Source of the DNA: Minisyncoccia bacterium | GTDB taxonomy: Bacteria > Patescibacteriota > Minisyncoccia > SW-4-49-11 | Length of the DNA stretch: 64,000 nucleotides | Direction: 5' to 3' | NCBI GenBank assembly: GCA_044356725.1 | Contig: JBIKVS010000001.1 | Span: 2,839 to 66,838 of the forward strand | Part shown: positions 1 through 64,000 of the stretch, piece by piece | Layout: every line of letters starts with the position of its first letter | How positions within the stretch are numbered: position 1 is the first letter of the stretch | The notes under the pieces: model-generated | Told to the model about the DNA's origin: nothing | The model's input: the letters and a program-made list of their open reading frames with translations, nothing else | The model's database searches: none | Translations under genes and position numbers: made by a program

Positions 1-190
1 GGGTATATTCTACAAAAGCATAGTATAACTCATCACTTAAATTTGGCAGATTGAATGCATCTTGCCAGATAATAATATCTGGTTTTAATGTTATTAGAAC
101 TCTTGCGCATGTATTTAAGCGATCATCCCATGATGTATTTGTGCTTAGGGAACTAGGGTAAAAAGTGTTCCAATAAATAATGCTGGTCAT
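1..190 (-). CDS. Hypothetical protein, N-terminal fragment running off the window. Begins MTSIIYWNTFYPS...PDIIIWQD, faintly like endonuclease/exonuclease/phosphatase-fold proteins.
   Basis: Own translation of the minus strand from the ATG at 190. Not in the ORF track because it is truncated at the window edge. Confidence 0.25.
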   Translation of the reverse strand, partial: MTSIIYWNTFYPSSLSTNTSWDDRLNTCARVLITLKPDIIIWQDAFNLPNLSDELYYAFVEYT

Positions 191-270
191 GGTAAAGAAA
201 ACTCCTTTTTCAAAGAACAACAGACATCATCTATATACCATGTTATAGCTACATTTGCAAGTTTAAAATC

Positions 271-298
271 AAAGAAAAAACCCCGCTGCTTAGCGGGG
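271..298 (-). terminator. Rho-independent terminator. Stem CCCCGCT/AGCGGGG with a 4-nt loop; the A-tract on the plus strand is a T-tract on the minus strand.
   Basis: GC hairpin in an AT-rich context, read directly. Confidence 0.5.
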
Positions 299-454
299 TT
301 GGAGTCGAGCATGGAGGCGTTCCAGCCATTCGGTACATTTTTTTCTGGGCATTACGAGCCAAAATGGATCCCTGCAGTCAGGTGGGAGTGTCACGATGTT
401 TCCTCCTTGAGCTACCCCATGCTTTTCGGGGTTGATTTTGAAAGAAACTGACAT
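290..454 (-). other. Short GC-rich transcription unit; either a small protein (54 aa from the internal ATG at 454) or an sRNA.
   Basis: On the minus strand TTGACA-17nt-TATAAT sits at plus-strand 480-508. The first ATG of the listed ORF lies inside that promoter. There is an internal AAGGAGG-7nt-GTG. The unit ends in the 271-298 hairpin. Local GC is about 50% against about 30% for the genome. Confidence 0.3.
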
Positions 455-479
455 TGTTTTATGTCTGTTTTCAAATATA

Positions 480-508
480 ATTATAGCATAAAAATCAACT
501 TTTGTCAA
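480..508 (-). promoter_or_regulatory. Consensus sigma70-like promoter on the minus strand: -35 TTGACA at 503-508, 17-nt spacer, -10 TATAAT at 480-485.
   Basis: Read from the sequence. Confidence 0.5.
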
Positions 509-540
509 TAGCAGGTGTCAAAAATATGGTGTTTAGGGTA

Positions 541-567
541 AAGAAAAAACCGCCTAAATCTAGGCGG
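541..567 (-). terminator. Rho-independent terminator downstream of the 560..994 gene. Stem CCGCCTA/TAGGCGG.
   Basis: Hairpin followed by a T-tract on the minus strand. Confidence 0.5.
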
Positions 568-994
568 GTGGGTATAGATGGGATATTCTTGTCTTATAAC
601 ATACCTCAAGATAATCTATTATCCAATCAGGAAAAATTATCATTAATCCATAATTGATATTACTCTCGTTCCCTTGTTTTAGATCAGGATTACTCCAGTC
701 TTGAGTTTGTATGTTTGAATTTCCAGGTAAAACTTTACTGTCTTCATAATGACTATTTACTACAATATGAAAATTCATATTATAGTTTAAACAAAACTCT
801 CTTATATCTAGCTTATGATATATCCAAGTCTCTAAACTTTTTATAGGTCTAATTTTATTATAACCTACACAAACTATGTGAATTTTGATTCCTTTAAGAT
901 TGAATTTGTCTAGTCTAGGTAATAATGTATCTATTTCTTGCTTTGTACACTTATCAAAAGGAATATAAAGAATGTTAGTCTCACGAATACACAA
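560..994 (-). CDS. Hypothetical protein.
   Basis: 144-aa ORF with its own terminator; no family recognised. Confidence 0.35.
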   Translation of the reverse strand: MCIRETNILYIPFDKCTKQEIDTLLPRLDKFNLKGIKIHIVCVGYNKIRPIKSLETWIYHKLDIREFCLNYNMNFHIVVNSHYEDSKVLPGNSNIQTQDWSNPDLKQGNESNINYGLMIIFPDWIIDYLEVCYKTRISHLYPPA

Positions 995-1154
995 TAGTAC
1001 TCCATATATATGTATATTTGGGATCAGTTTGAGTACTTCTATGTGTACTGTAGGGATATAATAATCAGCAGTTGTCTTGAGAGTCGCTATACAATACTGT
1101 CCATTGCATATCCACTGGAGGTGATACTGATTATTTATGCTAGCGATTTTATTA

Positions 1155-1189
1155 AAAAGACAGAAAACCCCGCCCTTTTAAGGGCGGGG
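1155..1189 (-). terminator. Terminator hairpin CCCCGCCC-TTTTAA-GGGCGGGG.
   Basis: 8-bp GC stem preceded by an A-tract on the plus strand. Confidence 0.45.
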
Positions 1190-1253
1190 ATGAATGTCCA
1201 AATTTTCCGATAGCTAAAGCAAGCGAAGAGCTTGCGAGCGAAGGAAAATATAG

Positions 1254-1457
1254 TTATATAAAGTAAAAGCCCTGCCTTTTAAGGCGGGGTCTTTTACTAT
1301 CATTTGAATTTGCGTTTACAAAAAGACAGTACATGGGCATGTCTTTTTGCTCAAAAATCTTTTTGACACTTTGATTTTTTGGTAATTTGTTTGGATCAAG
1401 AATTAGTAGACTAAAATATTCTGGATATAAAGAGGCAGTCATTTGTAAAAAGAGCAA
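1254..1457 (-). CDS. Small hypothetical protein ending in the 1262-1298 hairpin.
   Basis: ORF only; weak. Confidence 0.2.
   Translation of the reverse strand: MLFLQMTASLYPEYFSLLILDPNKLPKNQSVKKIFEQKDMPMYCLFVNANSNDSKRPRLKRQGFYFI
1262..1298. terminator. Bidirectional terminator-like hairpin CCCTGCC-TTTTAA-GGCGGGG, a near copy of the 1155-1189 hairpin.
   Basis: Stem with one G-U pair and an A/T tract on both sides. Confidence 0.4.
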
Positions 1458-1490
1458 GTTTGTATTTTGATTATAACATATAAATTAAAG

Positions 1491-1528
1491 ATAAATAAAA
1501 AGACCACTCGACGTAAAGCGCGGTGGTC
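1491..1528 (-). terminator. Terminator-like hairpin GACCAC...GTGGTC after the 1539..2249 gene.
   Basis: Hairpin plus a T-rich tail on the minus strand. Confidence 0.35.
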
Positions 1529-1538
1529 TTCTTGTATG

Positions 1539-2249
1539 CTACATTGTAGCTTGAAATAGTCTGTTGTATCTCTTTCTACCAATTCTGTTGTCAAGATGAA
1601 AGCAGTTATTAAGGTGTTCTATGGAGCTATTAACAGTTCCTATAGTACACATTGTAAAGTTTTGATTTTGGAGATATTGGACATTTCCATCATTTATCAA
1701 CTTTATATTTTTATTTTGCACAAAGTAGTGTAGCCCCGCCTTATTTTCTTCGTGATCTTCAAAATGTGCCCACTCTTGATAATCTCCTTCTTCATATTTT
1801 GTATTACAACTACAAATTATATTAAAAGCAGATGTGTCTAATTGTAGGAGTTGGAAGAGATCAAGTATATAGCTTAGTTTTTGTATCTTTAGCATATATA
1901 ACAGGCTAAAGCCTTGTAGTTGTATTTCCAAAGATTGCATTGGTCTCATCGTTAGCTTAGGGCTTGGTACATACCTAGGATAAGCTGGCTTATAAGAGGT
2001 TATGCAATATTCTCCAAACCAGTTAATATCATAACAATATCTAATTTTTTCAATGATTGGAGTTATTAAAAGCCTATCTCCAATAAAAATACAATAGTCT
2101 ATATTAACATTATTCTTATCTGGATCTTTCAGTATACTATTTACAACAGAGTTCAATTCCTCTGTGTTAAGTGGGTAGTATACATTGATTATGACCACTG
2201 ACGAGAGCTGGTTATCTCTTACCCTTGGCTTTTTTTGAGTTTTCATCAA
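1539..2249 (-). CDS. Hypothetical protein, 236 aa.
   Basis: Long ORF with terminator; no family recognised. Confidence 0.45.
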   Translation of the reverse strand: MMKTQKKPRVRDNQLSSVVIINVYYPLNTEELNSVVNSILKDPDKNNVNIDYCIFIGDRLLITPIIEKIRYCYDINWFGEYCITSYKPAYPRYVPSPKLTMRPMQSLEIQLQGFSLLYMLKIQKLSYILDLFQLLQLDTSAFNIICSCNTKYEEGDYQEWAHFEDHEENKAGLHYFVQNKNIKLINDGNVQYLQNQNFTMCTIGTVNSSIEHLNNCFHLDNRIGRKRYNRLFQATM

Positions 2250-2343
2250 AATACCTCCTTAAAGCTAAAGGACAATTTAAGATATACCATAAAATACAAG
2301 TATTGTCAAATTTTAGTAGCAAACAATATAGTATTTTTAATGT

Positions 2344-2356
2344 ATTTTTGTGGTAT
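2344..2356 (+). promoter_or_regulatory. Extended -10 element TGTGGTATAAT upstream of the ABC transporter operon.
   Basis: TGnTATAAT-like motif about 35 nt before the start codon. Confidence 0.4.
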
Positions 2357-2389
2357 AATAAGTATAAAATACTATAATAATTAAATTTT

Positions 2390-3295
2390 ATGTCAGAAGT
2401 AGCATTAGAAGTAAAAGGACTTTATAAAACTTATAAAGATGGTAAGGTGAAGGCTTTGAATGGTGTAGACTTGACTATTTATAAGGGTGAAATTTTTGGG
2501 CTTTTGGGTCCAAATGGAGCGGGGAAGTCTACTCTTATTAATGTGCTTACAACTCTTGCTAATAAGACATCTGGAGAGATTACAGTTAATGGGGTGGACT
2601 TTGCTAAATTTCCTTCCGAGGCTAAGACTTATCTTGGAGTGGTGCCTCAGGAGTTTAACTTTAATTGGTTTGAAAAGGTAGAGGATATTGTCGTTCAGCA
2701 AGCAGGTTTTTATGGTATGCCAGCTAAGGAGGCTAAAGAGAGGGCTGAAATTTTACTCAAACGATTAGGGCTCTGGGATAAAAAAGATACAGTTTCGATG
2801 AAATTATCTGGTGGGATGAAGAGGCGATTAATGATTGTCCGGGCTCTAATCCATAAACCAGAGATTTTGATTCTGGATGAGCCCTCCGCAGGAGTGGATG
2901 TGGACTTGAGGCGCGAGATGTGGGAATTTGTAAGAGAGCTCAATCAGGAAGGAGTGACTATTATCCTGACCACTCATTATCTAGAAGAGGCGGAGAATCT
3001 TTGCGATAGAGTTGGGATTATTAATAAAGGTAATATTGTTGAAGTAGGTACGGTGAAGGAGTTATTGTCTGAGCTCAAAAAAGATACTTTGATACTAGAT
3101 GTAGTAGGGGAGTTAGGAGCTTTGCCGGATAGATATAGGCTGAAAGATGATGGTATACTAGAGACGGATTTGTTACATGGTGAGGATTTGTATACTATTA
3201 CTAATGAACTCCATAGCAAGGGGTTGCAGGTGACAGGGATTAGGAATAAGACTAACCGCTTAGAAGAGGTATTTATTAATAAAGTTAATCAATAA
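2390..3295 (+). CDS. ABC transporter ATP-binding protein.
   Basis: Walker A GPNGAGKST, ABC signature LSGGMKRR and Walker B ILILDEPSAGVD. Confidence 0.9.
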   Translation: MSEVALEVKGLYKTYKDGKVKALNGVDLTIYKGEIFGLLGPNGAGKSTLINVLTTLANKTSGEITVNGVDFAKFPSEAKTYLGVVPQEFNFNWFEKVEDIVVQQAGFYGMPAKEAKERAEILLKRLGLWDKKDTVSMKLSGGMKRRLMIVRALIHKPEILILDEPSAGVDVDLRREMWEFVRELNQEGVTIILTTHYLEEAENLCDRVGIINKGNIVEVGTVKELLSELKKDTLILDVVGELGALPDRYRLKDDGILETDLLHGEDLYTITNELHSKGLQVTGIRNKTNRLEEVFINKVNQ

Positions 3296-3296
3296 T

Positions 3297-4067
3297 ATGA
3301 AGGCTCCAGTTTTTACACCATTATATACTATTATTAGAAAAGAGTTAATTCGTATTATTAGAATTTGGCCACAAACTTTGTTGCCTTCGGTGATTACGAC
3401 TAGTTTATATTTTTTGATTTTTGGGTCTTTTGTAGGCTCTCAGATTAGAGATATTGAAGGGATTAGTTATATGCAGTTTATAGTCCCTGGACTTGTGATG
3501 ATGGCTATTATTACTAATTCTTTTATGAATGTGGTGGGGTCATTCTTTGGGGCTAAATTTGGTAAAAGTATTGAGGAGTTACTAGTCTCTCCAACTCCTA
3601 ATTGGGTAATTGTCTGGGGTTATGTAGTCGGTGGTATGGCACGAGGTTTGGGGGTTGGAATCCTTGTGCTAATAGTGGCTTTGGCCTTCACTAATTTAGA
3701 GGTTATGAATATCTGGGCGGTTTTGATGTTCTCAATTTTGACTGCTATGGTTTTCTCTCTAGGAGGATTATTGAATGCTATCTTTGCTAAAAAATTTGAC
3801 CATACAGCTATTATCCCAACTTTTGTACTGACTCCGCTTACTTATCTTGGGGGAGTATTCTATTCAGTGAATGCTTTACCAGAATTTTGGCAAAATATAT
3901 CTAAGTTTAATCCGATTCTATATATGGTTAATGGATTTAGATTTGGATTTTTTGGAGTTACTGATGTCTCAATTACAATCTCAGTTGTAATCTTGGTTAT
4001 GCTAGTCTTGATACTGTCTATAACTGATGTGATGCTCCTGAGAAAAGGTGTGGGGTTGAGGAGTTAG
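3297..4067 (+). CDS. ABC-2 type transporter permease.
   Basis: 6-TM profile; translationally coupled to the ATPase (gap of 1 nt). Confidence 0.7.
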   Translation: MKAPVFTPLYTIIRKELIRIIRIWPQTLLPSVITTSLYFLIFGSFVGSQIRDIEGISYMQFIVPGLVMMAIITNSFMNVVGSFFGAKFGKSIEELLVSPTPNWVIVWGYVVGGMARGLGVGILVLIVALAFTNLEVMNIWAVLMFSILTAMVFSLGGLLNAIFAKKFDHTAIIPTFVLTPLTYLGGVFYSVNALPEFWQNISKFNPILYMVNGFRFGFFGVTDVSITISVVILVMLVLILSITDVMLLRKGVGLRS

Positions 4068-4087
4068 GGGGCGATACCATAATTATT

Positions 4088-4369
4088 ATGGAGACAATAT
4101 ATTTTATTTTAGTCTTATATACGATATTCTTACCAATTCCGTTTGGGGTATTGTGTATTATGTATACATTGAAGTATAAACCTAAATATAAAAGTCAATT
4201 ATGGTGGATATTAGGTCTTATTTTTATTTCTTATATACTTATGGCTATGGGAGGAATTATTAGTGATAATCTTGGTACAGATGGGGGCCAATTTAATTGG
4301 GTAACCGATATTTTCATTACCATTACTTATATCCTTGGTTTTAGATACCTATATAAAATAAAAAATTAA
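4088..4369 (+). CDS. Small membrane protein.
   Basis: Hydrophobic 93-aa ORF. Confidence 0.4.
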   Translation: METIYFILVLYTIFLPIPFGVLCIMYTLKYKPKYKSQLWWILGLIFISYILMAMGGIISDNLGTDGGQFNWVTDIFITITYILGFRYLYKIKN

Positions 4370-4397
4370 AACACTAGAAATACTTAGTAAATATTAA

Positions 4398-4742
4398 ATG
4401 AATATACTCAAAAATAACTTTTTAATACTCACAATAATATTAGCTATATCTATAATATTTTACTTTATTCCATTTATTTTTGGGCAATTCATATCTCCTT
4501 TTATAATTCTGATTGGTTTGAAAATGTCCCTACAAGCAAAAAGTTTAGATAAAATTATATTAGTTTTGGTGTCTATAGTATTTTATTGGTATTCTTTACA
4601 GATGATGTCTTTAGAGATGGATCAATTAGATAATGTGATTGATAAAGAAGTACAAATTCCTACCAGTCAACTCACTCACAGTATTACAACATTTATAGCT
4701 TGTTATGTAGTCGGTTTTGGGGCGATAAAAAGAAGAAAATAG
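4398..4742 (+). CDS. Small membrane protein.
   Basis: Hydrophobic 114-aa ORF. Confidence 0.4.
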   Translation: MNILKNNFLILTIILAISIIFYFIPFIFGQFISPFIILIGLKMSLQAKSLDKIILVLVSIVFYWYSLQMMSLEMDQLDNVIDKEVQIPTSQLTHSITTFIACYVVGFGAIKRRK

Positions 4743-4744
4743 CT

Positions 4745-5026
4745 CTACCCCTCCACTTTTTCAAATCTATGAACAAAACTTCCGCTGTCTAGTTGAACTG
4801 GTGTGTTCCAACCATTTTCACCGTTAATTTTTCTGACCCAGATGATTGAGTCGGCTATACTTTGGTAGACTACTACAGGTTCTTCATCCCATTCGGATAG
4901 GGCTATATTGAGGATTTGGTAATGTGTTTGCGGGTTTTTGTAATGATAATATTTAGCTCCTATTTCTATATTGTATTGCTCGGGATTTAACTTCTCTAAT
5001 AATTGAGTAGGGTCTGTATGTGCCAT
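4745..5026 (-). CDS. DUF1653-like small protein.
   Basis: YYHYKNP...VVVYQSIADSIIWVRKIN resembles the DUF1653 pattern YxHYKG...VVYxxLYG..WVRP. Confidence 0.45.
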   Translation of the reverse strand: MAHTDPTQLLEKLNPEQYNIEIGAKYYHYKNPQTHYQILNIALSEWDEEPVVVYQSIADSIIWVRKINGENGWNTPVQLDSGSFVHRFEKVEG

Positions 5027-5079
5027 AAATTTTGGAGTTAACTTATATTTTATATTATAGCATAATTAGAGTGTCTTTA

Positions 5080-5112
5080 ATACATTATTGCAAATGATTT
5101 GCAATAATGTAT
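5080..5112. promoter_or_regulatory. Perfect 33-bp palindrome (16+1+16), ATACATTATTGCAAAT-G-ATTTGCAATAATGTAT. Candidate metalloregulator (Zur/Fur-type) operator overlapping the promoter of the COG0523 GTPase gene.
   Basis: Every position checked for complementarity; lies in the divergent intergenic region between the DUF1653 gene and the COG0523 gene. Confidence 0.55.
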
Positions 5113-5127
5113 ATTTTGTGATATACT

Positions 5128-6261
5128 TTGAAAAGTAAATTACATAATATTATGCAAGATAAGCAAGCTAAACTTTTACCGGTGACAGTTTTATCTGGAT
5201 TTTTGGGTAGTGGGAAAACTACTCTTCTTAATGCTATTCTCAAAAATAGGCAGGGTCTTAAAGTTGCGGTGATTGTGAATGATATGTCTGATGTGAATAT
5301 TGATGCGGAATTGGTGGCTAATAATGAGGTTTCTCTGAGTAAGACCGAGGAAAAACTGGTTGAGCTCAGTAATGGATGTATTTGTTGTACATTGCGAGAA
5401 GATTTATTGGTAGAGGTGAAGAAATTAGCTCAAGAAAATCGATTTGATTATCTGGTGATTGAATCTACGGGAATATCTGAGCCATTGCCTATTGCAGAGA
5501 CATTTACCTTTGATGATGAGTCTGGAGATATTTTGTCTAATTTTGCAAAATTGGATACGATGGTGACGGTGGTGGATGTGGCTAGCTTTATGAATTATCT
5601 TGCTTCTGAAGATCAACTGAAAGATACTGATGAATCTCTTGGAGAGGAGGATACCAGAACTATTGTAGGACTTCTTACAGATCAAATTGAATTTGCTGAT
5701 GTGATTGTATTGTCTAAAGTAGATTTGGTGGATAAGGGAACCGTTGGTACTATTCGGGGTATTGTAGCTAAACTTAATCCTGATGCTCGGATTATTGAAG
5801 CGGTGAAAGGGGATATTCCGCTTGAGCAGATTTTAAATACGGGATTATTTGATTTTGATAAAGCTTTTCAAAATGTAGGGTGGCTCAAAGAAATGAGAGG
5901 TGAACATACTCCAGAAACAGAAGAATATGGTATTAGTAGTTTTGTATATGAGTCTAAAAAACCTTTTGATAGATCGAAGTTGATGGAATTACTACAAAAT
6001 GGGACATTAAAAGGGGTTGTTCGCTCTAAAGGATTTGCTTGGGATAATTCTGATCTTACGACGGCTTTATTATGGTCTCAAGCAGGGAATATTATTAATC
6101 TTGACTCCTATGGATATTGGAGCAAATCGAAGAGCGGGGATATAAAAGGAGAGCAAAAAATTGTCTTTATTGGAGCTGATATGGATAAAAAAGCTATTAT
6201 AGAGGCATTAGATAAGTGTTTGGTGAGAAATTATTTCTCAACAGTCAGTTCTGGCGAATAG
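5128..6261 (+). CDS. COG0523-family (CobW/YciC/ZigA-like) metal-chaperone GTPase.
   Basis: G1 motif GFLGSGKTT, CxCC motif GCICC and ESTGISEP. The listed start is TTG; the ATG at 5152 (MQDKQAKLLPV) is the more likely start. Confidence 0.75.
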   Translation: MKSKLHNIMQDKQAKLLPVTVLSGFLGSGKTTLLNAILKNRQGLKVAVIVNDMSDVNIDAELVANNEVSLSKTEEKLVELSNGCICCTLREDLLVEVKKLAQENRFDYLVIESTGISEPLPIAETFTFDDESGDILSNFAKLDTMVTVVDVASFMNYLASEDQLKDTDESLGEEDTRTIVGLLTDQIEFADVIVLSKVDLVDKGTVGTIRGIVAKLNPDARIIEAVKGDIPLEQILNTGLFDFDKAFQNVGWLKEMRGEHTPETEEYGISSFVYESKKPFDRSKLMELLQNGTLKGVVRSKGFAWDNSDLTTALLWSQAGNIINLDSYGYWSKSKSGDIKGEQKIVFIGADMDKKAIIEALDKCLVRNYFSTVSSGE

Positions 6262-6264
6262 TTT

Positions 6265-7083
6265 TTGAGTTTTATGCCTATCAGCCCGGCACCATATGTC
6301 GGGCTTTTCTCTATTCAAAAAGATAATATTATAGTACAATATATTTCAAATACTGGATACAGAATCGATAAGAATAGAATGATATATTGGAATCAAAGAT
6401 TGGTGGTGTTGGGGATGGCTATAATTGCAGTTGGATTAGTAGTAATTAGTGCTGTCGTTTCTCCTCAGGGAGATGAGTTGTTGGCCAAAAAAGCCTCTCT
6501 GTCTTATAACTCTATGTCTGATCCTAGCAGAACTTTTAGTGTGGATCAGGAAGCTAATATTCCTACTTGGTTTACAGGGGGTATTGCTTTATATTTAGCA
6601 ATGACTGCTGGTATGATTGCCTCAGTAGTAAAATCCCAAGGTAAGAAAATGGCTTGGGCTTGGAGAGGAATCTCTATAATGGCAATTTATATTGCTCTTG
6701 ATGAAGTGGCGGGATTTCATGAATTGGCGATTGATCCTATTCGTAGTAATTGGGATGTTGGTCCATGGCTATATCAGTCTTGGGTGATACCAGCGATGGC
6801 TTTGGTAGTATTGATTGGGATTATTTATTTTAGATTTTTGTGGAAATTACCTATCTATACAAAAGTTTATTTGTGTCTAGGGGCTTTAACTTATGTTACG
6901 GGTGCTATTGGGGTGGAATCAATTGGAGGCTTTGTCTTGACTACTCAAGGTTTGAGTGATTGGTATGTTCAATTATCTCATATCGAGGAATTTATGGAAA
7001 TGATGGGGCTAATTATTATTCTTTATTCGGTTGTAGAGTATGCCCGTCGTGAACTTAAATCTATGACTGTGATTCTAAAATAA
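6265..7083 (+). CDS. Integral membrane protein.
   Basis: Multiple TM helices. Confidence 0.45.
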   Translation: MSFMPISPAPYVGLFSIQKDNIIVQYISNTGYRIDKNRMIYWNQRLVVLGMAIIAVGLVVISAVVSPQGDELLAKKASLSYNSMSDPSRTFSVDQEANIPTWFTGGIALYLAMTAGMIASVVKSQGKKMAWAWRGISIMAIYIALDEVAGFHELAIDPIRSNWDVGPWLYQSWVIPAMALVVLIGIIYFRFLWKLPIYTKVYLCLGALTYVTGAIGVESIGGFVLTTQGLSDWYVQLSHIEEFMEMMGLIIILYSVVEYARRELKSMTVILK

Positions 7084-7110
7084 AAATTGTATGACAACTA
7101 TTGACAAAAA

Positions 7111-7145
7111 TACAAAAATATGTTATTGTGCGGGAGAAATATTTG
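7111..7145 (+). promoter_or_regulatory. Promoter-like TTGACA-17nt-TATTGT, preceded by the shared AACTATTGACA motif.
   Basis: Read from the sequence upstream of 7157. Confidence 0.35.
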
Positions 7146-7156
7146 ATTAATTATAT

Positions 7157-7978
7157 ATGGTAATAAGTTTTTTATTCAGTATAATTATATTCCTTATAAT
7201 TGTTTTAATATTAGGACAGGTTTTTCTTTGGGAGGCAACTATATGGACTAATCTTTCTATCGCCTTAGCTTCTATTTGGGCTATATTTTTACTAAATGCT
7301 AGAGAAATTATACGATCAGTTGAAATTTTATTCATTGAAATAGCAGTTAAGATTTTAGATTTAATAGCATATTTTCAAGGCTATAAGGTTGGTAAGGCAG
7401 AGGGACATCATCTAGAAGAAGTTTATAAGTTAAGGTATAAAGTTTATTTAGAAAGTGGATATATAGAACAAAATAAAGAAGAAATGTTTCTAGAGGAATA
7501 TGATCATTTTTCTACTAGTATTATTGCGATAAAAAATAACAAAGTTATTGGGAGCTTAAGAGTTCTATTTTATAATAAAATCAGTCAGCTATCCACCTTA
7601 GATTATTATAATGTCAATTTACCCAAAAACGATTTGTACCAATATGTAGATTTGGGTAGATGGGTGAATGATCCAGATTATAGGTCAAAAAAATCTAAAA
7701 ACCCTATAGTAACTATCTTAATAGGATTAAAAACTTATTTATATTTGTTAAAAAGTAAAAAAAAGTTTATAATAATAACGTTAAAGCATAAGTTAAGACT
7801 TCATATTGAAAATATATTCAGAGTTAAGTTTAACCATCCTAAACTTTTACCCTTAACAGAACAAAATAAGTTTTTTAGGAGTAAATTTAAAGGTTATTTT
7901 GAATCTAATAGAGATATAGAAGTTTGTACTCTTGAATTAAAGTTAATATATATTTTAAATTTTATATTCAGAAGATAA
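7157..7978 (+). CDS. Membrane-anchored GNAT-fold N-acyltransferase-like protein (FeeM / N-acyl amino acid synthase / LuxI-like).
   Basis: Two N-terminal TM helices, then EEVYKLRYKVYLESGYIEQNKEEMFLEEYDHFSTSIIAIKNNKVIGSLRV, recalled as N-acyl synthase-like. Confidence 0.35.
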   Translation: MVISFLFSIIIFLIIVLILGQVFLWEATIWTNLSIALASIWAIFLLNAREIIRSVEILFIEIAVKILDLIAYFQGYKVGKAEGHHLEEVYKLRYKVYLESGYIEQNKEEMFLEEYDHFSTSIIAIKNNKVIGSLRVLFYNKISQLSTLDYYNVNLPKNDLYQYVDLGRWVNDPDYRSKKSKNPIVTILIGLKTYLYLLKSKKKFIIITLKHKLRLHIENIFRVKFNHPKLLPLTEQNKFFRSKFKGYFESNRDIEVCTLELKLIYILNFIFRR

Positions 7979-8010
7979 TTTATTTATAAAATATTAAATA
8001 AAAACACAAA

Positions 8011-9612
8011 ATGACATATAACCTATTCAGTACGATTGTTATAACAATAAACATAGCATTATTACTTTTGATTTTAGGTGGTAAATCCAAAGGTAGAATC
8101 TTTAGTATAACCATACTGGGGGCAATAATCTGGGCAATAGCTATAAACCTTTTATATTATGATGTAATTTTAAATTCTTATCAAACGACTTCTATATATC
8201 TTATGAGAATATCTTTCTGGGGTGCTCTCATAACAGTCTTAGGTTTAAATTTATTTGAACAGCAATATTTAAGATCTAAAAGTAATAGTATCTTAATATA
8301 CATTATTAGTACACTTATAGCGGGTATTATTTTTATATTTACTCCATTAATAGTAAAAGAAGTTGAGTTAAATGAATCATTCAGTTATATAGTATCATAT
8401 GGACTTTTATATCCATTATTTACAATCTCATTTATATATTTATTTTTAAATCCTTATATCCGGATATTACATAGATTTTTTACAACCAAAAGGAAAGTCG
8501 AAAAATCTCAACTTAGATTTTTTGTAATTGGAATTTCACTTAGTTTTTGGATTGGATTATTTACCAATTTGATTTATCCAGTCATCTTTGGCTCTTCTGA
8601 TTTATCCAGATTTGGACCTTTAGGTATGGTTTTTGTTGGTATATTCACAACTTATGCTATTTTTAAACATCATTTGTTTAATATAAAAATGATTCTATCA
8701 GAAATTCTTTTGGGGGTTATGGGGATTGTATTGTTTATTTATATTTTCCTTTCCCGTAGTTTGACTGAAATTATAGTTAGTATTATATTTTTTATTATTT
8801 TTGTTGTATTGGGATATAATTTGCTGAAAGAATTATTAAGTGGAATTAAAAGAGAAAAAGAGTTGGATATATCGAATAGAAAGTTAGCGGAGACTATAGA
8901 ATCTAAGGATTTGTTTTTGAGAATGACTTCTCATCAACTGAGAACTCCGCTTACCTCTTTAAATGGGTTTTTATCTCTTATTTTAGAGCAATGGCAAGGT
9001 AAATATAAAATGAATGATTATACTAAAGATGATATTGTAAAAGTATATATTAATGTGCAACGATTAGTTGAATTAGTTAATGATGTGCTTGCTCTAAATA
9101 CAATTAAAGCTGGAAGGTTTGGAATTGTATTTAGACCTAATATTGATATTAAAGAGGAATTAAGTTATCTAATTCAAGATAATAAATATATGCTTGAGCA
9201 TTTTAATACTAAAGTTATCATGAAAAGCGTAGGAGAAAACTTTATCGCTGATGTAGATAGTGTTAGAATGAAAAGTGTATTTCAAAATTTATTATCTAAT
9301 GCTATCTATTATGGTAAAGATAAAATTTGGGTTACTTTAATTGATGAGGGGGATCGACTTAGAATCCGTTTTAGGGATAATGGCAATGGTATTGATGTGA
9401 ATATAAGGGACAAAATTTTTAATCCTGGTTTTAGGGCTGGGGTTTATGATGAAAGAAATCCTAATGGTTCTGGTTTTGGATTGTTTATATCAAAAGAAAT
9501 TATTACTATGCATAAAGGTTCATTGAAGTTAAAAGATTCTGGAGTAGATAAGGGCTCGTTATTTGAAATAAAATTACCTAAAAAACCTCCAATTGATAAA
9601 TATAATAACTAA
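8011..9612 (+). CDS. Sensor histidine kinase with an N-terminal multi-TM (7TMR-like) sensor domain.
   Basis: H-box MTSHQLRTPLTSLNGF; HATPase_c motifs DNGNGID and GSGFGLFISKEI. No response regulator is adjacent. Confidence 0.75.
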   Translation: MTYNLFSTIVITINIALLLLILGGKSKGRIFSITILGAIIWAIAINLLYYDVILNSYQTTSIYLMRISFWGALITVLGLNLFEQQYLRSKSNSILIYIISTLIAGIIFIFTPLIVKEVELNESFSYIVSYGLLYPLFTISFIYLFLNPYIRILHRFFTTKRKVEKSQLRFFVIGISLSFWIGLFTNLIYPVIFGSSDLSRFGPLGMVFVGIFTTYAIFKHHLFNIKMILSEILLGVMGIVLFIYIFLSRSLTEIIVSIIFFIIFVVLGYNLLKELLSGIKREKELDISNRKLAETIESKDLFLRMTSHQLRTPLTSLNGFLSLILEQWQGKYKMNDYTKDDIVKVYINVQRLVELVNDVLALNTIKAGRFGIVFRPNIDIKEELSYLIQDNKYMLEHFNTKVIMKSVGENFIADVDSVRMKSVFQNLLSNAIYYGKDKIWVTLIDEGDRLRIRFRDNGNGIDVNIRDKIFNPGFRAGVYDERNPNGSGFGLFISKEIITMHKGSLKLKDSGVDKGSLFEIKLPKKPPIDKYNN

Positions 9613-9667
9613 GAATGATTCTCTCATAGAATATGATATAATAAATAAATACTAATATATATCTAAT

Positions 9668-12379
9668 ATGAAAAAAACTAAAAATTATTATCAGTTATCT
9701 ATTGAAGAAGTTTTATCACTTACAAAATCTAATCTAACTGGACTTATTAGTCAGGAAGTTTTAGATAGAAGGGTAGAATCTGGAGAAAATGTATTATCAA
9801 CTAAGGAAGTAGAATCACCTATTTGGTTGTTTTTAAAACAATTTCATAATGGATTGGTTTATGTGCTTTTACTAGCAGCTATTATATCTGTGATGTTTGA
9901 TCATTGGGTTGATTTTTGGATTATTATTGTGATTATAGTTATTAATTCCATTATTGGATTTTCTCAGGAGTATAGAGCTGAGAGAGCTGTAGCTGCTTTG
10001 GCTAAAAAAATATCTGTTAAGACCAAAGTTTATCGTGATGGGCATCTAGAAGAACATGATGCAAAGGATTTAGTGCAGGGGGATATTATTATATTAGAAG
10101 AAGGAGATAAAGTTCCGGCTGATGCTAGGTTGATTGAGTCTATAGAACTTCAGACTATAGAGGCTTCTCTTACCGGAGAGTCTCAGCCATCGTATAAATC
10201 TATAGATATTATTGCAGAAAATGTAGGGATTGGAGATAGAAGTAACTTAGTTTGGATGGGTACATTAGTATCTACTGGATGGGCCAAAGCTGTAGTAGTA
10301 GAGACTGGAATGAATACAGCTATTGGAGTTATTGCAGATGATTTAGATAAAGTAGAAATTGAAAAGACTCACTTTCATATTCAAACAGATATATTAGCTA
10401 AACAACTTGCTATCTTTGCTTTTAGCTCGGCTGCTATATTATTTGTAATCGGATTTTGGTTTAGAAAATTACCACTAGATGAGATGATTGGCTTTACTTT
10501 ATCCGCTTTGGTTGGAGGCATTCCTGAAAGCTTACCTATAGTATTGATTGTTGTCTTGGCTATTGGGGCTAAGAGAATGAGTGATAAAAAAGCTATTATC
10601 CGTTCTCTGCCAGTGACAGAGTCTTTAGCTGTGATGGACACTATTATTACAGACAAAACTGGGACTTTGACTGAAAACAATATGACAGTACAAAAAATAT
10701 GGGTTCTAGGAGAAGAAATAGTAGATGTGAACGGTAGAGGTCTAGATACTAAAGGAGATTTTAGGCAAGGGTCTAATAATATTATCCCCCTAGATTATCC
10801 CAGTATCTCTAAATTATTACATATAGCAGGGTTAGCTCATAACGGGACTATATATCAGGAAATTTTAGAAGATGGAAGCTCTGTTGTGAAAAGTGTGGGG
10901 GACCCAACCGAGGTAGCTTTATCTGTAGTTTCAATGAAATCTAATCTAAATAAAGATTTACTAGACAGTGATTGGCATCGTTTGGCAGATTTACCTTTTC
11001 GCTCAGAGAATAAATTCAGAGCTACATATCTTCACAATATATCTCAAGATACCCATCAATTAATGGTAATTGGGGCCAGTGAGACATTATTGAATTTAAG
11101 TGATAAAATTTTAGATAAAAAAGGTAATCTTATAAATATAACCAATGAGCATATTCAAGAAATTAATCAACAAATTATAAATTTATCTAAACAAGCAATG
11201 CGAGTAATTGCTCTTGCTTACAAAGATGAGCAAGCAGGTCTCAAATCCATTCAAGCCGAGCAAGTACAAAATTTAGTCTTTGTAGGAATAGTTGGAATTA
11301 TTGATCCGCCTCGAGCTGAGGTGTCAGAAGCTATTGCACAGGCCAAAAGAGCAGGGGTTAGGGTAATTATGGCTACAGGAGATCATAAAGATACCGCTCT
11401 TGCTATTGCTAAATCTATTGGGCTTATTGATGAGACAGGAGATGCTCTTACAGATTCAGAAATTCAAGAATTATCTGATAAAGAATTATATAAACAATTA
11501 CAAAAAATTTCAGTATTAGCTAGATTAAGTCCTAGAACTAAAATGCGAGTGGCAGATATTTTACAAAAACATAAACATATAGTCGCAATGACAGGAGATG
11601 GTGTCAATGATGCCCCGGCTCTTAAAAAAGCGGATATAGGAATAGCTATGGGTATCAGAGGCACCGATGTAGCAAGGGAAGCTAGCGATATTGTACTTAC
11701 AGATGATAACTTTGTAAGTATTATCTCAGCTCTTGAAGAGGGAAGAGTGATATTTAGAAATGTGCAACAAACTAGTATTTTCTTAATTACCACCAGCATT
11801 GCGGAGATTTTATTATTTATATTGAGTTTGAGTTTAGGATTGCCCTTACCACTTTTAGCAATACAAGTTTTGTGTCTTAACTTAGTCACCAATGGAATTT
11901 CAGATATTGCCCTTGCCACTGAACGTAGTCATAAAGGAATTTTGTTAGAAAAACCTTTGCCCGTAAATATGCCCGTAGTCTCACCCAATACCTATCCCTA
12001 TATTATAATAATGACACTGACAATGACAGTTTTAGGTTTCTGGATTTATCTAGCATATTTGGGCAATGGAATAGAGCAGGCAAGAACAATGTTTTTCTTA
12101 TGTTTGGCCTTAATGCAATTAGCTAATACCTATAATATGCGATCTCCAAAAGAATCATTATTTAGTATCGGTTTCTTCTCCAACCCAATGATAAATCTAG
12201 CAGTCATAGCCTCATCTTTGATATTAGTAGCTATGATAATAGTCCCATTCTTACAAAATATTCTACAATTCACCCCCGTTTCTCTATATGATTCCATCTA
12301 TTATGGATTTATCTCAATCGTCGTAGTCATCGCCGTCGCCGAATTTTATAAGTGGCGGGTGAGATTAGAGGGGAAGTAG
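9668..12379 (+). CDS. P-type cation-transporting ATPase (P2-type, Ca/Mg-like).
   Basis: ITDKTGTLT phosphorylation motif; MTGDGVNDAPALKKADIGIAMG hinge; 10 TM helices. Confidence 0.85.
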   Translation: MKKTKNYYQLSIEEVLSLTKSNLTGLISQEVLDRRVESGENVLSTKEVESPIWLFLKQFHNGLVYVLLLAAIISVMFDHWVDFWIIIVIIVINSIIGFSQEYRAERAVAALAKKISVKTKVYRDGHLEEHDAKDLVQGDIIILEEGDKVPADARLIESIELQTIEASLTGESQPSYKSIDIIAENVGIGDRSNLVWMGTLVSTGWAKAVVVETGMNTAIGVIADDLDKVEIEKTHFHIQTDILAKQLAIFAFSSAAILFVIGFWFRKLPLDEMIGFTLSALVGGIPESLPIVLIVVLAIGAKRMSDKKAIIRSLPVTESLAVMDTIITDKTGTLTENNMTVQKIWVLGEEIVDVNGRGLDTKGDFRQGSNNIIPLDYPSISKLLHIAGLAHNGTIYQEILEDGSSVVKSVGDPTEVALSVVSMKSNLNKDLLDSDWHRLADLPFRSENKFRATYLHNISQDTHQLMVIGASETLLNLSDKILDKKGNLINITNEHIQEINQQIINLSKQAMRVIALAYKDEQAGLKSIQAEQVQNLVFVGIVGIIDPPRAEVSEAIAQAKRAGVRVIMATGDHKDTALAIAKSIGLIDETGDALTDSEIQELSDKELYKQLQKISVLARLSPRTKMRVADILQKHKHIVAMTGDGVNDAPALKKADIGIAMGIRGTDVAREASDIVLTDDNFVSIISALEEGRVIFRNVQQTSIFLITTSIAEILLFILSLSLGLPLPLLAIQVLCLNLVTNGISDIALATERSHKGILLEKPLPVNMPVVSPNTYPYIIIMTLTMTVLGFWIYLAYLGNGIEQARTMFFLCLALMQLANTYNMRSPKESLFSIGFFSNPMINLAVIASSLILVAMIIVPFLQNILQFTPVSLYDSIYYGFISIVVVIAVAEFYKWRVRLEGK

Positions 12380-12855
12380 GGTATATGGAAGATAAAGCAC
12401 TGACAATAGATAAAATTATACAAATAATCACCAATAAATATTCTGGTTTAGTAGTTAATAAAAATTGGGGAGAAATAGGTTTATTTTATAATCCTGAGCA
12501 TAAATTAAAAAAAGGAGTCTATTTATTAACTTTTAAGGAAAAAGACGGATCTAATGATAAATCATCTAATCTTAATAGAAATAAAGATCTGTATAGATTA
12601 AACTTAGGTATAATTAAAGAGACATTTATTAAATTATTTGGCTGTATTCCAAGTCGCCCACAAGCAGGAAAAGTCATAGATATGAAATATGATTTTACAT
12701 TAGAAAACACAATTATGCCACATCCAGTATATGGCTGGATGTCTTGGATAGGTGTTATTAACCCTACAGAGTCTACATTCAAAACAATACTCCCACTAAT
12801 AGATGAAGGATATAAACTATGCATACAAAAATATAATAAAAGATTGAGAAAATAG
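12352..12855 (+). CDS. Hypothetical protein; likely start at the internal Met at 12385.
   Basis: ORF only; no family recognised. Confidence 0.35.
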   Translation: MAGEIRGEVGYMEDKALTIDKIIQIITNKYSGLVVNKNWGEIGLFYNPEHKLKKGVYLLTFKEKDGSNDKSSNLNRNKDLYRLNLGIIKETFIKLFGCIPSRPQAGKVIDMKYDFTLENTIMPHPVYGWMSWIGVINPTESTFKTILPLIDEGYKLCIQKYNKRLRK

Positions 12856-12893
12856 ATAGTATGTTATAATATTGATATAGCAAACTAAAAACT

Positions 12894-13217
12894 ATGAAAA
12901 AAGATAATTCAATAATAATATTCAATCAAAAGCTGGTAAGAAGGTCTTGGGACGAAGAAAAAGAACTTTGGTATTTTTCAGTTGTAGATGTAATTGAGAT
13001 TTTAACAGAAAGTATTAGCCCAAGAAAATATTGGAGTGTTCTTAAAACAAGACTAAGAAAGGAAGGAAGTGAGTTGGCTACAAATTGTAGTCAACTGAAA
13101 TTAGAGTCTTACGATGGGAAAAAATATTTAACTGATGTCTTAGATACTGAGAATATTTTGAGACTTATACAATCTATATATTCATCGCTTATGAGTCAAG
13201 TTTATCACTCACGATAA
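12894..13217 (+). CDS. Bro-N / DinD / RhuM-like domain protein.
   Basis: RRSWDEEKELWYFSVVDVIEIL...KYWSVLKTRLRKEGSE...SYDGKKYLTDVLDTENILRLI resembles the phage antirepressor N-terminal family. Confidence 0.4.
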   Translation: MKKDNSIIIFNQKLVRRSWDEEKELWYFSVVDVIEILTESISPRKYWSVLKTRLRKEGSELATNCSQLKLESYDGKKYLTDVLDTENILRLIQSIYSSLMSQVYHSR

Positions 13218-14149
13218 AACAGCTTTATACCGTCATCCAAGTCTTGGATTAAGGGTGTAATTTCTTTTCTCATAATAATTCCATTTCTTCTTGCAATTCC
13301 ATTTTCAAAATTCATCTTTAATATTTGTGATAATAGGTTAGATGTTCCCTCATCAATTATAATAATCGTATTAAAAGCTTTTTCTAGATCTATACAAGTC
13401 AAGAAAATAAAATCCAATGATTTCTCTTTTTTTAGGTCTTTAAGTATTTTTTTTATTTCAATTATATTAAATTTTGTAAAATCATCAACATTAATTATTT
13501 CAAGTTGAGCAATACCCAGACTCAGCCCTTTGAAATTAAATACAACAAATTCATCAGTTATTGGTTCTCTTAGGTTCTTTTTAAACTTAGATTTATATGT
13601 AAACATTTCTTTCACATAGTTTTTAGGAAGAGGGAATTTAGTTTTAAGCCAATTTGCCATTTTTTTATCTCTAGGTGTTGTTGTATTTGCTTTAAAATTT
13701 ATTGTATTTGAAATAATAGCTGAAAAGAGAAGAGCAGCTGATTCAGGAGAAATTCTGACTTGACTATTATAAAATTTTTCTGCAATCAAAGTAGATGCTG
13801 CTCCAACTAAATCTATCTGTATTTTTGCATTAGGAAATTTATTTGCTTCATTGACTTTCCTGTGATCAATAATCTCAATAACTTTATGAGATTGAATTTG
13901 ATCTGACAGATTTTTTATATCACTAGTATCAACTAAGATTATTCTTTCAATATTATTTATAATTTTTTCAGCATTTTCTAATGAAGTAATATTAAACTTA
14001 TCCAAAACAAACTGTGCTTCAATATGAGGCGAGCCAGATATAGCTCCCACTACATCTTTGTAAGTTGCATATAAAAATTCAGTATAAGCATAAGTACAGG
14101 CCACACCGTCTAAATCAGGATTTTTATAAGATGTGATTAAAATTTTCAT
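13205..14149 (-). CDS. DHH-family phosphoesterase, family II (Mn-dependent) inorganic pyrophosphatase-like.
   Basis: N-terminal KILITSYKNPDLDGV; IDHRKV in place of the DHH motif; SAIISNTINFK; C-terminal DHHA2-like RKEITPL. Length 314 aa, as for PpaC. Confidence 0.55.
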   Translation of the reverse strand: MKILITSYKNPDLDGVACTYAYTEFLYATYKDVVGAISGSPHIEAQFVLDKFNITSLENAEKIINNIERIILVDTSDIKNLSDQIQSHKVIEIIDHRKVNEANKFPNAKIQIDLVGAASTLIAEKFYNSQVRISPESAALLFSAIISNTINFKANTTTPRDKKMANWLKTKFPLPKNYVKEMFTYKSKFKKNLREPITDEFVVFNFKGLSLGIAQLEIINVDDFTKFNIIEIKKILKDLKKEKSLDFIFLTCIDLEKAFNTIIIIDEGTSNLLSQILKMNFENGIARRNGIIMRKEITPLIQDLDDGIKLFYRE

Positions 14150-14860
14150 TTAAAGTATTATATTACTTAAGTTTATAGTATCGAAATTATATAATAACTT
14201 TTCTTTTATATTATAAAAAGAGTTGGAAAATTCAGCTTTTATCTTGCTAGGTAATAATTTATTTTGATAAACATACACATCACTATAAATATAATTTCCT
14301 GGATAACATAGTAGTCTCCATCCACTAGAATTAGATAATGTATGTGGAAACTCTATTAAATTTTGCCTCATTAAGTATGTGACAGTAATTTCTTCAAGTA
14401 AAAAGTTTATATTTGCTTCAGTTTTTTCTCTACTACCAAGATCAGCAATTATATATTTAGTAAATTCTTCATTTGAATTTTTAAGAACTTTCAATTTGTC
14501 TAATAGTTCTTTATATTTTGTAGCATTTAATAGTACATAATCCCATGGTAAATAATGAAATGCTTGAGGTATAAATTTTTTGTTTTTGATTATCATATTT
14601 CGAAGTTCCCTAGTATGTCCAATCATTTGAAAGTTAGTTTTTTGTCTAACATCTAAAGCATTCTCATCAGTATTAAAATATAATCCATTTGTATACAAAA
14701 ATACAACATCTATTGATATTTCAGAAATTTTAGAACTAAAAAAATCTAAAAATTTATATATTTCAATAGGACTTTGATCGCTATGTAATTTACTCATGGA
14801 TAGCGGTAAAATTAATGTACCATTGGGCTTTAATCTTTGTATATCAAAATAGTTTTTCAT
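14150..14860 (-). CDS. Hypothetical protein, 236 aa, in an operon with the DHH gene (0-nt gap).
   Basis: ORF only; no family recognised. Confidence 0.4.
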   Translation of the reverse strand: MKNYFDIQRLKPNGTLILPLSMSKLHSDQSPIEIYKFLDFFSSKISEISIDVVFLYTNGLYFNTDENALDVRQKTNFQMIGHTRELRNMIIKNKKFIPQAFHYLPWDYVLLNATKYKELLDKLKVLKNSNEEFTKYIIADLGSREKTEANINFLLEEITVTYLMRQNLIEFPHTLSNSSGWRLLCYPGNYIYSDVYVYQNKLLPSKIKAEFSNSFYNIKEKLLYNFDTINLSNIIL

Positions 14861-14948
14861 ATAATATATAGGTTAACTAGCTAATTATTGAGTTAATTAT
14901 ACCATAATTATAACATATTATTAAAACTGATATAAATCCTTACCCATA

Positions 14949-14977
14949 ACTATTGACAGTAATTGACAATAGTTATA
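14949..14977 (+). promoter_or_regulatory. Imperfect palindrome AACTATTGACAGTAATTGACAATAGTT containing two TTGACA boxes, overlapping the promoter of the lectin gene.
   Basis: Inverted repeat AACTATTG/CAATAGTT; the same AACTATTGACA motif occurs upstream of 7157. Confidence 0.4.
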
Positions 14978-15006
14978 CTATAAAATAGTAGTGTTAAAAT
15001 AAATAT

Positions 15007-16785
15007 ATGAATACTAATCAAACATGGTCTGGAAAAAAGTCTTTTTTATTTGTGGCTTCATTAGCCACATTTTTTATTTATGATGCCTATGCTTTGGCTA
15101 ATTCTAATAATAGTCAAGGACTAAATGAATATATAGACCCTAGTCAAAATCCTAGGTATTCTCAAGTGTATAATGAAATTAACTTTACAGGAGATGGAAT
15201 TACCAAAGAAGAATTAGATGGTATCAATAGCCTTATAAACTTAAAAGAAAATTCTATTGAAGAGCCTATGGCTGTGGTAGGTGAGGAATTAGTCCCCATC
15301 TCTAAATTAAAAGTCGGAGCTAAAATCAAAAGCCTAACCTATAACAGTAGTTCTGAGGATACAAAAATACTAGAGTTAAATTATTATAGAGGCAAAGATG
15401 AACATTTAGAAAATAAAAAAGCCAAGAGAAAAGAATTAAAGGATAAAAAACTCAAAGAATATGAGCAAGCTTTGGCTACATTAGATGCTGAGATTAATTC
15501 ACAAGAACAACGACTACAGAAAAATAAAACCAACTGGGATAAAAAAGCTAAAAAACAAAAAGCTCAAGTAGAGAAATTAAAATCTAAAACTCAAACAGCC
15601 ATTAGCAATAGCAATAAAGAAATAATGGATATTCTATACCCTAGTAAAGAGAGTATAGATAAACTTAATTCTGAAATTTTGGAGGAGAGGAGAATTATAA
15701 ATGAGTTGGGATTAGATAAAATTTGGAAAAGAAAAGAATTAAAGCAAAATATATTTAGTTACCTATTGCCACAAGTTAAAGCAAGTTATCTTAATAATTT
15801 TGTATCTGACCTTATAATATATACTAGATCTAATATAGGTCTAAGAATAGACTTAAAGGGCAATGGTGTGTATAATGGAAATACATTTCATCTATGGACA
15901 GCTAATGGTAGCAATGCTCAAAAGTTAAAATTTATAGATAGTAGTGGAGAAATAAAATACGCTCAAAATCAAGGGTTTTGTTTAGATGTAGATTTGGCTA
16001 ATGGCAGATACGATAATGGAGACAGAGTGCATCTCTGGAATTGTCATGGAGGAGGTAATCAAAAATGGGTAGCTTTTCCTAATGGAGATATAAAACCAGC
16101 AAATAATCAAAACTACTGTTTAGATGCTAGTGCTGGGGTAAATCAAGGTAGTACACTACATCTTTGGAGTTGTCATGGAGGAAATAATCAAAAATTTCAA
16201 ATTGGAGAAGAGGATTTTGGTAAATTTGATTACTACATAAGATTACATGCCTCAACTGCTGAATATACTCAAAATAGGCTAAATGGACATGCTTTTGTAT
16301 CATTGCCGAAATTAGAAAAATCTAATAATTACTGGAGAAGTACTAATACATTTAGTTTTTGGAACACCAGAGATAGTAATAATAGCAATGATATGGGGAG
16401 AACTAATAATATGCATCCTAGAATAAACTACAATGGTAATTTCTCATCTCTAAATGTTGACCATCATAATGACTGGTTTAATGGAGACATGAATCTAAAT
16501 CATTTAGGTGGTGAGTTTGGAGGATATAAAAGAACTACCTCTGGTATACCAAAACAAAGATTTGAAGAGATTAAATATATGAGAGGATACAATATATATG
16601 GGTATACAGATAAAAAGTATGATGTATGTAAAGCTAACTGTGCTACATATTCTGTCGATTTATATAATTACTATAATAAAGGTACAGATCGTGGCGACTC
16701 ATATAACGATCCTGATTTTAATGCATGGGGTAATGGTATATTAGGTACTTGTACTTATCCTGGTAATATTTATAAAGCCTTATAA
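15007..16785 (+). CDS. Secreted multidomain protein: signal peptide, K/E-rich coiled coil, ricin-B lectin (beta-trefoil) domain with three QxW repeats, and an unknown C-terminal domain of about 200 aa.
   Basis: Three QxW repeats: HLWTANGSNAQKLKF, HLWNCHGGGNQKWVA and HLWSCHGGNNQKFQI. N-terminal hydrophobic signal sequence. Confidence 0.6.
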   Translation: MNTNQTWSGKKSFLFVASLATFFIYDAYALANSNNSQGLNEYIDPSQNPRYSQVYNEINFTGDGITKEELDGINSLINLKENSIEEPMAVVGEELVPISKLKVGAKIKSLTYNSSSEDTKILELNYYRGKDEHLENKKAKRKELKDKKLKEYEQALATLDAEINSQEQRLQKNKTNWDKKAKKQKAQVEKLKSKTQTAISNSNKEIMDILYPSKESIDKLNSEILEERRIINELGLDKIWKRKELKQNIFSYLLPQVKASYLNNFVSDLIIYTRSNIGLRIDLKGNGVYNGNTFHLWTANGSNAQKLKFIDSSGEIKYAQNQGFCLDVDLANGRYDNGDRVHLWNCHGGGNQKWVAFPNGDIKPANNQNYCLDASAGVNQGSTLHLWSCHGGNNQKFQIGEEDFGKFDYYIRLHASTAEYTQNRLNGHAFVSLPKLEKSNNYWRSTNTFSFWNTRDSNNSNDMGRTNNMHPRINYNGNFSSLNVDHHNDWFNGDMNLNHLGGEFGGYKRTTSGIPKQRFEEIKYMRGYNIYGYTDKKYDVCKANCATYSVDLYNYYNKGTDRGDSYNDPDFNAWGNGILGTCTYPGNIYKAL

Positions 16786-16795
16786 TGTAAACTAT

Positions 16796-17200
16796 ATGAT
16801 AATTATATATAAAATAATAAGTTCAATACTTTTGTTGCTGACCTTAATAAATTCTGAAATAATCTTCAATTCTTCAGTGTTAGGCTACGAAATAGATATG
16901 GGGTTGGCTTATATAGCTGCGGGAATGTTTTGGTTTTGTTTTATTGTAGTTTTGATAATAGACCTAATTTTAAAATTACAAGGATATAAATTAGTATTAT
17001 TCAAAATTAATTATGTATTAATATTTCTTTTTATAATATTTCTTATAATTAACCTCATATACAATCCTATCAACCCAACTAATTATAGATATGAACCTGC
17101 GACTTGGTATGTAATTACAGAATTGATATACAACATAGGTTTTTATGGCTTAATAATAGTTAAATCTATATATTCGATATTTTTTCAGATAAGAAAATAG
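16796..17200 (+). CDS. Small polytopic membrane protein (4 TM) immediately downstream of the lectin gene.
   Basis: Hydrophobic 134-aa ORF. Confidence 0.4.
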   Translation: MIIIYKIISSILLLLTLINSEIIFNSSVLGYEIDMGLAYIAAGMFWFCFIVVLIIDLILKLQGYKLVLFKINYVLIFLFIIFLIINLIYNPINPTNYRYEPATWYVITELIYNIGFYGLIIVKSIYSIFFQIRK

Positions 17201-17305
17201 TATTGTGGATCCAGTTAAGTAAATCTAGGATAAACATATCGTAGAAAGATATATATTAATACAAAATATGCTATAATAACTACAATTATTAAATTCTCAA
17301 AACCT

Positions 17306-17908
17306 ATGAAAGGAATAGTTTATATAATGACAACCGTAGTCGATGGGCTTATCAAAATAGGGCAGACAGGAAGTCAGAACTATCAAGAGCGGATGAGACA
17401 TCTTGAGTCAAATGGATACTATAATGTCTCAGGATTAAAGAGATTTTTTGCAATTGAACTAGAAGATTATATTTACAAAGAAAATCTACTCAAAGAAATT
17501 TTCAATAAGCATAGAGTAGCAGATAGTGAGCTATTCGCCCTAGACTATGATTTGGTAAGGCAATTATTACTATCTTTTGAAGGCAAAGTAATATATCCAA
17601 AAGACATAGACAAAGAAAAAGAATTTGATGAAGTAGCAAAATCCAGAGAACAAAGTGCAAAATTTAGTTTTTATAAAAAAGGCATTCAAAATGGAGAAGA
17701 AATTGTCTTTATCGCCGACAAAGACATAACAGCAAAAGTAGTAGGGGAAAGAGATGTAGAATATGGAGGACAAATTTATAAACTATCCCCATTAACCCTC
17801 AAAATATACCAACAAAAAGGCAATAGTAATAAAAGTGGAGCCTATCAAGGAGCAGCCTATTGGCAATATAAAGGAAAGAAATTAAAAGATTTACCGGATA
17901 GGGGGTAG
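17306..17908 (+). CDS. T5orf172 (GIY-YIG-like) domain protein with a C-terminal DUF4357-like region.
   Basis: GIVYIMTTVVDGLIKIGQTGSQNYQERMRHLESNG...FFAIELEDY matches the T5orf172 pattern. C-terminal AYWQYKGKKLKDL resembles DUF4357. Confidence 0.55.
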   Translation: MKGIVYIMTTVVDGLIKIGQTGSQNYQERMRHLESNGYYNVSGLKRFFAIELEDYIYKENLLKEIFNKHRVADSELFALDYDLVRQLLLSFEGKVIYPKDIDKEKEFDEVAKSREQSAKFSFYKKGIQNGEEIVFIADKDITAKVVGERDVEYGGQIYKLSPLTLKIYQQKGNSNKSGAYQGAAYWQYKGKKLKDLPDRG

Positions 17909-17960
17909 GGAGTTTGGATTTTATAAAAAAAATTATAAAGACAGATGAGAGGCTTGTAAT

Positions 17961-18248
17961 TTATTCTTCAATCTTGGAATCTTTTTTTACTGGGTCTTTA
18001 TGCTTGTCTAGTATCTGATATACTCTTTGTCTAGTTATTTTGTACTTTTTGGCTATATCTTTAACTGACATATCAGACAAAGTATAATCTTCAAGTATTT
18101 TTAAGTGGTTATCATTTGCAAATTTCGAGATATATATTTCTTTCTTTTTACTTCTGGAGTTGTTATGATATCTATCGACGGAAAAGTCAAACATTATGTA
18201 TACTATGCTTAATAATAATTTCCCACATCTTTTAGATATTATTGACAA
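17961..18248 (-). CDS. Small HTH DNA-binding protein; true start probably at the internal Met.
   Basis: LSDMSVKDIAKKYKITRQRVYQILDK is helix-turn-helix-like. Confidence 0.4.
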   Translation of the reverse strand: MSIISKRCGKLLLSIVYIMFDFSVDRYHNNSRSKKKEIYISKFANDNHLKILEDYTLSDMSVKDIAKKYKITRQRVYQILDKHKDPVKKDSKIEE

Positions 18249-18323
18249 AAAATAGTTTTTATGATAACTTTACTAAGCTTACTCCTGTTGAGTAAGTTTA
18301 CTTTAAACAGAGGCTCTTTTTAA

Positions 18324-18524
18324 ATGAATCATCTTCGAAATGCAAGTCGTTTTGGAGTCATATTATTTTGGTCAGTTGTTATTGGTCTGATCCATTCGGC
18401 ATTTAACAACATCGATAATTCCAAATCACTTGGGTGGCCAACATGGTTGTTTTATGGAAGTGTTGGAGGAGCTATAATTTACGGTGGTGCATCTGTAACT
18501 CCCAAACTTTGGAACATCAAATGA
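18324..18524 (+). CDS. Small membrane protein, first gene of the higher-GC cassette.
   Basis: Two TM helices. Its stop overlaps the next start (ATGA). Confidence 0.4.
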   Translation: MNHLRNASRFGVILFWSVVIGLIHSAFNNIDNSKSLGWPTWLFYGSVGGAIIYGGASVTPKLWNIK

Positions 18525-19225
18525 AACTCTCTCTCCTCAAAACAGCTCGCGTTCTTACTGCGATCAGTATTGTGGCATTAGCCAGTGCTTGTTCAAGAGC
18601 ACCTTCCAATGTCCATGTCATTTCTACCACAGACTGTGGTGCAAGATGGACAAAGTTGGTTGTTGGACAAACAGTCCCTGCTCACACAGGTAATCCATGT
18701 GGCTACACTGTTGCCATTCCAAATTGGCCAATGTCGGGAGATGCTAGGTTTAAAACCCAGTTTGCCAAAGGGGTTCTGAGTGATGGAGAAATAAGTTATA
18801 CTTATATCATCACTGATCCACTCAAATTCATCAATAATGCTCGTTATCTGGGCAAAATGGCTGGTAGTTTGGAGATATCTGCTGAGTCTGTTGGTAGTCG
18901 TTATGAAATGGCAGAAAACATACTTATTGATAAATTATTGCGAGAGGTAGCAACAGAACTTACCCGTTCAATTGATGTTGTGAGGGCAAACCCTGCAGAA
19001 ATTGAAGACAATATCTTTAAGAAGGCAAAGACTGATCTTGAAGATAGAGGCATTCAACTATCTGATCTGGCACTCGTTATCAAAAATGACGAACAAACAC
19101 GGCTTGCTATTGATGCAGCAACAGCAATTCGGGTTTATGAAACAGCTGGAATTGGAGATGTTGGCCGACAGGTAATTGTAGCACGTTCTGGTGCTGCAAG
19201 GATCAATGTTAATGCTGGTAAATAA
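18521..19225 (+). CDS. Lipoprotein with a possible SPFH/band-7-like C-terminal region. The start is moved to the internal Met; the ORF-track start at 18434 overlaps the upstream gene.
   Basis: Signal peptide plus lipobox MKLSLLKTARVLTAISIVALASAC. GC is about 42% against about 30% for the genome. Confidence 0.5.
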   Translation: MKLSLLKTARVLTAISIVALASACSRAPSNVHVISTTDCGARWTKLVVGQTVPAHTGNPCGYTVAIPNWPMSGDARFKTQFAKGVLSDGEISYTYIITDPLKFINNARYLGKMAGSLEISAESVGSRYEMAENILIDKLLREVATELTRSIDVVRANPAEIEDNIFKKAKTDLEDRGIQLSDLALVIKNDEQTRLAIDAATAIRVYETAGIGDVGRQVIVARSGAARINVNAGK

Positions 19226-19251
19226 GCATCTGCTATTTTTTTGAATCTTTT

Positions 19252-19290
19252 AGCTACAGGTACATACCGTACTTGTAGCTTTTTTATTTT
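19252..19290 (+). terminator. Strong rho-independent terminator: 11-bp stem AGCTACAGGTA/TACTTGTAGCT followed by TTTTTTATTTTTT.
   Basis: Read directly. Confidence 0.75.
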
Positions 19291-19333
19291 TTAGAATGGT
19301 TTCGTCTTCTTCTCGCCCCTCCTCAAAAAGGCA

Positions 19334-19348
19334 AAAATGTGGTATAAT
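19334..19348 (+). promoter_or_regulatory. Extended -10 element TGTGGTATAAT upstream of hsdR.
   Basis: About 30 nt before the ATG at 19379. Confidence 0.4.
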
Positions 19349-19378
19349 ATAAGTATATAACAAAGCCTAACCCAATAT

Positions 19379-22378
19379 ATGGCATATAATGAAGATACAA
19401 GAGTAAAAATTCCAGCTATACTGCATCTAATGAGCTTAGGTTATGAATATCTTTCTCTCAAAAATCAAAATTATGACCAAGAGACCAATATATTTACAGA
19501 TATATTTATAAATAGTCTTTCTAAATTAAATCCTGACACAGATATTTCAGACATCACAAGAGAATTAAATAGAATAAGTCTAGATCTTGAGAACGAGGAC
19601 TTAGGTAGAGAATTTTATAATAATCTCATCACACCATCAGGTATAAAATACATAGATTTTGATAACCCTAAAAACAATAGCTTCCATATCGTCACCGAAC
19701 TCACCTACAAAAAAGACGAAGATGAATTCCGCCCAGACATAACCTTACTAATCAATGGAATGCCACTAGTCTTCATTGAAGTTAAAAAGCCAAACAATCA
19801 CGAAGGAGTTGTTGCCGAGAGAAACCGAATGAATATTCGTTGCCAAAATAAGCAATTCCGTAAATTCATTAACCTAACCCAACTCCAGATTTTCAGTAAT
19901 AATATGGAGTATCAAGAAGAGGCTAACAATCTTCTTCAGGGAGCTTTTTATGCCACCTCATCTTATACAGAATTTAATTTCAACTCATTTAGAGAAGAAG
20001 AAATCTTTGATTATACTTCAATCATAAAACCATTAACCGAAGATCAAGAAAATCTAGTGCTAAAAGACACCAACCACCCTGCAATCAAAAATTCACCAGA
20101 ATTTATCACCAATAGAAATAAAGAAACCCCCACCAATCGTATATTAACTTCTTTGTGTTCACCCGCCAGATTACTGTGGATACTAAAATATGCCTTTGCA
20201 TATATTGAGCCAGAAATCGGAGGGCTACAAAAACATATAATGAGATACCCTCAAATCTTCGCCTCCAAAGCCATAGTACAACAATTAGATCAAGGACTAC
20301 AAAAAGGTATAATTTGGCATACACAAGGAAGTGGAAAAACAGCCCTCGCTTATTATAGTGTCAAAGTAATTTCAGACTATTACAAAAAATATAATATAGT
20401 TCCAAAATTTTACTTTATAGTAGATAGACTAGATTTATTAACCCAAGCCAAAAGAGAATTCACTAGTAGGGGATTAAAAGTCCACATTATACAAACTAGA
20501 GAAAAATTAATCCAAGACTACCAATTACAACAAGCCACCCGCTCAGCAGATGGAATCCCAGAAATAACCGTCGTCAATATCCAGAAATTCAGTGAAGACT
20601 CCAGCATACTCAATAATCTGGACTATTCAATCAATATCCAGCGAATCTACTTTTTAGATGAAGTACACAGAAGCTACAATCCAAGGGGAAGCTTTTTGGC
20701 TAATCTGATGACATCAGATACCAAAGCTATAAAAATTGGACTCACAGGAACTCCATTGATAGGTAAAAATCGTAATTCAACCAATATCTTTGGAAATTAT
20801 ATACATAAATATTATTACAATTCCTCCATAAGAGATGGTTATACTTTAAGATTAATCAGAGAAGGCATAGATGCTGAATATAGAATTAAATTAGAAGAAA
20901 TTATTCGCTCTATAGAAATCCAAAAAGGCACAGTCAAAAGAGAGCAAATCTACTCCCATCCAAACTTCGCCAAGCCAATGCTAGAATATATCATCAAAGA
21001 CTTTCAAACTAGTCGTAAATACCACGGAGACAATACTATTGGAGCTATGGTAGTCTGCGATAGTTCCGAACAAGCTAAAGTTTTTTATGACATATTCCAA
21101 GCTCAATATGCAAGCGAGCTTAGCTCAGCTCTAATCCTACACGACATCGGTTCCAAAGAAGAAAGGAAAACTCAAGTAGAAAATTACAAAGCAGGTAAAA
21201 TAGACATACTTTTTGTATACAATATGCTACTCACTGGTTTTGATGCTCCAAGACTTAAAAAACTATATCTAGGACGAATGGTCAAAGAGCATAATTTACT
21301 CCAAACCTTAACCAGAGTCAATCGCCCCTACAAAAATTTCAGATACGGCTTCGTAGTAGATTTTGTCGATATCAGACAAGAATTCGAAGCCACCAACAAA
21401 GCCTATTTTGAAGAATTACAGCAAGAATTAGGAGACGAAATACAATATTACAAAGATATGTTCGTCAGCCCTGAGGAAGTAGAACAACAACTCAACCAAG
21501 CCAATGATGTGCTTATTACCTACGACACCCAAAATGCCGAAATTTTCTCCCAACAAATCAGTCAAATAGAAGACCACAAAGAAGTACTAAGCATCAAAAA
21601 AGCCCTCGAGAACCTCACCAATCTTTATAATATAGCCAGACTATATGGCCAAACCGAAATATTAGAAAAAATAGACTTTCTCCAAATCAGAAGACTATAT
21701 AATGAAATATCACATAGACTAGAACTGCTAAAACTCAAAGAAGCAATGGAATCCAAAGTAGACAATCAAAACCTCATCAATGAGGCAATGGAAAATATCT
21801 ACCTCACCTTCCGCAAAGTCTCCGAAGAAGAACTCCAAATCTCAGACCAGCTCCACGACACAATGAAAAAAACTCGTGAAGCCCTACAAGTCAACTTCGA
21901 CCAAAAAGACCCAGAATTCATATCACTATACGAAGAATTACAAAAAATCTTCCAAAGAAAAAAGATGAATGAAATGACCCAGGAAGATATGCAGTATAAT
22001 ATAGAACATCTAGACAATATCTATCACAAAATCACCGAAGTCAATCGTCGCAACAACCTCCTCAAAGCCAAATATGAATCAGACGAAAAATATGCTCGTA
22101 TTCACAAAAGACTAACACAAGACAACCGATTTACCGACAAAAGACAAGCCCAAATTATCCAAGCCCTACTCAATATCAAGCATCAAACCGACCACATCGT
22201 CCTCAATAATCAAGCCGTCATAGAAAAAGAAGAATACTTCAAAGACACAATGATGCCAATCCTAATCCAAGCCTTCCAGACTGAAAAACTACCCCTAGAC
22301 AGCATCGCCGCCAAAGATATCAACACTTGGATTACCAAAGAATACCTACAAGAATATAATGGACATCACCTATGGTAG
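19379..22378 (+). CDS. hsdR: Type I restriction enzyme R subunit.
   Basis: N-terminal HsdR-N region; helicase motif I WHTQGSGKT; motif II FLDEVHRS; 999 aa; overlaps hsdM. Confidence 0.85.
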   Translation: MAYNEDTRVKIPAILHLMSLGYEYLSLKNQNYDQETNIFTDIFINSLSKLNPDTDISDITRELNRISLDLENEDLGREFYNNLITPSGIKYIDFDNPKNNSFHIVTELTYKKDEDEFRPDITLLINGMPLVFIEVKKPNNHEGVVAERNRMNIRCQNKQFRKFINLTQLQIFSNNMEYQEEANNLLQGAFYATSSYTEFNFNSFREEEIFDYTSIIKPLTEDQENLVLKDTNHPAIKNSPEFITNRNKETPTNRILTSLCSPARLLWILKYAFAYIEPEIGGLQKHIMRYPQIFASKAIVQQLDQGLQKGIIWHTQGSGKTALAYYSVKVISDYYKKYNIVPKFYFIVDRLDLLTQAKREFTSRGLKVHIIQTREKLIQDYQLQQATRSADGIPEITVVNIQKFSEDSSILNNLDYSINIQRIYFLDEVHRSYNPRGSFLANLMTSDTKAIKIGLTGTPLIGKNRNSTNIFGNYIHKYYYNSSIRDGYTLRLIREGIDAEYRIKLEEIIRSIEIQKGTVKREQIYSHPNFAKPMLEYIIKDFQTSRKYHGDNTIGAMVVCDSSEQAKVFYDIFQAQYASELSSALILHDIGSKEERKTQVENYKAGKIDILFVYNMLLTGFDAPRLKKLYLGRMVKEHNLLQTLTRVNRPYKNFRYGFVVDFVDIRQEFEATNKAYFEELQQELGDEIQYYKDMFVSPEEVEQQLNQANDVLITYDTQNAEIFSQQISQIEDHKEVLSIKKALENLTNLYNIARLYGQTEILEKIDFLQIRRLYNEISHRLELLKLKEAMESKVDNQNLINEAMENIYLTFRKVSEEELQISDQLHDTMKKTREALQVNFDQKDPEFISLYEELQKIFQRKKMNEMTQEDMQYNIEHLDNIYHKITEVNRRNNLLKAKYESDEKYARIHKRLTQDNRFTDKRQAQIIQALLNIKHQTDHIVLNNQAVIEKEEYFKDTMMPILIQAFQTEKLPLDSIAAKDINTWITKEYLQEYNGHHLW

Positions 22379-23982
22379 AGCAAATTTTCATACAACAAAC
22401 CAAACACCTCATAGACACACTCAAAACAACCTGTGCCAACTATGGATTAGGTAATGATGGGAATGAATTCAAAATCATCACCCAAGCCTTTTTATATAAA
22501 TTCCTAAACGATAAATTCGCCCATCAAGCCAAAAGTATAGATTCAAGACTCGCCCAAGCCGACAATTGGGAGCAAGAAGTACAAAAATATAGCCAAGAAG
22601 AATACGAAATGCTACTCCTAAAAATGGGAGCCTCCATTAAACTCAAACCACAACATTATATTTCTTATCTATTCAACAGACAAGGAGAAGACGATTTTCA
22701 TAAACTTTTTGACGACACCCTCCGAGATATAGCCGACCTCAATAGCTCTATTTTCTCAGTCCAAACAGGAGGTGGAGCCAAAATACAACTATTCGATGAA
22801 TTAAGCCAATTTGTTCACGACCCCTCCCAGCGAGATGCTTTTTGTAAAGCCATCATCAACCCTCTAGTCAATATCAACTTTGAGAACATCTACCAACAAA
22901 AATACGACTTTTTCTCCACCATCTTTGAATATATGATCAAAGATTACAACAAGGACGGAGGCGGGAAATATGCCGAGTATTACACCCCCCATGCCGTTGC
23001 CAAAGTAATGGCACAAGTAATGGTAGATAAAGATTTCCGCAATGTCACCGTCTACGACCCCTCCGCAGGGTCAGGAACATTATTAATGAATATCGCCCAT
23101 GCTATCGGAGAAGATAAATGTAGTATTTATTCTCAAGATATTTCTCAAAAATCCTCCAATCTACTCAGATTAAACCTAATCCTAAACGATTTAAACCACT
23201 CCATCGCCAATATCATCCAAGGCGACACAATGATGAAACCAGCTCACAGAGATAAAAAATTTGACTTCATCGTCTCCAATCCACCCTTCAAATTAGACTT
23301 TAGCGAATACCGAGACGACCTAGATAGCAAAATCAATCACGAAAGATTTTTTGCAGGAATTCCCAAAACCCCTAAAAAAGATGTAGATAAAATGGCAATA
23401 TATCTACTTTTCATACAACATATAATGTATTCACTCAGCGATACGGGTCGTGCCGCCATAGTCGTCCCAACAGGATTTATCACCGCACAAAGTGGTATAG
23501 AGAAGAAAATTCGCCAACAAATGATTGAACAACAAATGCTCAAAGGAGTAGTCAGTATGCCCAGCAATATCTTCGCCACCACAGGAACTAATGTCTCAAT
23601 TCTTTTCCTAGATAGAGATAATACCAGTGGGGAAGTAGTCTTAATGGATGCCTCCAAACTTGGTAAAACCATCAAAGATGGCAAAAACCAAAAAACCCTA
23701 TTATCAGAAGCAGATGAACAACAAATTATTGACTCCTTTAGAAACCGAGAAGCAATTGAAGACTTCTCCGTCGTAGTCAGTTTTGATGAAATTAAAGAGA
23801 AAAATTATAGCTTTAGTGCAGGACAATACTTTGATATCAAAATAGAATATACAGACATAACCCCAGCAGAATTTAGCCAAAAAATGCAAAATTACAAAAC
23901 TAATTTAGCCAATTATTTTCAAGAATCCAAAGAATTAGAAAATCAAATTTTTGAAAATTTGGATAAATTAAAATATGAGTAA
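22372..23982 (+). CDS. hsdM: Type I R-M N6-adenine DNA methyltransferase M subunit.
   Basis: Catalytic motif IVSNPPF; AdoMet motif DPSAGSGTLL; N-terminal HsdM-N domain. Confidence 0.9.
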   Translation: MVEQIFIQQTKHLIDTLKTTCANYGLGNDGNEFKIITQAFLYKFLNDKFAHQAKSIDSRLAQADNWEQEVQKYSQEEYEMLLLKMGASIKLKPQHYISYLFNRQGEDDFHKLFDDTLRDIADLNSSIFSVQTGGGAKIQLFDELSQFVHDPSQRDAFCKAIINPLVNINFENIYQQKYDFFSTIFEYMIKDYNKDGGGKYAEYYTPHAVAKVMAQVMVDKDFRNVTVYDPSAGSGTLLMNIAHAIGEDKCSIYSQDISQKSSNLLRLNLILNDLNHSIANIIQGDTMMKPAHRDKKFDFIVSNPPFKLDFSEYRDDLDSKINHERFFAGIPKTPKKDVDKMAIYLLFIQHIMYSLSDTGRAAIVVPTGFITAQSGIEKKIRQQMIEQQMLKGVVSMPSNIFATTGTNVSILFLDRDNTSGEVVLMDASKLGKTIKDGKNQKTLLSEADEQQIIDSFRNREAIEDFSVVVSFDEIKEKNYSFSAGQYFDIKIEYTDITPAEFSQKMQNYKTNLANYFQESKELENQIFENLDKLKYE

Positions 23983-24832
23983 TCAAACAAGAAAAATTAA
24001 GGTAGAAGGCAAAGAGATTACATTATTTGTTGAGAATGATAATGATTTTATTTCTCTTACCGATATATTAAAATCAAAAGATGGAGACTTTTTTATTTCT
24101 GATTGGTTACGAAATAGAAATACATTAGAGTTTCTAGGGGCTTGGGAACAATTAAATAACCCCGATTTTAATTATGGCGAATTCGCCATAATTAAAAATC
24201 AATCAGGATTAAATAGCTATAAAATTAGTGTCAAAGAATGGGTACAAAAGACCAATGCAATAGGATTAAGAGCAGTAGCTGGTCGTTATGGAGGCACTTA
24301 TGCACATAAAGATATTGCCTTTGAATTTGGGATGTGGATTAGTCCAATGTTCAAACTGTATCTCATTAAAGAATTCCAAAGACTCAAAGAAGAAGAAAAT
24401 AGACGATTAGAACTAGGTTGGGACTTAAAACGAGACCTAACAAAAATTAACTATAAAATACACACAGATGCTATCAAAGAACATATTATTCCAAAATTAA
24501 CAAAAAAAGACATTAAATTTGTATATCCCAGTGAAGCAGATATTTTGAATAAAGCACTCTTTGGAATGACTGCAAGTGAATGGAAAGAAAAAAATCCAGA
24601 TAAAAAAGGAAATATGCGAGATTCAGCCGATGTTTATCAATTGGTATGTCTTGCCAATCTTGAGACTCATAATGCCGAATTTATTGAACAAGGACTAACT
24701 CAAGCAGAGAGGATATATAAGTTGAATACAATTGCCATAAGACAAATGAAGTCATTAACTACAAATATCCAAGTAAAATCATTAGACCAGAAAAGCAAAA
24801 AAATGATAGAGTCTAAGGAGGAGGGGATATGA
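23975..24832 (+). CDS. KilA-N domain protein embedded in the R-M operon.
   Basis: KEITLFVENDNDFISLTDILKSKDGDFFISDWLRNRNTLEFLGAWEQLNNPDFNYGEFAIIK...GRYGGTYAHKDIAFEFGMWISP recalled as the KilA-N family seen in type I R-M loci. Its start overlaps the hsdM stop and its stop overlaps the hsdS start. Confidence 0.6.
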   Translation: MSNQTRKIKVEGKEITLFVENDNDFISLTDILKSKDGDFFISDWLRNRNTLEFLGAWEQLNNPDFNYGEFAIIKNQSGLNSYKISVKEWVQKTNAIGLRAVAGRYGGTYAHKDIAFEFGMWISPMFKLYLIKEFQRLKEEENRRLELGWDLKRDLTKINYKIHTDAIKEHIIPKLTKKDIKFVYPSEADILNKALFGMTASEWKEKNPDKKGNMRDSADVYQLVCLANLETHNAEFIEQGLTQAERIYKLNTIAIRQMKSLTTNIQVKSLDQKSKKMIESKEEGI

Positions 24833-26064
24833 GTAAAAAAGTAATACAAATTGGTAAAATAGCAAAACTTAATTTTAAAACACTTCGTGAAAGTGATAAT
24901 TTATCTGTAATTCAGTATCTAGATACAGGAAATATAACTAAAGATGAAATACAAAATTTACAGATACTAAACATAAAACAAGGTAGATTTCCAAGTAGAG
25001 CTAAAAGAAGAGTTAAAGAAAATACTATTATTTACTCCACGGTTAGACCAAATCAAAAACATTATGGTATCTTAAAAAGTCCAAATAAAAATTTAATTGT
25101 TTCAACTGGATTTACAACAATTGACATCATTAATAAAAAAAATGATCCAAAATTTATTTATTATCTTTTAACTCAAAACCAAATTACAGAACATCTTCAT
25201 AAAATAGGAATGAACGGGACTTCTTCTTACCCTTCAATTAAACCTGAAGATATTGGTAATTTGAAATTTATAATTCCAGAAAACATTCAAGACCAACAAA
25301 AAATCGCCTCTGTATTCTCAACAATTGATTCTAAAATCGAACTCAATAACAAAATCAATACCGAGCTCGAGCAAATGGCAAAAACCCTCTACGACTACTG
25401 GTTCGTACAATTTGATTTCCCAGTCCCTAAAAATTCCCCTCTTGAGGGGTGGACAGCTTCGCTGGACGGGGTGGAAGAAACAAAACCCTACAAAACCAGC
25501 GGCGGAGCAATGGTCTATAGCCAAGAACTAAAAAGACACATCCCCAAAGGCTGGGAGGTGAAGAAAATTAGTGATTTATTACCAGTAATTACAGGGAAGC
25601 AAGATGCAAATTTTGCTACCGAAAATGGAGAATATAATTTTTTTACTTGTGGAGAGGAAATCTTAAAATGTAATTCATACGAATTTGAAGGGAAGGCTGT
25701 TTTGATTGCAGGAAATGGAAATTTTGGGATCAAATTATATGAAGGAAAATTTAATGCCTATCAGCGAACATATATTCTAATGCCAAACAATGAAAAGCAT
25801 TACACTATTATTTATCTTGCAGTAAAAGATAAAATACAGTCTTTCAAAAATAGTTCTCGTGGTTCAATTATAAAATTTATAACAAAAGGAGATATAGAAA
25901 ATATTTTAATTCCTTTGCCAAAAGATAAGGATTTAGATGTATTTACTCAGCTCAATAATATCACAGAGAAAATTGAAAAAAATCTTGAAGAAAATCAAAA
26001 GCTTGCTGAGCTTAGAGACTTTCTCTTACCAATGCTTATGAATGGACAGATAGTAGTGGAGTAG
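24829..26064 (+). CDS. hsdS: Type I R-M specificity subunit with two target-recognition domains.
   Basis: Position in the operon; two-TRD architecture with conserved central and C-terminal coiled regions. Confidence 0.8.
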   Translation: MSKKVIQIGKIAKLNFKTLRESDNLSVIQYLDTGNITKDEIQNLQILNIKQGRFPSRAKRRVKENTIIYSTVRPNQKHYGILKSPNKNLIVSTGFTTIDIINKKNDPKFIYYLLTQNQITEHLHKIGMNGTSSYPSIKPEDIGNLKFIIPENIQDQQKIASVFSTIDSKIELNNKINTELEQMAKTLYDYWFVQFDFPVPKNSPLEGWTASLDGVEETKPYKTSGGAMVYSQELKRHIPKGWEVKKISDLLPVITGKQDANFATENGEYNFFTCGEEILKCNSYEFEGKAVLIAGNGNFGIKLYEGKFNAYQRTYILMPNNEKHYTIIYLAVKDKIQSFKNSSRGSIIKFITKGDIENILIPLPKDKDLDVFTQLNNITEKIEKNLEENQKLAELRDFLLPMLMNGQIVVE

Positions 26065-26067
26065 CAT

Positions 26068-26823
26068 TTGATACATAAGTTAAGCTTAGTGAAATTTATA
26101 AAATTAGGAGTTATGAAATTTATTCAAGTAAAAGTTAATTCGAACAGGGAAACTCAACTTTGCCTTACTTCAAAAGAACTAAAAGACTTACTCCGCAAAA
26201 ATATTCATAGAGAATTGGATGAATTAGTAGGTCAAAATATTGATCATGATAAACAAGAATTAATTGATAAAGCTTTTGAATCCGGTAAAAGAAGTGCAAA
26301 TACTAAAATGTATGAATATTATGAGGCAATATTATTTGGATACCACTATTTTGAAAGAGAATATGAATTTTGTTTTAATCTTAAGTCCTCTTTTGATGTT
26401 GATAAAAGTAGGATCAATTCAATAATGGACTTAGATATTTATAAAGTTGACCCTCCTGATATTATAATATTGTATAAGGGTAGTTTTCATTATTTTGAGC
26501 TCAAAAGATATAAAGATGAGATTAATCAGGATGCACTTTTATCTTTTGTGATGACAAAAATTTTAAAGCATTATCAACCTAATCTTAAGTATAATTATCT
26601 CATATTACTACAGTCACCACAGGCATTTGTAGGTGATAAAGTTTTTGAAACATTACATCATACTATCCAAAATCAAGAATTGATGAAGGGTTTTTTAGGT
26701 AATATTACTTTTTGTTTAAATGATAATAATGAAAAACATCTTTATATAAGAGTGTGGCCAGAATTTTATCATGAAGACAAACCTTTCGTCTCCATGAGTA
26801 AAATATTCAGTGATGTAGATTGA
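26068..26823 (+). CDS. Hypothetical protein with a possible PD-(D/E)xK motif (PPDIIILYKGSFHYFELKRYK); last gene of the R-M operon.
   Basis: Starts 4 nt after the hsdS stop. The motif is a weak pattern match only. Confidence 0.35.
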   Translation: MIHKLSLVKFIKLGVMKFIQVKVNSNRETQLCLTSKELKDLLRKNIHRELDELVGQNIDHDKQELIDKAFESGKRSANTKMYEYYEAILFGYHYFEREYEFCFNLKSSFDVDKSRINSIMDLDIYKVDPPDIIILYKGSFHYFELKRYKDEINQDALLSFVMTKILKHYQPNLKYNYLILLQSPQAFVGDKVFETLHHTIQNQELMKGFLGNITFCLNDNNEKHLYIRVWPEFYHEDKPFVSMSKIFSDVD

Positions 26824-26935
26824 TAATTATGTCATAATGTGGATAACTGATCTGTAGTAAATTTTAATTACCTGTTAAAATAAGAAAGTACCTCTTCTAC
26901 AGGTACTTTCTTAAAATAAAATCTTACCAGTTCTC

Positions 26936-27109
26936 TTAAGTAAGATCTCGGATAGGAGTACACAAATTGGTGCTTTTTACTAGTTCGATAGCATGTAAGG
27001 CACTATTTTTGTTTACATAAGCTTCGCCATGAGCAATAATTTCATTGTTTCCTGATTTTAGATTCCAGCGAAATTGCCCATATATATCTTTATATAATGT
27101 AAAATACAT
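26936..27109 (-). CDS. YegP/DUF1508-like small protein, 57 aa, below the ORF-track size cut-off.
   Basis: Own translation: MYFTLYKDIYGQFRWNLKSGNNEIIAHGEAYVNKNSALHAIELVKSTNLCTPIRDLT, which matches the DUF1508 pattern Y.D..G.WRFRLKA.NGEIIA.SEGY..K. Confidence 0.45.
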   Translation of the reverse strand: MYFTLYKDIYGQFRWNLKSGNNEIIAHGEAYVNKNSALHAIELVKSTNLCTPIRDLT

Positions 27110-27266
27110 ATATTTTTTTAATTATTTTAATATTCGATTAGAGTTTTATTATTCAACCTCGACCTCATATTGTAGCAATATGGGTAGATTTTATTACTCG
27201 TAATGTCATTGTATAAAATGTTTTCTTTCTTGTCAACAAAACTTACAAAATACAAAGTAAAAATAC

Positions 27267-27296
27267 TTGACAAAATGTAAAGTATGGGTGTATAAT
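27267..27296 (+). promoter_or_regulatory. Consensus promoter TTGACA-18nt-TATAAT for the HTH-Panacea gene.
   Basis: Read directly; about 40 nt upstream of the ATG at 27340. Confidence 0.6.
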
Positions 27297-27339
27297 ATAT
27301 TTGTATTAAAAATAAAAATTAGATTTAAGTTTTGGGTAT

Positions 27340-28122
27340 ATGGGTTATTTACAGAAAATTAGGCAGCAACAGGGTTTTAGTCAAGATTGGGTGGCGAGGC
27401 AATTGGGTATTTCACGGCCTACTTATATTTTATTAGAGTCAGGGCAGAGGGATTTGTCTGTCAAAGAGGCTAGAATTCTGAGTGATTTGTATGGGTTGAG
27501 TTTAGAGAATCTTCTGAACGAACTTATGCCAGAGCCAGCCAAGCCTGTGAACTTGATGGTGAAGGAGGAGGGAGCGGTAGAGTATAAATCAGATATTCGT
27601 GTTGCTGTACCGCAGGAAAATATAGAAAAATTTCGTGAGGTTTTATTATATATTTTGGAAAAAATAGGAGCTAGACCTAATATTGGGGAGGCTGTGATTT
27701 GGAAACTTTTGTATTTTATTGATTTTGATTATTATGAAAAGTATGAGGAGCAGTTGATTGGGGCTAGGTACAAAAGAAATCATCACGGTCCAACTCCTGT
27801 GATATCTACTCAGATTATAGAGCAAATGGAGAAGCAGGGGGATATTGTACGAGTGAATGCTAAATATTTTAAGTATGAACAAAAAAAGTATTTACCTTTA
27901 AGGTCAGCCGATTTATCTTGTTTGTCAGCTAGAGAAAAGACTCTCATTGATGAGGAAATTGAGCGATTCAAAGATTATAATGCGACTAAGATTCGTGAGT
28001 ATTCTCATCGAGATGTGCCTTGGATTACTACTGCATCTCAGGCGGAGATTGATTATGAGTCTGTTTTTTATCGTACTCCAGAATTTTCTAGAAGGGCTTA
28101 TTCTGGGGATGATGAAAATTAA
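27340..28122 (+). CDS. Fusion of an XRE-family HTH and a Panacea (DUF4065, SocA-like) antitoxin domain.
   Basis: N-terminal QGFSQDWVARQLGISRPTYILLESGQRDLSVKEARIL. C-terminal GEAVIWKLLYFIDFDYY...GPTPV...LS.REK.LIDEEIERF...YSHRDVPW, the DUF4065 signature ending in SH..PW. Confidence 0.6.
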   Translation: MGYLQKIRQQQGFSQDWVARQLGISRPTYILLESGQRDLSVKEARILSDLYGLSLENLLNELMPEPAKPVNLMVKEEGAVEYKSDIRVAVPQENIEKFREVLLYILEKIGARPNIGEAVIWKLLYFIDFDYYEKYEEQLIGARYKRNHHGPTPVISTQIIEQMEKQGDIVRVNAKYFKYEQKKYLPLRSADLSCLSAREKTLIDEEIERFKDYNATKIREYSHRDVPWITTASQAEIDYESVFYRTPEFSRRAYSGDDEN

Positions 28123-28206
28123 ATATAGAGAGGAGATTTCATTTCAGAAAACAAAAATTGAGATTTGGTTTGGAGTATGATAAGTTATGTATAGAATTAA
28201 TTTTAT

Positions 28207-28827
28207 ATGAAAATATATATCGATGAATCAGGTTCATTAGGGGTTAGGAGTAAAAATCAATATTTTGTATTGGCAGCTTTAGTTTGTCATAATAAAGTTG
28301 CTGATAAAAAGTTAAAGCAATTAGGTAAAAATATTTATAAAGAGTATTTAGCCCCCAATAATCTACAAGAGATACATGCTACTCATACTAGTTTTCCAGT
28401 TAAACAAAGAATATTGAATAAGATTGCTAAAATTCAAGATATTACAATATATTATTTGGCTGTAGAACAAGATAAAATACATAAGAATTTAATATTATAT
28501 CCTAATATTTGCTATAACTATCTAATTGGGTTGCTTTTGGAAGATATTATATTAGAGGCTCAGAACAATGTGGATATTATTTTGGATAATCATAGTACTA
28601 AAGTAGGTTCACTTAATTCTTTACATGAGTATTTGAAAATCAAAGCATTTACAGAATGGGGGCATAATTATAATTTTAGGTCTCAATTTATGGAATCTCA
28701 TAAGGTATGGGGTATTCAAATGATAGATGTGATTGCCAACTCTATTTTTACTCATTATAATTATAATAAAAGTTCTTTATATAAAATTACAAAGCATTAT
28801 TATAAATCAAAGAAATTTCCTTATTGA
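28207..28827 (+). CDS. DUF3800 family protein.
   Basis: N-terminal MKIYIDESGSLG resembles the DUF3800 YIDESG start. Confidence 0.5.
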   Translation: MKIYIDESGSLGVRSKNQYFVLAALVCHNKVADKKLKQLGKNIYKEYLAPNNLQEIHATHTSFPVKQRILNKIAKIQDITIYYLAVEQDKIHKNLILYPNICYNYLIGLLLEDIILEAQNNVDIILDNHSTKVGSLNSLHEYLKIKAFTEWGHNYNFRSQFMESHKVWGIQMIDVIANSIFTHYNYNKSSLYKITKHYYKSKKFPY

Positions 28828-28930
28828 CATTTTATATATAATGGTATACTATTGATTTAGAGTAAGTCCATTGTGGAGTCCTAATGTGGATAATCGTACT
28901 ATAAGTGCGACGAAATAATGGCATCAATAT

Positions 28931-28960
28931 AAACCACCTTGCGGGGTGGTTTTTTGTTTT
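28931..28960 (+). terminator. Rho-independent terminator CCACC-TTGCGG-GGTGG followed by TTTTTTGTTTT.
   Basis: Read directly. Confidence 0.7.
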
Positions 28961-29042
28961 AGTATAATTTATAATTAAACTAAATCCACCCCGTCAGGCT
29001 AAGCCTGCCACCCCTCAAGAGGGGAATTTTAACACAAAATAC

Positions 29043-29151
29043 AGGCGACTGGAAGGTCGCCCCTACAATTCATAATTAACATTAATCCACCACCGGCACT
29101 TCGTGCCACCTCCTCCAAAGGAGGACAGAAAGAATTCACAATTCATAATTA
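29043..29151. repeat. GC-rich repeat cluster. A type-1 hairpin GGCGAC-N6-GTCGCC-CCTAC lies at 29043-29066. A 61-bp double-hairpin element (GGCAC-TTC-GTGCC and CCTCC-TCCAAA-GGAGG) at 29079-29139 is flanked by 12-bp direct repeats AATTCATAATTA at 29067-29078 and 29140-29151.
   Basis: Copies of both motifs recur at 40372-40500 and 51434-51462. Confidence 0.6.
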
Positions 29152-29155
29152 TTCC

Positions 29156-29770
29156 CTACAATCCCAAAATTTCTTTGACCTTCATTATGGTGACTTTTTC
29201 TTGGCGGGTGAGTTCGTCTAGGGAGTTTTGGATGGATTTGAGATTGGTTTTCATCTCGGGTATTATGACATATTCTAGGGCATTGACTCGTCTTCTGGTG
29301 GCTTCGATTTCCTCAGCTAATAGTCTGGCGGTGAATTCTATCTCGGCTAATTTGACTAGTAGTGGCAGGATGTTTTGTAGGGTTAATAGGGCTTGGTCTA
29401 AATCTTTAGGGGTGCCTAAAGTTCCATATTGAAATGGGTCTCCTTGTAAATGGGGGATTATATATGGTATGCTCACTCCCATAATGGATTTTTTTTGTAA
29501 TTCTAGATAGGTTTTGGCTTGGGAGAGATGGATTAGTTCATTGATGGCTTCGGTTGAGATTTTGGTCTGGGCAAAACGAAACAGTTGAATTGCCTCTACA
29601 ATCTTAGGTGTCAATTCTCCTCTTAGCTTGATTACTTCTTGGATAATGGCTAAAAACTCTTGTATTAGGCCATCTCTTTTGTCAGTGAGCAAACTATGTC
29701 CACGAGAAGCAGTTTTAATCTTCTTTTTGAGCTTGAGGGCTTCTTGTCTGGTCGGTTTGACGGCAGGCAT
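29156..29770 (-). CDS. atpD: V/A-type ATPase subunit D.
   Basis: Last gene of the IKECFABD-order operon; coiled-coil protein of 204 aa. Confidence 0.75.
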   Translation of the reverse strand: MPAVKPTRQEALKLKKKIKTASRGHSLLTDKRDGLIQEFLAIIQEVIKLRGELTPKIVEAIQLFRFAQTKISTEAINELIHLSQAKTYLELQKKSIMGVSIPYIIPHLQGDPFQYGTLGTPKDLDQALLTLQNILPLLVKLAEIEFTARLLAEEIEATRRRVNALEYVIIPEMKTNLKSIQNSLDELTRQEKVTIMKVKEILGL

Positions 29771-29772
29771 AT

Positions 29773-31158
29773 TTATTTGGAATACTTATCTATGAATTCG
29801 GGCTTGATTTTCTTTAGTTCTTTTCTCGGTAATATTGATAATAATTCCCAAGATAAATCTAAGGTGTCTAGAATGGTTCGGTTTTCTCTTCTTCCTTGTC
29901 TAATATATCTATTCTCAAAGGCTTCAGCGAATTTTATATAGGCTTTATCTGTCTCGGATAGGGCTGATTCTCCTAAGATTAATGCCAATTCTTTAATTTC
30001 CATACCTTTGGCATAGGATGATGCCATTTGCTCTTTGACAGCGGATAAATCTTCTCTGCTGTATTTTTTATCTACTCCGATACGGGATAAAGATCCAATT
30101 GGTTGGATTGGAGGGTATATTCCTTGATTATGTAACTCTCTATTGACCATAATTTGCCCTTCTGTGATGTATCCGGTTAAATCTGGTATTGGATGCTGTT
30201 TATCATCATCTGGCATTGTGAGGATAGGGATTTGGGTAAGTGACCCTGTGGAGCCTTTGACTATTCCAGCTCTTTCATATAAGGTGGCAAGGTCGGTATA
30301 TAGATATCCTGGATATCCTCGTCGTCCTGGAATTTCTTTTCTGGAAGCTGAGACTTCTCTTAGGGCATCGGCATAATTGGTCATATCGGTTAGGATAACC
30401 AATACATGCATATTCTTCTCAAAGGCTAAATATTCTCCAAGGGTTAGGGCTAATCTTGGTAGGGTAATTCGCTCTACAATTGGGTCGCTAGCGGTGTTGA
30501 TAAATAGAGCGGCTCTCTCCATTGCTCCGGTTTTCTCAAATGAATCGATGAAGAATTGAGCTTCTTCAAAAGTTACTCCCATAGCGGCAAAAATTACTAC
30601 GAAAGGTTCTTCGGCTTTGACTAAATCGGTTCCATTTTGAAGGGCTACCACTTGGGCTTGTTCTGCAATTTGGGTGGCAATTTCGGCATGTGGTAATCCA
30701 GATCCTGAGAAAATTGGAAGTTTTTGTCCTCGGACTAGGGCATTGAGTCCATCTATTGTGGAGATTCCAGTTTGTATAAATTCACTAGGGAATTGTCGCA
30801 TTCCTGGATTGATAGGGGATCCATTGATGTCTAGATATTTCTCAGCGATGATTTCTGGTCCGCCATCTTTGACTTTCCCAGCTCCAGTGAATACTCGTCC
30901 TAACATACTGTCTGATACTCCAAATTTGAGAGTTTCTCCCAAGAAAGCTATCTCGGCATTCTCTACATCTAGACCATCAGTACTAGTGAATAACTGTACT
31001 ACGGCGGTGTCTTTCCCAGCTTCTAGTACTCTTCCTTGTCGAATCTTTCCTTTGGAGTCTCTAATTTCCACAATTTCCTCGAAAGCAACTTGTGGTACCT
31101 TCTCCACTACTACTAGTGGTCCGGCAATTTCTTTGATTGTGTTATACCATTTCTTCAT
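29773..31158 (-). CDS. atpB: V/A-type ATPase subunit B (non-catalytic).
   Basis: 461 aa with a strong family resemblance and no canonical P-loop. Confidence 0.85.
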
Positions 31159-31167
31159 ATAGTTATA

Positions 31168-33000
31168 CTAAATTCCGCTTATTACTTTATTGATACCAAA
31201 GTCCTCAGATTTATCATTATCTTTGAGATTCTGAATTGTACTTGAGATTTTATCAATTAACGGTACTATATTCTCAATGTCTGATTCTGGAGTGTTCTTG
31301 AGTCTAGCTATTTCTTCACGAATTGGTAGATCTAGAATATCATTTATCTCAATTTGAGGATTATTTTTGGCAGTTTCAGTGGCTTCATTATGGAAGGTTA
31401 TCATAGCCTTTAACATCAGGTACATTTTACGGGTTGAAGCAAAAGCATCAATATCATCAAAGGCATTTTGTTGTAGATAATCTTCTCGAAGTCCTCGGGC
31501 GGTATCTAATAGGATTTTCTCTGAAGTGGATAGGGCGTCCATTCCTACTAATTTTATGATGTCGTCTAATTCATTCTCTTTCTGTAAGATTTGCATAGCA
31601 AAGTCTCGCAAATCTTTCCAATCAGCATCTGTGGCATTGATGAAATATTCTTCTACATTATCTTTGTATAAACTATAACTATTGAGCCAATGGATGGATG
31701 GGAAATGTTTTTTAGCAGCTAAAGAAGCATCTAATCCCCAAAAGGCTTTGGTTACTTTAAGGGTTGCTTGACTAACCGGTTCGGATAAATCTCCACCTGG
31801 AGGTGATACGGCAGCGATAATAGTGGCTGAACCAATTTTCTCTTCACTCCCTAGAGTGCTAACTATTCCTGCTCTTTCATAAAAGGCTGAAATTCTAGAT
31901 CCAAGATAAGCAGGATATCCTTCTTCTCCTGGCATTTCTTCTAATCTTCCGGACATTTCTCGCATAGCTTCTGCCCAACGAGAGGTTGAGTCTGCCATCA
32001 TAGCCACATTGTATCCCATATCTCGATAGTACTCAGCTAAGGTAATACCTGTATAAACTGAGGCTTCACGAGCAGCGATTGGCATATTGGAGGTGTTGGC
32101 AACTAAAATTGTTCTTTCCATCAAAGGTCGTCCAGATTTTGGATCTTTTAGATGGGGAAATTCTACCAATACATCGGTAATTTCATTTCCTCGCTCTCCA
32201 CAACCTACATAAACCACAACATCTGCATCTGACCATTTCGCTAATTGCTGCTGAATCACAGTTTTACCAGCTCCGAATGGTCCTGGTACGGCGGCTGCTC
32301 CTCCTTTTGGAATTGGGAAAAAGGTGTCAATAATTCTCTGTTGAGTGATAAGTGGGGTAGTAGGAATTTGCTTAGCTTTATATGGTCTTGGAGTTCGAAC
32401 TGGCCATTTATGCATTAATTGGACTGGAGTTTCTCCAATAGTAGCTATGGTCTCAGTCACTGTGAATTCTCCTGCCTTGATATCCTTAACTTCTCCCTCT
32501 ACTCCAAATGGAACTAAAATTTTATGAGTAATTAATTCGGTCTCTTGTACTGTTCCTAATATGTCTCCAGCGGTTACAGAGTCTCCTTTTTTGACTAATG
32601 GTTGGAATTCCCATTTGGTTTCTCTATTCAAGCTAGGAGCGGTTAAACCTCTTGCAATATATTCGGAATTCAATCCTTGTGCAGCTGCTTTCTCAGCAAT
32701 TACATTAAGTGGTCGTAAAATTCCATCAAATAATCCAGCGGTTAAAAGTCCTGGACCTAATTCAATACTAAGAGGCTCTCCTGTTGATACAACAGGTTCT
32801 CCTACGGTTAATCCAGAGGTGTCTTCATAGACTTGAATGGAAGCGGTTTCACCTTTTAATTCAATGATTTCTCCCATTAATTCTAGATTTCCAACTTTCA
32901 CTAAATCATACATTTTAGCTCCTTTCATAGAGTCTGCGATAACTAGTGGTCCTGAGATTTTGATGATAATTCCGGTATTCATAGTAATTAGTTTAATCAA
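31168..33000 (-). CDS. atpA: V/A-type ATPase catalytic subunit A.
   Basis: Walker A GPFGAGKT; 610 aa including the non-homologous insert typical of A subunits. Confidence 0.9.
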
Positions 33001-33320
33001 GAGGCGAATAATTTGTCTAGGCTCATCCCTACAGCTTTCTCGGTCAATCTTTTCAATTCTTCTACCGAGTCGCTATTTGAACTAATCGGTAGCTGAGAAA
33101 TGGGTATGTTTAGGGAATTGAGGGATTTTTTTTGTTTTGGAGTTAAGATTATATTAGATGTGATAAAAATAATAGCATATTGATCAATATCCTCTGTAAT
33201 AGTAGCTATAATTCTATCTATTTCTAATTCAGTACTATTAAAGGTCTCAAATCCAAATAGTTTGAATAAGAGTATAATGTCTGTCTCAGCAATGATTAGT
33301 GGTTTTTTATAGTCTATCAT
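32997..33320 (-). CDS. atpF: V/A-type ATPase subunit F.
   Basis: 107 aa; position in the operon. Confidence 0.6.
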
Positions 33321-34255
33321 ATATTGGAATAATCAATAAATCTTAATTTCGCTTGTTTAGAGTCAATTTGTTTGGAATATTGTAAGATTAATAGTTTAGC
33401 ATTAGAAATTGCATATTGTAATCTCTCAGTATATTGTATAATTCTGTCTCCAGACATTCCAGTAAATTGAGCTTTATTGAGTGTTTTTATCTCATTTTTA
33501 ATCAAGGTATTTTCAATATTGATTATATTTATACTGGCTGGGGTTAGGTTTAGATATTGTCCGATATCTCCTAATATATCTCCAAAGCTAAAACTTTTGA
33601 CTGCATTAATAGCTAGACTTCCTTGAATTGGTAATAAATGTCTTAATATATGTTCTTTCGACTGTCCCTTTTGAGTTCTTGTTAAAACATTGAGTAGGGT
33701 ATAGCTATCTATTTTAGCTAAGACAAAGTCTCTCATAATATCACTACTATAGTCCAAATTTTCAAAAAGTAAGGTCAAGAATATCTCCTCTAAATAGGAA
33801 ATAATGCTAAAGCTATCTTTAGAGTGTATTAGCTTCTCTTCTTTAATTAGTAATTTTGTTTTAAACTTGGAGCCATAATATAGTTGAGTTGTCGTACCAT
33901 CTAAAATCTGTTCAAATGATTTTTCTCCCAAATTTTCACCATAAATAGTTTTATTCAAAGCTAGGGTTTTTAATTTTTCAAAGTCTTGAGATAGAGTTAA
34001 ATAGATAAAAGGTTCAGTATCTTGGGGCAATAAAGATAAGATTTCATCTATTTGTTGCTGATAATATTGATTAAGTTTAGTAATTACGTTCTCTAAAGAG
34101 ATATCTGATAATTGAAATGAATTTTGAATTAGATTTAATAAGCCCTCTATATTGTCTATATCCAAAAACCTCTTACTATCATTGGATGATGGTAAATTGC
34201 CTAGTCTTGAGACATATCTGCTTGTAACACCGATTAGAGGTACTTGTAAACTCAT
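33317..34255 (-). CDS. atpC: V/A-type ATPase subunit C (d).
   Basis: 312 aa; position in the operon. Confidence 0.6.
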   Translation of the reverse strand: MSLQVPLIGVTSRYVSRLGNLPSSNDSKRFLDIDNIEGLLNLIQNSFQLSDISLENVITKLNQYYQQQIDEILSLLPQDTEPFIYLTLSQDFEKLKTLALNKTIYGENLGEKSFEQILDGTTTQLYYGSKFKTKLLIKEEKLIHSKDSFSIISYLEEIFLTLLFENLDYSSDIMRDFVLAKIDSYTLLNVLTRTQKGQSKEHILRHLLPIQGSLAINAVKSFSFGDILGDIGQYLNLTPASINIINIENTLIKNEIKTLNKAQFTGMSGDRIIQYTERLQYAISNAKLLILQYSKQIDSKQAKLRFIDYSNI

Positions 34256-34788
34256 ATTTCCTTCATTACAGAGGTTAATGTTTTTTGCTTTACGATATCA
34301 ATAATATCTTCTATAGTGATTTCTAAGTGCCCTGATTCTAGCTGGGCTTGTACTGTGCCTAGAATTTGCTTATTGTCTATGAGTTGGGTTTTATATCCCA
34401 AATTAGTAATAATTTGCTCTAATTCATTACTATATTGTCCTACAAGAGTTAAAGTTATAGATTTAGGAATATCTTGTAATGTCTTTTGGATTAATTCCTT
34501 TACAAAATTAGATTTTAATATTTCAGGTATAAGATCTGCATAAATATCTGCTAATTGAGTTTGTAAAGAATATCCAAGCTCAAATTTAGTAGTTTTACTT
34601 TGCTGGAATTTTTTGAAATTAATCTGGGTAGAAACTGCCTCATCAATTTTCTCAGAATGTAGTTTTTTTACTTCAGATAAAGTAAAGTTCCAATTATTCT
34701 TGACATCTTGTAAGTCAGATTTATACTGAGTTTCTAATTTCTCAAGATCTTTATCTACCTGTGCTTGTATAGAATCAGCTAAAGTCAT
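34252..34788 (-). CDS. atpE: V/A-type ATPase subunit E.
   Basis: 178-aa coiled-coil stator subunit; position in the operon. Confidence 0.6.
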   Translation of the reverse strand: MTLADSIQAQVDKDLEKLETQYKSDLQDVKNNWNFTLSEVKKLHSEKIDEAVSTQINFKKFQQSKTTKFELGYSLQTQLADIYADLIPEILKSNFVKELIQKTLQDIPKSITLTLVGQYSNELEQIITNLGYKTQLIDNKQILGTVQAQLESGHLEITIEDIIDIVKQKTLTSVMKEI

Positions 34789-34789
34789 A

Positions 34790-35269
34790 TTATCCTACAG
34801 ATACTCCATTAATAATCAAAATAGAAACCAAAAGTCCAAAGACAGCAAAAGTCTCTACTAAAGCGGCTAAGATAATTACTTGTCCAATCTTAGATTTATC
34901 TCTAGCGATCAATTGAACTCCACTAGCAATTACATCACCCTGATATTTTCCAGAAGCTAAACAAGTAAGTCCTACAGGAATTCCAGCAAAAGCTAATATC
35001 ATACCATTTTGCCAACTAACATTTGCAAACTCACCAGATAATACTCCAGTATTTTGCAGAATTAAAACAGCTGCTAAAAGACCATAAATAGCTTGTGATC
35101 CAGGCAGAGCTGATAATAAAAGTATATTCCCAAATTGAGAATCATCCTCAGCAACTAACCCAGCTCCAGTTTTACCAGCGGTAGAAACTCCGATTGATGA
35201 GCCAGCTCCAGCTAAGCCGGCAGCTAGAGCAGCACCTAATACTGCTAAACTTATACCTAATACTTCCAT
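34790..35269 (-). CDS. atpK: V/A-type ATPase proteolipid subunit K (c), a 4-TM double hairpin.
   Basis: 159 aa, glycine/alanine-rich TM helices. Confidence 0.8.
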   Translation of the reverse strand: MEVLGISLAVLGAALAAGLAGAGSSIGVSTAGKTGAGLVAEDDSQFGNILLLSALPGSQAIYGLLAAVLILQNTGVLSGEFANVSWQNGMILAFAGIPVGLTCLASGKYQGDVIASGVQLIARDKSKIGQVIILAALVETFAVFGLLVSILIINGVSVG

Positions 35270-35372
35270 ATATTCAACTTTAACTTTTAATTAGGGACAG
35301 AGATTCTTACCACTGCTATCCTTTTCGCTATACTCCTAAATTTTTAAGAATATAATGAAAAAGATAACAGTA

Positions 35373-37409
35373 TTATTCAATAACACTATAATCTTGAGAT
35401 CGAGAAACCTCCTGTAAGGGTCTTCCTCCAGATTGGAAGAATTTACTAAAGAATTCTACAAAGTGCAATCTACCTACATTGATATAAGTACCTAAGACAT
35501 TCAGAGCAATATTAAATATATTTCCTGCTACAAAAATAACAATCATAATAATATATCCAATAACAATCCAAGCACCACCTTTTTCTACTAATCCGCTACC
35601 AGCTAGGTTTGCTAAGGTTCCTACTACTCCAGCAATAATTCCAGTTGCAAGACCTAGAGCAACTAACCTAGTATAAGATAGTATATCTGACAAATATCCT
35701 ACTACTCCAAAAAATACATCATAGGCTCCTTTACCAAACTTAGCAAATATAGACTTCATATCTCTACCCAAAAGATATATCATTGTAAATACATAGCCAA
35801 TATATATATATATCAGAGGATCAATGAGTAATTGAAGTCCATTTCCTAATAATCCAAAATTAATAAGCAATAATAATATTCCAAAGATCAAAGCTAAAGC
35901 CCAAAGAATAGAATCTAGACTAGCATCCCAGAATGACTTTTGATTGAATGCTTGTACAATGTTGAGAGATAACCCAAATAAAAGATGAATAACTCCAAGT
36001 ACAATAGTGAATCCCATCAAAGCAATTACACTGTCCATAGGATTGATAACTTGTAATTGCTGTAAGAAAGGAATTAAACCAATAGTAATTAAGAATTTCA
36101 TATGGGGTGATGCTGTATCAGGATCAACTCCATCGGGAGTAATTCCAAACCAACTACCAAATAAAGCTCCTACAATCAAAGTAGAGATAGAAGCAATAAA
36201 CACTACTGCAAAAATATCTCTTACACCTGATTTTAATCTAGAATTTAATAATCCAAGCCCAGTCAAAATAATTAGAATCAGCGCATATCCAGCCTCAGAT
36301 AAAGCTAATCCGAACATAAAGGTGAAGAATATAGCAATAGATAAAGTCGGATCAATTTTGCCAGCCTGCGGATAACCCATAATTTTTGTTACAGTTTCAA
36401 AATGTCTTACAATAGGCAAGTTTTTGAATATAACTGGAGTGTCTTCAGATACAGATGGTAATTCTACAATTTTAATATCATTTGAAATGTCTAAAATATC
36501 TTTTTTATATAAATTAAACTTTTCTTCATCTACCCATAACTTTATAGAAGAATTTGTTTCAGATTCTGGATTAAAAGAATGTAAATAAGAAATCAAATTT
36601 AGTTGAGAATTTAATACATCTGCTAAAATAGCCAAATCCTTGAGCTGAATAGGGGATTTTTTGAGCTCAAGATTTATTTTATTGATGATTTTGGCATTAA
36701 CACTAAATTCTTGTTTACTTTTATGATAAATATCATAAAAAGATCCTGTAACTTCAGCTGGAAATTGAATGAAGGTAGCTTGATTTTGAATTATATCTAG
36801 TCCAATTTTAACCTGATTTTTTGAAACGGCTAAAATATAAACATAATCAGTCCCAATTTTTTTAACAGACTCCAATACAATAGGAGATAAACTTTGCTCC
36901 AACTGCTCTACTAAATAATGGGCTCTAGATTCATCAACTAAAAATGGTAAAAATTTAATATAAGAATAGGGTTTAAAAATATTAAGTTCGATGTCTTTTA
37001 GAGGTTCTGATTTAGCAATAATATCTTGTAAAACTTCTTGTCTAGTTGTTAAATCATCTTTCAGTCCAGCTTTTTCTACAATCTCTTGAGCTTTTTTGAT
37101 AATTTCTCCTTGCTCTGTATTATAATGTTCAAAAATGTCTTCAGTGATTAAAAATCTATCATCTAACACAGCTGAGAACATGGATTTTTTAACAGTATGA
37201 TACCCTTTGTATATATCCAAAGATTTATTTACTATATCTAGATTTTCTAATAGATCCTCTTGTTTATGTAAATAATTTTTAGCTAAAGGAGTTCTTTCTA
37301 GTTTTTCTATAATTTCTCCAACTTGACGCTTTTGAATATAAGCTAATAAGTTTAATTGAGTATTGTTTGGAACAGTGATTTGAATTAGTTTAGACGCTTG
37401 AACTCCCAT
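35373..37409 (-). CDS. atpI: V/A-type ATPase subunit I (a).
   Basis: 678 aa, with a soluble N-terminal half and a multi-TM C-terminal half. Confidence 0.8.
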   Translation of the reverse strand: MGVQASKLIQITVPNNTQLNLLAYIQKRQVGEIIEKLERTPLAKNYLHKQEDLLENLDIVNKSLDIYKGYHTVKKSMFSAVLDDRFLITEDIFEHYNTEQGEIIKKAQEIVEKAGLKDDLTTRQEVLQDIIAKSEPLKDIELNIFKPYSYIKFLPFLVDESRAHYLVEQLEQSLSPIVLESVKKIGTDYVYILAVSKNQVKIGLDIIQNQATFIQFPAEVTGSFYDIYHKSKQEFSVNAKIINKINLELKKSPIQLKDLAILADVLNSQLNLISYLHSFNPESETNSSIKLWVDEEKFNLYKKDILDISNDIKIVELPSVSEDTPVIFKNLPIVRHFETVTKIMGYPQAGKIDPTLSIAIFFTFMFGLALSEAGYALILIILTGLGLLNSRLKSGVRDIFAVVFIASISTLIVGALFGSWFGITPDGVDPDTASPHMKFLITIGLIPFLQQLQVINPMDSVIALMGFTIVLGVIHLLFGLSLNIVQAFNQKSFWDASLDSILWALALIFGILLLLINFGLLGNGLQLLIDPLIYIYIGYVFTMIYLLGRDMKSIFAKFGKGAYDVFFGVVGYLSDILSYTRLVALGLATGIIAGVVGTLANLAGSGLVEKGGAWIVIGYIIMIVIFVAGNIFNIALNVLGTYINVGRLHFVEFFSKFFQSGGRPLQEVSRSQDYSVIE

Positions 37410-37442
37410 ATAAATTTATAGATTTACAGATATAAGTATTAA

Positions 37443-37706
37443 TTATAATTGACTCAAAATAAGGTTTTTGATTTTTTGACGATTTAATTTAACCTCTTTT
37501 TTAGAATCATCTTTAATATTTTCATAAGAGGCTAACTTTGCATTCACAATCTGATTCTTATTTAAAATCTCTTTGTTTAGACTGTCTATGGTCTCTTTAG
37601 TCTTAGAGATATATTCTTGGGTTTGTAGATTGTAGTTCTTTTGTAGTGATTTCTTTCTACGAGCAAAAGACTTTTCAATTTCAATCAATTCAACAAGTTG
37701 TTTCAT
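37443..37706 (-). CDS. Small coiled-coil protein; possible V-ATPase stator subunit (G/H-like).
   Basis: 87 aa, K/E-rich, first gene of the operon. Confidence 0.35.
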   Translation of the reverse strand: MKQLVELIEIEKSFARRKKSLQKNYNLQTQEYISKTKETIDSLNKEILNKNQIVNAKLASYENIKDDSKKEVKLNRQKIKNLILSQL

Positions 37707-37756
37707 AGGTGTTTATAAATACAATTCATTATAGTCTAGAGAATTTAATTTGTCAA

Positions 37757-38317
37757 TTATTTTGGCCAATTATCTGGATGTAGGGAGTCTAATTGCCAAT
37801 TAATAGGGTTATTTATAATATAATTTTGAACTCTCAACAAATCAGTTTCATTACGAATAATATGGTCATAGAAAGATTTTTGCCAAAATGTATTATATTT
37901 ATTTATTATATTTTTCGTAGAGTCGGCGACCTCGCCGACATTATGATTATTGTATTTTTTTACATTCCTCAATGATATTTGTTTAAAACTAGAGATTATG
38001 TCTCCCAAAGAAACTTTTTTATTAGTAGCTAAAGAATATGAATTTTTGTCTATACCAATTATTCCATGAAAATGATTTGGCATTAATACATATCTATCTA
38101 ATTTAATATTAGAATAATACTTTGGTATATCAAGCCAAGTACTTTCTACAATATTTCCAATATTATTTAATTTAAATTTATAAACATCTTCGATATATGT
38201 CGGCGTGGTCGCCGACTCTACGAAAATACATTTCATATCATAGACACATATAGTCACAAAATACCAATAACCCCCAAGATATAATTCTTTTGACAATCTG
38301 TGTCGTTGTCTTTTCAT
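37757..38317 (-). CDS. REP-associated tyrosine transposase (RAYT / IS200-like TnpA_REP) with two in-frame REP-like insertions.
   Basis: YLGGYWYFVTI (compare Y.GG.W.FT in RAYTs); HuH motif YVLMPNHFHGII; C-terminal WQKSFYDHIIRNETDLLRVQNYIINNP (compare WQPRFWEHAIRN...YI.NP). Confidence 0.7.
   Translation of the reverse strand: MKRQRHRLSKELYLGGYWYFVTICVYDMKCIFVESATTPTYIEDVYKFKLNNIGNIVESTWLDIPKYYSNIKLDRYVLMPNHFHGIIGIDKNSYSLATNKKVSLGDIISSFKQISLRNVKKYNNHNVGEVADSTKNIINKYNTFWQKSFYDHIIRNETDLLRVQNYIINNPINWQLDSLHPDNWPK
37916..37943. repeat. REP-like palindrome TCGTAGAGTCGGCG-ACCT-CGCCGACAT inside the RAYT coding sequence, encoding NVGEVADST.
   Basis: Codons mapped one by one. The same unit occurs at 40507-40534 and 51401-51427. 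Confidence 0.7.
38195..38224. repeat. Second REP-like palindrome ATGTCGGCG-TGGT-CGCCGACTCTACGAA inside the RAYT coding sequence, in the opposite orientation, encoding FVESATTPTY.
   Basis: Codons mapped one by one. Confidence 0.7.
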
Positions 38318-38329
38318 ATAAAGTACTTT

Positions 38330-39802
38330 CTACACAAAGAATTTTCTTCGGATTTCTTCGTCTTGGGCTTTTTGCTTTTCTTCAATTAGGTTTATAGCCT
38401 TAATTTTGAGGTCTTTTAGGTCTTGTGTGGCAAGTGCTTGGGATTGTGATTTTAGATATTCAACATTATTTTTAGTAGGGTCTTCTAGTATTTCAGCTAA
38501 CAGTACATTTAGAATCATACCAATCAGTGGGCCAGGTTTGATATTTAGTTCATTTATCAAAATATTCCCATCAATTTTGAGCATAGATAAATCTATTGGG
38601 TCTAATAAAACCTTTTCAGTCATATATTCAAAGTGACGTAGGCGATAGGGACGGGCCTTCGGGGTTCCTGATCCTATACGGTCACATTCTCTTAGTTTAA
38701 TCAAATCTTTGATATTTTCTACTCCTACATTACGAATTAATTTGCGAATTGAGGCTTCTGTTACTTCATTAGTATCATAGTAAAACATATGGTATCTGAC
38801 CAACTTAGAGATTCTAGCTGCAAGCTTTTTGGGATAATGTAGTCTATTCAAAATCTCATAGGCCATACTAGCTCCTACTATTTCATGATTATGAAAGGTA
38901 CAAGTTTTCCCAGTCCCTTCTTTAGTTCGTGGTTTAGCAATATCGTGTAGTAAGCCGGCCATTCTAAGGTCAAAACTCCAATCCATATCACAAGCATGTT
39001 GCATAGTGCGAAGTAAATGCTCCCATACATCATAAATATGATGTCCATTTTGTTCTACTCCAATACCTTCTTCTAATTCAGGCATAATAGAGGGGAGTAG
39101 ATGGCTATTTTTAAGTAAAACATACCCTTGCATTGCTCTTGGGGCCTGTATCATTTTGGTGAGTTCGTCGCGAATTCGCTCTTGAGCAATATGTTCTAGA
39201 TTAGGAGCTAGATTTTGTATTGCTTGTAAGGTGTGAGGTTCAATTGTGAAATCTAATTGGATGGCAAATCTCACTGCTCTCATTAATCTCAAGGCATCTT
39301 CATTGAATCTATCTTGGGGTTCTCCGACGGTTCGGATAATTTTAGCGTGCAGGTCATCTAATCCTCCAAAAAAATCTTGAATTTCACCTTGTCTATTCAT
39401 TGCAAGAGCATTGACTGTAAAGTCTCTACGAGCTAAATCTTGGGATAGTTCGGATACAAACTCGACTTGTTCAGGATGGCGATTATCTGTGTATTGAGAT
39501 TCTTTACGATAGGTAGTGACTTCAATTATCTCCACTGATTCGTCTGGTTTGCGGTATTTGACTCCCACTGTTCCAAAAGTATTCTCATATACAGAGTCGG
39601 GGAATAGCTCTTGAATTTGTTCAGGTAGGGCATTGGTAGTAATGTCCCAATCTACGGGAGTTTTATTCCCCAAAAGTAAATCTCTAACACTACCACCGAC
39701 GATAAAAGCCTCAAAGCCAGCTTCCTCTAAGGTATGGAGGATAAAAAGTATATGATTCGGTATATTATAATTCATAAAATTTTTGCTAAATTGTGGAGCC
39801 AA
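38330..39802 (-). CDS. cca: CCA-adding tRNA nucleotidyltransferase (polymerase-beta head plus HD domain).
   Basis: GGSVRDLLLG...DWDITT head motif; HD motif LHDIAKP. The listed start overlaps the tRNA; the Met at 39775 (MNYNIPNH) is the more likely start. Confidence 0.75.
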   Translation of the reverse strand: MAPQFSKNFMNYNIPNHILFILHTLEEAGFEAFIVGGSVRDLLLGNKTPVDWDITTNALPEQIQELFPDSVYENTFGTVGVKYRKPDESVEIIEVTTYRKESQYTDNRHPEQVEFVSELSQDLARRDFTVNALAMNRQGEIQDFFGGLDDLHAKIIRTVGEPQDRFNEDALRLMRAVRFAIQLDFTIEPHTLQAIQNLAPNLEHIAQERIRDELTKMIQAPRAMQGYVLLKNSHLLPSIMPELEEGIGVEQNGHHIYDVWEHLLRTMQHACDMDWSFDLRMAGLLHDIAKPRTKEGTGKTCTFHNHEIVGASMAYEILNRLHYPKKLAARISKLVRYHMFYYDTNEVTEASIRKLIRNVGVENIKDLIKLRECDRIGSGTPKARPYRLRHFEYMTEKVLLDPIDLSMLKIDGNILINELNIKPGPLIGMILNVLLAEILEDPTKNNVEYLKSQSQALATQDLKDLKIKAINLIEEKQKAQDEEIRRKFFV

Positions 39803-39870
39803 TGGTGGGGATCGAACCCACGACCTATGCGTTACGAATGCATTGCTCTACCAGACTAAGCTACATTGGC
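39794..39870 (-). tRNA. tRNA-Thr (anticodon CGU) with an encoded CCA.
   Basis: Hand-folded cloverleaf: acceptor GCCAATG/CATTGGC, T-arm GTGGG-TTCGATC-CCCAC, anticodon loop TTCGTAA. There is an A31-C39 mismatch. Confidence 0.65.
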
Positions 39871-39910
39871 GCACTTTTAGTATAGTCTAAAATGGCTACA
39901 AGAGCAATAT

Positions 39911-39944
39911 ATAAATAAAAAAGCCCCGCTTAACTTGGCGGGGT
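39911..39944 (-). terminator. Terminator hairpin GCCCCGC-TTAACTTG-GCGGGGT.
   Basis: Member of the recurring CCCCGC...GCGGGG hairpin family. Confidence 0.45.
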
Positions 39945-40247
39945 TGAATGAGTATGATTTGAGGGGTTCAATCTAGATAATTGATTTATCAATGAAAATA
40001 TATTTTCACTTAATATAACTTTAACTTTGTTATCACCTTTATTTATAATGCAATTTCTTTGAATAGCTCTTATTGCTGAATTAATGCTATTAACATCAGC
40101 TCCAGTATGACATACTCTATATATAAACTCATTTGATCTTTTTTTCTTATGACCTTTTAAATTTTTTCGAGATTCTTTCTTAAATATTTTAGCTTCTTTC
40201 AACAAATGTATTATATGCTGCCATTGTCTATGAGAATATTCACACAA
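39930..40247 (-). CDS. Small hypothetical protein.
   Basis: ORF only. Confidence 0.25.
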   Translation of the reverse strand: MCEYSHRQWQHIIHLLKEAKIFKKESRKNLKGHKKKRSNEFIYRVCHTGADVNSINSAIRAIQRNCIINKGDNKVKVILSENIFSLINQLSRLNPSNHTHSTPPS

Positions 40248-40371
40248 GTAATTGTCATCAAAAACTCCTCACAAAGTGGTGTTTAGACTATCAAAATCTA
40301 TGTTTTATGTCAAATTGTGAGGAGTATGGATAAATGTAGGATAGCACTTGTTTCTATACAATGCTCAAGTA

Positions 40372-40536
40372 CAGTCCTCCTCCGTCACCTACGGTGCCAC
40401 CTCCCCCAAGGGAGGACAGTTCTTATTTTGTCTCCCTTTTTAACTGCCGTAAGTAGTTGGAGGGAGTACCCGTGGGGGGCAACAGAAGGTCGCCCCTACG
40501 AAAATTATGTCGGCGTGGCGCCGACTCTACGAATAG
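40372..40536. repeat. Mosaic GC-rich repeat cluster. In order: the double-hairpin element (GGTGCCACCTCCCCCAAGGGAGGACAG), a degenerate type-1 hairpin ending AGGTCGCCCCTACGAAA, and the REP palindrome ATGTCGGCG-TGG-CGCCGACTCTACGAAT at 40507-40534.
   Basis: Aligned by eye to the copies at 29043-29151, 37916-38224 and 51401-51462. Confidence 0.65.
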
Positions 40537-40560
40537 TGCAAGGATAAACCCTCCGCTACG

Positions 40561-40594
40561 AGAAAAAGAAAAAAGCCCCGCTGAGTGCGGGGCT
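40561..40594 (-). terminator. Terminator AGCCCCGC-TGAGT-GCGGGGCT for the 40612..41196 gene.
   Basis: 8-bp GC stem plus an A-tract on the plus strand. Confidence 0.55.
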
Positions 40595-40611
40595 TGGGTG
40601 AGTGAGAGCGA

Positions 40612-41196
40612 TCAGTAATCAATGAGGATTTGGATTATCCTTAGCATGGGTCCGATATGAGAGAGCAGGAAGCAACTAACCTGCTGGGAAAGAACATCAT
40701 AGGCATTGAGGTGCTCCATGCCGGAGAAACCCCAACCACCCTTTTTCTTGTCCCTCCGCTGTTTCCAGTATGAGACAGAATGGGTAGGTATACCATAGAT
40801 GTCATAGATGTCATAGAGTAATACTCGATCTTCTGTGACTGTTTCCCCCCTCTTCGTACGATTCCAACCGTACTCACTTCTGCCTGCGTTGACGAAGTGA
40901 ATCTGAAGCACCTCCAGTGCCTCGATCAATAGGGTGTATTGCCCCCAATTGACAGTCTTGAAATCCTTGATGAGATCACGGATTTCGCCGCTTCGGTCGT
41001 GCCACCTTGACACTTGGTCAAAGAACGGTACGATAGCACATATTGGATCAGATTCAGATGCTCGCTGTAATCGCTGTAGTTCGTTGCTAAGTTCCATTAG
41101 CTCCGGAACCAGCTTCTTAAGCTTATCTTTTGGTGAAGAACGTAGCATGCTGATCCGCTTACGCAGGTGCAGGGGGCTTTCGATGGTGATAGCCAT
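40612..41196 (-). CDS. Hypothetical protein with clearly elevated GC (about 47%).
   Basis: 194-aa ORF with its own terminator; no family recognised. Confidence 0.45.
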   Translation of the reverse strand: MAITIESPLHLRKRISMLRSSPKDKLKKLVPELMELSNELQRLQRASESDPICAIVPFFDQVSRWHDRSGEIRDLIKDFKTVNWGQYTLLIEALEVLQIHFVNAGRSEYGWNRTKRGETVTEDRVLLYDIYDIYGIPTHSVSYWKQRRDKKKGGWGFSGMEHLNAYDVLSQQVSCFLLSHIGPMLRIIQILIDY

Positions 41197-41273
41197 TTGG
41201 GCTAACTCCTTGTGAAATGAACAAAATTAATCATATCACAACATAAATAAAATGTCAATAGATGTGGGCAATT

Positions 41274-42692
41274 TTATTTTGTATTTATAATCACACTTTG
41301 GCCATCTTTATCTTGGATAGTATAGCCAAGATTGGACAACTCTTGTCTTAATTTGTCAGCTTGTATGAAATCTTTATCAGCTCGGGCTTGATTTCTTTGG
41401 TTAAATAAATTCATTATCTCAGCTGGAATTGAGGTTTTGGTAAGGGGTAAATTTAGGGCTAGTACTCGTTCTAGTCTTTGGAATAATTTGAGTATATGCC
41501 TACGTGGGATTGGTTCACCAGTATCTATAGCTGTATTAACAATTTTTATAAAATCAAAAATATAGGCAATTGCCTTAGGAGAGTCAAGGTCATTGAATAA
41601 GGCTTTGCGGAAATTATTATAAGTATCTCGAATTTGCTTTTGAATATCTAGATTTCTCTGATGAGTTTTGATTAAATTGACTCTATTTACAAAATCTATA
41701 ATTCTCTGGCGAGTTTGTTTAGCTTGGGTAAGAGCATCCCAAGAAAAATCTATATCGGAGCGATAATGTGCCATCAATACTAATAATCTTAAATCTAATG
41801 GGGAATAGCCGTGAGTAATAATATTATCTAGGGTTATAAAAGTCCCAGCTGATTTAGACATTTTGGCTGTATTGACGGTAAGGAAATAGCTATGAAGCCA
41901 ATAATTTGCCATTGTCTTGCCAGTATCTGCTTTGAACTGAGCTATCTCATTAGTGTGATGAATTGGGATATGATCTTTGCCTCCTGTATGTATATCGAAT
42001 GGTGCGTGAAGCAGAGAATCAGCCATTACTACACATTCAGAATGCCAGCCTGGGAATCCAACACCCCAAGGGCTTTCCCATTCCATTTGTCTAGTCTCTA
42101 CTTTAGGTGAGAACTTCCATAGAGCAAAATCTGAGGGTGATTTTTTCTCTCCCATCTCGACTCTAGCTCCAGCCTCTTGAGCTTGTAATTTTAAGTGAGC
42201 AAAGTCAGCGTATTCCGGTAATTTGGTAGTATCAAAATATACTCCATCACTAGTAATATAGGTGTAGCCCTTTTTTTCTAATCTTTTGATTAAATTTATT
42301 TGCTCTCTTATATATTCAGTCGCTTTAGGGTAGTGATCGGAGGGGACTATATTCAGTTTAGCTAAATCTTCTTGCCAGAGTTTAGTATATTTGAGTGCTA
42401 TTTCCTGAGCTGTGAGATTTTCTCTTTTAGACCCCTTTTCTAATTTATCCTCGCCTGTATTCTCATCGCTGACAAGATGCCCTACATCAGTAATGTTAGT
42501 AACTGAATAGACATTATATCCATGTAATTGCAAAGTCCTTTTGAGTAAATCATCAAATAAAGCTTTTCTCAAATTTCCAATATGTTGTCTGTCATACACG
42601 GTTGGACCACAACTATAAATAGAGACTCTTTTAGGGTTAATTGGCTTGAAGGGAATTAATTTCTTGTCTGGAGTATTATAAAGTTTAATCAT
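41274..42692 (-). CDS. cysS: Cysteinyl-tRNA synthetase.
   Basis: HIGN (HIGH) and KMSKS motifs with CysRS-like context; 472 aa. Confidence 0.85.
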   Translation of the reverse strand: MIKLYNTPDKKLIPFKPINPKRVSIYSCGPTVYDRQHIGNLRKALFDDLLKRTLQLHGYNVYSVTNITDVGHLVSDENTGEDKLEKGSKRENLTAQEIALKYTKLWQEDLAKLNIVPSDHYPKATEYIREQINLIKRLEKKGYTYITSDGVYFDTTKLPEYADFAHLKLQAQEAGARVEMGEKKSPSDFALWKFSPKVETRQMEWESPWGVGFPGWHSECVVMADSLLHAPFDIHTGGKDHIPIHHTNEIAQFKADTGKTMANYWLHSYFLTVNTAKMSKSAGTFITLDNIITHGYSPLDLRLLVLMAHYRSDIDFSWDALTQAKQTRQRIIDFVNRVNLIKTHQRNLDIQKQIRDTYNNFRKALFNDLDSPKAIAYIFDFIKIVNTAIDTGEPIPRRHILKLFQRLERVLALNLPLTKTSIPAEIMNLFNQRNQARADKDFIQADKLRQELSNLGYTIQDKDGQSVIINTK

Positions 42693-42699
42693 AATACAA

Positions 42700-44343
42700 C
42701 TATTGTAATGGGTTAGAAGTCACTTTGTTTGGTGGGCGATAGGTAGAGTAAAAGGCATCTCTTTTTATCATCACATCTCCTTCATATATTTCACGATAAG
42801 CTACTGTTTTCATTGAACCATCTGGACTGGATTCTAAGACAACAGGCTCAATTGTTTTAGCGGTACGACCAGTGGAGGTACCATAAATTTCATAATATAG
42901 AATTGTCCCTACAATATAATGTTGAATTAAGATATGATGATTAGTGTCATTTTGAAATCTAAAGTCTGGCTTTGGTAGGTAAATTGTAGCATCAAGTCCT
43001 GGTTTTCCATAATAATCAACTACATAAGAGTGGGCTCTTCGCTCAGTAATTGGGAGTCCCGCATTCAGAGCAGCTCTAAATAGGGTAGTGGATACTTGGC
43101 AAATTCCTCCTCCATATTCAGGTATGGTTTTATTTCCTTTAATTACTAATTCTGGTAAATATCCATTACGAGCATCTACTTTACCCAAAGTATTTACAAA
43201 AGAAAACTCCTCTCCTGGTTTCAATAAAGTACTTGAGATTTTATTAGCAGCTACATTTATATTCTTAATTCTACTTCTACTTGATCCTCTAAAGTTAGAC
43301 TCTCCTTTTCCTAATAAAGTTTTCACTCCTAGAGCGTCAAATTGTGACTCATCAATCAGAGGTGAGGTGACTGCTACAAATAATTCTGTCTTAGTTTCTC
43401 CTTCTAAAATATCATTTCTAATTCTCTTAGAGCTTTCTTCCATCATCAACTTAGTTCCTTCTTTGCCTGGTTCTAAAATTTGAATCTGTTGGGTTTCAGG
43501 GTCAAATCTTAATTTGGCATTAACTGGTTGGCTGGTCAAAGTTTTTTGTACTGATTCTAAATACTCTTTGATGATGTCTTGTGAGATATCAATCTTTTTG
43601 GTAGCCTGATCAATGGTAATCCAGGTGATGATTTCTTCAGGAGCAATTTTTATAATTGTATCATTAAAAAATATAATATGCTCTCTTATCATAGAGTCAA
43701 GTTCACTCTTTTGAGATTCCCAAGAAGCTGTTGTAATAGCAGGAATTTCTTTATTAAGTGGAATTTCTAATCTAATTTCATCTTTATCTAATTGGGAAGC
43801 AATAGCAGGAGCTATTTTTTCTATATTTAAACTTTCTCCAGCTTGTTCTGGAATTATTATAATTTGGCTATCTTCATAATCTAGTTTGGAGTCCGTAAGA
43901 GTTTTGAGGGCTGGATTTACTTTAGCCCCAAGTGAGGATTCCAAGAATTCATTATCACTTGTATATAGCCAGGTCACATTAGTTTCTTCAAATAACTGGC
44001 TTAAACTAGCTAGAATATTGTTTTTTCTTTTTACTCTATAAGCTTGCACTAAAGTCTCATCAGTATTTAGTTTGATACCTAGTTCCTCTAATGTAGTGGG
44101 ATATTCTTGCTCTCCGTAGGTTAAAATAATATTTTTAGTGCTCAGCTCTTTGTTTTTTTCATCTAATATGTCAAAAGCTTCTTTTAAATTTTTAGAGCCA
44201 ATATCTATACCTTGTACAGATATCTGTGGATAAACAGAGTCACGATAAGCATAAGCAACGCCACCAAGGGTAATAGCTAGTATCACTAGTATAGAGCCTA
44301 GTATTATAAATGGTAATTTAACTTTTTTCCAAAATGATTGCAT
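42700..44343 (-). CDS. VanW-family protein with an N-terminal TM anchor.
   Basis: GGGICQVSTTLFRAALNAGLPITERRAHS is the VanW core. Confidence 0.6.
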   Translation of the reverse strand: MQSFWKKVKLPFIILGSILVILAITLGGVAYAYRDSVYPQISVQGIDIGSKNLKEAFDILDEKNKELSTKNIILTYGEQEYPTTLEELGIKLNTDETLVQAYRVKRKNNILASLSQLFEETNVTWLYTSDNEFLESSLGAKVNPALKTLTDSKLDYEDSQIIIIPEQAGESLNIEKIAPAIASQLDKDEIRLEIPLNKEIPAITTASWESQKSELDSMIREHIIFFNDTIIKIAPEEIITWITIDQATKKIDISQDIIKEYLESVQKTLTSQPVNAKLRFDPETQQIQILEPGKEGTKLMMEESSKRIRNDILEGETKTELFVAVTSPLIDESQFDALGVKTLLGKGESNFRGSSRSRIKNINVAANKISSTLLKPGEEFSFVNTLGKVDARNGYLPELVIKGNKTIPEYGGGICQVSTTLFRAALNAGLPITERRAHSYVVDYYGKPGLDATIYLPKPDFRFQNDTNHHILIQHYIVGTILYYEIYGTSTGRTAKTIEPVVLESSPDGSMKTVAYREIYEGDVMIKRDAFYSTYRPPNKVTSNPLQ

Positions 44344-44391
44344 ATATAATAAATTCTTCCTAATATAGTTTACTACAGCTTAATTATATTA

Positions 44392-45393
44392 TCAAATAGA
44401 TTTGCCTCTTAATTGCCGAAATATCTTATATAAATTGAAAATAAATTTTTGATGAATATAAATTTGGCTATTTGGGTAATCAATAGTTTTGCCTCCAAAC
44501 TGTTTCTTGAATCTGGAAATTCCTTGCCAAGATTTTTTGGTATTAGATATTCCCCAAAAGTCATAAATTTTCTTACCTAGTTTTTTTGCTTCCAAAATAG
44601 ATTCCCATTGTAATAGAGGAGGAGCCATTAGATTTCTGAACTGATTACTGGAAGCTCCGTGTAGATAAACTCTTTGGTCTAATGTATCTAGAATAATATT
44701 GGTAGCTAAAACTTTCTCTTCGTGCTCGGCTATAATTAAGGATACTTTGAGTTCTGTGGTACTATACTTTAACAAATGTTTATAATGTGCTTTTGGATGG
44801 ACGGCAAATTTGCCCCTTTGACTAGTTTCCTGTATCAAATCAAAGAATATATCAAAGTATTTATTAAATTCAGGATCATTGACAGATATATTTTTAATTG
44901 CAATTCCTTTTTTTTGAGCTAATCTAATATTATATCTCATTTTGGAGTGCATATTTTTTAGTAAGTCTTCTTCTGATAAAGTAAGGTCTAAAATTTGAGT
45001 CTGATGTGGTAATCTCTCTATAATGCTTTTCTCAGTATATTTATCAAAAACCTTAGAATAATTATTAAATATATCTTCAGTTGGCTCAAACAAACTAAAA
45101 ATGGCAGTATGTTTCTGAGCTATTTCTTGGACATTATCCCAAAACTCTTGAATTTGACTTTTTGAGATATTATCTGAATAGATAATAGGACCTCTTGGGA
45201 TATATAGCTGGGTATATTGTGAAATTAATTTATAAACATAAATTTGGGCAAAGATTATTATATTATCGTTTGTATCTTTTATAATAATTCTCTCTAAATT
45301 TATATAATCCTTACTGATTAACTCTGCCCAATCTAAGAGTTGATAGTACTCAGGTATATTCTCTGGAGATTTTTGATTAGGAGCTATTATCAT
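44392..45393 (-). CDS. FemAB-family peptidoglycan interpeptide-bridge aminoacyltransferase-like protein.
   Basis: About 330 aa; GNAT-duplication style with the C-terminal motif FWGIS...FKKQFGG. Confidence 0.45.
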   Translation of the reverse strand: MIIAPNQKSPENIPEYYQLLDWAELISKDYINLERIIIKDTNDNIIIFAQIYVYKLISQYTQLYIPRGPIIYSDNISKSQIQEFWDNVQEIAQKHTAIFSLFEPTEDIFNNYSKVFDKYTEKSIIERLPHQTQILDLTLSEEDLLKNMHSKMRYNIRLAQKKGIAIKNISVNDPEFNKYFDIFFDLIQETSQRGKFAVHPKAHYKHLLKYSTTELKVSLIIAEHEEKVLATNIILDTLDQRVYLHGASSNQFRNLMAPPLLQWESILEAKKLGKKIYDFWGISNTKKSWQGISRFKKQFGGKTIDYPNSQIYIHQKFIFNLYKIFRQLRGKSI

Positions 45394-46349
45394 ATTAGCT
45401 GAGGTTCTAATGTTGTGGCTATGTCAATAATTTCTTCCATAGGACTTAATCCATTCACAGATCCTATTTCTCTTAAAACGGAAGATGACTGTACAATACC
45501 CCATTTTAAAGCTTGTGATATATCATTAGACTGAATAAAAGAAGCTAAAAATCCAGCTGCAAAGGCGTCTCCAGCTCCAGTAGTTTCTTTTTTTTCAACC
45601 ATTCGGGCTGGCAAGTAAAAAATATTAGTATTGTCACTGACATAAGCTCCATTATTGCCATCAGTTAATCCAATAATTTTTACTCCCATATTATGCAATG
45701 CCTGAATCAGGTTAGGGATATGTTCATCAGAAGAATTCAATATATGCTGAGCTTCTTCTTTATTTATAAACATTACATTAGTTTTTGGTAAAACTTGATG
45801 AATGAAATTCATATTATGTTTGAGTAAATATGATCCTGGATTAAAGGCGATTTGATGAGGATAATTTTGAGTCAATAATTGCTCTAATAACTGTTCACTA
45901 CCTTTACTTAGAGATGTAATATATAGCCACTCAGTTTGTGGAATGTCTAAATTAGCATAATCTTTATCTTTATGATGAGATAACACAACTCTTTCTCCAT
46001 TGATTGAAAGAATAGTAGATTGATTAATTCCAGATTTATCATTAGGAATAATATGTTCAGTATTTAAATTAATATCTCTAAGGGCTTCTAGTACATATTT
46101 AGATATATCATCTGTTCCTACTGAAGCTATAAGAGCAGTATTAATTCCTAATAAACTAAGTCCATAAGTTAAATTATAAGCATTGCCACCTATATATTCA
46201 TGCATTTCGGAGATTGGTATTTTGTGTCCAATTTCCAAATTAACTACAAAATTACCAGGATTTATATCAGATGGATTGATGTCAAGCGGAGGTAATACTA
46301 AAAACCTATCTAAGGTTATATCTCCAATCACAGCACATTGATAAGACAT
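45390..46349 (-). CDS. PfkB-family carbohydrate kinase (ribokinase-like).
   Basis: GGNAYNLTYGLSLLG and TTGAGDAFAAGFL (DTxGAGD signature). Confidence 0.7.
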   Translation of the reverse strand: MSYQCAVIGDITLDRFLVLPPLDINPSDINPGNFVVNLEIGHKIPISEMHEYIGGNAYNLTYGLSLLGINTALIASVGTDDISKYVLEALRDINLNTEHIIPNDKSGINQSTILSINGERVVLSHHKDKDYANLDIPQTEWLYITSLSKGSEQLLEQLLTQNYPHQIAFNPGSYLLKHNMNFIHQVLPKTNVMFINKEEAQHILNSSDEHIPNLIQALHNMGVKIIGLTDGNNGAYVSDNTNIFYLPARMVEKKETTGAGDAFAAGFLASFIQSNDISQALKWGIVQSSSVLREIGSVNGLSPMEEIIDIATTLEPQLI

Positions 46350-46354
46350 ATTAA

Positions 46355-46789
46355 TTATGGGTTAATATTAATAATTCTTTCATTTGAGTTAATAACTTCA
46401 AACTCTATTTTGGTATGCGGAATATTTTCCCATAGTTTTGGGGTTTTGCTAGCCCATTCAATTAATAAAATATTTTTGGGATTTTGAATCATATCCATAA
46501 TACCTAAATCTAAGACTTCCCAGTCTTGATTCAATCTATATAAATCAAGATGATAGATTTTATAGTTAGAATCGGGGATAGAATAAGGTTTCATAATGAC
46601 AAAAGTAGGGCTTGTGACAGGTTTATCTACTCCAAAGTTAGCTAAAAACCCTTGACTAAAAGTTGTTTTACCTCCACCAAGTTCACCTTCTAGTAATACT
46701 ACATTAGATCTTTTATTAGCTATAATATCCTGAGCTAAATCTCTCGCAATATTTTGGGTTTCCTCCACAGATTTTGAAATTATTTTCAT
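46355..46789 (-). CDS. tsaE: tRNA threonylcarbamoyladenosine biosynthesis protein TsaE.
   Basis: P-loop LLEGELGGGKTTFSQGF; about 145 aa. Confidence 0.7.
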   Translation of the reverse strand: MKIISKSVEETQNIARDLAQDIIANKRSNVVLLEGELGGGKTTFSQGFLANFGVDKPVTSPTFVIMKPYSIPDSNYKIYHLDLYRLNQDWEVLDLGIMDMIQNPKNILLIEWASKTPKLWENIPHTKIEFEVINSNERIININP

Positions 46790-46793
46790 ATTT

Positions 46794-49793
46794 TTATAAT
46801 ACTTTTAACCCCAATACTCTTTCTAATTCTGCAAAATCAGTGGTATGGTCTAATACCTTTAGAATACCAGAAACTTCTAGAGTTGTCATCCCTTCCTCAA
46901 TAGCTAGGCTCTTGATATTAGCAGTTGAGGCCTTAGATATAATGATCTCTTTGATTTTAGGTGTCAGTACCAATACCTCGAATATAGCAGTGATGCCATT
47001 ATATCCATTTGGATGCTCTGGGCTAGAATTAGACTCGAGAATTGTATCAGGTATTATGCTATGATATCTCTCTGGTAATTTAGATTTGATTATATCTTTC
47101 TGTTCATCAGAAAGTTTAACAGAGGTTGCATTAGTGGGGTCTATTTTTCTTACAATTCTTTGAGCAATAGTCACATTTACAAAAGTAGCTATCTCAGATA
47201 ATCCAACTCCTAAGTCATATAATCTTAAAATAGCCGAAGCCGCATCATTGGTATGTAGGGTTGATAATAGTAAATGTCCAGTAGCTGCTGTCTGCATCGC
47301 TACCTTAGCAGTCTCTCCATCTCTTATCTCGCCAATTAAGACAATATTAGGGTTTTGTCTTAATAAAGCTCGAATAGCATTAGGAAAACTATACCCAGTC
47401 TCTTCATTGATACTGGTCTGTAAAATTCCAGATAATTTGTATTCAATTGGATCTTCTATAGTGATAATTTTGACTCCAGGTTGATTGAGGGTATTAAGAG
47501 TCGCATAAAGAGTAGTAGACTTACCTGCACTAGTAGGTCCAGTTACCAAAATGAGTCCAGTAGTTGCCTGTAATTGTTCCTGCAAAAGATTAATATTATA
47601 CTCATCCATCCCAAGATCTTGTAATTTGAGCTTAGCAATGTCCGATCGTAATATTCTCAGCACAATAGTTTGCCCATAACCTCCAGGGATAATCGACACT
47701 CTAACATCAAAGTTTTTATCCGCAAAAATAGTAAATCTACCTTCTTGAATTTTATTTGCAATATCTAAAGGTAGCCCAGAAAAAATTTTAATTTGAGTTA
47801 AAATTTGAGGATAAAGTGACTTCGGAACACGAGCTTCTTCATATAATACTCCATCAATTCTAAATCTAATTATAAGATCAGACATATCTGGCTCGAGATG
47901 AATGTCCGTAGCTCTTTTAATCAATGCAGTGTTAGTAATAGCTGTTAATTGGTCATTGATAGACATAGATTCAGATATATGTGCAATTTCGGGTAGAAAA
48001 TCACCAGATTGCTTGATATGAATTCCTCGAGATAAGGCAGAAGTCAAAGTAGCCTCATAAATTTCATCTATATAGGATATATCTCCCGCTACAGATAAAA
48101 CTTCTTCAAGAGAAGTCTCTCCATTTACTGCATGCAATACTCCGTCTTGAAACAGAGTCACCATACCATTTTCAACAGCTTTTCTAAATATTTTAAACTC
48201 TGGTATATTATTGACAATTAAGTCTTTGATATTATCTCTAGTTTCGAATAATTCATATAGAGCAAATCTACCTTTATATCCAAGTCCATAACATTTAGCA
48301 CAGCCTTTAGGTCGATATAATCTGTTAATTTCTTGGGGAATGGTTAAATTAGATTTAGGTGAAATTATAGCCAAAGCTTTTTTAATGAGATCCAACTCCT
48401 TTTCTTCTGGAATATATTCTTCTTTACAATCACAAAGTTTTCTTACTAGTCTTTGAGCCACAAAAAGATTCATCGCTGAGATTATTAGCTGAGGGCTAGA
48501 ACCAAATTCTTTTAGTCTAGTTACTATACCAACAGAATCATTAGTATGAATAGTAGAGAATACTAAATGTCCGGTAATGGCAGCGTTTACAGATATACTA
48601 GCAGTCTCATTATCTCGAATTTCTCCAACCATAATCACATCAGGATCTTGTCTTACAATCGCCTTTAATCCGTTAGCAAAAGTGTATCCTTTTTTAGTGT
48701 CTACTTGAGTCTGATTTATATTTTGCAACCTATATTCAATAGGGTCTTCAATAGTAATAATATTAGTCTCAGAGCGATTTACATAATTCAAAAAAGAATA
48801 AAGACTAGTAGTTTTACCCGAACCAGTTGGACCAGATAACATAATCATTCCTTGAGGTTTGTCTAGATTCCTTACAATAATATCCAAAAAAGCCTCTCTA
48901 ATGCCAAAACTATAAATATCCAAATTATGAATCTCTGTATTAAGTAATCTCATCACAATAATTTCCCCGGTCTTACTAGGCAGAATTGATACCCTTACAT
49001 CAATAGATTGTTTTATATTCCCATTATTTTCTTTGATAACAATACTAAATCTACCATCTTGAGCAGTAGTTTTAATATTCAAAACAAGAGAAGCTAAATT
49101 TTTGATCCTTGAAATGAGTAATTTATACATTTCATTATCAAAATTCAAAATATCTTGCAAAACTCCATCTATACGATATCTAAGACGTGTAATATCTCCT
49201 TTTGGCTCAATATGTATATCACTAGCAAAAGCTGTTATAGCCCCAGCACAAATTATTTGAATCAATTCAGAGGTATCCATAGCATCAATTTTGCGAGCGA
49301 AATCTTCCAAAGACACAATACCTTCTTTGAATTCTTGTAACATTGTAATTGGCACTATTAACCTATCCTTCACCACTTCACTTCTTTCCTGTAGAAAGTC
49401 ATAAGCTGCATAACCTTTTTCTAAACTATATTTTGATATTATATATAAATCTAATTCATAATTACTTTGATAGAGTTTTTGCAATATAGTTTTAGCGATT
49501 GGATTGTCTAAATCTTTTAGAGCCACTTTAAGATTTAGTCCAGATCTTTGAAAAATTATCATTTGGGCTTTTTTAGACTGTTCCTTAGTTAGTATTTTTA
49601 AAGCGTCTTGGTTTATTGGAATAAATTGCAGGTTTAAATAAGCCATACCAAGACTATCTGCCAATTTTTGAGTGTTACTCTCTTCTTCTTTTTTACGAAT
49701 AGTAGATAAATTCATATCTATCGCATTATTAGAATGCAATTTGTCTCGAAAGCTTGGACGATAAGATTTTTTTTGTTTTAATATTGAACTCAT
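46794..49793 (-). CDS. Tandem double GspE/PilB-type secretion ATPase: an N-terminal T2SSE_N-like region, ATPase core 1 with a tetracysteine motif, then ATPase core 2 without cysteines.
   Basis: Two Walker A boxes, LSGPTGSGKTT and VTGPTSAGKST; two full core repeats; CDC...CAKC only in core 1. Confidence 0.85.
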   Translation of the reverse strand: MSSILKQKKSYRPSFRDKLHSNNAIDMNLSTIRKKEEESNTQKLADSLGMAYLNLQFIPINQDALKILTKEQSKKAQMIIFQRSGLNLKVALKDLDNPIAKTILQKLYQSNYELDLYIISKYSLEKGYAAYDFLQERSEVVKDRLIVPITMLQEFKEGIVSLEDFARKIDAMDTSELIQIICAGAITAFASDIHIEPKGDITRLRYRIDGVLQDILNFDNEMYKLLISRIKNLASLVLNIKTTAQDGRFSIVIKENNGNIKQSIDVRVSILPSKTGEIIVMRLLNTEIHNLDIYSFGIREAFLDIIVRNLDKPQGMIMLSGPTGSGKTTSLYSFLNYVNRSETNIITIEDPIEYRLQNINQTQVDTKKGYTFANGLKAIVRQDPDVIMVGEIRDNETASISVNAAITGHLVFSTIHTNDSVGIVTRLKEFGSSPQLIISAMNLFVAQRLVRKLCDCKEEYIPEEKELDLIKKALAIISPKSNLTIPQEINRLYRPKGCAKCYGLGYKGRFALYELFETRDNIKDLIVNNIPEFKIFRKAVENGMVTLFQDGVLHAVNGETSLEEVLSVAGDISYIDEIYEATLTSALSRGIHIKQSGDFLPEIAHISESMSINDQLTAITNTALIKRATDIHLEPDMSDLIIRFRIDGVLYEEARVPKSLYPQILTQIKIFSGLPLDIANKIQEGRFTIFADKNFDVRVSIIPGGYGQTIVLRILRSDIAKLKLQDLGMDEYNINLLQEQLQATTGLILVTGPTSAGKSTTLYATLNTLNQPGVKIITIEDPIEYKLSGILQTSINEETGYSFPNAIRALLRQNPNIVLIGEIRDGETAKVAMQTAATGHLLLSTLHTNDAASAILRLYDLGVGLSEIATFVNVTIAQRIVRKIDPTNATSVKLSDEQKDIIKSKLPERYHSIIPDTILESNSSPEHPNGYNGITAIFEVLVLTPKIKEIIISKASTANIKSLAIEEGMTTLEVSGILKVLDHTTDFAELERVLGLKVL

Positions 49794-49915
49794 AATATGT
49801 AGTGTATATTATATATTATATCATAAAATACTAAAAACAGCAAATGCATTTTTAAGATTTCCTTATCCCACACATAAATTTGTCAAAAAAAGTAGAATAT
49901 AGCATAATATATTAG

Positions 49916-51334
49916 TTGTATAAAGTAAAAATAATAAATATGAATGGCTCAAATATGAAAAAACAGAGTAAAGGTTTTACACTCCTAGAAATACTTTTAA
50001 CTATAATGCTAATTGGGATATTAGCAACAATAGTACTTGTAGCAATAAATCCTAATAAACAGATCTCACAATCAAGAAATCTTGTTAGAAAGGCAGATAT
50101 AAATAGTATATATAATGCTTTGCAGCAATACAACGCTGTTAATAGAGGGGTTTCAAATTTCAATATATCCAATAATTATACTGAGATATGTGATACAGGA
50201 AGTCTTACTACAGAAGATAGTCTGCCAAGTACAAACTATTGTGATGGTAAAATTGACTTAAGAGCATTAGTTCCTACGTATTTAATTGAAATTCCAAAAG
50301 ATACTGATACTTCATTAGGTGGTACCGGATATGAACTAGCAAAGGATTCTAATAATCAGACTAGCTTAAGGTCTAATAAAGAAGAGCTGTCTCAGATTGT
50401 AGCAATAAATCCACTGCCAACCCCCGAAGAATTAATTCAAGCTCAGATAGCGGCAGGGACATTAATACCAACAGGGACACAACAATTAGTCTTAGATAGA
50501 TTAGTATATAAGAACAATGCAGGAACTCAGACATATATAGATAAGTCCACAACTACAAGAACCTGTCCAGCTAATTATATTCCAGTCCCAGGGAATAGTA
50601 TGTATGGAACTAGTGACTTTTGTGTAATGAAGTACGAAGCTAAAACAGGGTCCGCCACAGTTTCAGCCACAACACAAACAGCAGGAAACCCACAAGTAAA
50701 TATAACTCAACCAAATGCCATCACAGCCTGTAGTTTAAACGGAGCAGGATATGGACTAATCAATAATAATGAATGGATGACCATAGCCAGGAATATAGAA
50801 GGACAAGGAGTCAACTGGACAGGAGGAGCAGTAGGCAGTGGAGGTTTATGGCGAGGACATAGTGATGGAAGTCCAAATAATGTATTAGCAGCAAGTACAG
50901 ATGACAATGATCCATACTTTGGAACAGGAAACACCAGTCCAAGCATAGAGAGAAGAACCCATACCTTAAGTAATGGAGGAGTAATCTGGGACTTAAGTGG
51001 GAATGTCTGGGAATTTACCAATAATACCATATTAGGAAAAGACCAACCAACAGGAACTACTCCAGGATTTAATTGGAGACAATATACAGCAATAACTAAT
51101 TATGGAACTTTAAGTTATGACCTAACCCACCCAAGTAATACTAGATGGAACAGTAGTCAGAATATGGGACAAATATACAGTGATGGAACAAGTACTAACA
51201 ATACAACTTTCGCCTTCATCCGCGGTGGTGATTGGGATGGTGCTGATACTACTGCAGGAGTATTTACTCTTCGCCTTCATCTTACTCCCGCCTCTACGTT
51301 TACTAGTATTGGCTTCCGCTGCGTTCTGCGCTGA
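49916..51334 (+). CDS. Type IV pilin-like protein with a C-terminal FGE-sulfatase (formylglycine-generating-enzyme family) domain. Likely start at the Met at 49955 (MKKQSKGFTLLE).
   Basis: Class III signal KGFTLLEILLTIMLIGILATIV. C-terminal WDLSGNVWEF...IRGGDWDG...IGFRCVLR, compare YDMSGNVWEW...RGGSW...GFRCA. Confidence 0.6.
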   Translation: MYKVKIINMNGSNMKKQSKGFTLLEILLTIMLIGILATIVLVAINPNKQISQSRNLVRKADINSIYNALQQYNAVNRGVSNFNISNNYTEICDTGSLTTEDSLPSTNYCDGKIDLRALVPTYLIEIPKDTDTSLGGTGYELAKDSNNQTSLRSNKEELSQIVAINPLPTPEELIQAQIAAGTLIPTGTQQLVLDRLVYKNNAGTQTYIDKSTTTRTCPANYIPVPGNSMYGTSDFCVMKYEAKTGSATVSATTQTAGNPQVNITQPNAITACSLNGAGYGLINNNEWMTIARNIEGQGVNWTGGAVGSGGLWRGHSDGSPNNVLAASTDDNDPYFGTGNTSPSIERRTHTLSNGGVIWDLSGNVWEFTNNTILGKDQPTGTTPGFNWRQYTAITNYGTLSYDLTHPSNTRWNSSQNMGQIYSDGTSTNNTTFAFIRGGDWDGADTTAGVFTLRLHLTPASTFTSIGFRCVLR

Positions 51335-51400
51335 GGGGCAACTGGCTCCTCTGCCTAAGTTAGACAACTCTGGGAGCCAGTGAGCTCAGTAATTCGTCAT

Positions 51401-51462
51401 TCGTAGAGTCGGCGCCCCCGCCGACATTTACATTTCGTAGGGGCGACCTGCCAGTCGCCTGC
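51401..51462. repeat. REP palindrome TCGTAGAGTCGGCG-CCCC-CGCCGACAT followed by a type-1 hairpin (GTAGGGGCGAC-CTGCCA-GTCGCCTG) in the pilin/pgk intergenic region.
   Basis: Aligned to the copies at 37916 and 40507, and to 29043 in reverse orientation. Confidence 0.65.
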
Positions 51463-51539
51463 ACTTCTTACCACACCTACCCAAATTAGAACAGAACTAC
51501 AATTTATATTTTTCTAAATCTATGGTATAATAATTTTAT

Positions 51540-52610
51540 ATGAGATATATCAAAGATTATAAAAACCTATTAAAGGGTAAGCGAGTTTTAGTTAGAATTG
51601 ATGTCAATGAACCTGTAGACGCACAGGGTTATCCTCAAGATACTTTTCGTATACAAAGATCTCTAGAGACTATTAATTTCCTAAGAGAGGCGGGGGCTAA
51701 GATTGTTCTGATAGCTCACTTAGGAGATCCACAAGAAAAAGGGCGAGAAAGTTTGTCTTTAGAGCCAATTTCTAAAGTACTGGGAGAACTTGGTGAATTT
51801 GGGGTTAAGTTTATGTCTGAGAATGTTGATAGCATAGATATGAATATAGTCAATAATTTGGCAAATGGAGAGGTTGTCCTTTTAGAAAATCTTAGATTTG
51901 ATTCTAGAGAAGAAGAGAATAGTCTTGAATTTGCTCAAAAACTAGCTCAATTTGGGGATTTATATGTGAGTGATGCTTTTTCAGTGATGCATCGTCAACA
52001 TAGCTCAGTAGTAGCTATTACAGAGATTTTGCCATCCTTTGGTGGGATAGTTTTGGAACAGGAGTTAGATGCTTTGAATCATATATTAGATAATCCAGCT
52101 AAGCCAGCAGTAGCTATTATTGGTGGGGCAAAAATAGCTACTAAATTACCAGTTATCCAGACTTTAGAGTCAATTTTTGATTATATTCTTGTTGGAGGTA
52201 AAATTGCTAATGAATATATTGATGAATATGGTGTAGCTCAAAGTGAGAAAATTCTTTTGCCTGTAGATTTTGTTGAGACAGAGCGTTATGATATTGGACC
52301 TAAAACTATAGAACTATTTGCTGATTATATCTCTCAAGCCTCGACTGTTATTTGGAACGGCCCAATGGGTTGGTTTGAGAAAAAACCTTATGATGAAGGT
52401 ACAAGATATATAGCTCAATCTATTGCTAAAAATGAATCTAGTTACTCAGTTATAGGTGGCGGGGAGACTGTAGATGAGGTTCATAATTTACATCAAGAGT
52501 CTAAAATAGATTTTATTTCTACTGGTGGTGGAGCTATGTTAGAATATATAGCAACTCGAGGGCAGTTGCCTGGTGTTATTGCTTTGCAAAATAATATATT
52601 AGAAATATGA
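51540..52610 (+). CDS. pgk: Phosphoglycerate kinase.
   Basis: N-terminal GKRVLVRIDVNEPVD; ...AHLG; a Gly-rich ATP loop near the C-terminus. Confidence 0.75.
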   Translation: MRYIKDYKNLLKGKRVLVRIDVNEPVDAQGYPQDTFRIQRSLETINFLREAGAKIVLIAHLGDPQEKGRESLSLEPISKVLGELGEFGVKFMSENVDSIDMNIVNNLANGEVVLLENLRFDSREEENSLEFAQKLAQFGDLYVSDAFSVMHRQHSSVVAITEILPSFGGIVLEQELDALNHILDNPAKPAVAIIGGAKIATKLPVIQTLESIFDYILVGGKIANEYIDEYGVAQSEKILLPVDFVETERYDIGPKTIELFADYISQASTVIWNGPMGWFEKKPYDEGTRYIAQSIAKNESSYSVIGGGETVDEVHNLHQESKIDFISTGGGAMLEYIATRGQLPGVIALQNNILEI

Positions 52611-53725
52611 AAATAGCTGTACATGGTTCGCATTTATGTCAGGAAAGAGAAGATGGCAATCAGACCTATATTTTGAATTTATTTCGAGCAATTCGAGATA
52701 TTGATACCGAGAATAAATATACTTTTTATTATAATAGAACCACTAATAAAAAAGTTGAAGCTACCAATTTTGAACATAAAATACATCAAGCTCCTTTTAT
52801 GTGGACTCAGAGAGTCTTTCCATTTTTATTGCGGCAAGATAAACCAGATATTCTGTTTATGCCGATTCAAATGTTGCCTTTTTTGAAATCTCGCAAACAA
52901 AAATCTGTGGTTACTATTCATGATTTAGCTTTTCTTTTATACCCAGAAACTTTCCCCGCTAAGGATGCTTTCTTACATAAACTATATGTAAGAGAGGCTA
53001 TTGCTAAGGCTAATCATCTGATTGCTATTACTGAGGCTACTAAGCAAGATATAATTAAATTTTATAAAGTTGACCCAGACAAGATTACAGTGGTTTATCA
53101 TGGGGTGGATAAGGATAGATTTAGATTGATGCAAGAAGGAGAGGAAAATCTAGTTGTAGATGTTAAAACTAAATACAATATCACTAAGCCTTATATTTTA
53201 TATATTGGGAATGTGCAACCTCGTAAAAATATTCAAGGTCTAATCAAGGCTTATCAAAAACTCAGAAGCACGACAGATCATAATTATCAATTAGTGATTG
53301 CAGGCGCCAAAGCTTGGTTGATCGAAGATGTGATGAAAGAGATTGGAGAGGATTATAGAGAGGATATAATTTTCACAGGTAGATTTCAGGATGAGGAGTT
53401 AGCACCTCTTTTATGGGGTTCAGACTTATTTGTCTTACCTAGCTTTTATGAAGGTTTTGGTTTGCCAATTCTAGAAGCTATGGCTTGTGGAGTGCCTACA
53501 TTGGTGTCTAATACTCCTAGTTTAGTAGAGGTTGGGGGAGAGGCATCTTTATCTTTTGACCCTCATAGTGTTGACGATATGGCAAAAGTATTAGACAATG
53601 TAATAAGTAATCCTGATTTAAGACAAGAAATGAGACTAAAGGGATTGAAAAGAGCAGAAGAATTTTCTTGGAATCGTTGTGCTCAAGAGACTATAAATGT
53701 AATTAAAAATACTCAAATATTATGA
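52607..53725 (+). CDS. Glycosyltransferase family 4.
   Basis: EGFGLPILEAMACGVPTLVSN (GT4 E-x7-E region). Confidence 0.7.
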   Translation: MKIAVHGSHLCQEREDGNQTYILNLFRAIRDIDTENKYTFYYNRTTNKKVEATNFEHKIHQAPFMWTQRVFPFLLRQDKPDILFMPIQMLPFLKSRKQKSVVTIHDLAFLLYPETFPAKDAFLHKLYVREAIAKANHLIAITEATKQDIIKFYKVDPDKITVVYHGVDKDRFRLMQEGEENLVVDVKTKYNITKPYILYIGNVQPRKNIQGLIKAYQKLRSTTDHNYQLVIAGAKAWLIEDVMKEIGEDYREDIIFTGRFQDEELAPLLWGSDLFVLPSFYEGFGLPILEAMACGVPTLVSNTPSLVEVGGEASLSFDPHSVDDMAKVLDNVISNPDLRQEMRLKGLKRAEEFSWNRCAQETINVIKNTQIL

Positions 53726-54774
53726 GAAAAATTATACCTAATGACAATAAAGGACAAAAAAAGAAAATGAAGCCTTGGAAGAAACGGCTACTGATTATTG
53801 TAGGTATTTTATTTTTAATAGGTGGGTCTGTCTTTGGATACTTTGCATATAAGGCGAATCAGTCAATCAATAATATTACTGGAGAGAATCAATCTATTTT
53901 TGATACAGCAAGGTCATTATTATCTGGAGCCTCGAATAAACAATTAAAATCAGATAATGGTAGAACAAACATAGTATTATTAGGGATGCGTGGAGAAAAT
54001 GACCCTAATGGAGGGCTTCTAGCTGATTCTATAATGATTATCTCTATGCAACAAGAATCTAAAAAAGTAGCTATGGTGTCCATACCAAGAGATTTAAGGG
54101 TAGAGATTCCTGGAACTAAAGGTTATAGTAAATTAAATGCAGCTCATGCAGTTGGTTTTAGAGAAAAACCACCACAAGGTTTACAGTATACTATGCAAGT
54201 CTTAGAAGAAGTTACAGGTATGCCTATGCATTATGGAGTTAGTGTAGACTTCATTGCATTCAAAGGTATTATCGATGCTTTAGGAGGCATTACAATTAAT
54301 GCTGAGAGTGACTTTTATGACCCTAATTATGATGGAGGAATTAGAGTTAAAAAAGGTTTGAATGATTTAAATAGTGATAGAGCTTTAAAGTATGTTCAAG
54401 CTAGATTGACTAGTAATGATTTTGATCGTTCTCGACGTCAAAGAGAAGTGATGACCGCAATAAAAGATAAAGCAGATAAGAATGGGTCTCTTAGAAATCC
54501 AATTTTTATGCTAAATCTTTTAGAAAATTTTGGAACTAATGTAAGAACTACTATGACAGTTGAAGAGTTACGAATAGCTGCTGATACAATTGGTACTTTA
54601 GATATGAATAATATGATTCAAAAAGGTTATGATACTTCTGCAGATGGACCTTTTACATCCCAAACATTACCTAATATAGGCTATGTGATTATTCCAAGAA
54701 GTGGTAATTTCACTGCTTTTCAAAAAGATATACAGAGTATATTTGATACTGAAACAACTGTAACTAATCCGTAA
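53722..54774 (+). CDS. LytR-CpsA-Psr (LCP) family protein.
   Basis: N-terminal TM; NIVLLGMRGE...DSIMIISM...VSIPRDL. Confidence 0.7.
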   Translation: MRKIIPNDNKGQKKKMKPWKKRLLIIVGILFLIGGSVFGYFAYKANQSINNITGENQSIFDTARSLLSGASNKQLKSDNGRTNIVLLGMRGENDPNGGLLADSIMIISMQQESKKVAMVSIPRDLRVEIPGTKGYSKLNAAHAVGFREKPPQGLQYTMQVLEEVTGMPMHYGVSVDFIAFKGIIDALGGITINAESDFYDPNYDGGIRVKKGLNDLNSDRALKYVQARLTSNDFDRSRRQREVMTAIKDKADKNGSLRNPIFMLNLLENFGTNVRTTMTVEELRIAADTIGTLDMNNMIQKGYDTSADGPFTSQTLPNIGYVIIPRSGNFTAFQKDIQSIFDTETTVTNP

Positions 54775-54777
54775 AAT

Positions 54778-55605
54778 ATGTATAAATATAAAGTAGCTTT
54801 GACAATTGTCAATTATAATACAAAAGATCTACTTTTATATTGCTTAAAAAAAATTTATCAAGCTAAAATTACTGTCCCATTCCAAGTTATAGTTCTAGAT
54901 AATGCCTCTCATGATTCTGATGTTGTAGAAGAAGAAGTCAAGGACAAATATCCTTTAGTAGAATTTTTGAAACAGCCTAAAAACTATGGATATACTAAAG
55001 GTGTAAACATTTGTGCTAAATATGCTCAAGCTGACTATATATTTAATTTAAATACGGATGCTTTTCTGGATGCTGGAGTTGTTGAATCAATGGTTAATTA
55101 TTTGAATAAAAATCCATCAGTTGGATTGATTGGTCCACAGTTGTTAAATTTTGATAGTTCAATACAAGAGTCAACTTATCATTTTTTAACTCCATTATTA
55201 GCACTATATCGTAGAACCCCAATAGGGTTACTACCTTTTGCCAAAAGAGCAATTGATAAATTTAAGATGTCAGATTGGGACCACAAATCGGTTAAGGAGG
55301 TGGATTGGGTTCTGGGGGCTGCTTATATGTTCCCCAAAACTATAATCGAAAAAATTAATTATCTTGATGAAGATATGTTTCTATATTTATCAGATACTTA
55401 TTTTGCTTGGCAAGTTTGGTTGAACGGGTATAAGGTGGTATATTATCCTGAAGTCAAAATGTATCATTATCATCGCAAATCAAGTCAAAACGGATTTATA
55501 TTCCGCCTCTTGTTTAAAAGAATTTACTGGATACATATTCAGGATGGAATTAAGTTTTTTAGTAAAACATGGGCTAAACCTAATCCTCACAAACAGTTAA
55601 TTTAA
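54778..55605 (+). CDS. Glycosyltransferase family 2.
   Basis: VALTIVNYNTKDLL...VLDNASHD. Confidence 0.6.
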   Translation: MYKYKVALTIVNYNTKDLLLYCLKKIYQAKITVPFQVIVLDNASHDSDVVEEEVKDKYPLVEFLKQPKNYGYTKGVNICAKYAQADYIFNLNTDAFLDAGVVESMVNYLNKNPSVGLIGPQLLNFDSSIQESTYHFLTPLLALYRRTPIGLLPFAKRAIDKFKMSDWDHKSVKEVDWVLGAAYMFPKTIIEKINYLDEDMFLYLSDTYFAWQVWLNGYKVVYYPEVKMYHYHRKSSQNGFIFRLLFKRIYWIHIQDGIKFFSKTWAKPNPHKQLI

Positions 55606-55615
55606 AATATAAATT

Positions 55616-56797
55616 ATGAAATTATCTAACTTTTTATTCACAGCTCTTCTATTAATTATATCTTTTATTCTAGGAGGATTTTATTTTCAAGACTATGTAT
55701 ATAGTTTTATTAACTCCAATTCTAAACTATCTAACAATTTAGAGACCAATTCTTTACAAAAAGTATATAATTTTTTAAGAGAGGAATATCTTTACCCTGA
55801 TAAATTTGAAGATAAAACCACAGCAGAATTAGGGGCAGTGAAAGGATTGGTTGAATCTTTGGATGATCCATATACAGTTTATTTTTCTAAAGATGAGTAT
55901 AAAGATTTTTCAGAAAGTTTGGATGGTAAGTTCCAAGGAATTGGAGCTGAAATTGGACTTAGAGAAGGTCAATTAATAATTATATCTCCAATTAAAGGTA
56001 CTCCCGCTAGTAAAGCGGGATTATTGCCAGGAGATGCTATAATTACTATTAATGGTGAGAGTACATTTGGCTTAAGTGTGGATAAAGCAGTTACAAAAAT
56101 TAGAGGGGAAAAGGGAACTGAAGTCAAATTAGAAATTGCAAGAGAAGGACAGACTGGAATACAAGAATTTGTTATAGTTAGAGATACTATAGATGTCCCA
56201 AATATTAAAACTCAAGAAAAAGATGGAGTTGGTATTATTTCTTTAGCTCAGTTTCAAGTAGAAAGTGCCCAAGAATTAGACCAAGAGATAATCAAGTTAC
56301 AAGAAAAAGGTATTAAAAATATAGTTCTAGACTTAAGAAATAATCCAGGAGGATACTTACAAGCCGCCGTGGATGTAGTGGAATTATTTACTCCAAAAGG
56401 ATCAGTCGCAGTGATAGAAAAAGGTAGAGAATCTAATATGGTAAAAGAGTTAAAAACTAAAAAAGCTCCCAAATATGAAGAAATAAATCTAGTAGTACTA
56501 GTCAATCAAGGTTCAGCCAGTGCTTCTGAGATAGTAGCAGGAGCCTTGAGAGATTTAAAAGAGATTAAATTAGTTGGCCAGCAGACCTTTGGTAAAGGAT
56601 TAGTCCAAAGCACTAAGGATTTTTCTGATGGTTCAGTTTTGAAGTATACTATAGCTGAGTGGCTCACTCCTTCAGGACTAGCTATTAATAAAGAAGGAAT
56701 TAAGCCAGATTTTGAAGTAAAATTAACACCTGATGACATTAAAGCAGAAAAAGATCCACAATTAGATAAAGCAATAGAAATAATAAAATCAAAATAA
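55616..56797 (+). CDS. ctpA: C-terminal processing (S41) peptidase with a PDZ domain.
   Basis: PDZ GLLPGDAIITING; S41 core NQGSASASEIVAGAL. Confidence 0.75.
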   Translation: MKLSNFLFTALLLIISFILGGFYFQDYVYSFINSNSKLSNNLETNSLQKVYNFLREEYLYPDKFEDKTTAELGAVKGLVESLDDPYTVYFSKDEYKDFSESLDGKFQGIGAEIGLREGQLIIISPIKGTPASKAGLLPGDAIITINGESTFGLSVDKAVTKIRGEKGTEVKLEIAREGQTGIQEFVIVRDTIDVPNIKTQEKDGVGIISLAQFQVESAQELDQEIIKLQEKGIKNIVLDLRNNPGGYLQAAVDVVELFTPKGSVAVIEKGRESNMVKELKTKKAPKYEEINLVVLVNQGSASASEIVAGALRDLKEIKLVGQQTFGKGLVQSTKDFSDGSVLKYTIAEWLTPSGLAINKEGIKPDFEVKLTPDDIKAEKDPQLDKAIEIIKSK

Positions 56798-56801
56798 ATA
56801 T

Positions 56802-58016
56802 TTATATTTTATCAAAGGACATTATATTACCATCAATTTCTACTCCGTTTTGGGCAAGAGTTTTAGAGCTAATAATAATTCTTTTATTAATTCCGAGTAA
56901 ATCAGCTTCTGCAAATTTTATCCCCGGTCTTTCATCTCGGTTATCGAATAAAACCTTTCTATTTTCATTTTGTAGTTTTTGATATAATTCTTCGGCTTTT
57001 GTCATCACTTCTACAGAATCTGTATTCAAGGCAATTAGGTGAATATTAAAAGGACTAACTTCCTCGGGCCATATCATTTTGGATTCATTTTCAGCAAAAA
57101 CTTCTACTAAAGTTCCCATTAATCTAGAAATTCCAATTCCATAACATCCCATAATTACCGATCTATTTATACCATTCTCATCAGTAAATTCTAAGTCAAA
57201 AGCTTCAGAGTATTTGGTTTGTAATTTGAATATATTACCAACTTCAATAGCTTGCTTTTGGATTAAATCTGGGTTATTACATTCAGGACAAGTTTTTTGT
57301 TCTTCTATAATCTCTTTATTAATAGCAACGTTACACTTTTCACATACAAAAATAGTATCTTCTCCAATATCAGATATGGTTTGAAATTCATGAGAATATT
57401 TACTAAAAGTACCTCCTGAAGCATAAGTCTTAAGAGTAATCTGACCAATGCCAAGTCTTTGATAAATATTTAGATAAGCTTGAGTGACCAGCTCATAATA
57501 TCTATCTAAATCTTCAGAAGAACTATGAAAAGAATATAAGTCTTTCATAATAAATTCCCTACCTCTTAAAACTCCTGATTTAGCTCTTTTTTCATCTCGA
57601 AATTTAGTTTGAATCTGGTAAGCAGCCAGTGGTAAATCTTGATATGATTGAATTAAGTTTTTAGCAATAGGTGTAATAATTTCCTCATGAGTTGAACCTA
57701 ATGCCAATTCAGTTGAGGTATAATAAGAGGTGAATTTATATAACACATCCAAACTATCCCATCTACCAGTTTTTTCCCAATAAGATTTTGGCTGTAAGGC
57801 AGGTAATAATAGTTCTTGAGCTGATATTTTATTTAATTCTTCTCTCACTATATTTTCAATATTTTTTAATACTCTATAACCCAAAGGTAAATAGGCATAA
57901 ACTCCAGCCATAACCTGCTCAATATAACCTGCTTTGATTAAAATTTTAGCATTAAGTGATTCCTCTGATTTAGAAATATGTTTTCTAGTTTTTGAAATTA
58001 GTTCAGATTGATACAT
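56802..58016 (-). CDS. proS: Prolyl-tRNA synthetase, compact form with a Cys4 insertion.
   Basis: GVYAYLPLGYRVLKNIENIVREE; motif 2 RDEKRAKSGVLRGREFIMKDLYSFH; motif 3 GCYGIGISRL. Confidence 0.8.
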   Translation of the reverse strand: MYQSELISKTRKHISKSEESLNAKILIKAGYIEQVMAGVYAYLPLGYRVLKNIENIVREELNKISAQELLLPALQPKSYWEKTGRWDSLDVLYKFTSYYTSTELALGSTHEEIITPIAKNLIQSYQDLPLAAYQIQTKFRDEKRAKSGVLRGREFIMKDLYSFHSSSEDLDRYYELVTQAYLNIYQRLGIGQITLKTYASGGTFSKYSHEFQTISDIGEDTIFVCEKCNVAINKEIIEEQKTCPECNNPDLIQKQAIEVGNIFKLQTKYSEAFDLEFTDENGINRSVIMGCYGIGISRLMGTLVEVFAENESKMIWPEEVSPFNIHLIALNTDSVEVMTKAEELYQKLQNENRKVLFDNRDERPGIKFAEADLLGINKRIIISSKTLAQNGVEIDGNIMSFDKI

Positions 58017-58024
58017 ATTAGAAT

Positions 58025-58486
58025 TTAATTATTAAGTAATTCAATGATTTTATCTTGAGAAAAATATTTCATGACAATATGCCATACAGGTTTACGATAT
58101 TCATGTAGAAACTTATCAATTTGGTTTTGAGATACCCATAAAAACCCTCCCAATTCTCGGCGATCTACTCTAATTGATTGAGTTCCACCATTGAATTTTA
58201 ATAGAATAATAGTTTGTTCTTGTCCTAAATTTTCATCTCTAATTAATCTTTTAGGAAAATAGAAAGTGTGTTTTTCTGGACATTTATCTAAAATTGTAAA
58301 GTCAGTAGTGTTTAATTCCTCACCCAACTCTCGAATTATAGCTTCTTCATGAGTTTCATTGTCATTGACTCCCCCTTGAGGAAATTGCCAATGTAGCGGA
58401 TCATTTGCTCTTGATACAATTAGTACATTTCCATCTTTATCAAATATTATTGCTAGTACATTTTTCCTTAGTTTACCATAGGACAT
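58025..58486 (-). CDS. NUDIX hydrolase.
   Basis: Nudix box GGVNDNETHEEAIIRELGEELN. Confidence 0.7.
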   Translation of the reverse strand: MSYGKLRKNVLAIIFDKDGNVLIVSRANDPLHWQFPQGGVNDNETHEEAIIRELGEELNTTDFTILDKCPEKHTFYFPKRLIRDENLGQEQTIILLKFNGGTQSIRVDRRELGGFLWVSQNQIDKFLHEYRKPVWHIVMKYFSQDKIIELLNN

Positions 58487-58625
58487 ATATTTTTAAAATT
58501 AGGCTATTATCATAATTATATATATTATAGCCTATATTTAGTATTTTGTACATATAAAATTTTTATTGGACAAAAATTTTAAAATATGATATAATAATAT
58601 TATATTAATATAATATAGTATAAAT

Positions 58626-58865
58626 ATGAGTAAGAAACTATTAGAAAAGCACCCAAGTCACAAAGAGTTTATTTACAAGACTGAGATTATAGCAAGATAT
58701 GCATTAAAAGCTATGGTAATATTAGTAGCTTTTACTTTGGTGCTTTATCAGGTTTTGTTCGCACTTTCATACCTTGGTTTAACAACCTATCAAGAATATA
58801 AGCAGGAGCAGCAACAAAAACAACAGCAAGAAGCTCTAGAGAAACTTCAAGAAGATAAGAAATAA
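58626..58865 (+). CDS. Small membrane protein with a Q/E-rich tail.
   Basis: 79-aa ORF with one TM; an extended -10 element (TGATATAAT) lies upstream. Confidence 0.3.
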   Translation: MSKKLLEKHPSHKEFIYKTEIIARYALKAMVILVAFTLVLYQVLFALSYLGLTTYQEYKQEQQQKQQQEALEKLQEDKK

Positions 58866-58981
58866 TAGAACTTTGTTTTAGTTTGATTACAGTAAAAGCC
58901 GGTAAACCCGGTTTTTATTGTAAATATATTCAATATAGTATAAACTAAATATAGTTTAGGAAATTACATTTTTATTTAAAT

Positions 58982-60043
58982 ATGAACATCATAGAATTTA
59001 AGGCTGAGTTTCAGTCCGTATTAGCTCAAGCTATTGAATCCAAATTTGCAGAATATAGTCAGTATACTGATGATAAAGAGATTTTAGAGATAATAAATTA
59101 TACTAAATCTATAATAGGTGGGGGTAAATGTATCCGTCCTTATATGGCATACACTATGTATGAAACTTTGGGCTGTGAAGATAAAGAGGTTATTATGGAT
59201 TTGTTAGTCTCTTTAGAAGTCTTTCATGCTTTTGCATTGATACATGATGATGTAATTGATGAAGGTAAAATACGTCATAAGGTGGATACTCTACACACTT
59301 TCGTATCAAAAAGAATACAAGATAATCACAGAACTTTTGCCAACAGAGTTCATTATGGACATTCTCAGGCTGTATTGGTAGGGGATTTGATGTTCTCTTG
59401 GTCTATTAGTAGATTTAACCGGTTTAACCATTTGCCATATTATGCCGAAGCCTGGAAGGTCTTTGAGAAGATGATGGATGAAGTAGCTATAGGTCAGATG
59501 ATAGATGTCAATGTAATGACTAGAGATGAGATTAGCTCTCAGTTGATAGAAACTAAAATGCGACTCAAAACAGCAGGATATACCTTCGTACGACCGATGC
59601 AGATAGGAGTTGCACTGGCGGGGAAGGAAAAAGAACTAACACAATTTTGTTTAGATTTTGGGGTAGCTTTGGGGCTTGCTTTTCAAACACAAGATGATAT
59701 TTTAGATATTATTGCTGATCCAAAAACAATCAAAAAATCTATTCTCTCAGATATAAGAGAGCATCAACATACTTTTTTAACCCAATATGTGCTTGAAAAC
59801 GGTACAAAGCAAGATATTTTAGAATTAGAACAATATTGGGGAAAGTCTGAAGTTAGTGATAATGACCAGACTAATATCATCAAGCTTTTTGAAAGAACTG
59901 GAGCTTTATCTTATACTAGATCTAAAGTTACAGAATATTTGAATCAGGCTAAGAAAATAACCTCAGAAGAGATAAATATCACTGATAATACTAGATTAGC
60001 TCTTAATCAATTAATTCAATATATTGAAGATAGAGGGTATTAA
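58982..60043 (+). CDS. Polyprenyl diphosphate synthase (trans-isoprenyl diphosphate synthase).
   Basis: FARM LIHDDVIDEG; SARM FQTQDDILD. Confidence 0.75.
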   Translation: MNIIEFKAEFQSVLAQAIESKFAEYSQYTDDKEILEIINYTKSIIGGGKCIRPYMAYTMYETLGCEDKEVIMDLLVSLEVFHAFALIHDDVIDEGKIRHKVDTLHTFVSKRIQDNHRTFANRVHYGHSQAVLVGDLMFSWSISRFNRFNHLPYYAEAWKVFEKMMDEVAIGQMIDVNVMTRDEISSQLIETKMRLKTAGYTFVRPMQIGVALAGKEKELTQFCLDFGVALGLAFQTQDDILDIIADPKTIKKSILSDIREHQHTFLTQYVLENGTKQDILELEQYWGKSEVSDNDQTNIIKLFERTGALSYTRSKVTEYLNQAKKITSEEINITDNTRLALNQLIQYIEDRGY

Positions 60044-60908
60044 AACTATGGATAAATATACTCAAGCAGTAGAGTCTATAACTAAACAATTTGGGACTAG
60101 CTATTATTTTGCAACCAGATTTTTACCCAGTGATTTGAGGGAGTCAACCTATGCTTTGTATAGCTTTTTTCGTATTCCAGATGAGATTGTGGATAATTCC
60201 ATTCACGAGAAAGAGGATGATATCTTGGCCGAACTAGAAGATTGGGAAAAAATGTGGCATAAAGCTTATAAGGGGGAAACAACAATATATCCAATTTTAA
60301 ATTTAACAACTCAAGTTTTTAGAAAATATAATATACCTTATCAATACAGTCTAGATTTTCTAAAAGCTATGAAACAAGATGTGCATATCACAAGATACAA
60401 TACATATAAAGATTTACAAGATTATATGTATGGTTCCGCCTCCGTTGTTGGCTTAATGATGAGTTATGTTATAGGTTTTAATAATGAAAAAGCTTTAGAT
60501 TATGCTCCATATTTGGGGGAAGCTATGCAATTAACTAATTTTATTCGGGACATAGGAGAAGATTATAAAGAAAGAGGTCGAATTTATTTGCCACAAGAAG
60601 ATATGGATAAGTATAATGTGAAAGAAATAGACATCAAAGATAATCAAGTTAATGATAATTTTATTAAACTAATAAAATTTGAAATTAAAAGAGCAAGAAA
60701 TTTATATAGACAATCTGATAAAGGTATTAAATATCTCAATAAAAGAGGTAGATTTGCCGTCATAATGGCAAGTCGTATGTATGAGGCTATTTTAGATAAA
60801 GTGGAACAAAATAATTATAATGTTTTAACTAAAAGAGCCAGAACTTCTAAAAGAGAAAAAATATATATATTAGGTAAATCAGCTTTGGAATATGGATTTC
60901 AGGGCTAA
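60024..60908 (+). CDS. Phytoene/squalene synthase-family protein (CrtB/CrtM/HpnD-like).
   Basis: YMYGSASVVG and NFIRDIGEDYKERGRIYLP signatures. Confidence 0.7.
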   Translation: MKIEGIKTMDKYTQAVESITKQFGTSYYFATRFLPSDLRESTYALYSFFRIPDEIVDNSIHEKEDDILAELEDWEKMWHKAYKGETTIYPILNLTTQVFRKYNIPYQYSLDFLKAMKQDVHITRYNTYKDLQDYMYGSASVVGLMMSYVIGFNNEKALDYAPYLGEAMQLTNFIRDIGEDYKERGRIYLPQEDMDKYNVKEIDIKDNQVNDNFIKLIKFEIKRARNLYRQSDKGIKYLNKRGRFAVIMASRMYEAILDKVEQNNYNVLTKRARTSKREKIYILGKSALEYGFQG

Positions 60909-60975
60909 AATTATTTGCATTTGAACATAATCAATCTATATGGTATAATTAATTTAATATTAAATAATAAGTAAT

Positions 60976-62049
60976 ATGGCAAAGAATAAATCCAAATCCA
61001 CAGACAAGATTAGTAAGAATGATAAAATACAATCAGTATTAGAAGATATAAAAAGTAAGTTCGGAGATGAGTCAATGATGAAATTGGGGGATGTCAAAAA
61101 GGTTGACATCAAAGCTTACTCGACTGGATCTATTTCTCTTGATAGAGCTCTTGGAATTGGAGGCATGCCACAAGGTAGAATTATAGAGATTTATGGACCT
61201 GAATCTAGTGGTAAAACAACTATTTGTTTACAGGTTATTGCCAATGCACAGAAAGAAGGGGGAGTAGCAGCTTTTATTGATACTGAGCATGCATTAGATC
61301 CAGAATATGCCAAAAAGTTAAAAGTAAATACAGATGACTTGTTGATTTCTCAGCCAAATACTGGAGAAGAGGCCTTGTCTATTGTAGAAGCATTAGTGCA
61401 TTCAGGGAATGTAGACATTATCGTATTAGACTCAGTGGCAGCTATTGTTCCTAAGGCAGAAATTGAGGGGGATATGGGAGATTCTCATGTTGCTATTCAA
61501 GCTAGGTTGATGTCTCAAGCTCTTCGTAAATTAACAGCTATTTCAGCTAAAGCCAATACCACAATTATTTTTACCAATCAGACTCGTATGAAGATTGGAG
61601 CTATGGGATATGGTAGCCCAGTTGAAACTCCAGGAGGAAAAGCTTTGAAATTCTATGCCTCAGTTAGAATAGAGATTAAAAGAGTAGCTCAGATTAAAAA
61701 AGGTGAAGAGGTGATTGGAGCTAGAACTAAAGCTAAAATTGTTAAAAATAAAGTTGCAGCCCCATTCAAGGTCGCTGAGTTTGATATTATGTACAATGAA
61801 GGAGTGTCATTGGAGACAGACTTGATTAATCTAGCTCTAAAAGTCGGAATATTGAAGAAAAAAGGCACCTATATTCAAGATATGGAAGGTAATACTTTAG
61901 GTCAAGGTTTAGAGTCAGCTAGAAAAGCGTTAAGAGATAACTCTGAGCTATTAGATAAATTATATTCTGATGTATTAGCTAAGGAGGATGCCAATATTGA
62001 AGGTACTGATGAAGCTGACAGTATTATTGCTAATTCTATTGAAGAGTAA
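60976..62049 (+). CDS. recA: Recombinase RecA.
   Basis: Walker [10 protein letters not shown]; the full-length RecA core is conserved. Confidence 0.9.
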
Positions 62050-62051
62050 AT

Positions 62052-62810
62052 ATGGCTTACACTTTAGTCCTGATGAGACACGGAGAAAGTGTTTGGAATC
62101 AGTTAGATAAATTTACTGGTTGGACTGATGTTGAATTATCTGCTAAAGGTATTCAAGAAGCAAAAACAGCAGGTATAATGTTGTCACAAAATGGTTTTGA
62201 ATTTGATATAGCTTATACATCTATGCTAGATAGAGCTATAGATACTTTGCAATATGCATTAGAAGGAGCTCATATGACATGGATACCTGTTGTAAAAGAT
62301 TGGCATCTAAACGAAAGACATTATGGAGGTTTACAAGGTAAAAATAAAGCTGAATCTGTAGATGAATTTGGAGAATATCAGGTTAAAGTTTGGAGAAGAG
62401 CATTCGCTATTAAACCACCTTTATTGTCAGAATATGATGCTAGATATCCTGCCAATGATGATAGATATGAAGATATTTCAGAAGAAGATTTACCTATTGG
62501 AGAGTCTCTGAAAGATACTTTAGATAGAGTGCATCCATATTGGAAATCAGAATTAAGGCCAGCTATTTTATCTGGTAAAAGATTAATTGTTTCAGCTCAT
62601 GGAAATAGTTTAAGAGCTTTATTAAAGTTTTTAGAAAATATTTCAGACAATAAAATTATTGATATAGAAATACCCACAGGTAACCCTCTAATATATGAAT
62701 TAGAAGAAAATACTTTAAAGGTTTTAAACAAATATTATTTAATAAGAGATAATAATGAAAGTAATAGAAATATATTTAGTAAATTTAAATCTATTTTTAA
62801 ATTAAATTAA
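62052..62810 (+). CDS. gpmA: 2,3-bisphosphoglycerate-dependent phosphoglycerate mutase.
   Basis: LVLMRHGESVWN; SAHGNSLRAL. Confidence 0.85.
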   Translation: MAYTLVLMRHGESVWNQLDKFTGWTDVELSAKGIQEAKTAGIMLSQNGFEFDIAYTSMLDRAIDTLQYALEGAHMTWIPVVKDWHLNERHYGGLQGKNKAESVDEFGEYQVKVWRRAFAIKPPLLSEYDARYPANDDRYEDISEEDLPIGESLKDTLDRVHPYWKSELRPAILSGKRLIVSAHGNSLRALLKFLENISDNKIIDIEIPTGNPLIYELEENTLKVLNKYYLIRDNNESNRNIFSKFKSIFKLN

Positions 62811-62813
62811 AAT

Positions 62814-63491
62814 ATGTCAAAAATTATTTTAGTAAGACATGGAGATAGTCAATGGGACCAAGAAAGTAGGTTTATAGGTTGGACGGATGTCCCTTTACTA
62901 GAAAAAAGAGATACATTAAAAAATATTGGTAATGTATTGCTAAATAATAATACAGATATAGATATTGTAATAACTTCTGTGTTAGAAAGATCAATTGTGA
63001 GTGCTTGGACTATTATGAATAGTATGTATCATTCATGGATAAAAGAAATACATGATTGGAGGTTAAATCCAAGACATTATGGAGTTATACAAGGCTTAAC
63101 TTATCAAGAAACACTTTTAGAATACGCTAATATCAATGACATTAATTTTAGTTGGGACAAAACCGTAAACCCAATCTCTTTAGAAGATAAAAATCATCCT
63201 AGATATGATAGGAGGTATTCTAAAGTATCTCCAGAACACTTACCTTCAGTTGAAAGTCTCAAAGATGTGTATGAGAGAGTAGAGCAGTTTATTATGGAAA
63301 TTTTATTACCAATTTTGAAGCAAGATGAAAATGTTCTATTAGTAGCTCATCATGATAGTATTAGGTCTATATTAAAATATTTTCAAAATTTATCCATTGA
63401 GGATACTATTGCGTTAAATATTAACCCTTCTCAGGCTATAGTATTAGAGTATGATAATAGTACTGGCATATCAAATCAATCTGTACTATAA
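62814..63491 (+). CDS. Divergent histidine-phosphatase (dPGM-like) paralogue.
   Basis: ILVRHGDSQWD; VAHHDSIRS. Confidence 0.55.
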   Translation: MSKIILVRHGDSQWDQESRFIGWTDVPLLEKRDTLKNIGNVLLNNNTDIDIVITSVLERSIVSAWTIMNSMYHSWIKEIHDWRLNPRHYGVIQGLTYQETLLEYANINDINFSWDKTVNPISLEDKNHPRYDRRYSKVSPEHLPSVESLKDVYERVEQFIMEILLPILKQDENVLLVAHHDSIRSILKYFQNLSIEDTIALNINPSQAIVLEYDNSTGISNQSVL

Positions 63492-63539
63492 ATAAAATGT
63501 AAAATTATGCTATAATAGGATAATTAATTTATTAGGTTT

Positions 63540-64000
63540 ATGTATAATCATAGAGTTATTGAGCAAAAATGGATTCAGAAATGGGCTGAAGGATTTGTAG
63601 ATTATAGTGTTGCAGATAGTTCTGATAAAGAATCTAAATATATTCTAGTAGAATTTCCTTTTCCTTCAGGGGCAGGCCTACATGTAGGACATATCAGAAG
63701 TTATGTCGCTCAGGATATAAAGGCAAGAATGTATAGAATGCAGGGAAAACAAGTTTTATATCCCATAGGTTGGGATGCTTTTGGTTTACCAACAGAAAAC
63801 TATGCTATCCAAAATAATATATCCCCAGCTATAGCTACAGCTGAAAATATAAAAAATTTTAAAAAACAATTAGCAGGTTTAGGCTTGTCTTTTGATTGGA
63901 GTCGTGAAATAAACACTACTGATCCTAAATACTATAAATGGACTCAGTGGATTTGGTTGCAAATGTTTAAGGCAGGACTTGCTTATCAAGATACCACTCA
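63540..64000 (+). CDS. leuS: Leucyl-tRNA synthetase, N-terminal fragment running off the window.
   Basis: [17 protein letters not shown] (HIGH region); [10 protein letters not shown]. Confidence 0.85.

Follow-up and report, generated by a model that had tools for sequence, protein, structure and literature searches.

The gene at 37757-38317 of the 64-kb window (the whole stretch of DNA analysed) very probably encodes a REP-associated transposase (RAYT) that is functional and has a fixed place in the chromosome. It would belong to subclass 2.4 (RAYT group 4); the host genome is Paceibacteria-like (Patescibacteria), and a pair of type-A REPs lies in two surface loops of the protein. All clade members examined at the DNA level, down to 42% amino-acid identity, have a matched inverted REP pair in these loops. 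The features of the gene are listed below.

37757..38317, minus strand: RAYT / TnpA_REP gene (186 aa, subclass 2.4-like), identified from the ORF list, RayT-named homologues and NCBIfam, PDB and fold matches
38195..38224, minus strand: 5' in-gene REP, type A (coding strand TTTTCGTAG-AGTCGGCG-acca-CGCCGAC-AT; gene nt 94-123)
38066..38074, minus strand: HUH motif H82-F83-H84, inside MPNHFH, invariant in the alignment
37914..37943, plus strand: 3' in-gene REP, type A (GTAG on the non-coding strand, inverted with respect to the 5' REP; gene nt 375-404)
37853..37885, minus strand: W145-Q146-K-S-F-Y-D-H152-I-I-R155, immediately beside the cassette, within the conserved gene end
37820..37822, minus strand: catalytic Tyr166 in YIINNP
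37882..38223, minus strand: exchangeable core ('cassette'), gene nt about 95-436, from the mosaic comparison of seven syntenic loci

The RAYT gene starts 12 nt past the gene for the CCA-adding enzyme, and an 88-aa ORF and a V-type ATPase operon lie downstream of it. Seven genomes (the window and six others) share this gene order. The sequence M79-P-N-H82-F-H84 is unchanged in 29 aligned homologues and lies on strand 82-89 of the AF2 model (pLDDT 85.4, pTM 0.82), in which the invariant Y166 is on helix 157-178 and both inserts are in loops modelled with lower confidence. All 29 homologues have W145 and Q146, R155 is nearly invariant among them and H152 is invariant among close relatives (9-sequence alignment). 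In a profile alignment W145, Q146, H152 and R155 line up with IWQPRFWEHAIRN of 4ER8; the GTAG-binding residues of E. coli RAYT are W94, Q95, H101 and R104 (Quentin et al., 2018, Fig. S11), and the W145-R155 segment is their counterpart.

NCBIfam REP_Tyr_transpos matched the protein with an E value of 4.4e-17 and 62.3 bits (the equivalog cut-off is 80 and the model has mainly proteobacterial members). Pfam PF01797 (Y1_Tnp) gave 18.8 bits against a gathering score of 23 (E 0.0019, residues 70-170 matched alone), a score that the REP-coded inserts and divergence pull down; several close homologues carry the PF01797 annotation. A profile search matched 4ER8 at 2e-5, and the best Foldseek match in the PDB was 4er8_A, E. 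coli RAYT bound to REP (E 3e-5, probability 1.00), followed by the ISDra2 and IS608 TnpA proteins (E 1e-4 to 1e-3, probability 1.00). The HUH motif, the single Tyr and the predicted fold all place the protein in the HUH / Y1 superfamily.

Subclass 2.4 is distinguished by in-frame REPs inside tnpAREP genes (Quentin et al., 2018; PMC6006769; BMC Genomics 19:475); REPs that in the usual arrangement (the 'REPtron') lie on either side of the gene are often within the ORF in its members. The subclass has the signature NH[IFV]H / WQ / YIxNNP (PMC6006769, Table 1), a length of about 194 aa and an enlarged HuH-Y distance with a median of 88 aa (PMC6006769). The window RAYT has NHFH / WQ / YIINNP, which is this signature, and its 186 aa and the 82-84 aa between H82/H84 and Y166 fit the subclass. 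By signature motifs, length and the in-gene REP trait it would thus belong to subclass 2.4 / group 4. A RAYT with its own REPs in the ORF is therefore already described for its subclass, and the statement of the first-pass annotation that this arrangement was undescribed does not hold.

The REPs outside the gene are the following.

40480..40560, minus strand: extragenic REP array in a single orientation (decayed B at 40538-40560, A at 40507-40534, C at about 40480-40502)
51400..51462, plus strand: extragenic REP array (A at 51400-51427, then C at 51434-51462), between ORFs 49916-51334 and 51540-52610
29044..29067, minus strand: lone extragenic type-C REP, GTAGGGGCGAC-cttcca-GTCGCC, between convergent ORFs

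The pattern GTCGGCG-N3-4-CGCCGAC occurs exactly four times in 64 kb, at 37922, 38199, 40509 and 51408 (0 expected, from 100 shuffles). Two of these copies are in frame in the RAYT gene, in opposite orientation, as the unit TTCGTAG-AGTCGGCG-N4-CGCCGAC, and TTCGTAGA precedes each of the four on its own strand, giving the canonical shape of a GTAG-tagged REP. The 5' copy encodes (F)VESATTPT(Y) (gene nt 97-120), in the loop after strand beta1, and the 3' copy encodes (N)VGEVADST (nt 378-402), in the loop that joins helices 104-125 and 132-141; the two REPs lie on either side of the HUH core, their GTAG ends pointing outward. Folded as ssDNA, each hairpin gave -8.7 to -9.7 kcal/mol (z -3.6 to -5.3). 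The two 30-nt arms are complementary at 29/30 positions across a spacer of ~255 nt of coding DNA, and a 341-nt RNA folds with these arms paired (-93 kcal/mol, z -8.2). An Rfam scan of the whole window returned tRNA-Thr alone, and the GC-rich intergenic block at 40380-40600 matched no family. A second RAYT, as a possible partner of the type-C REPs, was not detected in the 64-kb window by tblastn. The type-C REPs have no matching RAYT in view, and P_PACE2 holds two type-A RAYT genes.

The first-pass annotation had reported the 186-aa RAYT at 37757-38317, two in-frame and oppositely oriented palindromes that encode two extra peptide segments, and intergenic copies at 40507-40534 and 51401-51427. 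The gene was confirmed by its motifs (HUH, WQ..DHIIR, YIINNP), NCBIfam, the 4ER8 profile and Foldseek. The palindromes were found as described, with coordinates right within ~2 nt, and they do encode the two segments; they are GTAG-REPs that also occur intergenically, and both copies outside the gene lie between ORFs. The location of the inserts in loops, proposed there for a structural check, agrees with the confident AF2 model.

REP pairs were found in loci L001-L010, L037, L040, L071, L072, L074 and L078, and carriers include other loci and other classes (Saccharibacteria) with different REP sequences. The clade has at least four in-gene REP types, namely A (GTAGAGTCGGCG), B (GTAGCGGAGGG), D (GTAGCGGAACC) and E (GTAGAGGCGATG). 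Both insert positions are kept in orthologues of 42-89% identity, and the alignment contains extra residues at both loops compared with relatives that have no REP there. Of 86 non-redundant related loci, 60 carried one or more in-ORF GTAG-hairpins, and in 18 of those 60 the hairpin was identical to an extragenic REP of its own locus. P0053, P0056, P0058 and similar proteins were rejected as 'insert-free' references, as they carry a double-foot REP after the HUH strand (VGNGLKPFPT) and the inserts are missing at the window's two positions alone.

Third-codon positions within the REP codons were identical at 15-16 of 16 sites in three of four comparisons and at 12/16 in L072, compared with 48-52% identity at third positions of non-REP codons (pairs with dS > 1). 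The in-gene REP sequence is evidently held constant at the nucleotide level. The dN/dS ratio of the gene was 0.12-0.28 in all comparisons, the neighbourhood of the inserts included, and by this measure the gene is under purifying selection and presumably functional. Extragenic type-A copies number two in the 64-kb window and about 4-8 per MAG in Paceibacteria and Saccharibacteria; these Patescibacteria MAGs also have type-A RAYT genes, and the copies are mostly at sites without a long ORF. In most 20-kb relative loci, which are partial genomes, no extragenic copy of the in-gene REP type was seen. The 'cognate' REP/RAYT pairing appears best supported for type A. GC-rich genomes (Actinobacteria, Planctomycetota and others) gave many matches to the type-A pattern inside long ORFs of 55-74% GC, which were set aside as chance or unrelated. 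Damaged relatives were also observed: codon 176 is a stop in L037, and L073 is broken.

The seven syntenic loci reveal that the gene is a mosaic. Besides the two REPs, the core contains the beta-hairpin, alpha1, the HUH strands, alpha2 and the helix that immediately precedes WQ. Core allele A is present in the window, L075, L001 and L037 and allele B in L010, L009 and L074, with core identities within a type of 96-100% (A) and 87-97% (B) and flank identities of 71-89%. In type-A pairs dS was 0.07-0.08 in the core versus 0.6-1.3 in the gene ends. Informative sites favoured the type split by 100 to 0 in the core and the opposite split by 21 to 0 in the gene ends, and all four end-by-core combinations exist: ends 1 with core A (the window), ends 1 with B (L010), ends 2 with A (L001) and ends 2 with B (L009). 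From these comparisons the REP-bracketed core has evidently been swapped as a block between related genomes. Constraint instead of transfer could in principle lower the core dS, but the four-gamete pattern speaks against it.

In L009 and L074 the left junction is no more than about 10 nt from GTAG, at a place where the A and B sequences have only ~10 nt in common. The right junction is 27-30 nt beyond the REP, at the start of the conserved WQKSFYDH codons, and the left junction of L010 versus the window is ~22 nt upstream of the REP. A coincidence of the cassette boundaries with the REPs would point to RAYT-mediated exchange, but it was seen at the L009/L074 left junction alone. The other junctions (the right one, and the left one of L010) fall within conserved coding sequence, and no REP-mediated mechanism is therefore claimed. 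At the homologous site of the 40480-40560 array, L074 has B and C without A and L001 has a degenerate B and C. The type-A REP at 40507-40534 is a ~30-nt insertion relative to L074, a REP indel polymorphism, and the 3' arm of the type-B REP at 40538-40560 is broken. The gene ends of the window are nearest to those of the B-core genome L010 (94-97%). This one decayed REP and the similarity of the gene ends, from which the B-to-A direction is taken, suggest that the window lineage recently replaced a type-B core with a type-A core.

Several other explanations were weighed. It is scarcely credible that the palindromes have nothing to do with REPs and reflect chance, base composition or faulty assembly: their small size (23-30 nt) is all that favours this view, which is opposed by the four matches against none expected in shuffles, by the GTAG tag and perfect GC-rich stems, which are conspicuous in a 33% GC genome, and by the recurrence of the sequence in independent assemblies and many MAGs. 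The same RAYT/REP structure recurs in ENA, NCBI, JGI and Logan assemblies and is therefore not an assembly artefact, a possibility that the first-pass annotation had wanted excluded. That annotation had also left a choice between an enzyme that tolerates its inserts and a cryptic, inactivated copy. A sporadic recent self-insertion with loss of activity is very improbable. The Pfam score under the gathering threshold and the damaged relatives L037 and L073 would be expected of it, but the ORF is intact, HUH, WQ and Tyr are invariant, the fold model is confident and the insert positions are kept in orthologues. The low dN/dS ratio in every comparison and the invariant catalytic residues favour tolerance and contradict inactivation, and the matched inverted pair in every orthologue examined is at odds with a one-off event in the window copy.

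A functional cis-element is not very likely but deserves more weight. The REP-core-REP unit would then be self-mobilising or self-regulating, with RAYT acting on its own gene, either by excision, exchange or conversion via the REPs or through a REPIN-like long-range stem (in ssDNA or mRNA) that controls RAYT expression. The REP synonymous sites, largely fixed while the remaining gene is saturated, are consistent with this, although gene conversion by the REP population or repeated re-insertion would also explain the nucleotide conservation. The 29/30 complementarity of the arms and their pairing in the folded 341-nt RNA fit a long-range stem, which in mRNA would be disrupted by translating ribosomes. 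The L009/L074 left junction near GTAG and the spread of core alleles among genomes of ~80% identity fit mobility, but with the right junction past the REP and the L010 left junction upstream of it, ordinary homologous recombination in the conserved ends would suffice. The inverted, GTAG-outward pair resembles the REPs that flank canonical RAYT genes in inverted orientation (Nunvar 2010). An empty-site allele, an excised circle and a second REP-core-REP copy were not found, and an excised gene would be without HUH. Reversed causality, in which the in-gene copies are protected masters that seed the extragenic REPs and a transferred RAYT or core founds a new REP population, is quite improbable. 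The in-gene REPs are perfect and the unmatched extragenic type decays (the broken type-B stem at 40538-40560); the few extragenic type-A copies are in genomes with type-A RAYTs, and one is newly inserted in the window relative to L074. This support is purely correlative, however: insertion into the gene from outside fits the same data, the direction of copying is unreadable from identical 24-30-nt units, and several loci with an in-gene type have no extragenic copy in 20 kb.

For the preferred reading, a functional and chromosomally fixed RAYT with REPs in its loops, a mechanism can be proposed in which action on type-A REPs is assumed from the E. coli, Stenotrophomonas and Marinomonas RAYTs. 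By analogy with the structure and biochemistry of E. coli RAYT, the conserved WQ..H..R segment would bind the GTAG tetranucleotide, the variable core would bind the hairpin, and HUH and Tyr166 would cut and rejoin ssDNA, the enzyme being an HUH/Y1 single-strand DNA endonuclease-ligase. A small REP population, about 4-10 copies per genome, would be spread or maintained in this way. REP copies that land in the RAYT's own gene would persist if in frame and in loops and would otherwise be lost. Recombination in the conserved gene ends could then move the core and the two REPs jointly as one block, because the hairpin-specific part of the protein and the REPs are contiguous. The extragenic REPs of the window may be turning over after the switch from a B to an A core.

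Subclass 2.4 corresponds to RAYT group 4 (Bertels, Gallie & Rainey 2017), and the window RAYT resembles its members in length (about 190 aa), enlarged HuH-Y distance, GTAG-tagged REPs, 'double foot' forms in relatives, low REP copy number and REPs inside the tnpAREP ORF, with the frame intact, in peripheral loops. The published inserts are 'generally between HuH and Y' (the beta3/alphaC loop), whereas in the window RAYT one REP lies on the N-terminal side of HuH, following beta1, and a matched inverted pair surrounds the core. The hosts also differ, being Patescibacteria, which are not named in the text of Quentin 2018 (0 occurrences of 'Parcubacteria'), and allelic exchange of a REP-bracketed core between syntenic genomes is absent from that description. 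The E. coli RAYT (YafM / TnpA_REP, PDB 4ER8) shares the HUH/Y1 fold, the WQ..H..R GTAG-binding segment and GTAG-tagged hairpin substrates, and the E. coli REPtron is likewise a single-copy gene at a fixed chromosomal place with inverted REPs associated. It differs in belonging to group 2 (DHLH / WE / YIHYNP), in its long, bulged and very abundant REPs outside the ORF and in having ~17% sequence identity to the window RAYT. REPINs (Bertels & Rainey 2011) have spacers of tens of nucleotides, compared with the ~255 nt of coding sequence in the window pair. That pair is inverted and able to pair, but it is a single-copy doublet and not a repeated, mobile one with a short spacer, and the extragenic REPs are singlets in same-orientation arrays that mix three types. 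Vertical inheritance is the published picture for RAYT/REPIN systems, in contrast to the movement of the core between genomes seen here.

The IS200/IS605 elements (IS608, ISDra2) have a homologous Y1 HUH transposase, subterminal hairpins, a 5' guide tetranucleotide and ssDNA substrates. Their LE and RE hairpins are on the same strand and lie beyond tnpA, and each element is mobile as a whole and present in multiple copies; in the window the ORF itself contains the hairpins, in inverted orientation, and the gene keeps one syntenic position in seven genomes. Palindromic elements of Rickettsia, reportedly described by Ogata and co-workers in 2000, are said to be inserted in frame in protein-coding genes and to be tolerated in loops. 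The intragenic GTAG/CGTC REPs (Di Nocera et al. 2013; PMC3733652) are also short palindromes that are in frame and tolerated in loops. Both kinds of element are hosted by unrelated housekeeping genes, whereas the host gene in the window is the repeat-recognising enzyme itself and the positions are conserved across the clade. In-ORF REPs are not mentioned in Nunvar 2010, Ton-Hoang 2012, Messing 2012, Corneloup 2021 or the Bertels/Rainey papers. A literature search on RAYTs of CPR/Patescibacteria and on mosaic or gene-converted RAYTs returned nothing specific, and no published report of exchange of a REP-bracketed RAYT core between genomes was found.

It is also conceivable, if unlikely, that REP-core-REP is a mobile 'specificity cassette' and that RAYT, or replication across the hairpins, recombines at the in-gene REPs. 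The hairpin-reading part and two substrate seed copies would then be exchanged together between genomes, and each exchange would reprogram which REP family is kept, the old family decaying and the new one spreading. RAYT/REP systems would in that case be horizontally re-programmable and not strictly vertically co-evolving. Were mobility REP-mediated, a circle junction would read …CTACGAAAA joined to TTTTCGTAG….

As in-ORF REPs are already known for the subclass, the value of the functional RAYT described here is that of a clean, well-documented Patescibacteria example. The seven syntenic genomes are natural chimeras of two cores and two kinds of gene ends, and they point to the core as the probable reader of the hairpin and to the WQ..H..R end as that of the constant GTAG. 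The chimeras also show that the presumed specificity module of a RAYT can move between genomes of ~80% identity, contrary to the picture of strictly vertical RAYT/REPIN co-evolution. With a decayed type-B REP beside a new type-A REP, the turnover of a REP population after a specificity switch becomes directly testable.

The RAYT (REP-associated transposase) gene, its two in-gene REPs (short GTAG-tagged DNA hairpins) and the neighbouring REP array are as follows.

37757-38317, minus strand: RAYT ORF, 186 aa
First in-gene REP: TTC GTA GAG TCG GCG ACC ACG CCG ACA TAT, encoding F-VESATTPT-Y
Second in-gene REP: AAT GTC GGC GAG GTC GCC GAC TCT ACG, encoding N-VGEVADST
40480-40560, minus strand: intergenic array of a type-B REP (3' arm broken), then an intact type A, then a type C

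The protein was compared with family profiles and known structures. Pfam Y1_Tnp (PF01797) gave 18.8 bits, below its threshold of 23, and NCBIfam REP_Tyr_transpos matched with an E value of 4.4e-17. A profile built from 29 homologues retrieved the E. coli TnpA_REP structure 4ER8 (2e-5), with IWQPRFWEHAIRN...YIYINP opposite FWQKSFYDHIIRN...YIINNP; the HUH residues (H82, H84), W145, Q146 and Y166 were invariant in the homologue alignment. The AlphaFold model was confident (pLDDT 85.4, pTM 0.82), and Foldseek against the PDB returned 4er8_A as the top match, followed by the ISDra2 and IS608 transposases. Internally, the model is least confident at the two REP-coded inserts: residues 33-42, in the loop that follows beta1, and residues 126-134, which fall between helix 104-125 and helix 132-141. 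dN/dS was 0.12-0.28 in all comparisons. A functional subclass-2.4 RAYT is the best-supported account of this protein.

The window is AT-rich (GC 27-40%). It contains four copies of GTCGGCG-N3-4-CGCCGAC (37922, 38199, 40509 and 51408), against 0 expected from 100 dinucleotide-preserving shuffles. Each is preceded by TTCGTAGA on its own strand, and the palindromes are therefore canonical GTAG-tagged REPs (type A), with a GC stem of 7 bp and a loop of 3-4 nt; folded as single-stranded DNA they gave -8.7 to -9.7 kcal/mol (z -3.6 to -5.3). The two in-ORF copies keep the reading frame and are mutually inverted, their GTAG ends facing outward, in which they resemble the REPs flanking canonical RAYT genes (Nunvar et al., 2010); those at 40509 and 51408 are intergenic.

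A database search yielded 536 homologues. In close and middling relatives the first insert position holds peptides such as FVESAPSPT, FVAEGLSL and FVEEPLRF, and the second GEGADST, GINPPLRN and KGSAT. At the DNA level every gene read has a matched, inverted pair of GTAG hairpins, the hairpin sequence being lineage-specific.

REP types in the window and in related RAYT loci from other genomes and metagenomes (L numbers)
Type A: GTAGAGTCGGCG..CGCCGAC; window, L001-5, L037, L040, L071/72
Type B: GTAGCGGAGGG-tttat-CCCTCC; L009, L010, L074
Type D: GTAGCGGAACC..GGTTCC; L006-8
Type E: GTAGAGGCGATG..CATCGCC; L078

The REP nucleotides are kept in type-A genes down to 55% amino-acid identity and at dS above 1. 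Third-codon identity in REP codons was 15-16/16 in three of four comparisons and 12/16 in L072, against ~50% in other codons.

The first-pass annotation had described a RAYT gene carrying two in-frame, opposed REP-like palindromes, with two more in intergenic DNA, and had read this as REP self-insertion that was either tolerated in two loops or had left a cryptic, inactivated copy. The motif count and reading frame confirm the four elements; the profile and Foldseek matches and the invariant HUH/WQ/Tyr residues support the RAYT assignment, and the model and dN/dS support tolerated loop inserts. A sporadic insertion does not agree with matched inverted pairs at the same two positions in relatives, and inactivation was rejected on the dN/dS values.

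A scan of GTDB representatives found type A in Patescibacteria MAGs (Paceibacterota P_PACE2, Parcubacteria ZE-Oct18-75, two Saccharibacteria and one further bin), with ~3-11 exact matches per MAG; copies outside RAYT genes were mostly at sites without a long ORF. P_PACE2 (GCA_032117235.1) has two type-A RAYT genes (L004, 10001-10678; L040, ~3258-3920), both with two or three tandem REPs at the second site and a repeated peptide GEGADSTKF; L004 is located in a type I restriction-modification cluster, with hsdM-side genes on one side and hsdR on the other. The ZE-Oct18-75 locus (L037, CALRBF010000003.1, RAYT 2754-3278) is syntenic with the window, and its reading frame is interrupted by a stop at codon 176 (NWE*), by which the last ~11 residues are lost; since the C-terminal tail of E. 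coli RAYT is auto-inhibitory, this could be a hyperactive or a decaying allele. The type-A pattern also matched a longer recurrent repeat, GGTAGAGTCGGCGCGCTGCGCCGACCGGACG, in several Verrucomicrobia-type MAGs (L011, L028, L044, L053, L054, L057 and L062, from Verrucomicrobia and relatives), which looks like a GTAG-REP family of GC-rich genomes that is unrelated or only distantly related.

Seven syntenic loci (window, L075, L001, L037, L010, L009 and L074) have the gene order CCA-adding enzyme / RAYT / 88-aa ORF / V-type ATPase subunit I in common, with housekeeping flanks of 71-89% identity. By their RAYT ends (nt 1-72 and 437-561) the window, L010 and L075 cluster apart from L001, L037, L009 and L074, whereas by the REP-bracketed core (nt 95-405) the window, L075, L001 and L037 (allele A) cluster apart from L010, L009 and L074 (allele B). 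Core identity was 96-100% between A alleles, 87-97% between B alleles and 45-55% for A against B (most pairs 53-55%). Two-state informative sites favoured the type split 100 to 0 in the core and the other split 21 to 0 in the ends, and all four end-by-core combinations are present. For pairs of A alleles dS was 0.07-0.08 in the core and 0.6-1.3 in the ends of the same genes; from these values and the conflicting groupings, the cores are much younger than their carrier genomes.

At the right junction type-specific sequence extends 27-30 nt beyond the REP and ends at the W145 codon. At the left, L010 begins to differ from the window ~22 nt upstream of GTAG; in L009 and L074 a B-type REP follows an upstream context of A type (DDMKCIF), which places their junction at most ~10 nt from GTAG. 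On the best-supported account, the two loops tolerate REP copies of constant nucleotide sequence, and the hairpin-specific variable core and its two REPs pass on as a single block. This block moves from one related genome to another, with homologous recombination within the conserved ends of the gene as the simplest route. A mechanism dependent on the REPs themselves (strand exchange catalysed by the RAYT, template switching at the hairpins, or a long-range stem of the REPIN kind) would have in its favour the one junction located at GTAG and the two REP arms, which are 29/30 complementary, the 341-nt transcript folding with the arms paired (z -8.2). We nevertheless consider it improbable: the other junctions lie away from GTAG, and neither an empty site nor a circle nor a further copy of REP-core-REP was found.

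The metagenome contigs of L075 (Ga0209668_10005856) and L009 end at position 1, in or just before RAYT, that of L075 beginning at ~gene nt 329, inside the core; these ends may be assembly breaks caused by the presence of more than one core allele in the population sampled. RAYT is flanked in 7/7 syntenic genomes by the gene for the CCA-adding enzyme, together with tRNA-Thr (39794-39870 in the window), on one side and by a complete operon for a V/A-type ATPase (subunits I, c, A, B, D) on the other; these surroundings occupy 35373-37409 and downstream in the window and 10914-19170 in L001. RAYT is probably co-transcribed with the housekeeping genes, as its start is 12 nt past the end of the upstream gene.

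In the E. coli RAYT structure GTAG is contacted by W94, Q95, W99, E100, H101 and R104, and the hairpin by K82-R98, just upstream of the GTAG-reading residues. By alignment, the GTAG-reading residues of the window protein would fall outside the exchanged block, in the conserved end, and its hairpin-reading helix (approximately residues 133-142) inside the block. This mapping fits the constancy of GTAG over types A to E and their differing stems.

The REPs outside the gene show signs of turnover. In the array at 40480-40560 the decayed type-B REP has lost its fold (-0.9 kcal/mol). At the homologous site of L074, C comes straight after an intact B, so the type-A unit of ~30 nt (TTCGTAG..GACATAAT) is an insertion in the window lineage. 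The gene ends closest to those of the window belong to L010 (94-97%), which has a B core. The simplest reading, with a direction that we infer, is that the window lineage recently swapped a B core for an A core; A copies would then have arisen at 40507 and 51400 while the B copy decayed.

The extragenic arrays, 40480-40560 (B' + A + C) and 51400-51462 (A + C), mix three GTAG-REP types in a single orientation just downstream of terminator-like hairpins; a further REP site is at 29044-29067. The 64-kb window has no RAYT gene whose core is of type C (GTAGGGGCGAC..GTCGCC); L137 has an in-gene REP resembling type C. A GC-rich block of ~50 nt (AACTGTCCTCCCTTGGGGGAGGTGGCACCGTAGGTGACGGAGGAGGAC; 40380-40470, minus strand), upstream of a 105-aa ORF (39930-40247, minus strand), is conserved in L001 (~8150-8210) amid divergent intergenic DNA. 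It had no Rfam match at the gathering threshold and could represent a leader or a small structured RNA.

In a wider survey, GTAG-tagged GC-rich hairpins were sought in 80 more RAYT loci from metagenomes (gene +/- 400 nt). Once duplicates were removed, 60/86 loci had at least one in-frame hairpin in the ORF. The most frequent site (~43 loci) is directly after the HUH strand, where the element is a 'double-foot' palindrome (e.g. GTAGGGAACGGTTtgaAACCGTTCCCTAC, translated VGNGLKPFPT); the window-like arrangement, with a first REP following beta1 and a second preceding WQ, was found in 13 loci, and flanking REPs only (the canonical REPtron) in 18. In 18 loci the in-gene REP had an identical counterpart outside the gene within the same short locus. 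The same scanner found only six elements in the 64-kb window, two of them in the RAYT gene, and the enrichment of GTAG hairpins in RAYT genes is thus large. L078 (525-1343) and L122 (2069-2788) encode proteins of 240-273 aa with long low-complexity stretches of repeated in-frame REP fragments (SPCESPSPCESPSP..., GDAIDGDAIDGDGG..., several NGLKPF units).

In-ORF REPs, regarded as undescribed at first pass, have been reported as a unique feature of tnpAREP subclass 2.4, in a paper that also describes 'double foot' REPs and a variable region modelled by homology as a peripheral extension (Quentin, Siguier, Chandler & Fichant, 2018; PMC6006769); the main papers on structure, biochemistry and REPINs make no mention of in-ORF REPs. 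In-frame GTAG REPs are also known in other genes (Di Nocera, 2013). The window protein (NHFH / WQ / YIINNP, 186 aa, HuH-Y distance 82-84 aa) has the signature motifs of subclass 2.4 and is close to it in dimensions (NH[IFV]H / WQ / YIxNNP, median length 194 aa, HuH-Y distance ~88 aa; Table 1 of PMC6006769). This subclass corresponds to RAYT group 4 of Bertels et al. (2017), whose associated repeats were reported as low-abundance, as they are in the window. The published wording differs in that here one REP is N-terminal of HuH, a matched pair brackets the core and the hosts are Patescibacteria. The window RAYT is thus a Patescibacteria example, with a bracketing pair, of an arrangement already described, and what matters most is the mosaic exchange of the core and the apparent switch of REP type rather than the in-ORF REPs themselves.

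Follow-up and report, generated by a model that had tools for sequence, protein, structure and literature searches.

Clusters of GC-rich hairpins lie between genes in a 64,000-nucleotide stretch of DNA (the window) from an AT-rich, Patescibacteria-type genome of 33% GC, and the question they raise is whether they are mobile repeats served by a nearby REP-associated tyrosine transposase (RAYT) or structured elements of another kind. The original prediction held that three related families were combined in BIME-like clusters forming the substrate set of that enzyme. Our analysis indicates that the hairpins are real multi-copy REPs tied to a RAYT, joined by a separate double-hairpin family in small scattered clusters. 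It is likely that short, palindromic and non-autonomous DNA repeats, drawn from at least five families, have piled up in these clusters. The kind of selfish DNA is already known, its arrangement is unusual, and it represents a REP/RAYT system in Patescibacteria.

All three predicted unit types were found where they had been placed, in numbers that chance does not produce. The type 1 (REP-a) pattern GTCGGCG-N3-5-CGCCGAC occurred in four exact copies (37922, 38199, 40509 and 51408) with none expected in 100 shuffles, the type 2 (REP-b) sequence GTCGCCCCTAC in three (29056, 40489 and 51437(-); 0.05 expected) and the type 3b core CACCTCCYCCRARGGAGGACAG in two (29107 and 40398; 0 expected). Every unit folded as described and the unit hairpins outperformed shuffles, with z mostly between -2 and -5. 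The inventory was larger than anticipated (Table 1): the listed units were real, two type 3a units (28984-29030 and 25430-25475), against about zero expected by chance, had been missed, and the cluster delimited as 40372-40536 continues to 40562 with a decayed REP-c and includes a possible extra hairpin (40432-40466), a module resembling which, likewise weakly supported, closes the array in locus L134 at about 1030-1075. Type 3 units measure about 45 nt, not the 60 bp or so first given. No known structured RNA accounts for the units, as Rfam scans of the window at the gathering threshold, of two clusters by E-value and of seven loci with arrays gave tRNAs only; weaker matches to mir-4900, whalefall-1 and GcvB (17-22 bits) lay below threshold and were treated as chance.

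Table 1. Repeat units, the RAYT gene and context features in the window.
Feature	Position	Strand	Composition and remarks
Type 3a unit, in frame in hsdS (ORF 24829-26064)	25430..25475	-	with flanks encodes VPKNSPLEGWTASLDGVEET
Type 3a unit	28984..29030	+	ATCCACCCC-GTCAGGC-TAA-GCCTGCC-ACCCCTC-AAG-AGGGG-AATTTT; repeat search, fold
REP-b	29042..29069	-	AATTGTAGG-GGCGAC-CTTCCA-GTCGCC-TG; 3' of V-ATPase D gene; pattern, fold
Type 3b unit	29085..29128	+	ATCCACCACC-GGCAC-TTC-GTGCC-ACCTCCTCC-AAA-GGAGGAC-AG; pattern, fold
RAYT / TnpA_REP	37757..38317	-	intact ORF, 186 aa; HUH motif NHFHGII, WQKSFYDH tyrosine motif, YIINNP
REP-a embedded in RAYT, inverted relative to site 1	37914..37942	+	in frame; encodes NVGEVADSTKN; low-confidence loop in model
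REP-a embedded in RAYT, site 1	38197..38225	-	in frame; encodes FVESATTPTY
Type 3b unit	40374..40419	+	GTCCTCCTCC, hairpin 1 GTCACC-TAC-GGTGCC (one T.C mismatch), ACCTCCCCC-AAG-GGAGGAC-AG
Extra hairpin	40432..40466	.	CTCCCT...AGGGAG, inner AACTGCC/AGTT stem; fold -6.6 kcal/mol, z -2.4; weakly supported
REP-b (type 2), slightly decayed	40477..40504	-	TTTTCGTAGG-GGCGAC-CTTCT-GTTGCCC, one stem mismatch; pattern, fold
REP-a (type 1)	40507..40534	-	ATTCGTAGA-GTCGGCG-CCA-CGCCGAC-AT; pattern, fold; also terminator-like score
REP-c, decayed	40538..40562	-	CTCGTAGC-GGAGGG-TTTAT-CCTTGC; 3' arm mutated
Ordinary intrinsic terminator of ORF 40612-41196	40573..40595	-	context, not a repeat-family member
REP-a	51400..51427	+	TTCGTAGA-GTCGGCG-CCCC-CGCCGAC-AT; 66 nt past stop codon of ORF 49916-51334
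REP-b	51433..51461	+	TTTCGTAGG-GGCGAC-CTGCCA-GTCGCC-TG; behind REP-a, head to tail

REP-a, REP-b and REP-c are built on a common plan, TTTC-GTAG-N followed by a 6-7 bp GC stem, a 3-6 nt loop and the stem complement, and have the flank TTTCGTAG in common; the stems are GTCGGCG, GGCGAC and GGAGGG, respectively. All three are short (20-40 bp) palindromes whose GC-rich stems, 7 bp in REP-a and 6 bp in REP-b and REP-c, form hairpins of -6 to -9.5 kcal/mol as DNA. GTAGA, GTAGG or GTAGC stands directly 5' of the stem in every copy, usually with TTTC before it. The tag and the GC stem bear out types 1 and 2 as REP-type repeats, the type 2 hairpin GGCGAC-N6-GTCGCC being simply a GTAG REP seen from the other strand, TTTCGTAGG-GGCGAC-N6-GTCGCC. 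The supposed kinship of all three types stops there, as type 3 lacks a conserved GTAG tag and shows no visible relationship to the REPs. Numbers are small: the 64 kb contain eight REP copies, the RAYT gene accounting for two, and 6-11 strict REP-a copies were counted in each of the related low-GC Patescibacteria MAGs P_PACE2 (11), ZE-Oct18-75 (7) and bin.49 (6), well short of the REP loads of classical systems. Solitary REP-a matches from high-GC taxa were left aside: in 596 Gb of sequence, a 19-base pattern should by our own estimate (2 strands x 3 loop lengths x 5.96e11 / 4^19) match about a dozen times by chance, and more often in GC-rich genomes. Two of the four REP-b/REP-c copies in the window are decayed; the decayed REP-c at 40538-40562 has three mismatches to the consensus, with 0 expected by chance, and the copy at the corresponding place in L038 (2915-2936), a syntenic locus, is intact.

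Type 3 is a family separate from the REPs, with subfamilies 3a and 3b, in which the flanks are conserved and the first hairpin varies freely in sequence yet stays complementary. A metagenome scan for type 3b returned, among the matches listed, at least 120 loci with at least 140 copies, mostly in low-GC loci (median GC 36%), near-identical contigs inflating the locus counts. Over 58 distinct copies, covariation supported both hairpins: 94% of cells were paired vs 83% in shuffles (0/500), and double-change cells numbered 81 vs 36 in shuffles. Hairpin 1 occurs with no fewer than 15 different stems, all perfectly complementary. The residues that the type 3a insertion encodes in the window are missing from an HsdS homologue in L136. 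A RAYT gene, carrying an internal stop, was present in one of the 120 type 3b loci among the matches listed, and type 3 peptides were found in none of 120 RAYT homologue sequences; a link of type 3 to RAYT activity is conjecture. Several further readings of these units were set aside. An outer helix GTCCTCC/GGAGGAC in type 3b is unsupported, as the 3' arm is invariant and roughly half of the copies read ATCCACC, which breaks the pairing. The 14-bp direct repeat ACAATTCATAATTA around 29085-29128 was considered as a target-site duplication; the AATTCATAATT / AATTATGAATT motif recurs beside unrelated copies, and the repeat is therefore another module. A phage origin was rejected after scans of viral contigs, which gave two matches for type 3b and none for REP-a.

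The predicted RAYT neighbour is ORF 37757-38317, an intact REP-associated tyrosine transposase of TnpA_REP subclass 2.4. That subclass is defined by the motifs NH[IFV]H, WQ and YIxNNP and a length of ~194 aa (PMC6006769), and its tnpAREP genes carry REPs in frame, as a rule between HuH and Y (Quentin et al. 2018, PMC6006769). The window protein has NHFH, WQKSFYDH and YIINNP within 186 aa and an in-frame REP-a at 37914-37942. It does not pass the curated family thresholds, matching NCBIfam REP_Tyr_transpos (NF047646) at E 4e-17 with 62.3 bits, under the 80-bit cut-off, and Pfam Y1_Tnp (PF01797) with 18.8 bits, under the cut-off of 23. Among its 532 homologues several are named RayT by JGI, and its AF2 model (pLDDT 83) has as top PDB match 4er8_A, a RAYT-REP complex, followed by IS608 and ISDra2 TnpA. 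With a dN/dS of 0.19 relative to the L033 orthologue, the gene is under purifying selection.

Both intragenic REPs noted earlier are real and lie, more precisely, in frame inside the RAYT ORF itself; distant RAYT homologues lack the NVGEVADSTKN segment. REP-a is likewise found inside the orthologues or paralogues in L033, L035, L036 and L067. At the DNA level the embedded REP differs by lineage, being REP-a in the window RAYT, REP-c in L069 and a REP-b-like unit in L068, in each case at the identical two in-frame positions and inverted, and the correspondence of REP type and RAYT lineage is also visible in the peptides of many homologues. Judged from these sequences, REP-a is the probable cognate repeat of the window RAYT, and REP-b and REP-c appear to belong to sister RAYT lineages. 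As only REP-a is embedded in the window RAYT, only REP-a, and not the whole set as had been presumed, can be assigned to it. No second RAYT was found in the 64-kb window, the REP-b and REP-c sister RAYTs being absent there.

The description of the clusters as BIME-like was not borne out. BIMEs are REPs in alternating orientation and regularly spaced (PMC2817692). The clusters are indeed mosaics, in which REP-a, REP-b and REP-c stand with 3a, 3b and further modules in a different combination at each site, but neighbouring REPs of different type never alternate: REP pairs within 120 nt were in the same orientation in 8 of 8 a-b and 4 of 4 a-c cases, and the window arrays run head to tail from 40562 to 40477 (c, a, b) and from 51400 to 51461 (a, b). 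The clusters thus fail the BIME definition, and orientation rules out REPIN membership as well; inverted REP doublets are absent from the intergenic clusters, and the sole inverted REP pair in the window lies inside the RAYT gene, 255 nt apart. The order c-a-b recurs in several genomes. Units within arrays are largely collinear (3b-3b 17/1, 3a-3b 21/5), and relative to neighbouring REPs read GTAG first, type 3 is mostly on the other strand (39 vs 13).

The motifs are not unique to the window. In loci of related MAGs, REP-b, REP-c and type 3 adjoin REP-a, co-occurrence figures being biased in that one set of loci was chosen by REP-a and the other by type 3b. The site of the 40-kb cluster is empty in its L033 orthologue, and a different filling was seen in L038. 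Upstream of the orthologue of 17306-17908, L032 carries a cluster of four units that has no counterpart in the window, and the arrangement after the pilin-like gene in L023 differs from that of the window. Such empty or differently filled sites point to turnover.

A rival reading takes the units for cis-acting RNA elements, such as intrinsic terminators or stabilisers of mRNA 3' ends, that have been retained for gene expression and are not mobile DNA. Of the predicted neighbours, Pfam confirmed ATP-synt_D, PGK and a protein carrying a pilin-type methylation motif at its N terminus, and a tRNA-Thr beside the 40-kb cluster was confirmed as well. Read GTAG first, REP-a and REP-b are GC hairpins with a T-rich tail, type 3a ends in CCCCTC-AAG-AGGGG-AATTTT, and a terminator scan picked 40525-40509(-), 29062-29043(-) and 51408-51425(+). 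All three intergenic REP groups in the window also run the same way as the gene whose 3' end precedes them, and across loci 19 of 28 REP-a and 16 of 19 REP-c copies are co-directional with the upstream gene. Orientation is however unbiased for REP-b (21/43) and type 3b (43 co-directional, 55 opposite), divergent genes flank 18 of the type 3b copies, and copies sit in frame within the RAYT and hsdS ORFs. At the 40-kb cluster a separate terminator (40573-40595) already serves; it is kept in relatives without the cluster and in L033 (about 728-760) adjoins the otherwise empty site, relatives' orthologous sites being empty. We therefore regard an RNA role as an improbable account of the units; it would allow for some copies having been exapted later, but is at odds with their origin.

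Two other proposals draw on the internal order of the arrays. That the arrays are transcribed and processed to small structured or guide RNAs, TIGR- or CRISPR-like or of a new ncRNA family, would agree with the collinearity and covariation of the units and with a covarying pair of type 3b hairpin 2 that shows three U.G cells and no C.A cell, hinting at one functional strand; TIGR systems are, moreover, known in Parcubacteria (PMC12045711). A TIGR array is defined by an adjacent Tas (Nop-domain) gene and 36-nt units with edge and loop repeats, UG...CCA boxes and variable spacers (PMC12045711). The two ORFs flanking the 40-kb cluster match no Pfam family and hence have no Nop domain, and the 36-nt dual-repeat periodicity is absent, so that a TIGR array was rejected; the Rfam result above, the dispersed singletons, the copies inside ORFs and the occurrence in either orientation relative to genes leave the small-RNA proposal a very slim chance. 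Long arrays in L127 and L134 with recurring module order and the linkers AAGCTCAAGTTGCAAAATAC and TTAGCTCA, together with the recurrent c-a-b order and the strand preference of type 3, could instead mean that all units are fragments of one composite MITE of 300-400 bp, of which the window holds deletion derivatives only. Against this, each REP type also occurs solitary and is embedded alone in a different RAYT lineage, composition differs per site and between orthologous sites, and the diversity of hairpin 1 stems is a better fit to long independent histories than to one master copy. A composite origin is accordingly held to be highly improbable.

Mobile REPs accompanied by a second repeat family thus remain the preferred reading, and a mechanism can be proposed for them. 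By analogy with E. coli TnpA_REP and IS200/IS605 TnpA, the RAYT would bind the REP hairpin on single-stranded DNA, the GTAG foot would place the cut, and the enzyme would then copy or move the unit. As the three REP types have the TTTCGTAG flank in common, new units would land beside old ones and build head-to-tail c-a-b arrays. Type 3 units co-accumulate at the same intergenic landing sites. RAYT catalysis, the insertion mechanism and any type 3 mobility are inferred. Head-to-tail REP dimers are reported to be scarce or missing in most genomes with REPs (PMC3733652), and the present insertion model therefore departs from the standard one.

A bolder and rather doubtful reading is that each RAYT carries its own recognition hairpin twice in its coding sequence and that the core from hairpin to hairpin is an exchangeable specificity cassette. 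The RAYT locus is fixed, with the CCA-adding enzyme gene on one side and the V-ATPase operon on the other, and was seen in three states: with a REP-a RAYT in the window and L033; with a REP-c RAYT in L069, whose gene ends are 92-98% identical to the window and whose cassette is only 45-67% identical; and as a remnant in L038, shortened by a deletion that runs from an internal TTAC|GAA site as far as CTAC|GAA in the REP. At the protein level, homologue P0009 apparently switches from window-like to REP-c-type peptide at the FV encoded by TTCGTAG and is a possible recombinant. If the cassette reading is true, a cassette swap would cause a different REP family to be amplified, the head-to-tail c-a-b arrays would record successive waves, and type 3 would be a second widespread structured repeat family, so far undescribed.

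Work on REP/RAYT systems has concentrated on Proteobacteria, and no description of one in Patescibacteria (CPR) was found in the literature searched; in-ORF REPs for subclass 2.4 are already published (PMC6006769). The basic picture of REPs is unchanged by the present findings. Patescibacteria genomes are tiny and AT-rich, which makes GC-rich selfish repeats conspicuous. Such repeats break metagenome assemblies: the independent metagenome contig L001 terminates at both ends inside type 3b units, those of 29085-29128 and 40374-40419, one at each end. With the REP type written into each RAYT gene, enzyme and substrate can be paired from sequence only, which could guide the biochemistry of hairpin recognition. 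Head-to-tail arrays and abundant untagged double hairpins misfit the standard REPIN/BIME picture, and this misfit may indicate a different insertion preference or a second mobilising activity.

Among known systems, the E. coli REP/BIME system with TnpA_REP (4ER8) is similar in its GC hairpins with a GTAG 5' foot, its clustered mosaics of REP types and its single-copy HUH/Y1 enzyme. It differs in that its REPs alternate (PMC2817692) whereas those described here run head to tail, in a 33% GC host of Patescibacteria type, and the window RAYT has REPs within its ORF and no extragenic ones on its flanks. The REPIN-RAYT system of Pseudomonas (Bertels and Rainey 2011, PMC3116915) likewise has a single-copy, seemingly vertical RAYT, syntenic in relatives, and a cognate REP population; REPINs are however inverted REP doublets with a short spacer, of which the intergenic clusters here have none. 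The CGTC-tagged REPs (CGTC tag, 8-9 bp stem with AT in positions one and two, 4-5 nt loop, CCA tail) were considered for the first hairpins of types 3a and 3b and rejected, as these have GC-rich stems of 4-7 bp in place of 8-9 bp stems opening with AT pairs; CGTC occurs in some copies only, others having CGGC or CGCC, and a CCA-like tail (CACC) is present. The large intergenic mosaics of Neisseria (dRS3 / CGTC-1), in which one family is interleaved with others (PMC3733652), are similar in architecture but consist of different repeats and have a phage-integration link that is not seen here. Rickettsia palindromic elements and intragenic REPs (Di Nocera et al. 2013, PMC3733652) resemble the copies in hsdS and RAYT in being in frame and leaving the ORF unbroken, although the sequences are unrelated. 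A further parallel to the window enzyme is subclass 2.4 (PMC6006769), for which that paper names Cyanobacteria, Bacteroidetes and 'various phyla', the word Parcubacteria being absent from its main text. Motifs, size (186 vs ~194 aa), an in-frame REP between HuH and Y and a low-confidence peripheral loop are alike; the window RAYT differs in a second embedded REP, inverted with respect to the other, that lies upstream of the HUH motif, and in belonging to three sister lineages that each carry a different REP type at the identical two positions.

Counts of the recurring hairpin units far exceeded shuffle expectation at the sites named in the original prediction, which are local GC islands in a window of 33% GC, and the units were accordingly taken as real. 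Four copies of the hairpin GTCGGCG-N3-5-CGCCGAC were found where none is expected from 100 dinucleotide shuffles, along with three exact copies of GTCGCCCCTAC (expectation 0.05) and two of the type 3 core CACCTCCYCCRARGGAGGACAG (expectation zero). Every unit folded as single-stranded DNA reproduced the hairpin drawn for it, with energies mostly 2–5 SD below those of shuffles. The double-hairpin unit (type 3) measured roughly 45 nt, shorter than the 60 originally proposed, and four further features came to light.

Positions of repeat units and neighbouring features in the window
Feature	Position	Description	Original prediction
REP-a		TTTC-GTAG-A-GTCGGCG-(3-4 nt)-CGCCGAC-AT	type 1
GTCGGCG-N3-5-CGCCGAC	37922, 38199, 40509, 51408		
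REP-b		TTTC-GTAG-G-GGCGAC-(5-6 nt)-GTCGCC-TG	type 2
GTCGCCCCTAC	29056, 40489, 51437 (minus strand)	exact copies	
Decayed REP-c	40538-40562	third REP type, TTTC-GTAG-C-GGAGGG-TTTAY-CCCTCC	missed
c-a-b order	40562->40477		
a-b only	51400->51461		
Type 3 core CACCTCCYCCRARGGAGGACAG	29107, 40398		type 3
Type 3a unit	28984-29030	sister double-hairpin subfamily: TCCACCCCG, hairpin, CCACCCCTCAAGAGGGGAATTTT	missed
Second type 3a copy	25430-25475	strand opposite to 28984-29030 copy	missed
Extra hairpin	40432-40466	from fold	missed
AT-rich motif AATTCATAATT	29064-29077, 29139-29152	complement AATTATGAATT	
hsdS	24829-26064	ORF intact, 411 aa	
RAYT ORF	37757-38317 (-)	186 aa	
RAYT site 1	38197-38225	embedded REP-a	
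RAYT site 2	37914-37942	embedded REP-a	
GC-rich ORF	40612-41196 (-)	194 aa	
DUF3800 gene	28207-28827		
DUF3800-I-like stretch	28839-28963 (+)		
Terminator-like hairpin	28931-28952		

Read on the appropriate strand, the first two unit types are both, by their sequence, GTAG-tagged REPs. REPs handled by RAYT, the REP-associated tyrosine transposase or TnpA_REP, are typified by a GC-rich hairpin whose 5' foot carries a conserved GTAG (PMC2817692, PMC3733652, PMC3333891). REP-c, decayed in the window, is intact at the matching relative position of syntenic locus L038, from Paceibacterota P_PACE2, and in L065, and TTTCGTAG is common to all three types.

The only RAYT gene in the 64-kb window matched NCBIfam REP_Tyr_transpos with an E value of 4e-17 and 62 bits, under the 80-bit equivalog cut-off, and Pfam Y1_Tnp weakly; it has 532 homologues, several carrying the JGI name RayT. 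The HUH (NHFH) and tyrosine (WQKSFYDH) motifs are retained. Among PDB structures, its AlphaFold model (pLDDT 83) best matched the E. coli RAYT in complex with a REP hairpin (4er8_A); IS608 and ISDra2 transposases came next. A dN/dS of 0.19 relative to the syntenic orthologue in locus L033 indicates purifying selection. Both intragenic REPs of the original prediction lie in frame within this ORF, mutually inverted, site 1 encoding FVESATTPTY and site 2, between HUH and Y, encoding NVGEVADSTKN in the lowest-confidence loop of the model. As distant homologues lack both segments, these are insertions. REPs inserted in frame in tnpAREP genes, as a rule in the interval from HuH to Y, have been described as unique to subclass 2.4 (Quentin et al. 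2018, PMC6006769), whose members measure ~194 aa and share the motifs NH[IFV]H, WQ and YIxNNP (PMC6006769); the window RAYT fits this subclass.

DNA alignment placed REP-c at both embedded positions in the syntenic RAYT of another strain (L069) and a REP-b-like unit at both in a third RAYT lineage (L068), and the homologues listed repeatedly show the peptide signatures of these and other REP types. The embedded type per lineage suggests that REP-a is cognate to the window RAYT and REP-b and REP-c to sister enzymes. The proposal that all units form the substrate set of the adjacent RAYT is thus supported for REP-a, embedded in that gene, and not for REP-b and REP-c, embedded in its sisters. Of the four REP-b/REP-c copies in the window two are decayed, as might be expected where the matching enzymes are missing, although this is only suggestive.

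The L069 RAYT (1040-1625) and window positions 37880-38245 occupy the same chromosomal locus, with both gene ends 92-98% identical and only 45-67% identity across the stretch spanning both embedded REPs, where REP-c replaces REP-a. Homologue P0009 looks recombinant at the protein level, with the change of type at the FV pair specified by TTCGTAG. Together these patterns suggest that a central RAYT cassette has been exchanged. The syntenic RAYT of P_PACE2 is a remnant (L038 ~600-640; window 37863-38218) with the gene centre deleted, its junction joining TTAC|GAA to the REP's CTAC|GAAAA; that genome retains two other RAYT copies (L035, L036) with 3-4 embedded REP-a units each. Some RAYT homologues (P0033-P0036, P0067, P0097) carry a short peptide in 3-7 tandem copies at site 2 (QKETGFIV and GRGVKSG repeats, for example), and many others contain palindrome-coded-looking peptides such as VGNGLKPFPT, VGTTHELSLQ and VGARHASPL, so that embedding of repeats is broad and apparently ongoing.

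Further copies beyond the window were found. The strict REP-a pattern matched 61 loci in a scan of GTDB species representatives. Roughly half were singletons in unrelated, mostly high-GC taxa, within the estimated chance range for a 19-base pattern in 596 Gb. The remainder lie in low-GC Patescibacteria MAGs, several multi-copy (11 strict copies in Paceibacterota P_PACE2, 7 in Parcubacteria ZE-Oct18-75 and 6 in bin.49), where REP-b, REP-c and type 3 units adjoin REP-a; since loci were selected by the repeats themselves, such co-occurrence figures are biased. Two REP-a-bearing Patescibacteria genomes are syntenic to the window at ~80% identity. At the site of the cluster near 40 kb, L033 is empty, with a terminator and then an AT-rich spacer, and L038 holds two 3a units, a REP-b stub, REP-a and REP-c. 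Upstream of its orthologue of 17306-17908, L032 carries REP-a, REP-b, 3a and 3b at a place with no units in the window; behind its orthologous pilin-like gene, L023 has an inverted REP-a together with a decayed REP-c. The independent metagenome contig L001 matches the window at 100% identity and breaks off within the type 3b units at 29101 and 40401, as is typical where an assembler meets a repeat it is unable to cross.

The GC-rich ORF adjoining the 40-kb cluster (47.7% GC; GC3 0.54 vs 0.28 in neighbouring cysS) had no Pfam or NCBIfam match and is absent from L033 and L038, where other GC-rich sequence occupies its place; from sequence, this spot near tRNA-Thr appears to be variable. Directly 3' of a DUF3800 gene there is a weak DUF3800-I RNA motif match (21.8 bits vs a gathering score of 44.2, E 0.38), followed by a terminator-like hairpin.

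Units at most 120 nt apart were strongly co-oriented, with same and opposite orientations numbering 8 and 0 for REP-a with REP-b, 4 and 0 for REP-a with REP-c, 17 and 1 for 3b with 3b, and 21 and 5 for 3a with 3b. Relative to neighbouring REPs read from GTAG, type 3 units lay on the other strand in 39 cases and on the same one in 13. REPs followed one another as c-a-b, with a period of 29-33 nt, in the window, L032, L038, L054, L057 and L065. On the model of E. coli TnpA_REP and IS200/IS605 TnpA, the RAYT would bind the REP hairpin on single-stranded DNA, read the GTAG foot, cut and rejoin. A REP of any type already in place would offer a flank used by the enzyme, as we propose, because TTTCGTAG is shared by all three types, and new units would land beside old ones in the same orientation, giving c-a-b arrays. 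Arrays of up to ~400 bp in L127 (4826-5190) and L134 (690-1075) hold further modules, namely a GTCCCTCGC-NGGC-GAGGGAC hairpin and REP-b and REP-c variants with nested loop insertions, as well as recurrent linkers AAGCTCAAGTTGCAAAATAC and TTAGCTCA.

Judged on sequence, type 3 is a family separate from the REPs. The type 3b core was found in at least 120 loci of a metagenome scan, where near-duplicate contigs were removed by exact context only, with 140 copies and a median locus GC of 36% among the matches listed and at least 6 dispersed copies on one 286-kb contig. The consensus is [A/G]TCC[T/A]CC[T/A]CC, hairpin 1, ACCTCCYCC-RAR-GGAGGAC-AG. Hairpin 1 occurs with at least 15 different perfectly complementary stems (GCCC/GGGC, GGCAC/GTGCC, GTCACC/GGTGAC, GGCC/GGCC and 10-11 bp versions, for example). 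Across 58 distinct copies, 94.2% of cells were paired vs 83.4% in shuffles (0/500 reached the observed value), with double-sided changes in 81 cells vs 35.6; slid-partner controls paired at only 44-57%. The single variable pair of hairpin 2 was UA in 34, CG in 21 and UG in 3. No conserved GTAG was present in type 3b copies, no type-3-coded peptides were present in the RAYT homologues checked, and a RAYT was encoded in only 1 of 120 type 3b loci among the matches listed, with an internal stop. That gene (L176 3103-3714) is REP-a-type with the stop codon directly after the HUH motif, being either a pseudogene or a sequencing error.

The AT-rich motif AATTCATAATT lies directly beside type 3b units in the window, in L032 (3393-3403), L096, L101 and L133, and from its sequence appears to be one more mosaic module. 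A tRNA gene lay within 600 nt of a type 3b unit in 9/60 loci L070-L129 (L070, L080, L084, L092, L094, L097, L106, L111, L116), an estimated few-fold over random position that may be trivial as both features occupy non-coding DNA. One of two viral-contig matches (IMG/VR, L190 895-995) is a complete type 3b unit with hairpin 1 stem GGCGC/GCGCC, and a hairpin ending CTACGAAAG ~20 nt past it resembles a GTAG-tagged REP of a different type in reverse orientation. A type 3a unit forms an in-frame insertion in hsdS, within the linker leading into the second target-recognition domain of the type I restriction specificity protein; the window reads FDFP-VPKNSPLEGWTASLDGVEET-KPYKTSGG vs FEFP-DKDG-KSYKSSGG in the L136 homologue, which lacks the ~16 extra residues.

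That the units are primarily RNA regulatory elements or terminators is unlikely. REP-a and REP-c consist of a hairpin and a T-rich tail, are detected by terminator scans and point the same way as the upstream gene in 19/28 (REP-a) and 16/19 (REP-c) cases, on which account some copies may have been co-opted as terminators. Most type 3b units lie between genes, whether convergent, divergent or unidirectional, and have no preferred orientation relative to the flanking genes, which argues, with gene-context statistics that rest on crude ORF calls, for selection on DNA structure and not on a transcript. A single long composite MITE is less probable still, and a TIGR-like or other processed RNA array the least probable of all. 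Each of the three explains the in-ORF copies, the lineage-specific pairing of REP and RAYT and the empty orthologous sites less well than a REP/RAYT system does.

As a REP/RAYT system, the clusters combine known and new elements. GTAG REPs, RAYTs, in-ORF REPs in subclass 2.4 and intragenic in-frame palindromes are already known kinds. The host clade is new as far as a limited literature search shows, in which no description of REP/RAYT systems in Patescibacteria was found; the head-to-tail multi-type arrays, the paired inverted REPs of lineage-specific type at two fixed RAYT positions and the abundant untagged double-hairpin family are also new. REPINs were rejected, as the 255-nt-spaced pair within the RAYT is the sole inverted REP doublet. 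The organisation was originally described as BIME-like, and the clusters do resemble BIMEs in being REP mosaics, but they are not BIMEs, in which REPs alternate in orientation (PMC2817692), as neighbouring REPs of different type are co-oriented here.

Follow-up and report, generated by a model that had tools for sequence, protein, structure and literature searches.

DGR variable proteins with a C-type lectin fold of the FGE type are represented by TvpA of Treponema denticola (PDB 2y3c) and TaqVP (5vf4), and Wu et al. 2018 count them among the targets of category 'b'. A second described kind, the modular type IV pilins, includes PilB (vWA module) and PilC (lectin module) of S. sanguinis and PilX1 and PilX2 of Nanosynbacter lyticus TM7x; none of those characterised is known to be diversified by a retroelement. 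A bioRxiv preprint (10.1101/2024.11.15.621889) describes type V pili of gut Bacteroides in which the adhesive subunit owes its diversity to a DGR. In CPR genomes DGRs are enriched, and their targets were reported to be without a recognisable membrane or surface domain (PMC8144416). Cultivated Saccharibacteria are reported to need type IV pili for episymbiotic attachment (PMC9894109), and lectin-like modular minor pilins have been implicated in host binding (PMC11623550).

The gene described here lies in the window, by which we mean the whole 64-kb stretch of DNA that was analysed, and belongs to a large family that joins the first two of these kinds, modular pilin and DGR lectin-fold variable protein, in a combination that is catalogued and uncharacterised. 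We put the probability that it encodes a modular type IV pilin-like protein with a DGR-type lectin head, the whole explanation taken together, at about 0.75. Because its C-terminal domain is of the non-catalytic binding kind that DGRs hypermutate, the gene product most likely serves an ultra-small symbiotic bacterium as a variable adhesin, the adjacent mutator having been lost.

The pilin carrier and its neighbourhood

The gene, its predicted modules and its divergent neighbour are as follows.

46794..49793, − strand: divergent tandem T2SSE (PilB/GspE-type) ATPase, 999 aa (PF00437, 693.7 bits, in 2 stretches)
49916..51334, + strand: ORF of 472 aa from TTG 49916
49955..51334, + strand: modular type IV pilin-like gene, 459 aa from ATG 49955 (ORF list, Pfam/NCBIfam)
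49955..49975, + strand: predicted class III (prepilin) signal peptide leader, short and basic, MKKQSKG (PF07963, TIGR02532, G-1/F+1/E+5)
49976..50404, + strand: pilin module, residues ~8–150, hydrophobic alpha1 and GspG-like globular head (profile, AF2)
50405..50560, + strand: connector domain, residues ~151–202, one helix and short strands (AF2, alignment indels)
50561..51331, + strand: C-type-lectin-fold domain, FGE subtype, residues 203–459 (PF03781, Foldseek)
51209..51334, + strand: variable region (VR) footprint, FAFIRGGDWDGADTTAGVFTLRLHLTPASTFTSIGFRCVLR plus stop codon, last ~36 codons (entropy, NNY codons, adenine, TR mismatches)

The real start is likely ATG 49940 or ATG 49955. In searches with the window ORF, the N-terminal signal passes the cut-offs of both PF07963 (N_methyl, 26.5 bits against 21.2, Pfam) and TIGR02532 (24.7 bits against 16.3, NCBIfam), and cleavage is predicted after Gly7 and before Phe8 (MKKQSKG/FTLLEI). 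Full-length homologues share 45–68% identity with the window protein, and in an alignment of 55 of them T9, L10, E12 and L15 are invariant and the conservation of K6, G7 and F8 is 90% or higher; on this basis the prepilin motif belongs to the protein proper. A profile built from the same 55 homologues matches GspG (5wda, E 6.7e-8, profile positions 12–120) and the solved Geobacter PilA (E 2.6e-10); a PDB search with the single sequence returned weak pilin matches only, plus spurious antibody matches. The AF2 model of the window protein places helices at residues 10–29 and 33–62 and strands at 123–151, followed by the connector domain, which is modelled with a pLDDT of 84–93 and which some homologues have and others lack, as seen from indels in the alignment. 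Sequence and profile together show a carrier made up of a putative class III signal peptide, a hydrophobic alpha1 and a GspG-like head.

Much of what an earlier note had read from the sequence is borne out by these searches. Its prepilin N-terminus fused to an FGE-sulfatase-family domain is recovered with all three models (PF07963, TIGR02532 and PF03781) above their cut-offs, and the divergent tandem GspE ATPase that it described does contain two T2SSE domains. Its Thr/Gln-rich region of about 200 aa is not there: residues 41–215 contain 11% Thr and 5% Gln, against 13% and 4% in the whole protein, and the supposed linker is modelled as the folded pilin head and connector, with a pLDDT mostly of 76–94.

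The tandem ATPase is a candidate assembly motor for the pilin. The two genes also adjoin each other in the same species (loci L082 and L083) and at only three other loci among ~160, so the link is local to this genome and the adjacency is not conserved. Searches of the 64-kb window found neither a prepilin peptidase nor a platform protein or major pilin, nor any other pilin or paralogue of the pilin gene. A further 999-aa ORF in the window (19379–22378), considered as a second tandem ATPase, was rejected and is a type I restriction R subunit.

We infer that the protein is cleaved, incorporated into a pilus and binds a ligand. Specifically, prepilin peptidase would cleave the carrier, the cleaved carrier would insert into a type IV filament, probably at its tip, and the neighbouring tandem PilB-type ATPase would be the motor that builds this filament. 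It is unlikely that the prepilin-like N-terminus is instead a mere membrane anchor or export signal, or that the protein belongs, as a pseudopilin, to a filament of the competence or secretion type; in either case the cell surface, and no extended pilus, would carry the lectin head. Such a placement would suit a length of 459 aa, which is large for a polymerising subunit, the resemblance of the pilin head to GspG, and the rarity with which the family adjoins pilus genes (the window species and the three other loci among ~160). Furthermore, the lectin-fold module recurs in 973 clusters (E at most 1e-30) on many other N-terminal carriers, among them lipoprotein-like proteins and surface proteins of great length. 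However, family-wide conservation of the G-1/F+1/E+5 motif and of the GspG-like head goes beyond the needs of an anchor, and an assembly ATPase adjoins the pilin gene here. Bulky modular pilins are, moreover, built into type IV pili, as is PilB of S. sanguinis (PMC8179133), and lectin-like modular minor pilins are implicated in host binding by Saccharibacteria (PMC11623550).

The C-terminal lectin-fold domain

The C-terminal domain passes the FGE-sulfatase model PF03781 marginally (24.2 bits, cut-off 23.3; E 3.1e-5; ORF residues 246–470), and a precomputed match to the same model is present in many homologues. Its best Foldseek matches in the PDB are DGR variable proteins, namely TaqVP (5vf4, E 1.8e-9), Mtd (1yu0-4, E 3e-5) and TvpA (2y3c, E 3.5e-3), while PvdO, ToxD, EgtB and OvsA are among the lower-ranked matches. 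AF2 confidence is low (54–71) across residues 361–440.

In human FGE, the segment that bears the catalytic Cys pair (GGSYMCHRSYCYRYRC...GFRC) was confirmed in PDB entries 1y1e and 2aii; Cys336 and Cys341 lie within ...MCHRSYC..., between the GGS-aromatic motif and GFRC. The corresponding segment is free of Cys in the window protein, as it is in all 51 aligned homologues in which it could be located, and it coincides with the hypervariable region. The absence of the Cys pair, with the Foldseek result, indicates that the C-terminal module is non-catalytic and of the DGR-variable-protein type. Lacking an FGE active site, and by analogy with Mtd, TvpA and TaqVP, the module would bind rather than catalyse.

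That the pilus projects a catalytic domain of the FGE/SUMF1 kind (or of the EgtB/PvdO kind) is thus hardly credible. The PF03781 match and the enzymes lower in the fold-match list point that way, but FGE chemistry is contradicted by the lack of the Cys pair in every one of the 51 members checked, the stretch in which an active site would lie is hypervariable, the window protein carries no DinB or iron-binding partner domain, and the closest structures are non-enzymatic. From the pilus-displayed FGE-like module of the earlier note, display on a type IV filament, or close to one, stands as plausible, while the enzyme-like reading falls with the Cys pair. Nor is the fusion unusual, as had been supposed: this architecture is common to hundreds of homologues, and IPR012902-IPR005532 is listed with 8 proteins in Dataset S1 of Raynaud et al. 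2021. In species-representative genomes, the prepilin module is found on 21 of 37 full-length lectin-fold variable genes.

The variable region, its target site and the missing cassette

The 11 most variable columns of the homologue alignment, ranked by entropy, all fall at residues 426–451. NNY accounts for each of the 14 variable codons of the window VR (p 2.5e-5), and adenine makes up 13% of the bases, against 37% gene-wide; the VR is A-poor and G+C-rich in a genome of ~32% G+C. Across 45 VRs of the family, 84–96% of hypervariable codons are NNY, with variation restricted to codon positions 1–2 and position 3 fixed as T or C, whereas conserved codons take all four bases at position 3. Furthermore, when the window VR is compared with the TR of a DGR-linked relative (locus L081), mismatches occur at 19 of 33 A positions and 13 of 97 non-A positions (Fisher p 1.6e-6). 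The last ~36 codons thus bear the sequence footprint of a DGR variable region.

The relative at L081, P0008, is itself pilin-fused, shares 65% identity with the window protein and lies directly upstream of Avd-TR-RT, in the order target-bAvd-TR-RVT_1, with 15 of its 16 TR/VR mismatches at A. Loci L039 and L045 (both Saccharibacteria) and L134, L135 and L126 are likewise pilin-fused and DGR-linked, and a cis TR/VR pair with adenine mismatches is present in L081, L039, L045, L134 and others. At least six pilin-fused members adjoin Avd, TR or RT, and one or another of these elements is found at ~23 of 161 related loci. The hypervariability could in principle stem from ordinary diversifying selection and recombination among paralogues, with no retroelement involved, as a multi-copy family and a window without a retroelement might suggest. 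We consider this very improbable, since such a process is at odds with changes confined to codon positions 1–2 beside a fixed T or C, with the depletion of adenine, with A-specific mismatches to a relative's TR and with the bona fide TR/VR/RT sets in relatives of the same architecture.

Downstream of the variable codons, the following elements were identified.

51311..51339, + strand: IMH-like (initiation of mutagenic homing) element, the G+C-rich VR end and GGGGC after the stop (shared with L081)
51341..51381, + strand: inverted repeat ACTGGCTCC / GGAGCCAGT, 9-bp arms, 23-nt loop (DNA folds, hairpin survey)
51408..51459, strand not assigned: two G+C-rich hairpins, GTCGGCG-CCCC-CGCCGAC and GGCGAC-CTGCCA-GTCGCC (dispersed repeat family)

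The VR of L081 ends in the same ...CGCTGAGGGGC where its TR reads ...CGCTGAGTGGC, and the G+C-rich end is common to L005 and L010 too; by this likeness, 51311..51339 may serve an IMH-like function. The hairpin survey found ACTGCCTCC-N4-GGAGGCAGT at the same offset in L081 and eight other loci, and the inverted repeat of the window is the counterpart of this target-site hairpin. The window shares the GGGGC end and the 9-bp arms with L081; both arms are intact and carry a compensated G/C swap, but the loop is 23 nt long and not 4. A requirement for 4 nt is known from phage BPP-1, the one system from which the loop-size rules derive, where 2 extra loop nucleotides drop homing to near background (PMC3240598).

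The two hairpins at 51408–51459 occupy the place of Avd-TR-RT in relatives, and the region 51335–51480 has a fold z-score of −4.0. Similar copies lie at 40487–40534, 37914–37942, 38194–38224 and 29042–29066, and the hairpins were rejected as DGR elements since they are members of a window-wide dispersed repeat family and not specific to the locus. No credible Rfam match was returned for the pilin gene, for its flanks or for the long non-coding stretch that lies downstream of L010. The next gene, pgk, begins 205 nt after the stop of the pilin gene.

The 64-kb window contains no TR detectable with a repeat finder or low-stringency blastn, no cis TR/VR pair with mismatches at TR adenines, no RT (neither a YxDD or IGNLTSQ motif nor a tblastn match to the L081 RT) and no tblastn match to the L081 Avd. 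These searches covered the 64-kb window, and the genome may carry a DGR in another part. A pattern scan of metagenome DNA, with the VR scaffold fixed and the variable and A positions free, gave 0 matches and missed even the window's own locus, and is therefore uninformative on the organism.

An identical VR is found in P0001, the protein of the same species on the contigs behind L082 and L083; these come from two other samples and from a different collection than the scanned metagenome DNA. L082, the one of the two compared base by base, matches the window at 96.8% identity over 20 kb, and of the 5 SNPs within the gene none lies in the VR. This strain comparison is weak evidence, because the whole 50–55 kb segment is nearly identical between the assemblies and assemblies give only a consensus.

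The loss of Avd-TR-RT, the growth of the loop from 4 to 23 nt and a VR that is identical in a 3%-diverged assembly lead us to conclude that the window copy is probably orphaned, with a frozen VR and specificity. Counting against this reading, the IMH-like GGGGC and both arms are intact, the arms with a compensated substitution. Cassettes are found in decay among relatives: L167 has Avd and a degenerate TR without RT, L105 an RT fragment only and L165 RT only.

Alternatively, the window VR may be an active remote target, rewritten in trans by a DGR (Avd-TR-RT) elsewhere in the genome through the retained IMH-like end and inverted repeat, which we regard as possible though doubtful. Remote targets are documented for other DGRs (PMC5758913), and the conserved GGGGC end and compensated 9-bp arms would be in keeping with one. 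The low adenine and high G+C content of the VR in so A+T-rich a genome suggests recent writing. In addition, the family is multi-copy, with many paralogues per genome and few cis cassettes, and orphans keep intact hairpins: at least four relatives with no DGR within 6–10 kb (L010, L094, L110 and L123) retain the 4-nt loop, in line with trans-targeting across the family. Between L020 and L027, two loci of one MAG, the 3′ halves of the VRs are identical except at positions 1–2 of variable codons. On the other side stand the enlarged loop, given that loop size is critical in BPP-1, and the identity of the VR in independent assemblies; moreover, paralogues of one MAG differ in VR length and scaffold ends, so that one TR cannot serve them all.

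The sequence footprint shows a VR written by adenine-specific mutagenic retrohoming from a TR like the one next to P0008. Avd-TR-RT is gone from this locus and the loop of the target hairpin is enlarged from 4 to 23 nt, and under the orphan reading that we prefer the copy would keep its frozen specificity. The likely role of the protein is the attachment of an episymbiotic Patescibacterium to a ligand on the host-cell surface.

Comparison with known systems

The family ties the pilus-based attachment of episymbionts to the enrichment of DGRs in CPR genomes. Its pilin-fused, DGR-linked members suggest, in testable form, how pilus adhesins could change targets rapidly, and the window copy probably documents the other end of the process, in which the cassette is lost and a fixed specificity is left. 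More tentatively, and with less confidence than we place in the locus itself, the lineage-specific DGRs of Patescibacteria, and of DPANN archaea with archaeal-type pilin signals, may mainly target lectin-fold heads borne on type IV pilins. Host recognition by these episymbionts would then draw on a retroelement-driven, pilus-displayed 'repertoire', in which the many orphans, the window copy among them, are archived specificities or are rewritten in trans. If true, this would answer the question of Roux et al. 2021 about CPR DGR targets seemingly without a membrane or surface domain.

The window protein shares with human SUMF1/FGE (1y1e) and pFGE/SUMF2 the Pfam family, the overall fold and the blocks W-x-GNVWEW, RGG-W and GFRC. 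Unlike FGE, it has neither Cys336 nor Cys341, its active-site segment is replaced by the VR, and its fold matches favour the variable proteins.

The window protein resembles TvpA and TaqVP in several respects. In each case an FGE-sulfatase Pfam signature goes with a predicted lack of FGE activity, the VR lies in the last ~40 residues and ends in ...GFRC, the NNY codons are AAY-templated, and a GC-rich VR end is followed by an inverted repeat; in relatives of the window protein, Avd-TR-RT lies immediately downstream as well. In contrast to those proteins, which have a lipoprotein signal or no recognisable domain, the carrier here is a type IV prepilin module, and the window copy has an enlarged hairpin loop and no TR, Avd or RT within 64 kb. 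The type V adhesins of Bacteroides, as the preprint presents them, differ in pilus type, phylum and carrier fold, and the DGR link of the window protein is by family membership and not in cis.

Among modular pilins, the definition of Raynaud et al. 2021 describes the window protein directly, with an IPR012902 pilin module and an extra, independently defined domain in one ORF. In contrast to the characterised members, its effector is a hypervariable lectin fold of the DGR type. Like them, it combines a small pilin module with a bulky and, by prediction, ligand-binding module, for which a location at the tip and a role as an adhesin are proposed.

Architecture and fold of the pilin-like protein

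The open reading frame reported in the earlier note exists, and both its prepilin N-terminus and its FGE-sulfatase-family domain pass their cut-offs. Pfam N_methyl scores 26.5 bits (cut-off 21.2), TIGR02532 lies above its own cut-off, and the Pfam FGE-sulfatase model matches ORF residues 246–470 at 24.2 bits (cut-off 23.3). The divergently encoded neighbour is indeed a tandem ATPase.

49916–51334 (+), pilin-like gene, candidate starts ATG 49940 and ATG 49955
46794–49793 (−), 999-aa protein with two complete T2SSE (PilB/GspE-type) ATPase domains in tandem, kept in the same-species loci L082 and L083

The leader from ATG 49955 is MKKQSKG; gene callers chose ATG 49940 in other assemblies (P0001, the same-species protein). 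The prepilin motif is kept across 55 full-length homologues and thus belongs to the protein. Among solved pilins, the profile built from these homologues matches Geobacter PilA (E 2.6e-10) and GspG (E 6.7e-8, reaching profile position 120). Residues 41–215 are not Thr/Gln-rich, contrary to the earlier description (11% T, 5% Q), and are modelled by AlphaFold2 as a confidently folded pilin head and small connector.

The C-terminal domain, previously read as enzyme-like, is not an FGE enzyme and lacks the FGE catalytic cysteine pair. The catalytic cysteines of human FGE lie within GGSYMCHRSYCYRYRC...GFRC (segment checked against PDB 1y1e/2aii). The counterpart of this catalytic segment in the window protein is RGGDWDGADTTAGVFTLRLHLTPASTFTSIGFRC, and no cysteine occurs in it in the window protein or in the 51 aligned homologues with a locatable segment. 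A Foldseek search of the PDB with the AlphaFold2 model (pLDDT 78, pTM 0.70; low confidence at residues 361–440) returned variable proteins of diversity-generating retroelements (DGRs) as top matches, with the FGE-fold enzymes PvdO, ToxD and EgtB (E ~2–3e-3) mixed in ranking with TvpA.

Foldseek matches of the AlphaFold2 model in the PDB
5vf4, TaqVP, E 1.8e-9
1yu0–1yu4, Mtd, E 3e-5 to 8e-4
2y3c, TvpA, E 3.5e-3

DGR footprint and DGR-linked relatives

The 11 top-entropy columns among the C-terminal 257 residues (alignment A1 of full-length homologues) all fall within residues 426–451, amid invariant scaffold residues R423, G435 and, in the GFRCV motif, R455, C456 and V457. Across 45 variable regions (VRs) in one register, hypervariable codons have T or C at position 3 in 84–96% of cases, and conserved codons have any of the four bases. 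In the window, variable codons are NNY in 14/14 cases (background 0.47, p 2.5e-5), adenine makes up 13% of the VR (51209–51334) versus 37% gene-wide, and the scaffold codons are A-free and G+C-rich (cgc, ggc ttc cgc tgc) in a genome of ~32% G+C. Against the heterologous template repeat (TR) of the related locus L081, the window VR mismatches at 19/33 adenines and 13/97 other positions (Fisher p 1.6e-6). This codon and base pattern is what adenine-specific errors in copying the AAY codons of a TR would be expected to leave.

Relatives of the same architecture carry DGRs in cis. P0008 of L081, which shares 65% full-length identity with the window protein, is encoded directly upstream of bAvd (accessory protein), a TR (11899–12028) encoding FAFLRGGNWNNTTNAGVFTLNLNNTPSNTNNNIGFRCVVR, and RVT_1, and 15 of the 16 TR/VR mismatches lie at TR adenines. 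An A-biased TR/VR pair in which the homologous gene ends with the VR is present in 7 of 80 loci from species-representative genomes. Each of the seven also encodes a reverse transcriptase (RT) carrying the DGR-type motif IGNLTSQ, accompanied in six by YMDD; about a dozen further cis DGRs occur among 80 metagenome loci. Members both pilin-fused and DGR-linked are those of L039 (Saccharibacteria; order pilin-fused target, Avd-like gene, TR, RT), L045, L081, L134, L135, L126 and probably L158. A prepilin N-terminus is found in 21/37 full-length VR-bearing genes of the genome set, and the lectin module rides on many other carriers (973 clusters at E ≤ 1e-30, 235 to 3761 aa), in some clusters as several tandem copies.

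Family genes frequently lie at contig ends, with many copies per MAG (L001–L032, L084–L116, several MAGs): at least 8 in JBMTTF01 and at least 7 in JBIKWJ01, with three on a single 54-kb contig. Assemblies probably break at the conserved module, which would make both the copy numbers and the cis-DGR frequencies underestimates. In a Woesearchaeota MAG (L044, 9866–10780), an archaeal-looking class III signal (KKGVASAVIATALLFIAAIF) is joined to this same lectin-VR module, which suggests that DPANN archaea also display DGR-type heads pilin-style. L052, a 294-kb scaffold labelled Cryobacterium lyxosi (actinobacterium, 60% G+C), encodes a pilin-fused member matching query residues 1–455, possibly a true member outside CPR or else a product of transfer.

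State of the window's copy

The window gene is an ordinary cassette-less member of this large family: no TR, RT or Avd occurs anywhere within the 64-kb window, and pgk starts 205 nt past the pilin gene stop. GGGGC right after the stop and a 9-bp inverted repeat are common to the window, the DGR-linked L081, and L005, L010, L084, L090, L094, L110, L119 and L123, but the loop is 23 nt in the window and 4 nt in the others; a G/C swap in the window arms is compensated. Homing in phage BPP-1 requires the stem structure and drops to near background when the loop is two nucleotides longer (PMC3240598).

P0001, on contigs of two other samples, has a VR identical to that of the window. In a base-by-base comparison, one of these contigs, L082, shares 96.8% identity with the window across 20 kb; the pilin gene differs by 5 SNPs, none of them in the VR. 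This is weak evidence because the entire 50–55 kb segment is near-identical. Divergence from L082 across 41284–61334 is mosaic (0–11 SNPs per kb at 50–55 kb, pilin gene included; 29–159 per kb at 41–46 kb), suggesting that the 50–55 kb segment recently recombined or underwent a sweep.

Cassette decay can be seen at several stages in relatives (L167, L105, L165). Beside a pilin-fused member, L167 (7458–7940) retains Avd and a degenerate TR-like copy, its 3′ half itself diversified, with RT absent; beside another, the sole remnant in L105 (7316–7528) is a 71-aa RT C-terminal fragment. At L165 (1868–2040) and L166 (7353–7430), which hold the closest two relatives, P0004 and P0007, the spacer found after the TR in L081 begins right at the VR stop codon. 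In L165 the RT comes after this spacer, and neither locus has Avd or a separate TR; these joins fit VR × TR recombination or an assembly join.

We consider the window copy to be an orphaned, frozen VR (probability about 0.6). The absence of TR, RT and Avd from the 64 kb of this genome that the analysis covered, the enlarged loop, the VR identity and the cassette decay in relatives place this reading above a more doubtful one, in which the copy is the remote target of a DGR elsewhere in the genome.

G+C-rich sequence of ~640 nt, apparently non-coding (L010, 1228–1868), follows an orphan member with an intact 4-nt-loop hairpin, and parts of it recur in other loci. Short G+C-rich hairpin-forming repeats are also scattered through the A+T-rich window genome (51408–51459, 40487–40534, 37914–37942, 38194–38224, 29042–29125), with related pieces in the Paceibacteria loci L010, L019 and L027. 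Rfam searches of the L010 segment and of the dispersed repeats gave no match. Elsewhere, a defence or mobile island (17306–28827), bordered by a 46-nt inverted repeat (25430–25475/28985–29030), encodes T5orf172 and DUF3800 proteins, an HTH plus SocA/Panacea protein, and a type I restriction-modification system (HsdR 19379–22378, HsdM and HsdS, with a KilA-N protein inserted ahead of HsdS). Subunits A, B, F, c and I of a V/A-type ATP synthase are encoded in an operon at 29773–37409 (−), and the genome appears Patescibacterial.

Proposed role and known systems

We propose that prepilin peptidase would cleave the window protein, which would then enter, probably at the tip, a filament built by the adjacent tandem ATPase, where the lectin fold may bind a host-surface ligand through its variable face, by analogy with Mtd, TvpA, TaqVP and the modular minor pilins of S. 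sanguinis and TM7x. The family as a whole does not share this ATPase neighbour, which beyond the window's own species is present in only 3 loci among ~160. A 592-aa protein with a ricin-B lectin domain (15007–16785, +; internal repeat at 138-nt spacing, 15942/16080) is a further candidate surface binding protein.

The combination of a pilin with a DGR lectin fold is catalogued but uncharacterised: FGE-type lectin-fold DGR targets (PMC5758913) and modular pilins are both well known, Raynaud et al. list the pilin-FGE architecture without comment (Dataset S1), and papers on saccharibacterial type IV pili make no mention of DGRs. Roux et al. (2021) described CPR DGR targets as typically without a recognisable transmembrane or other domain, leaving the reason open, and a 2024 survey placed a GspG-type pilin domain among the rare VR-holding domains (PMC11661182).
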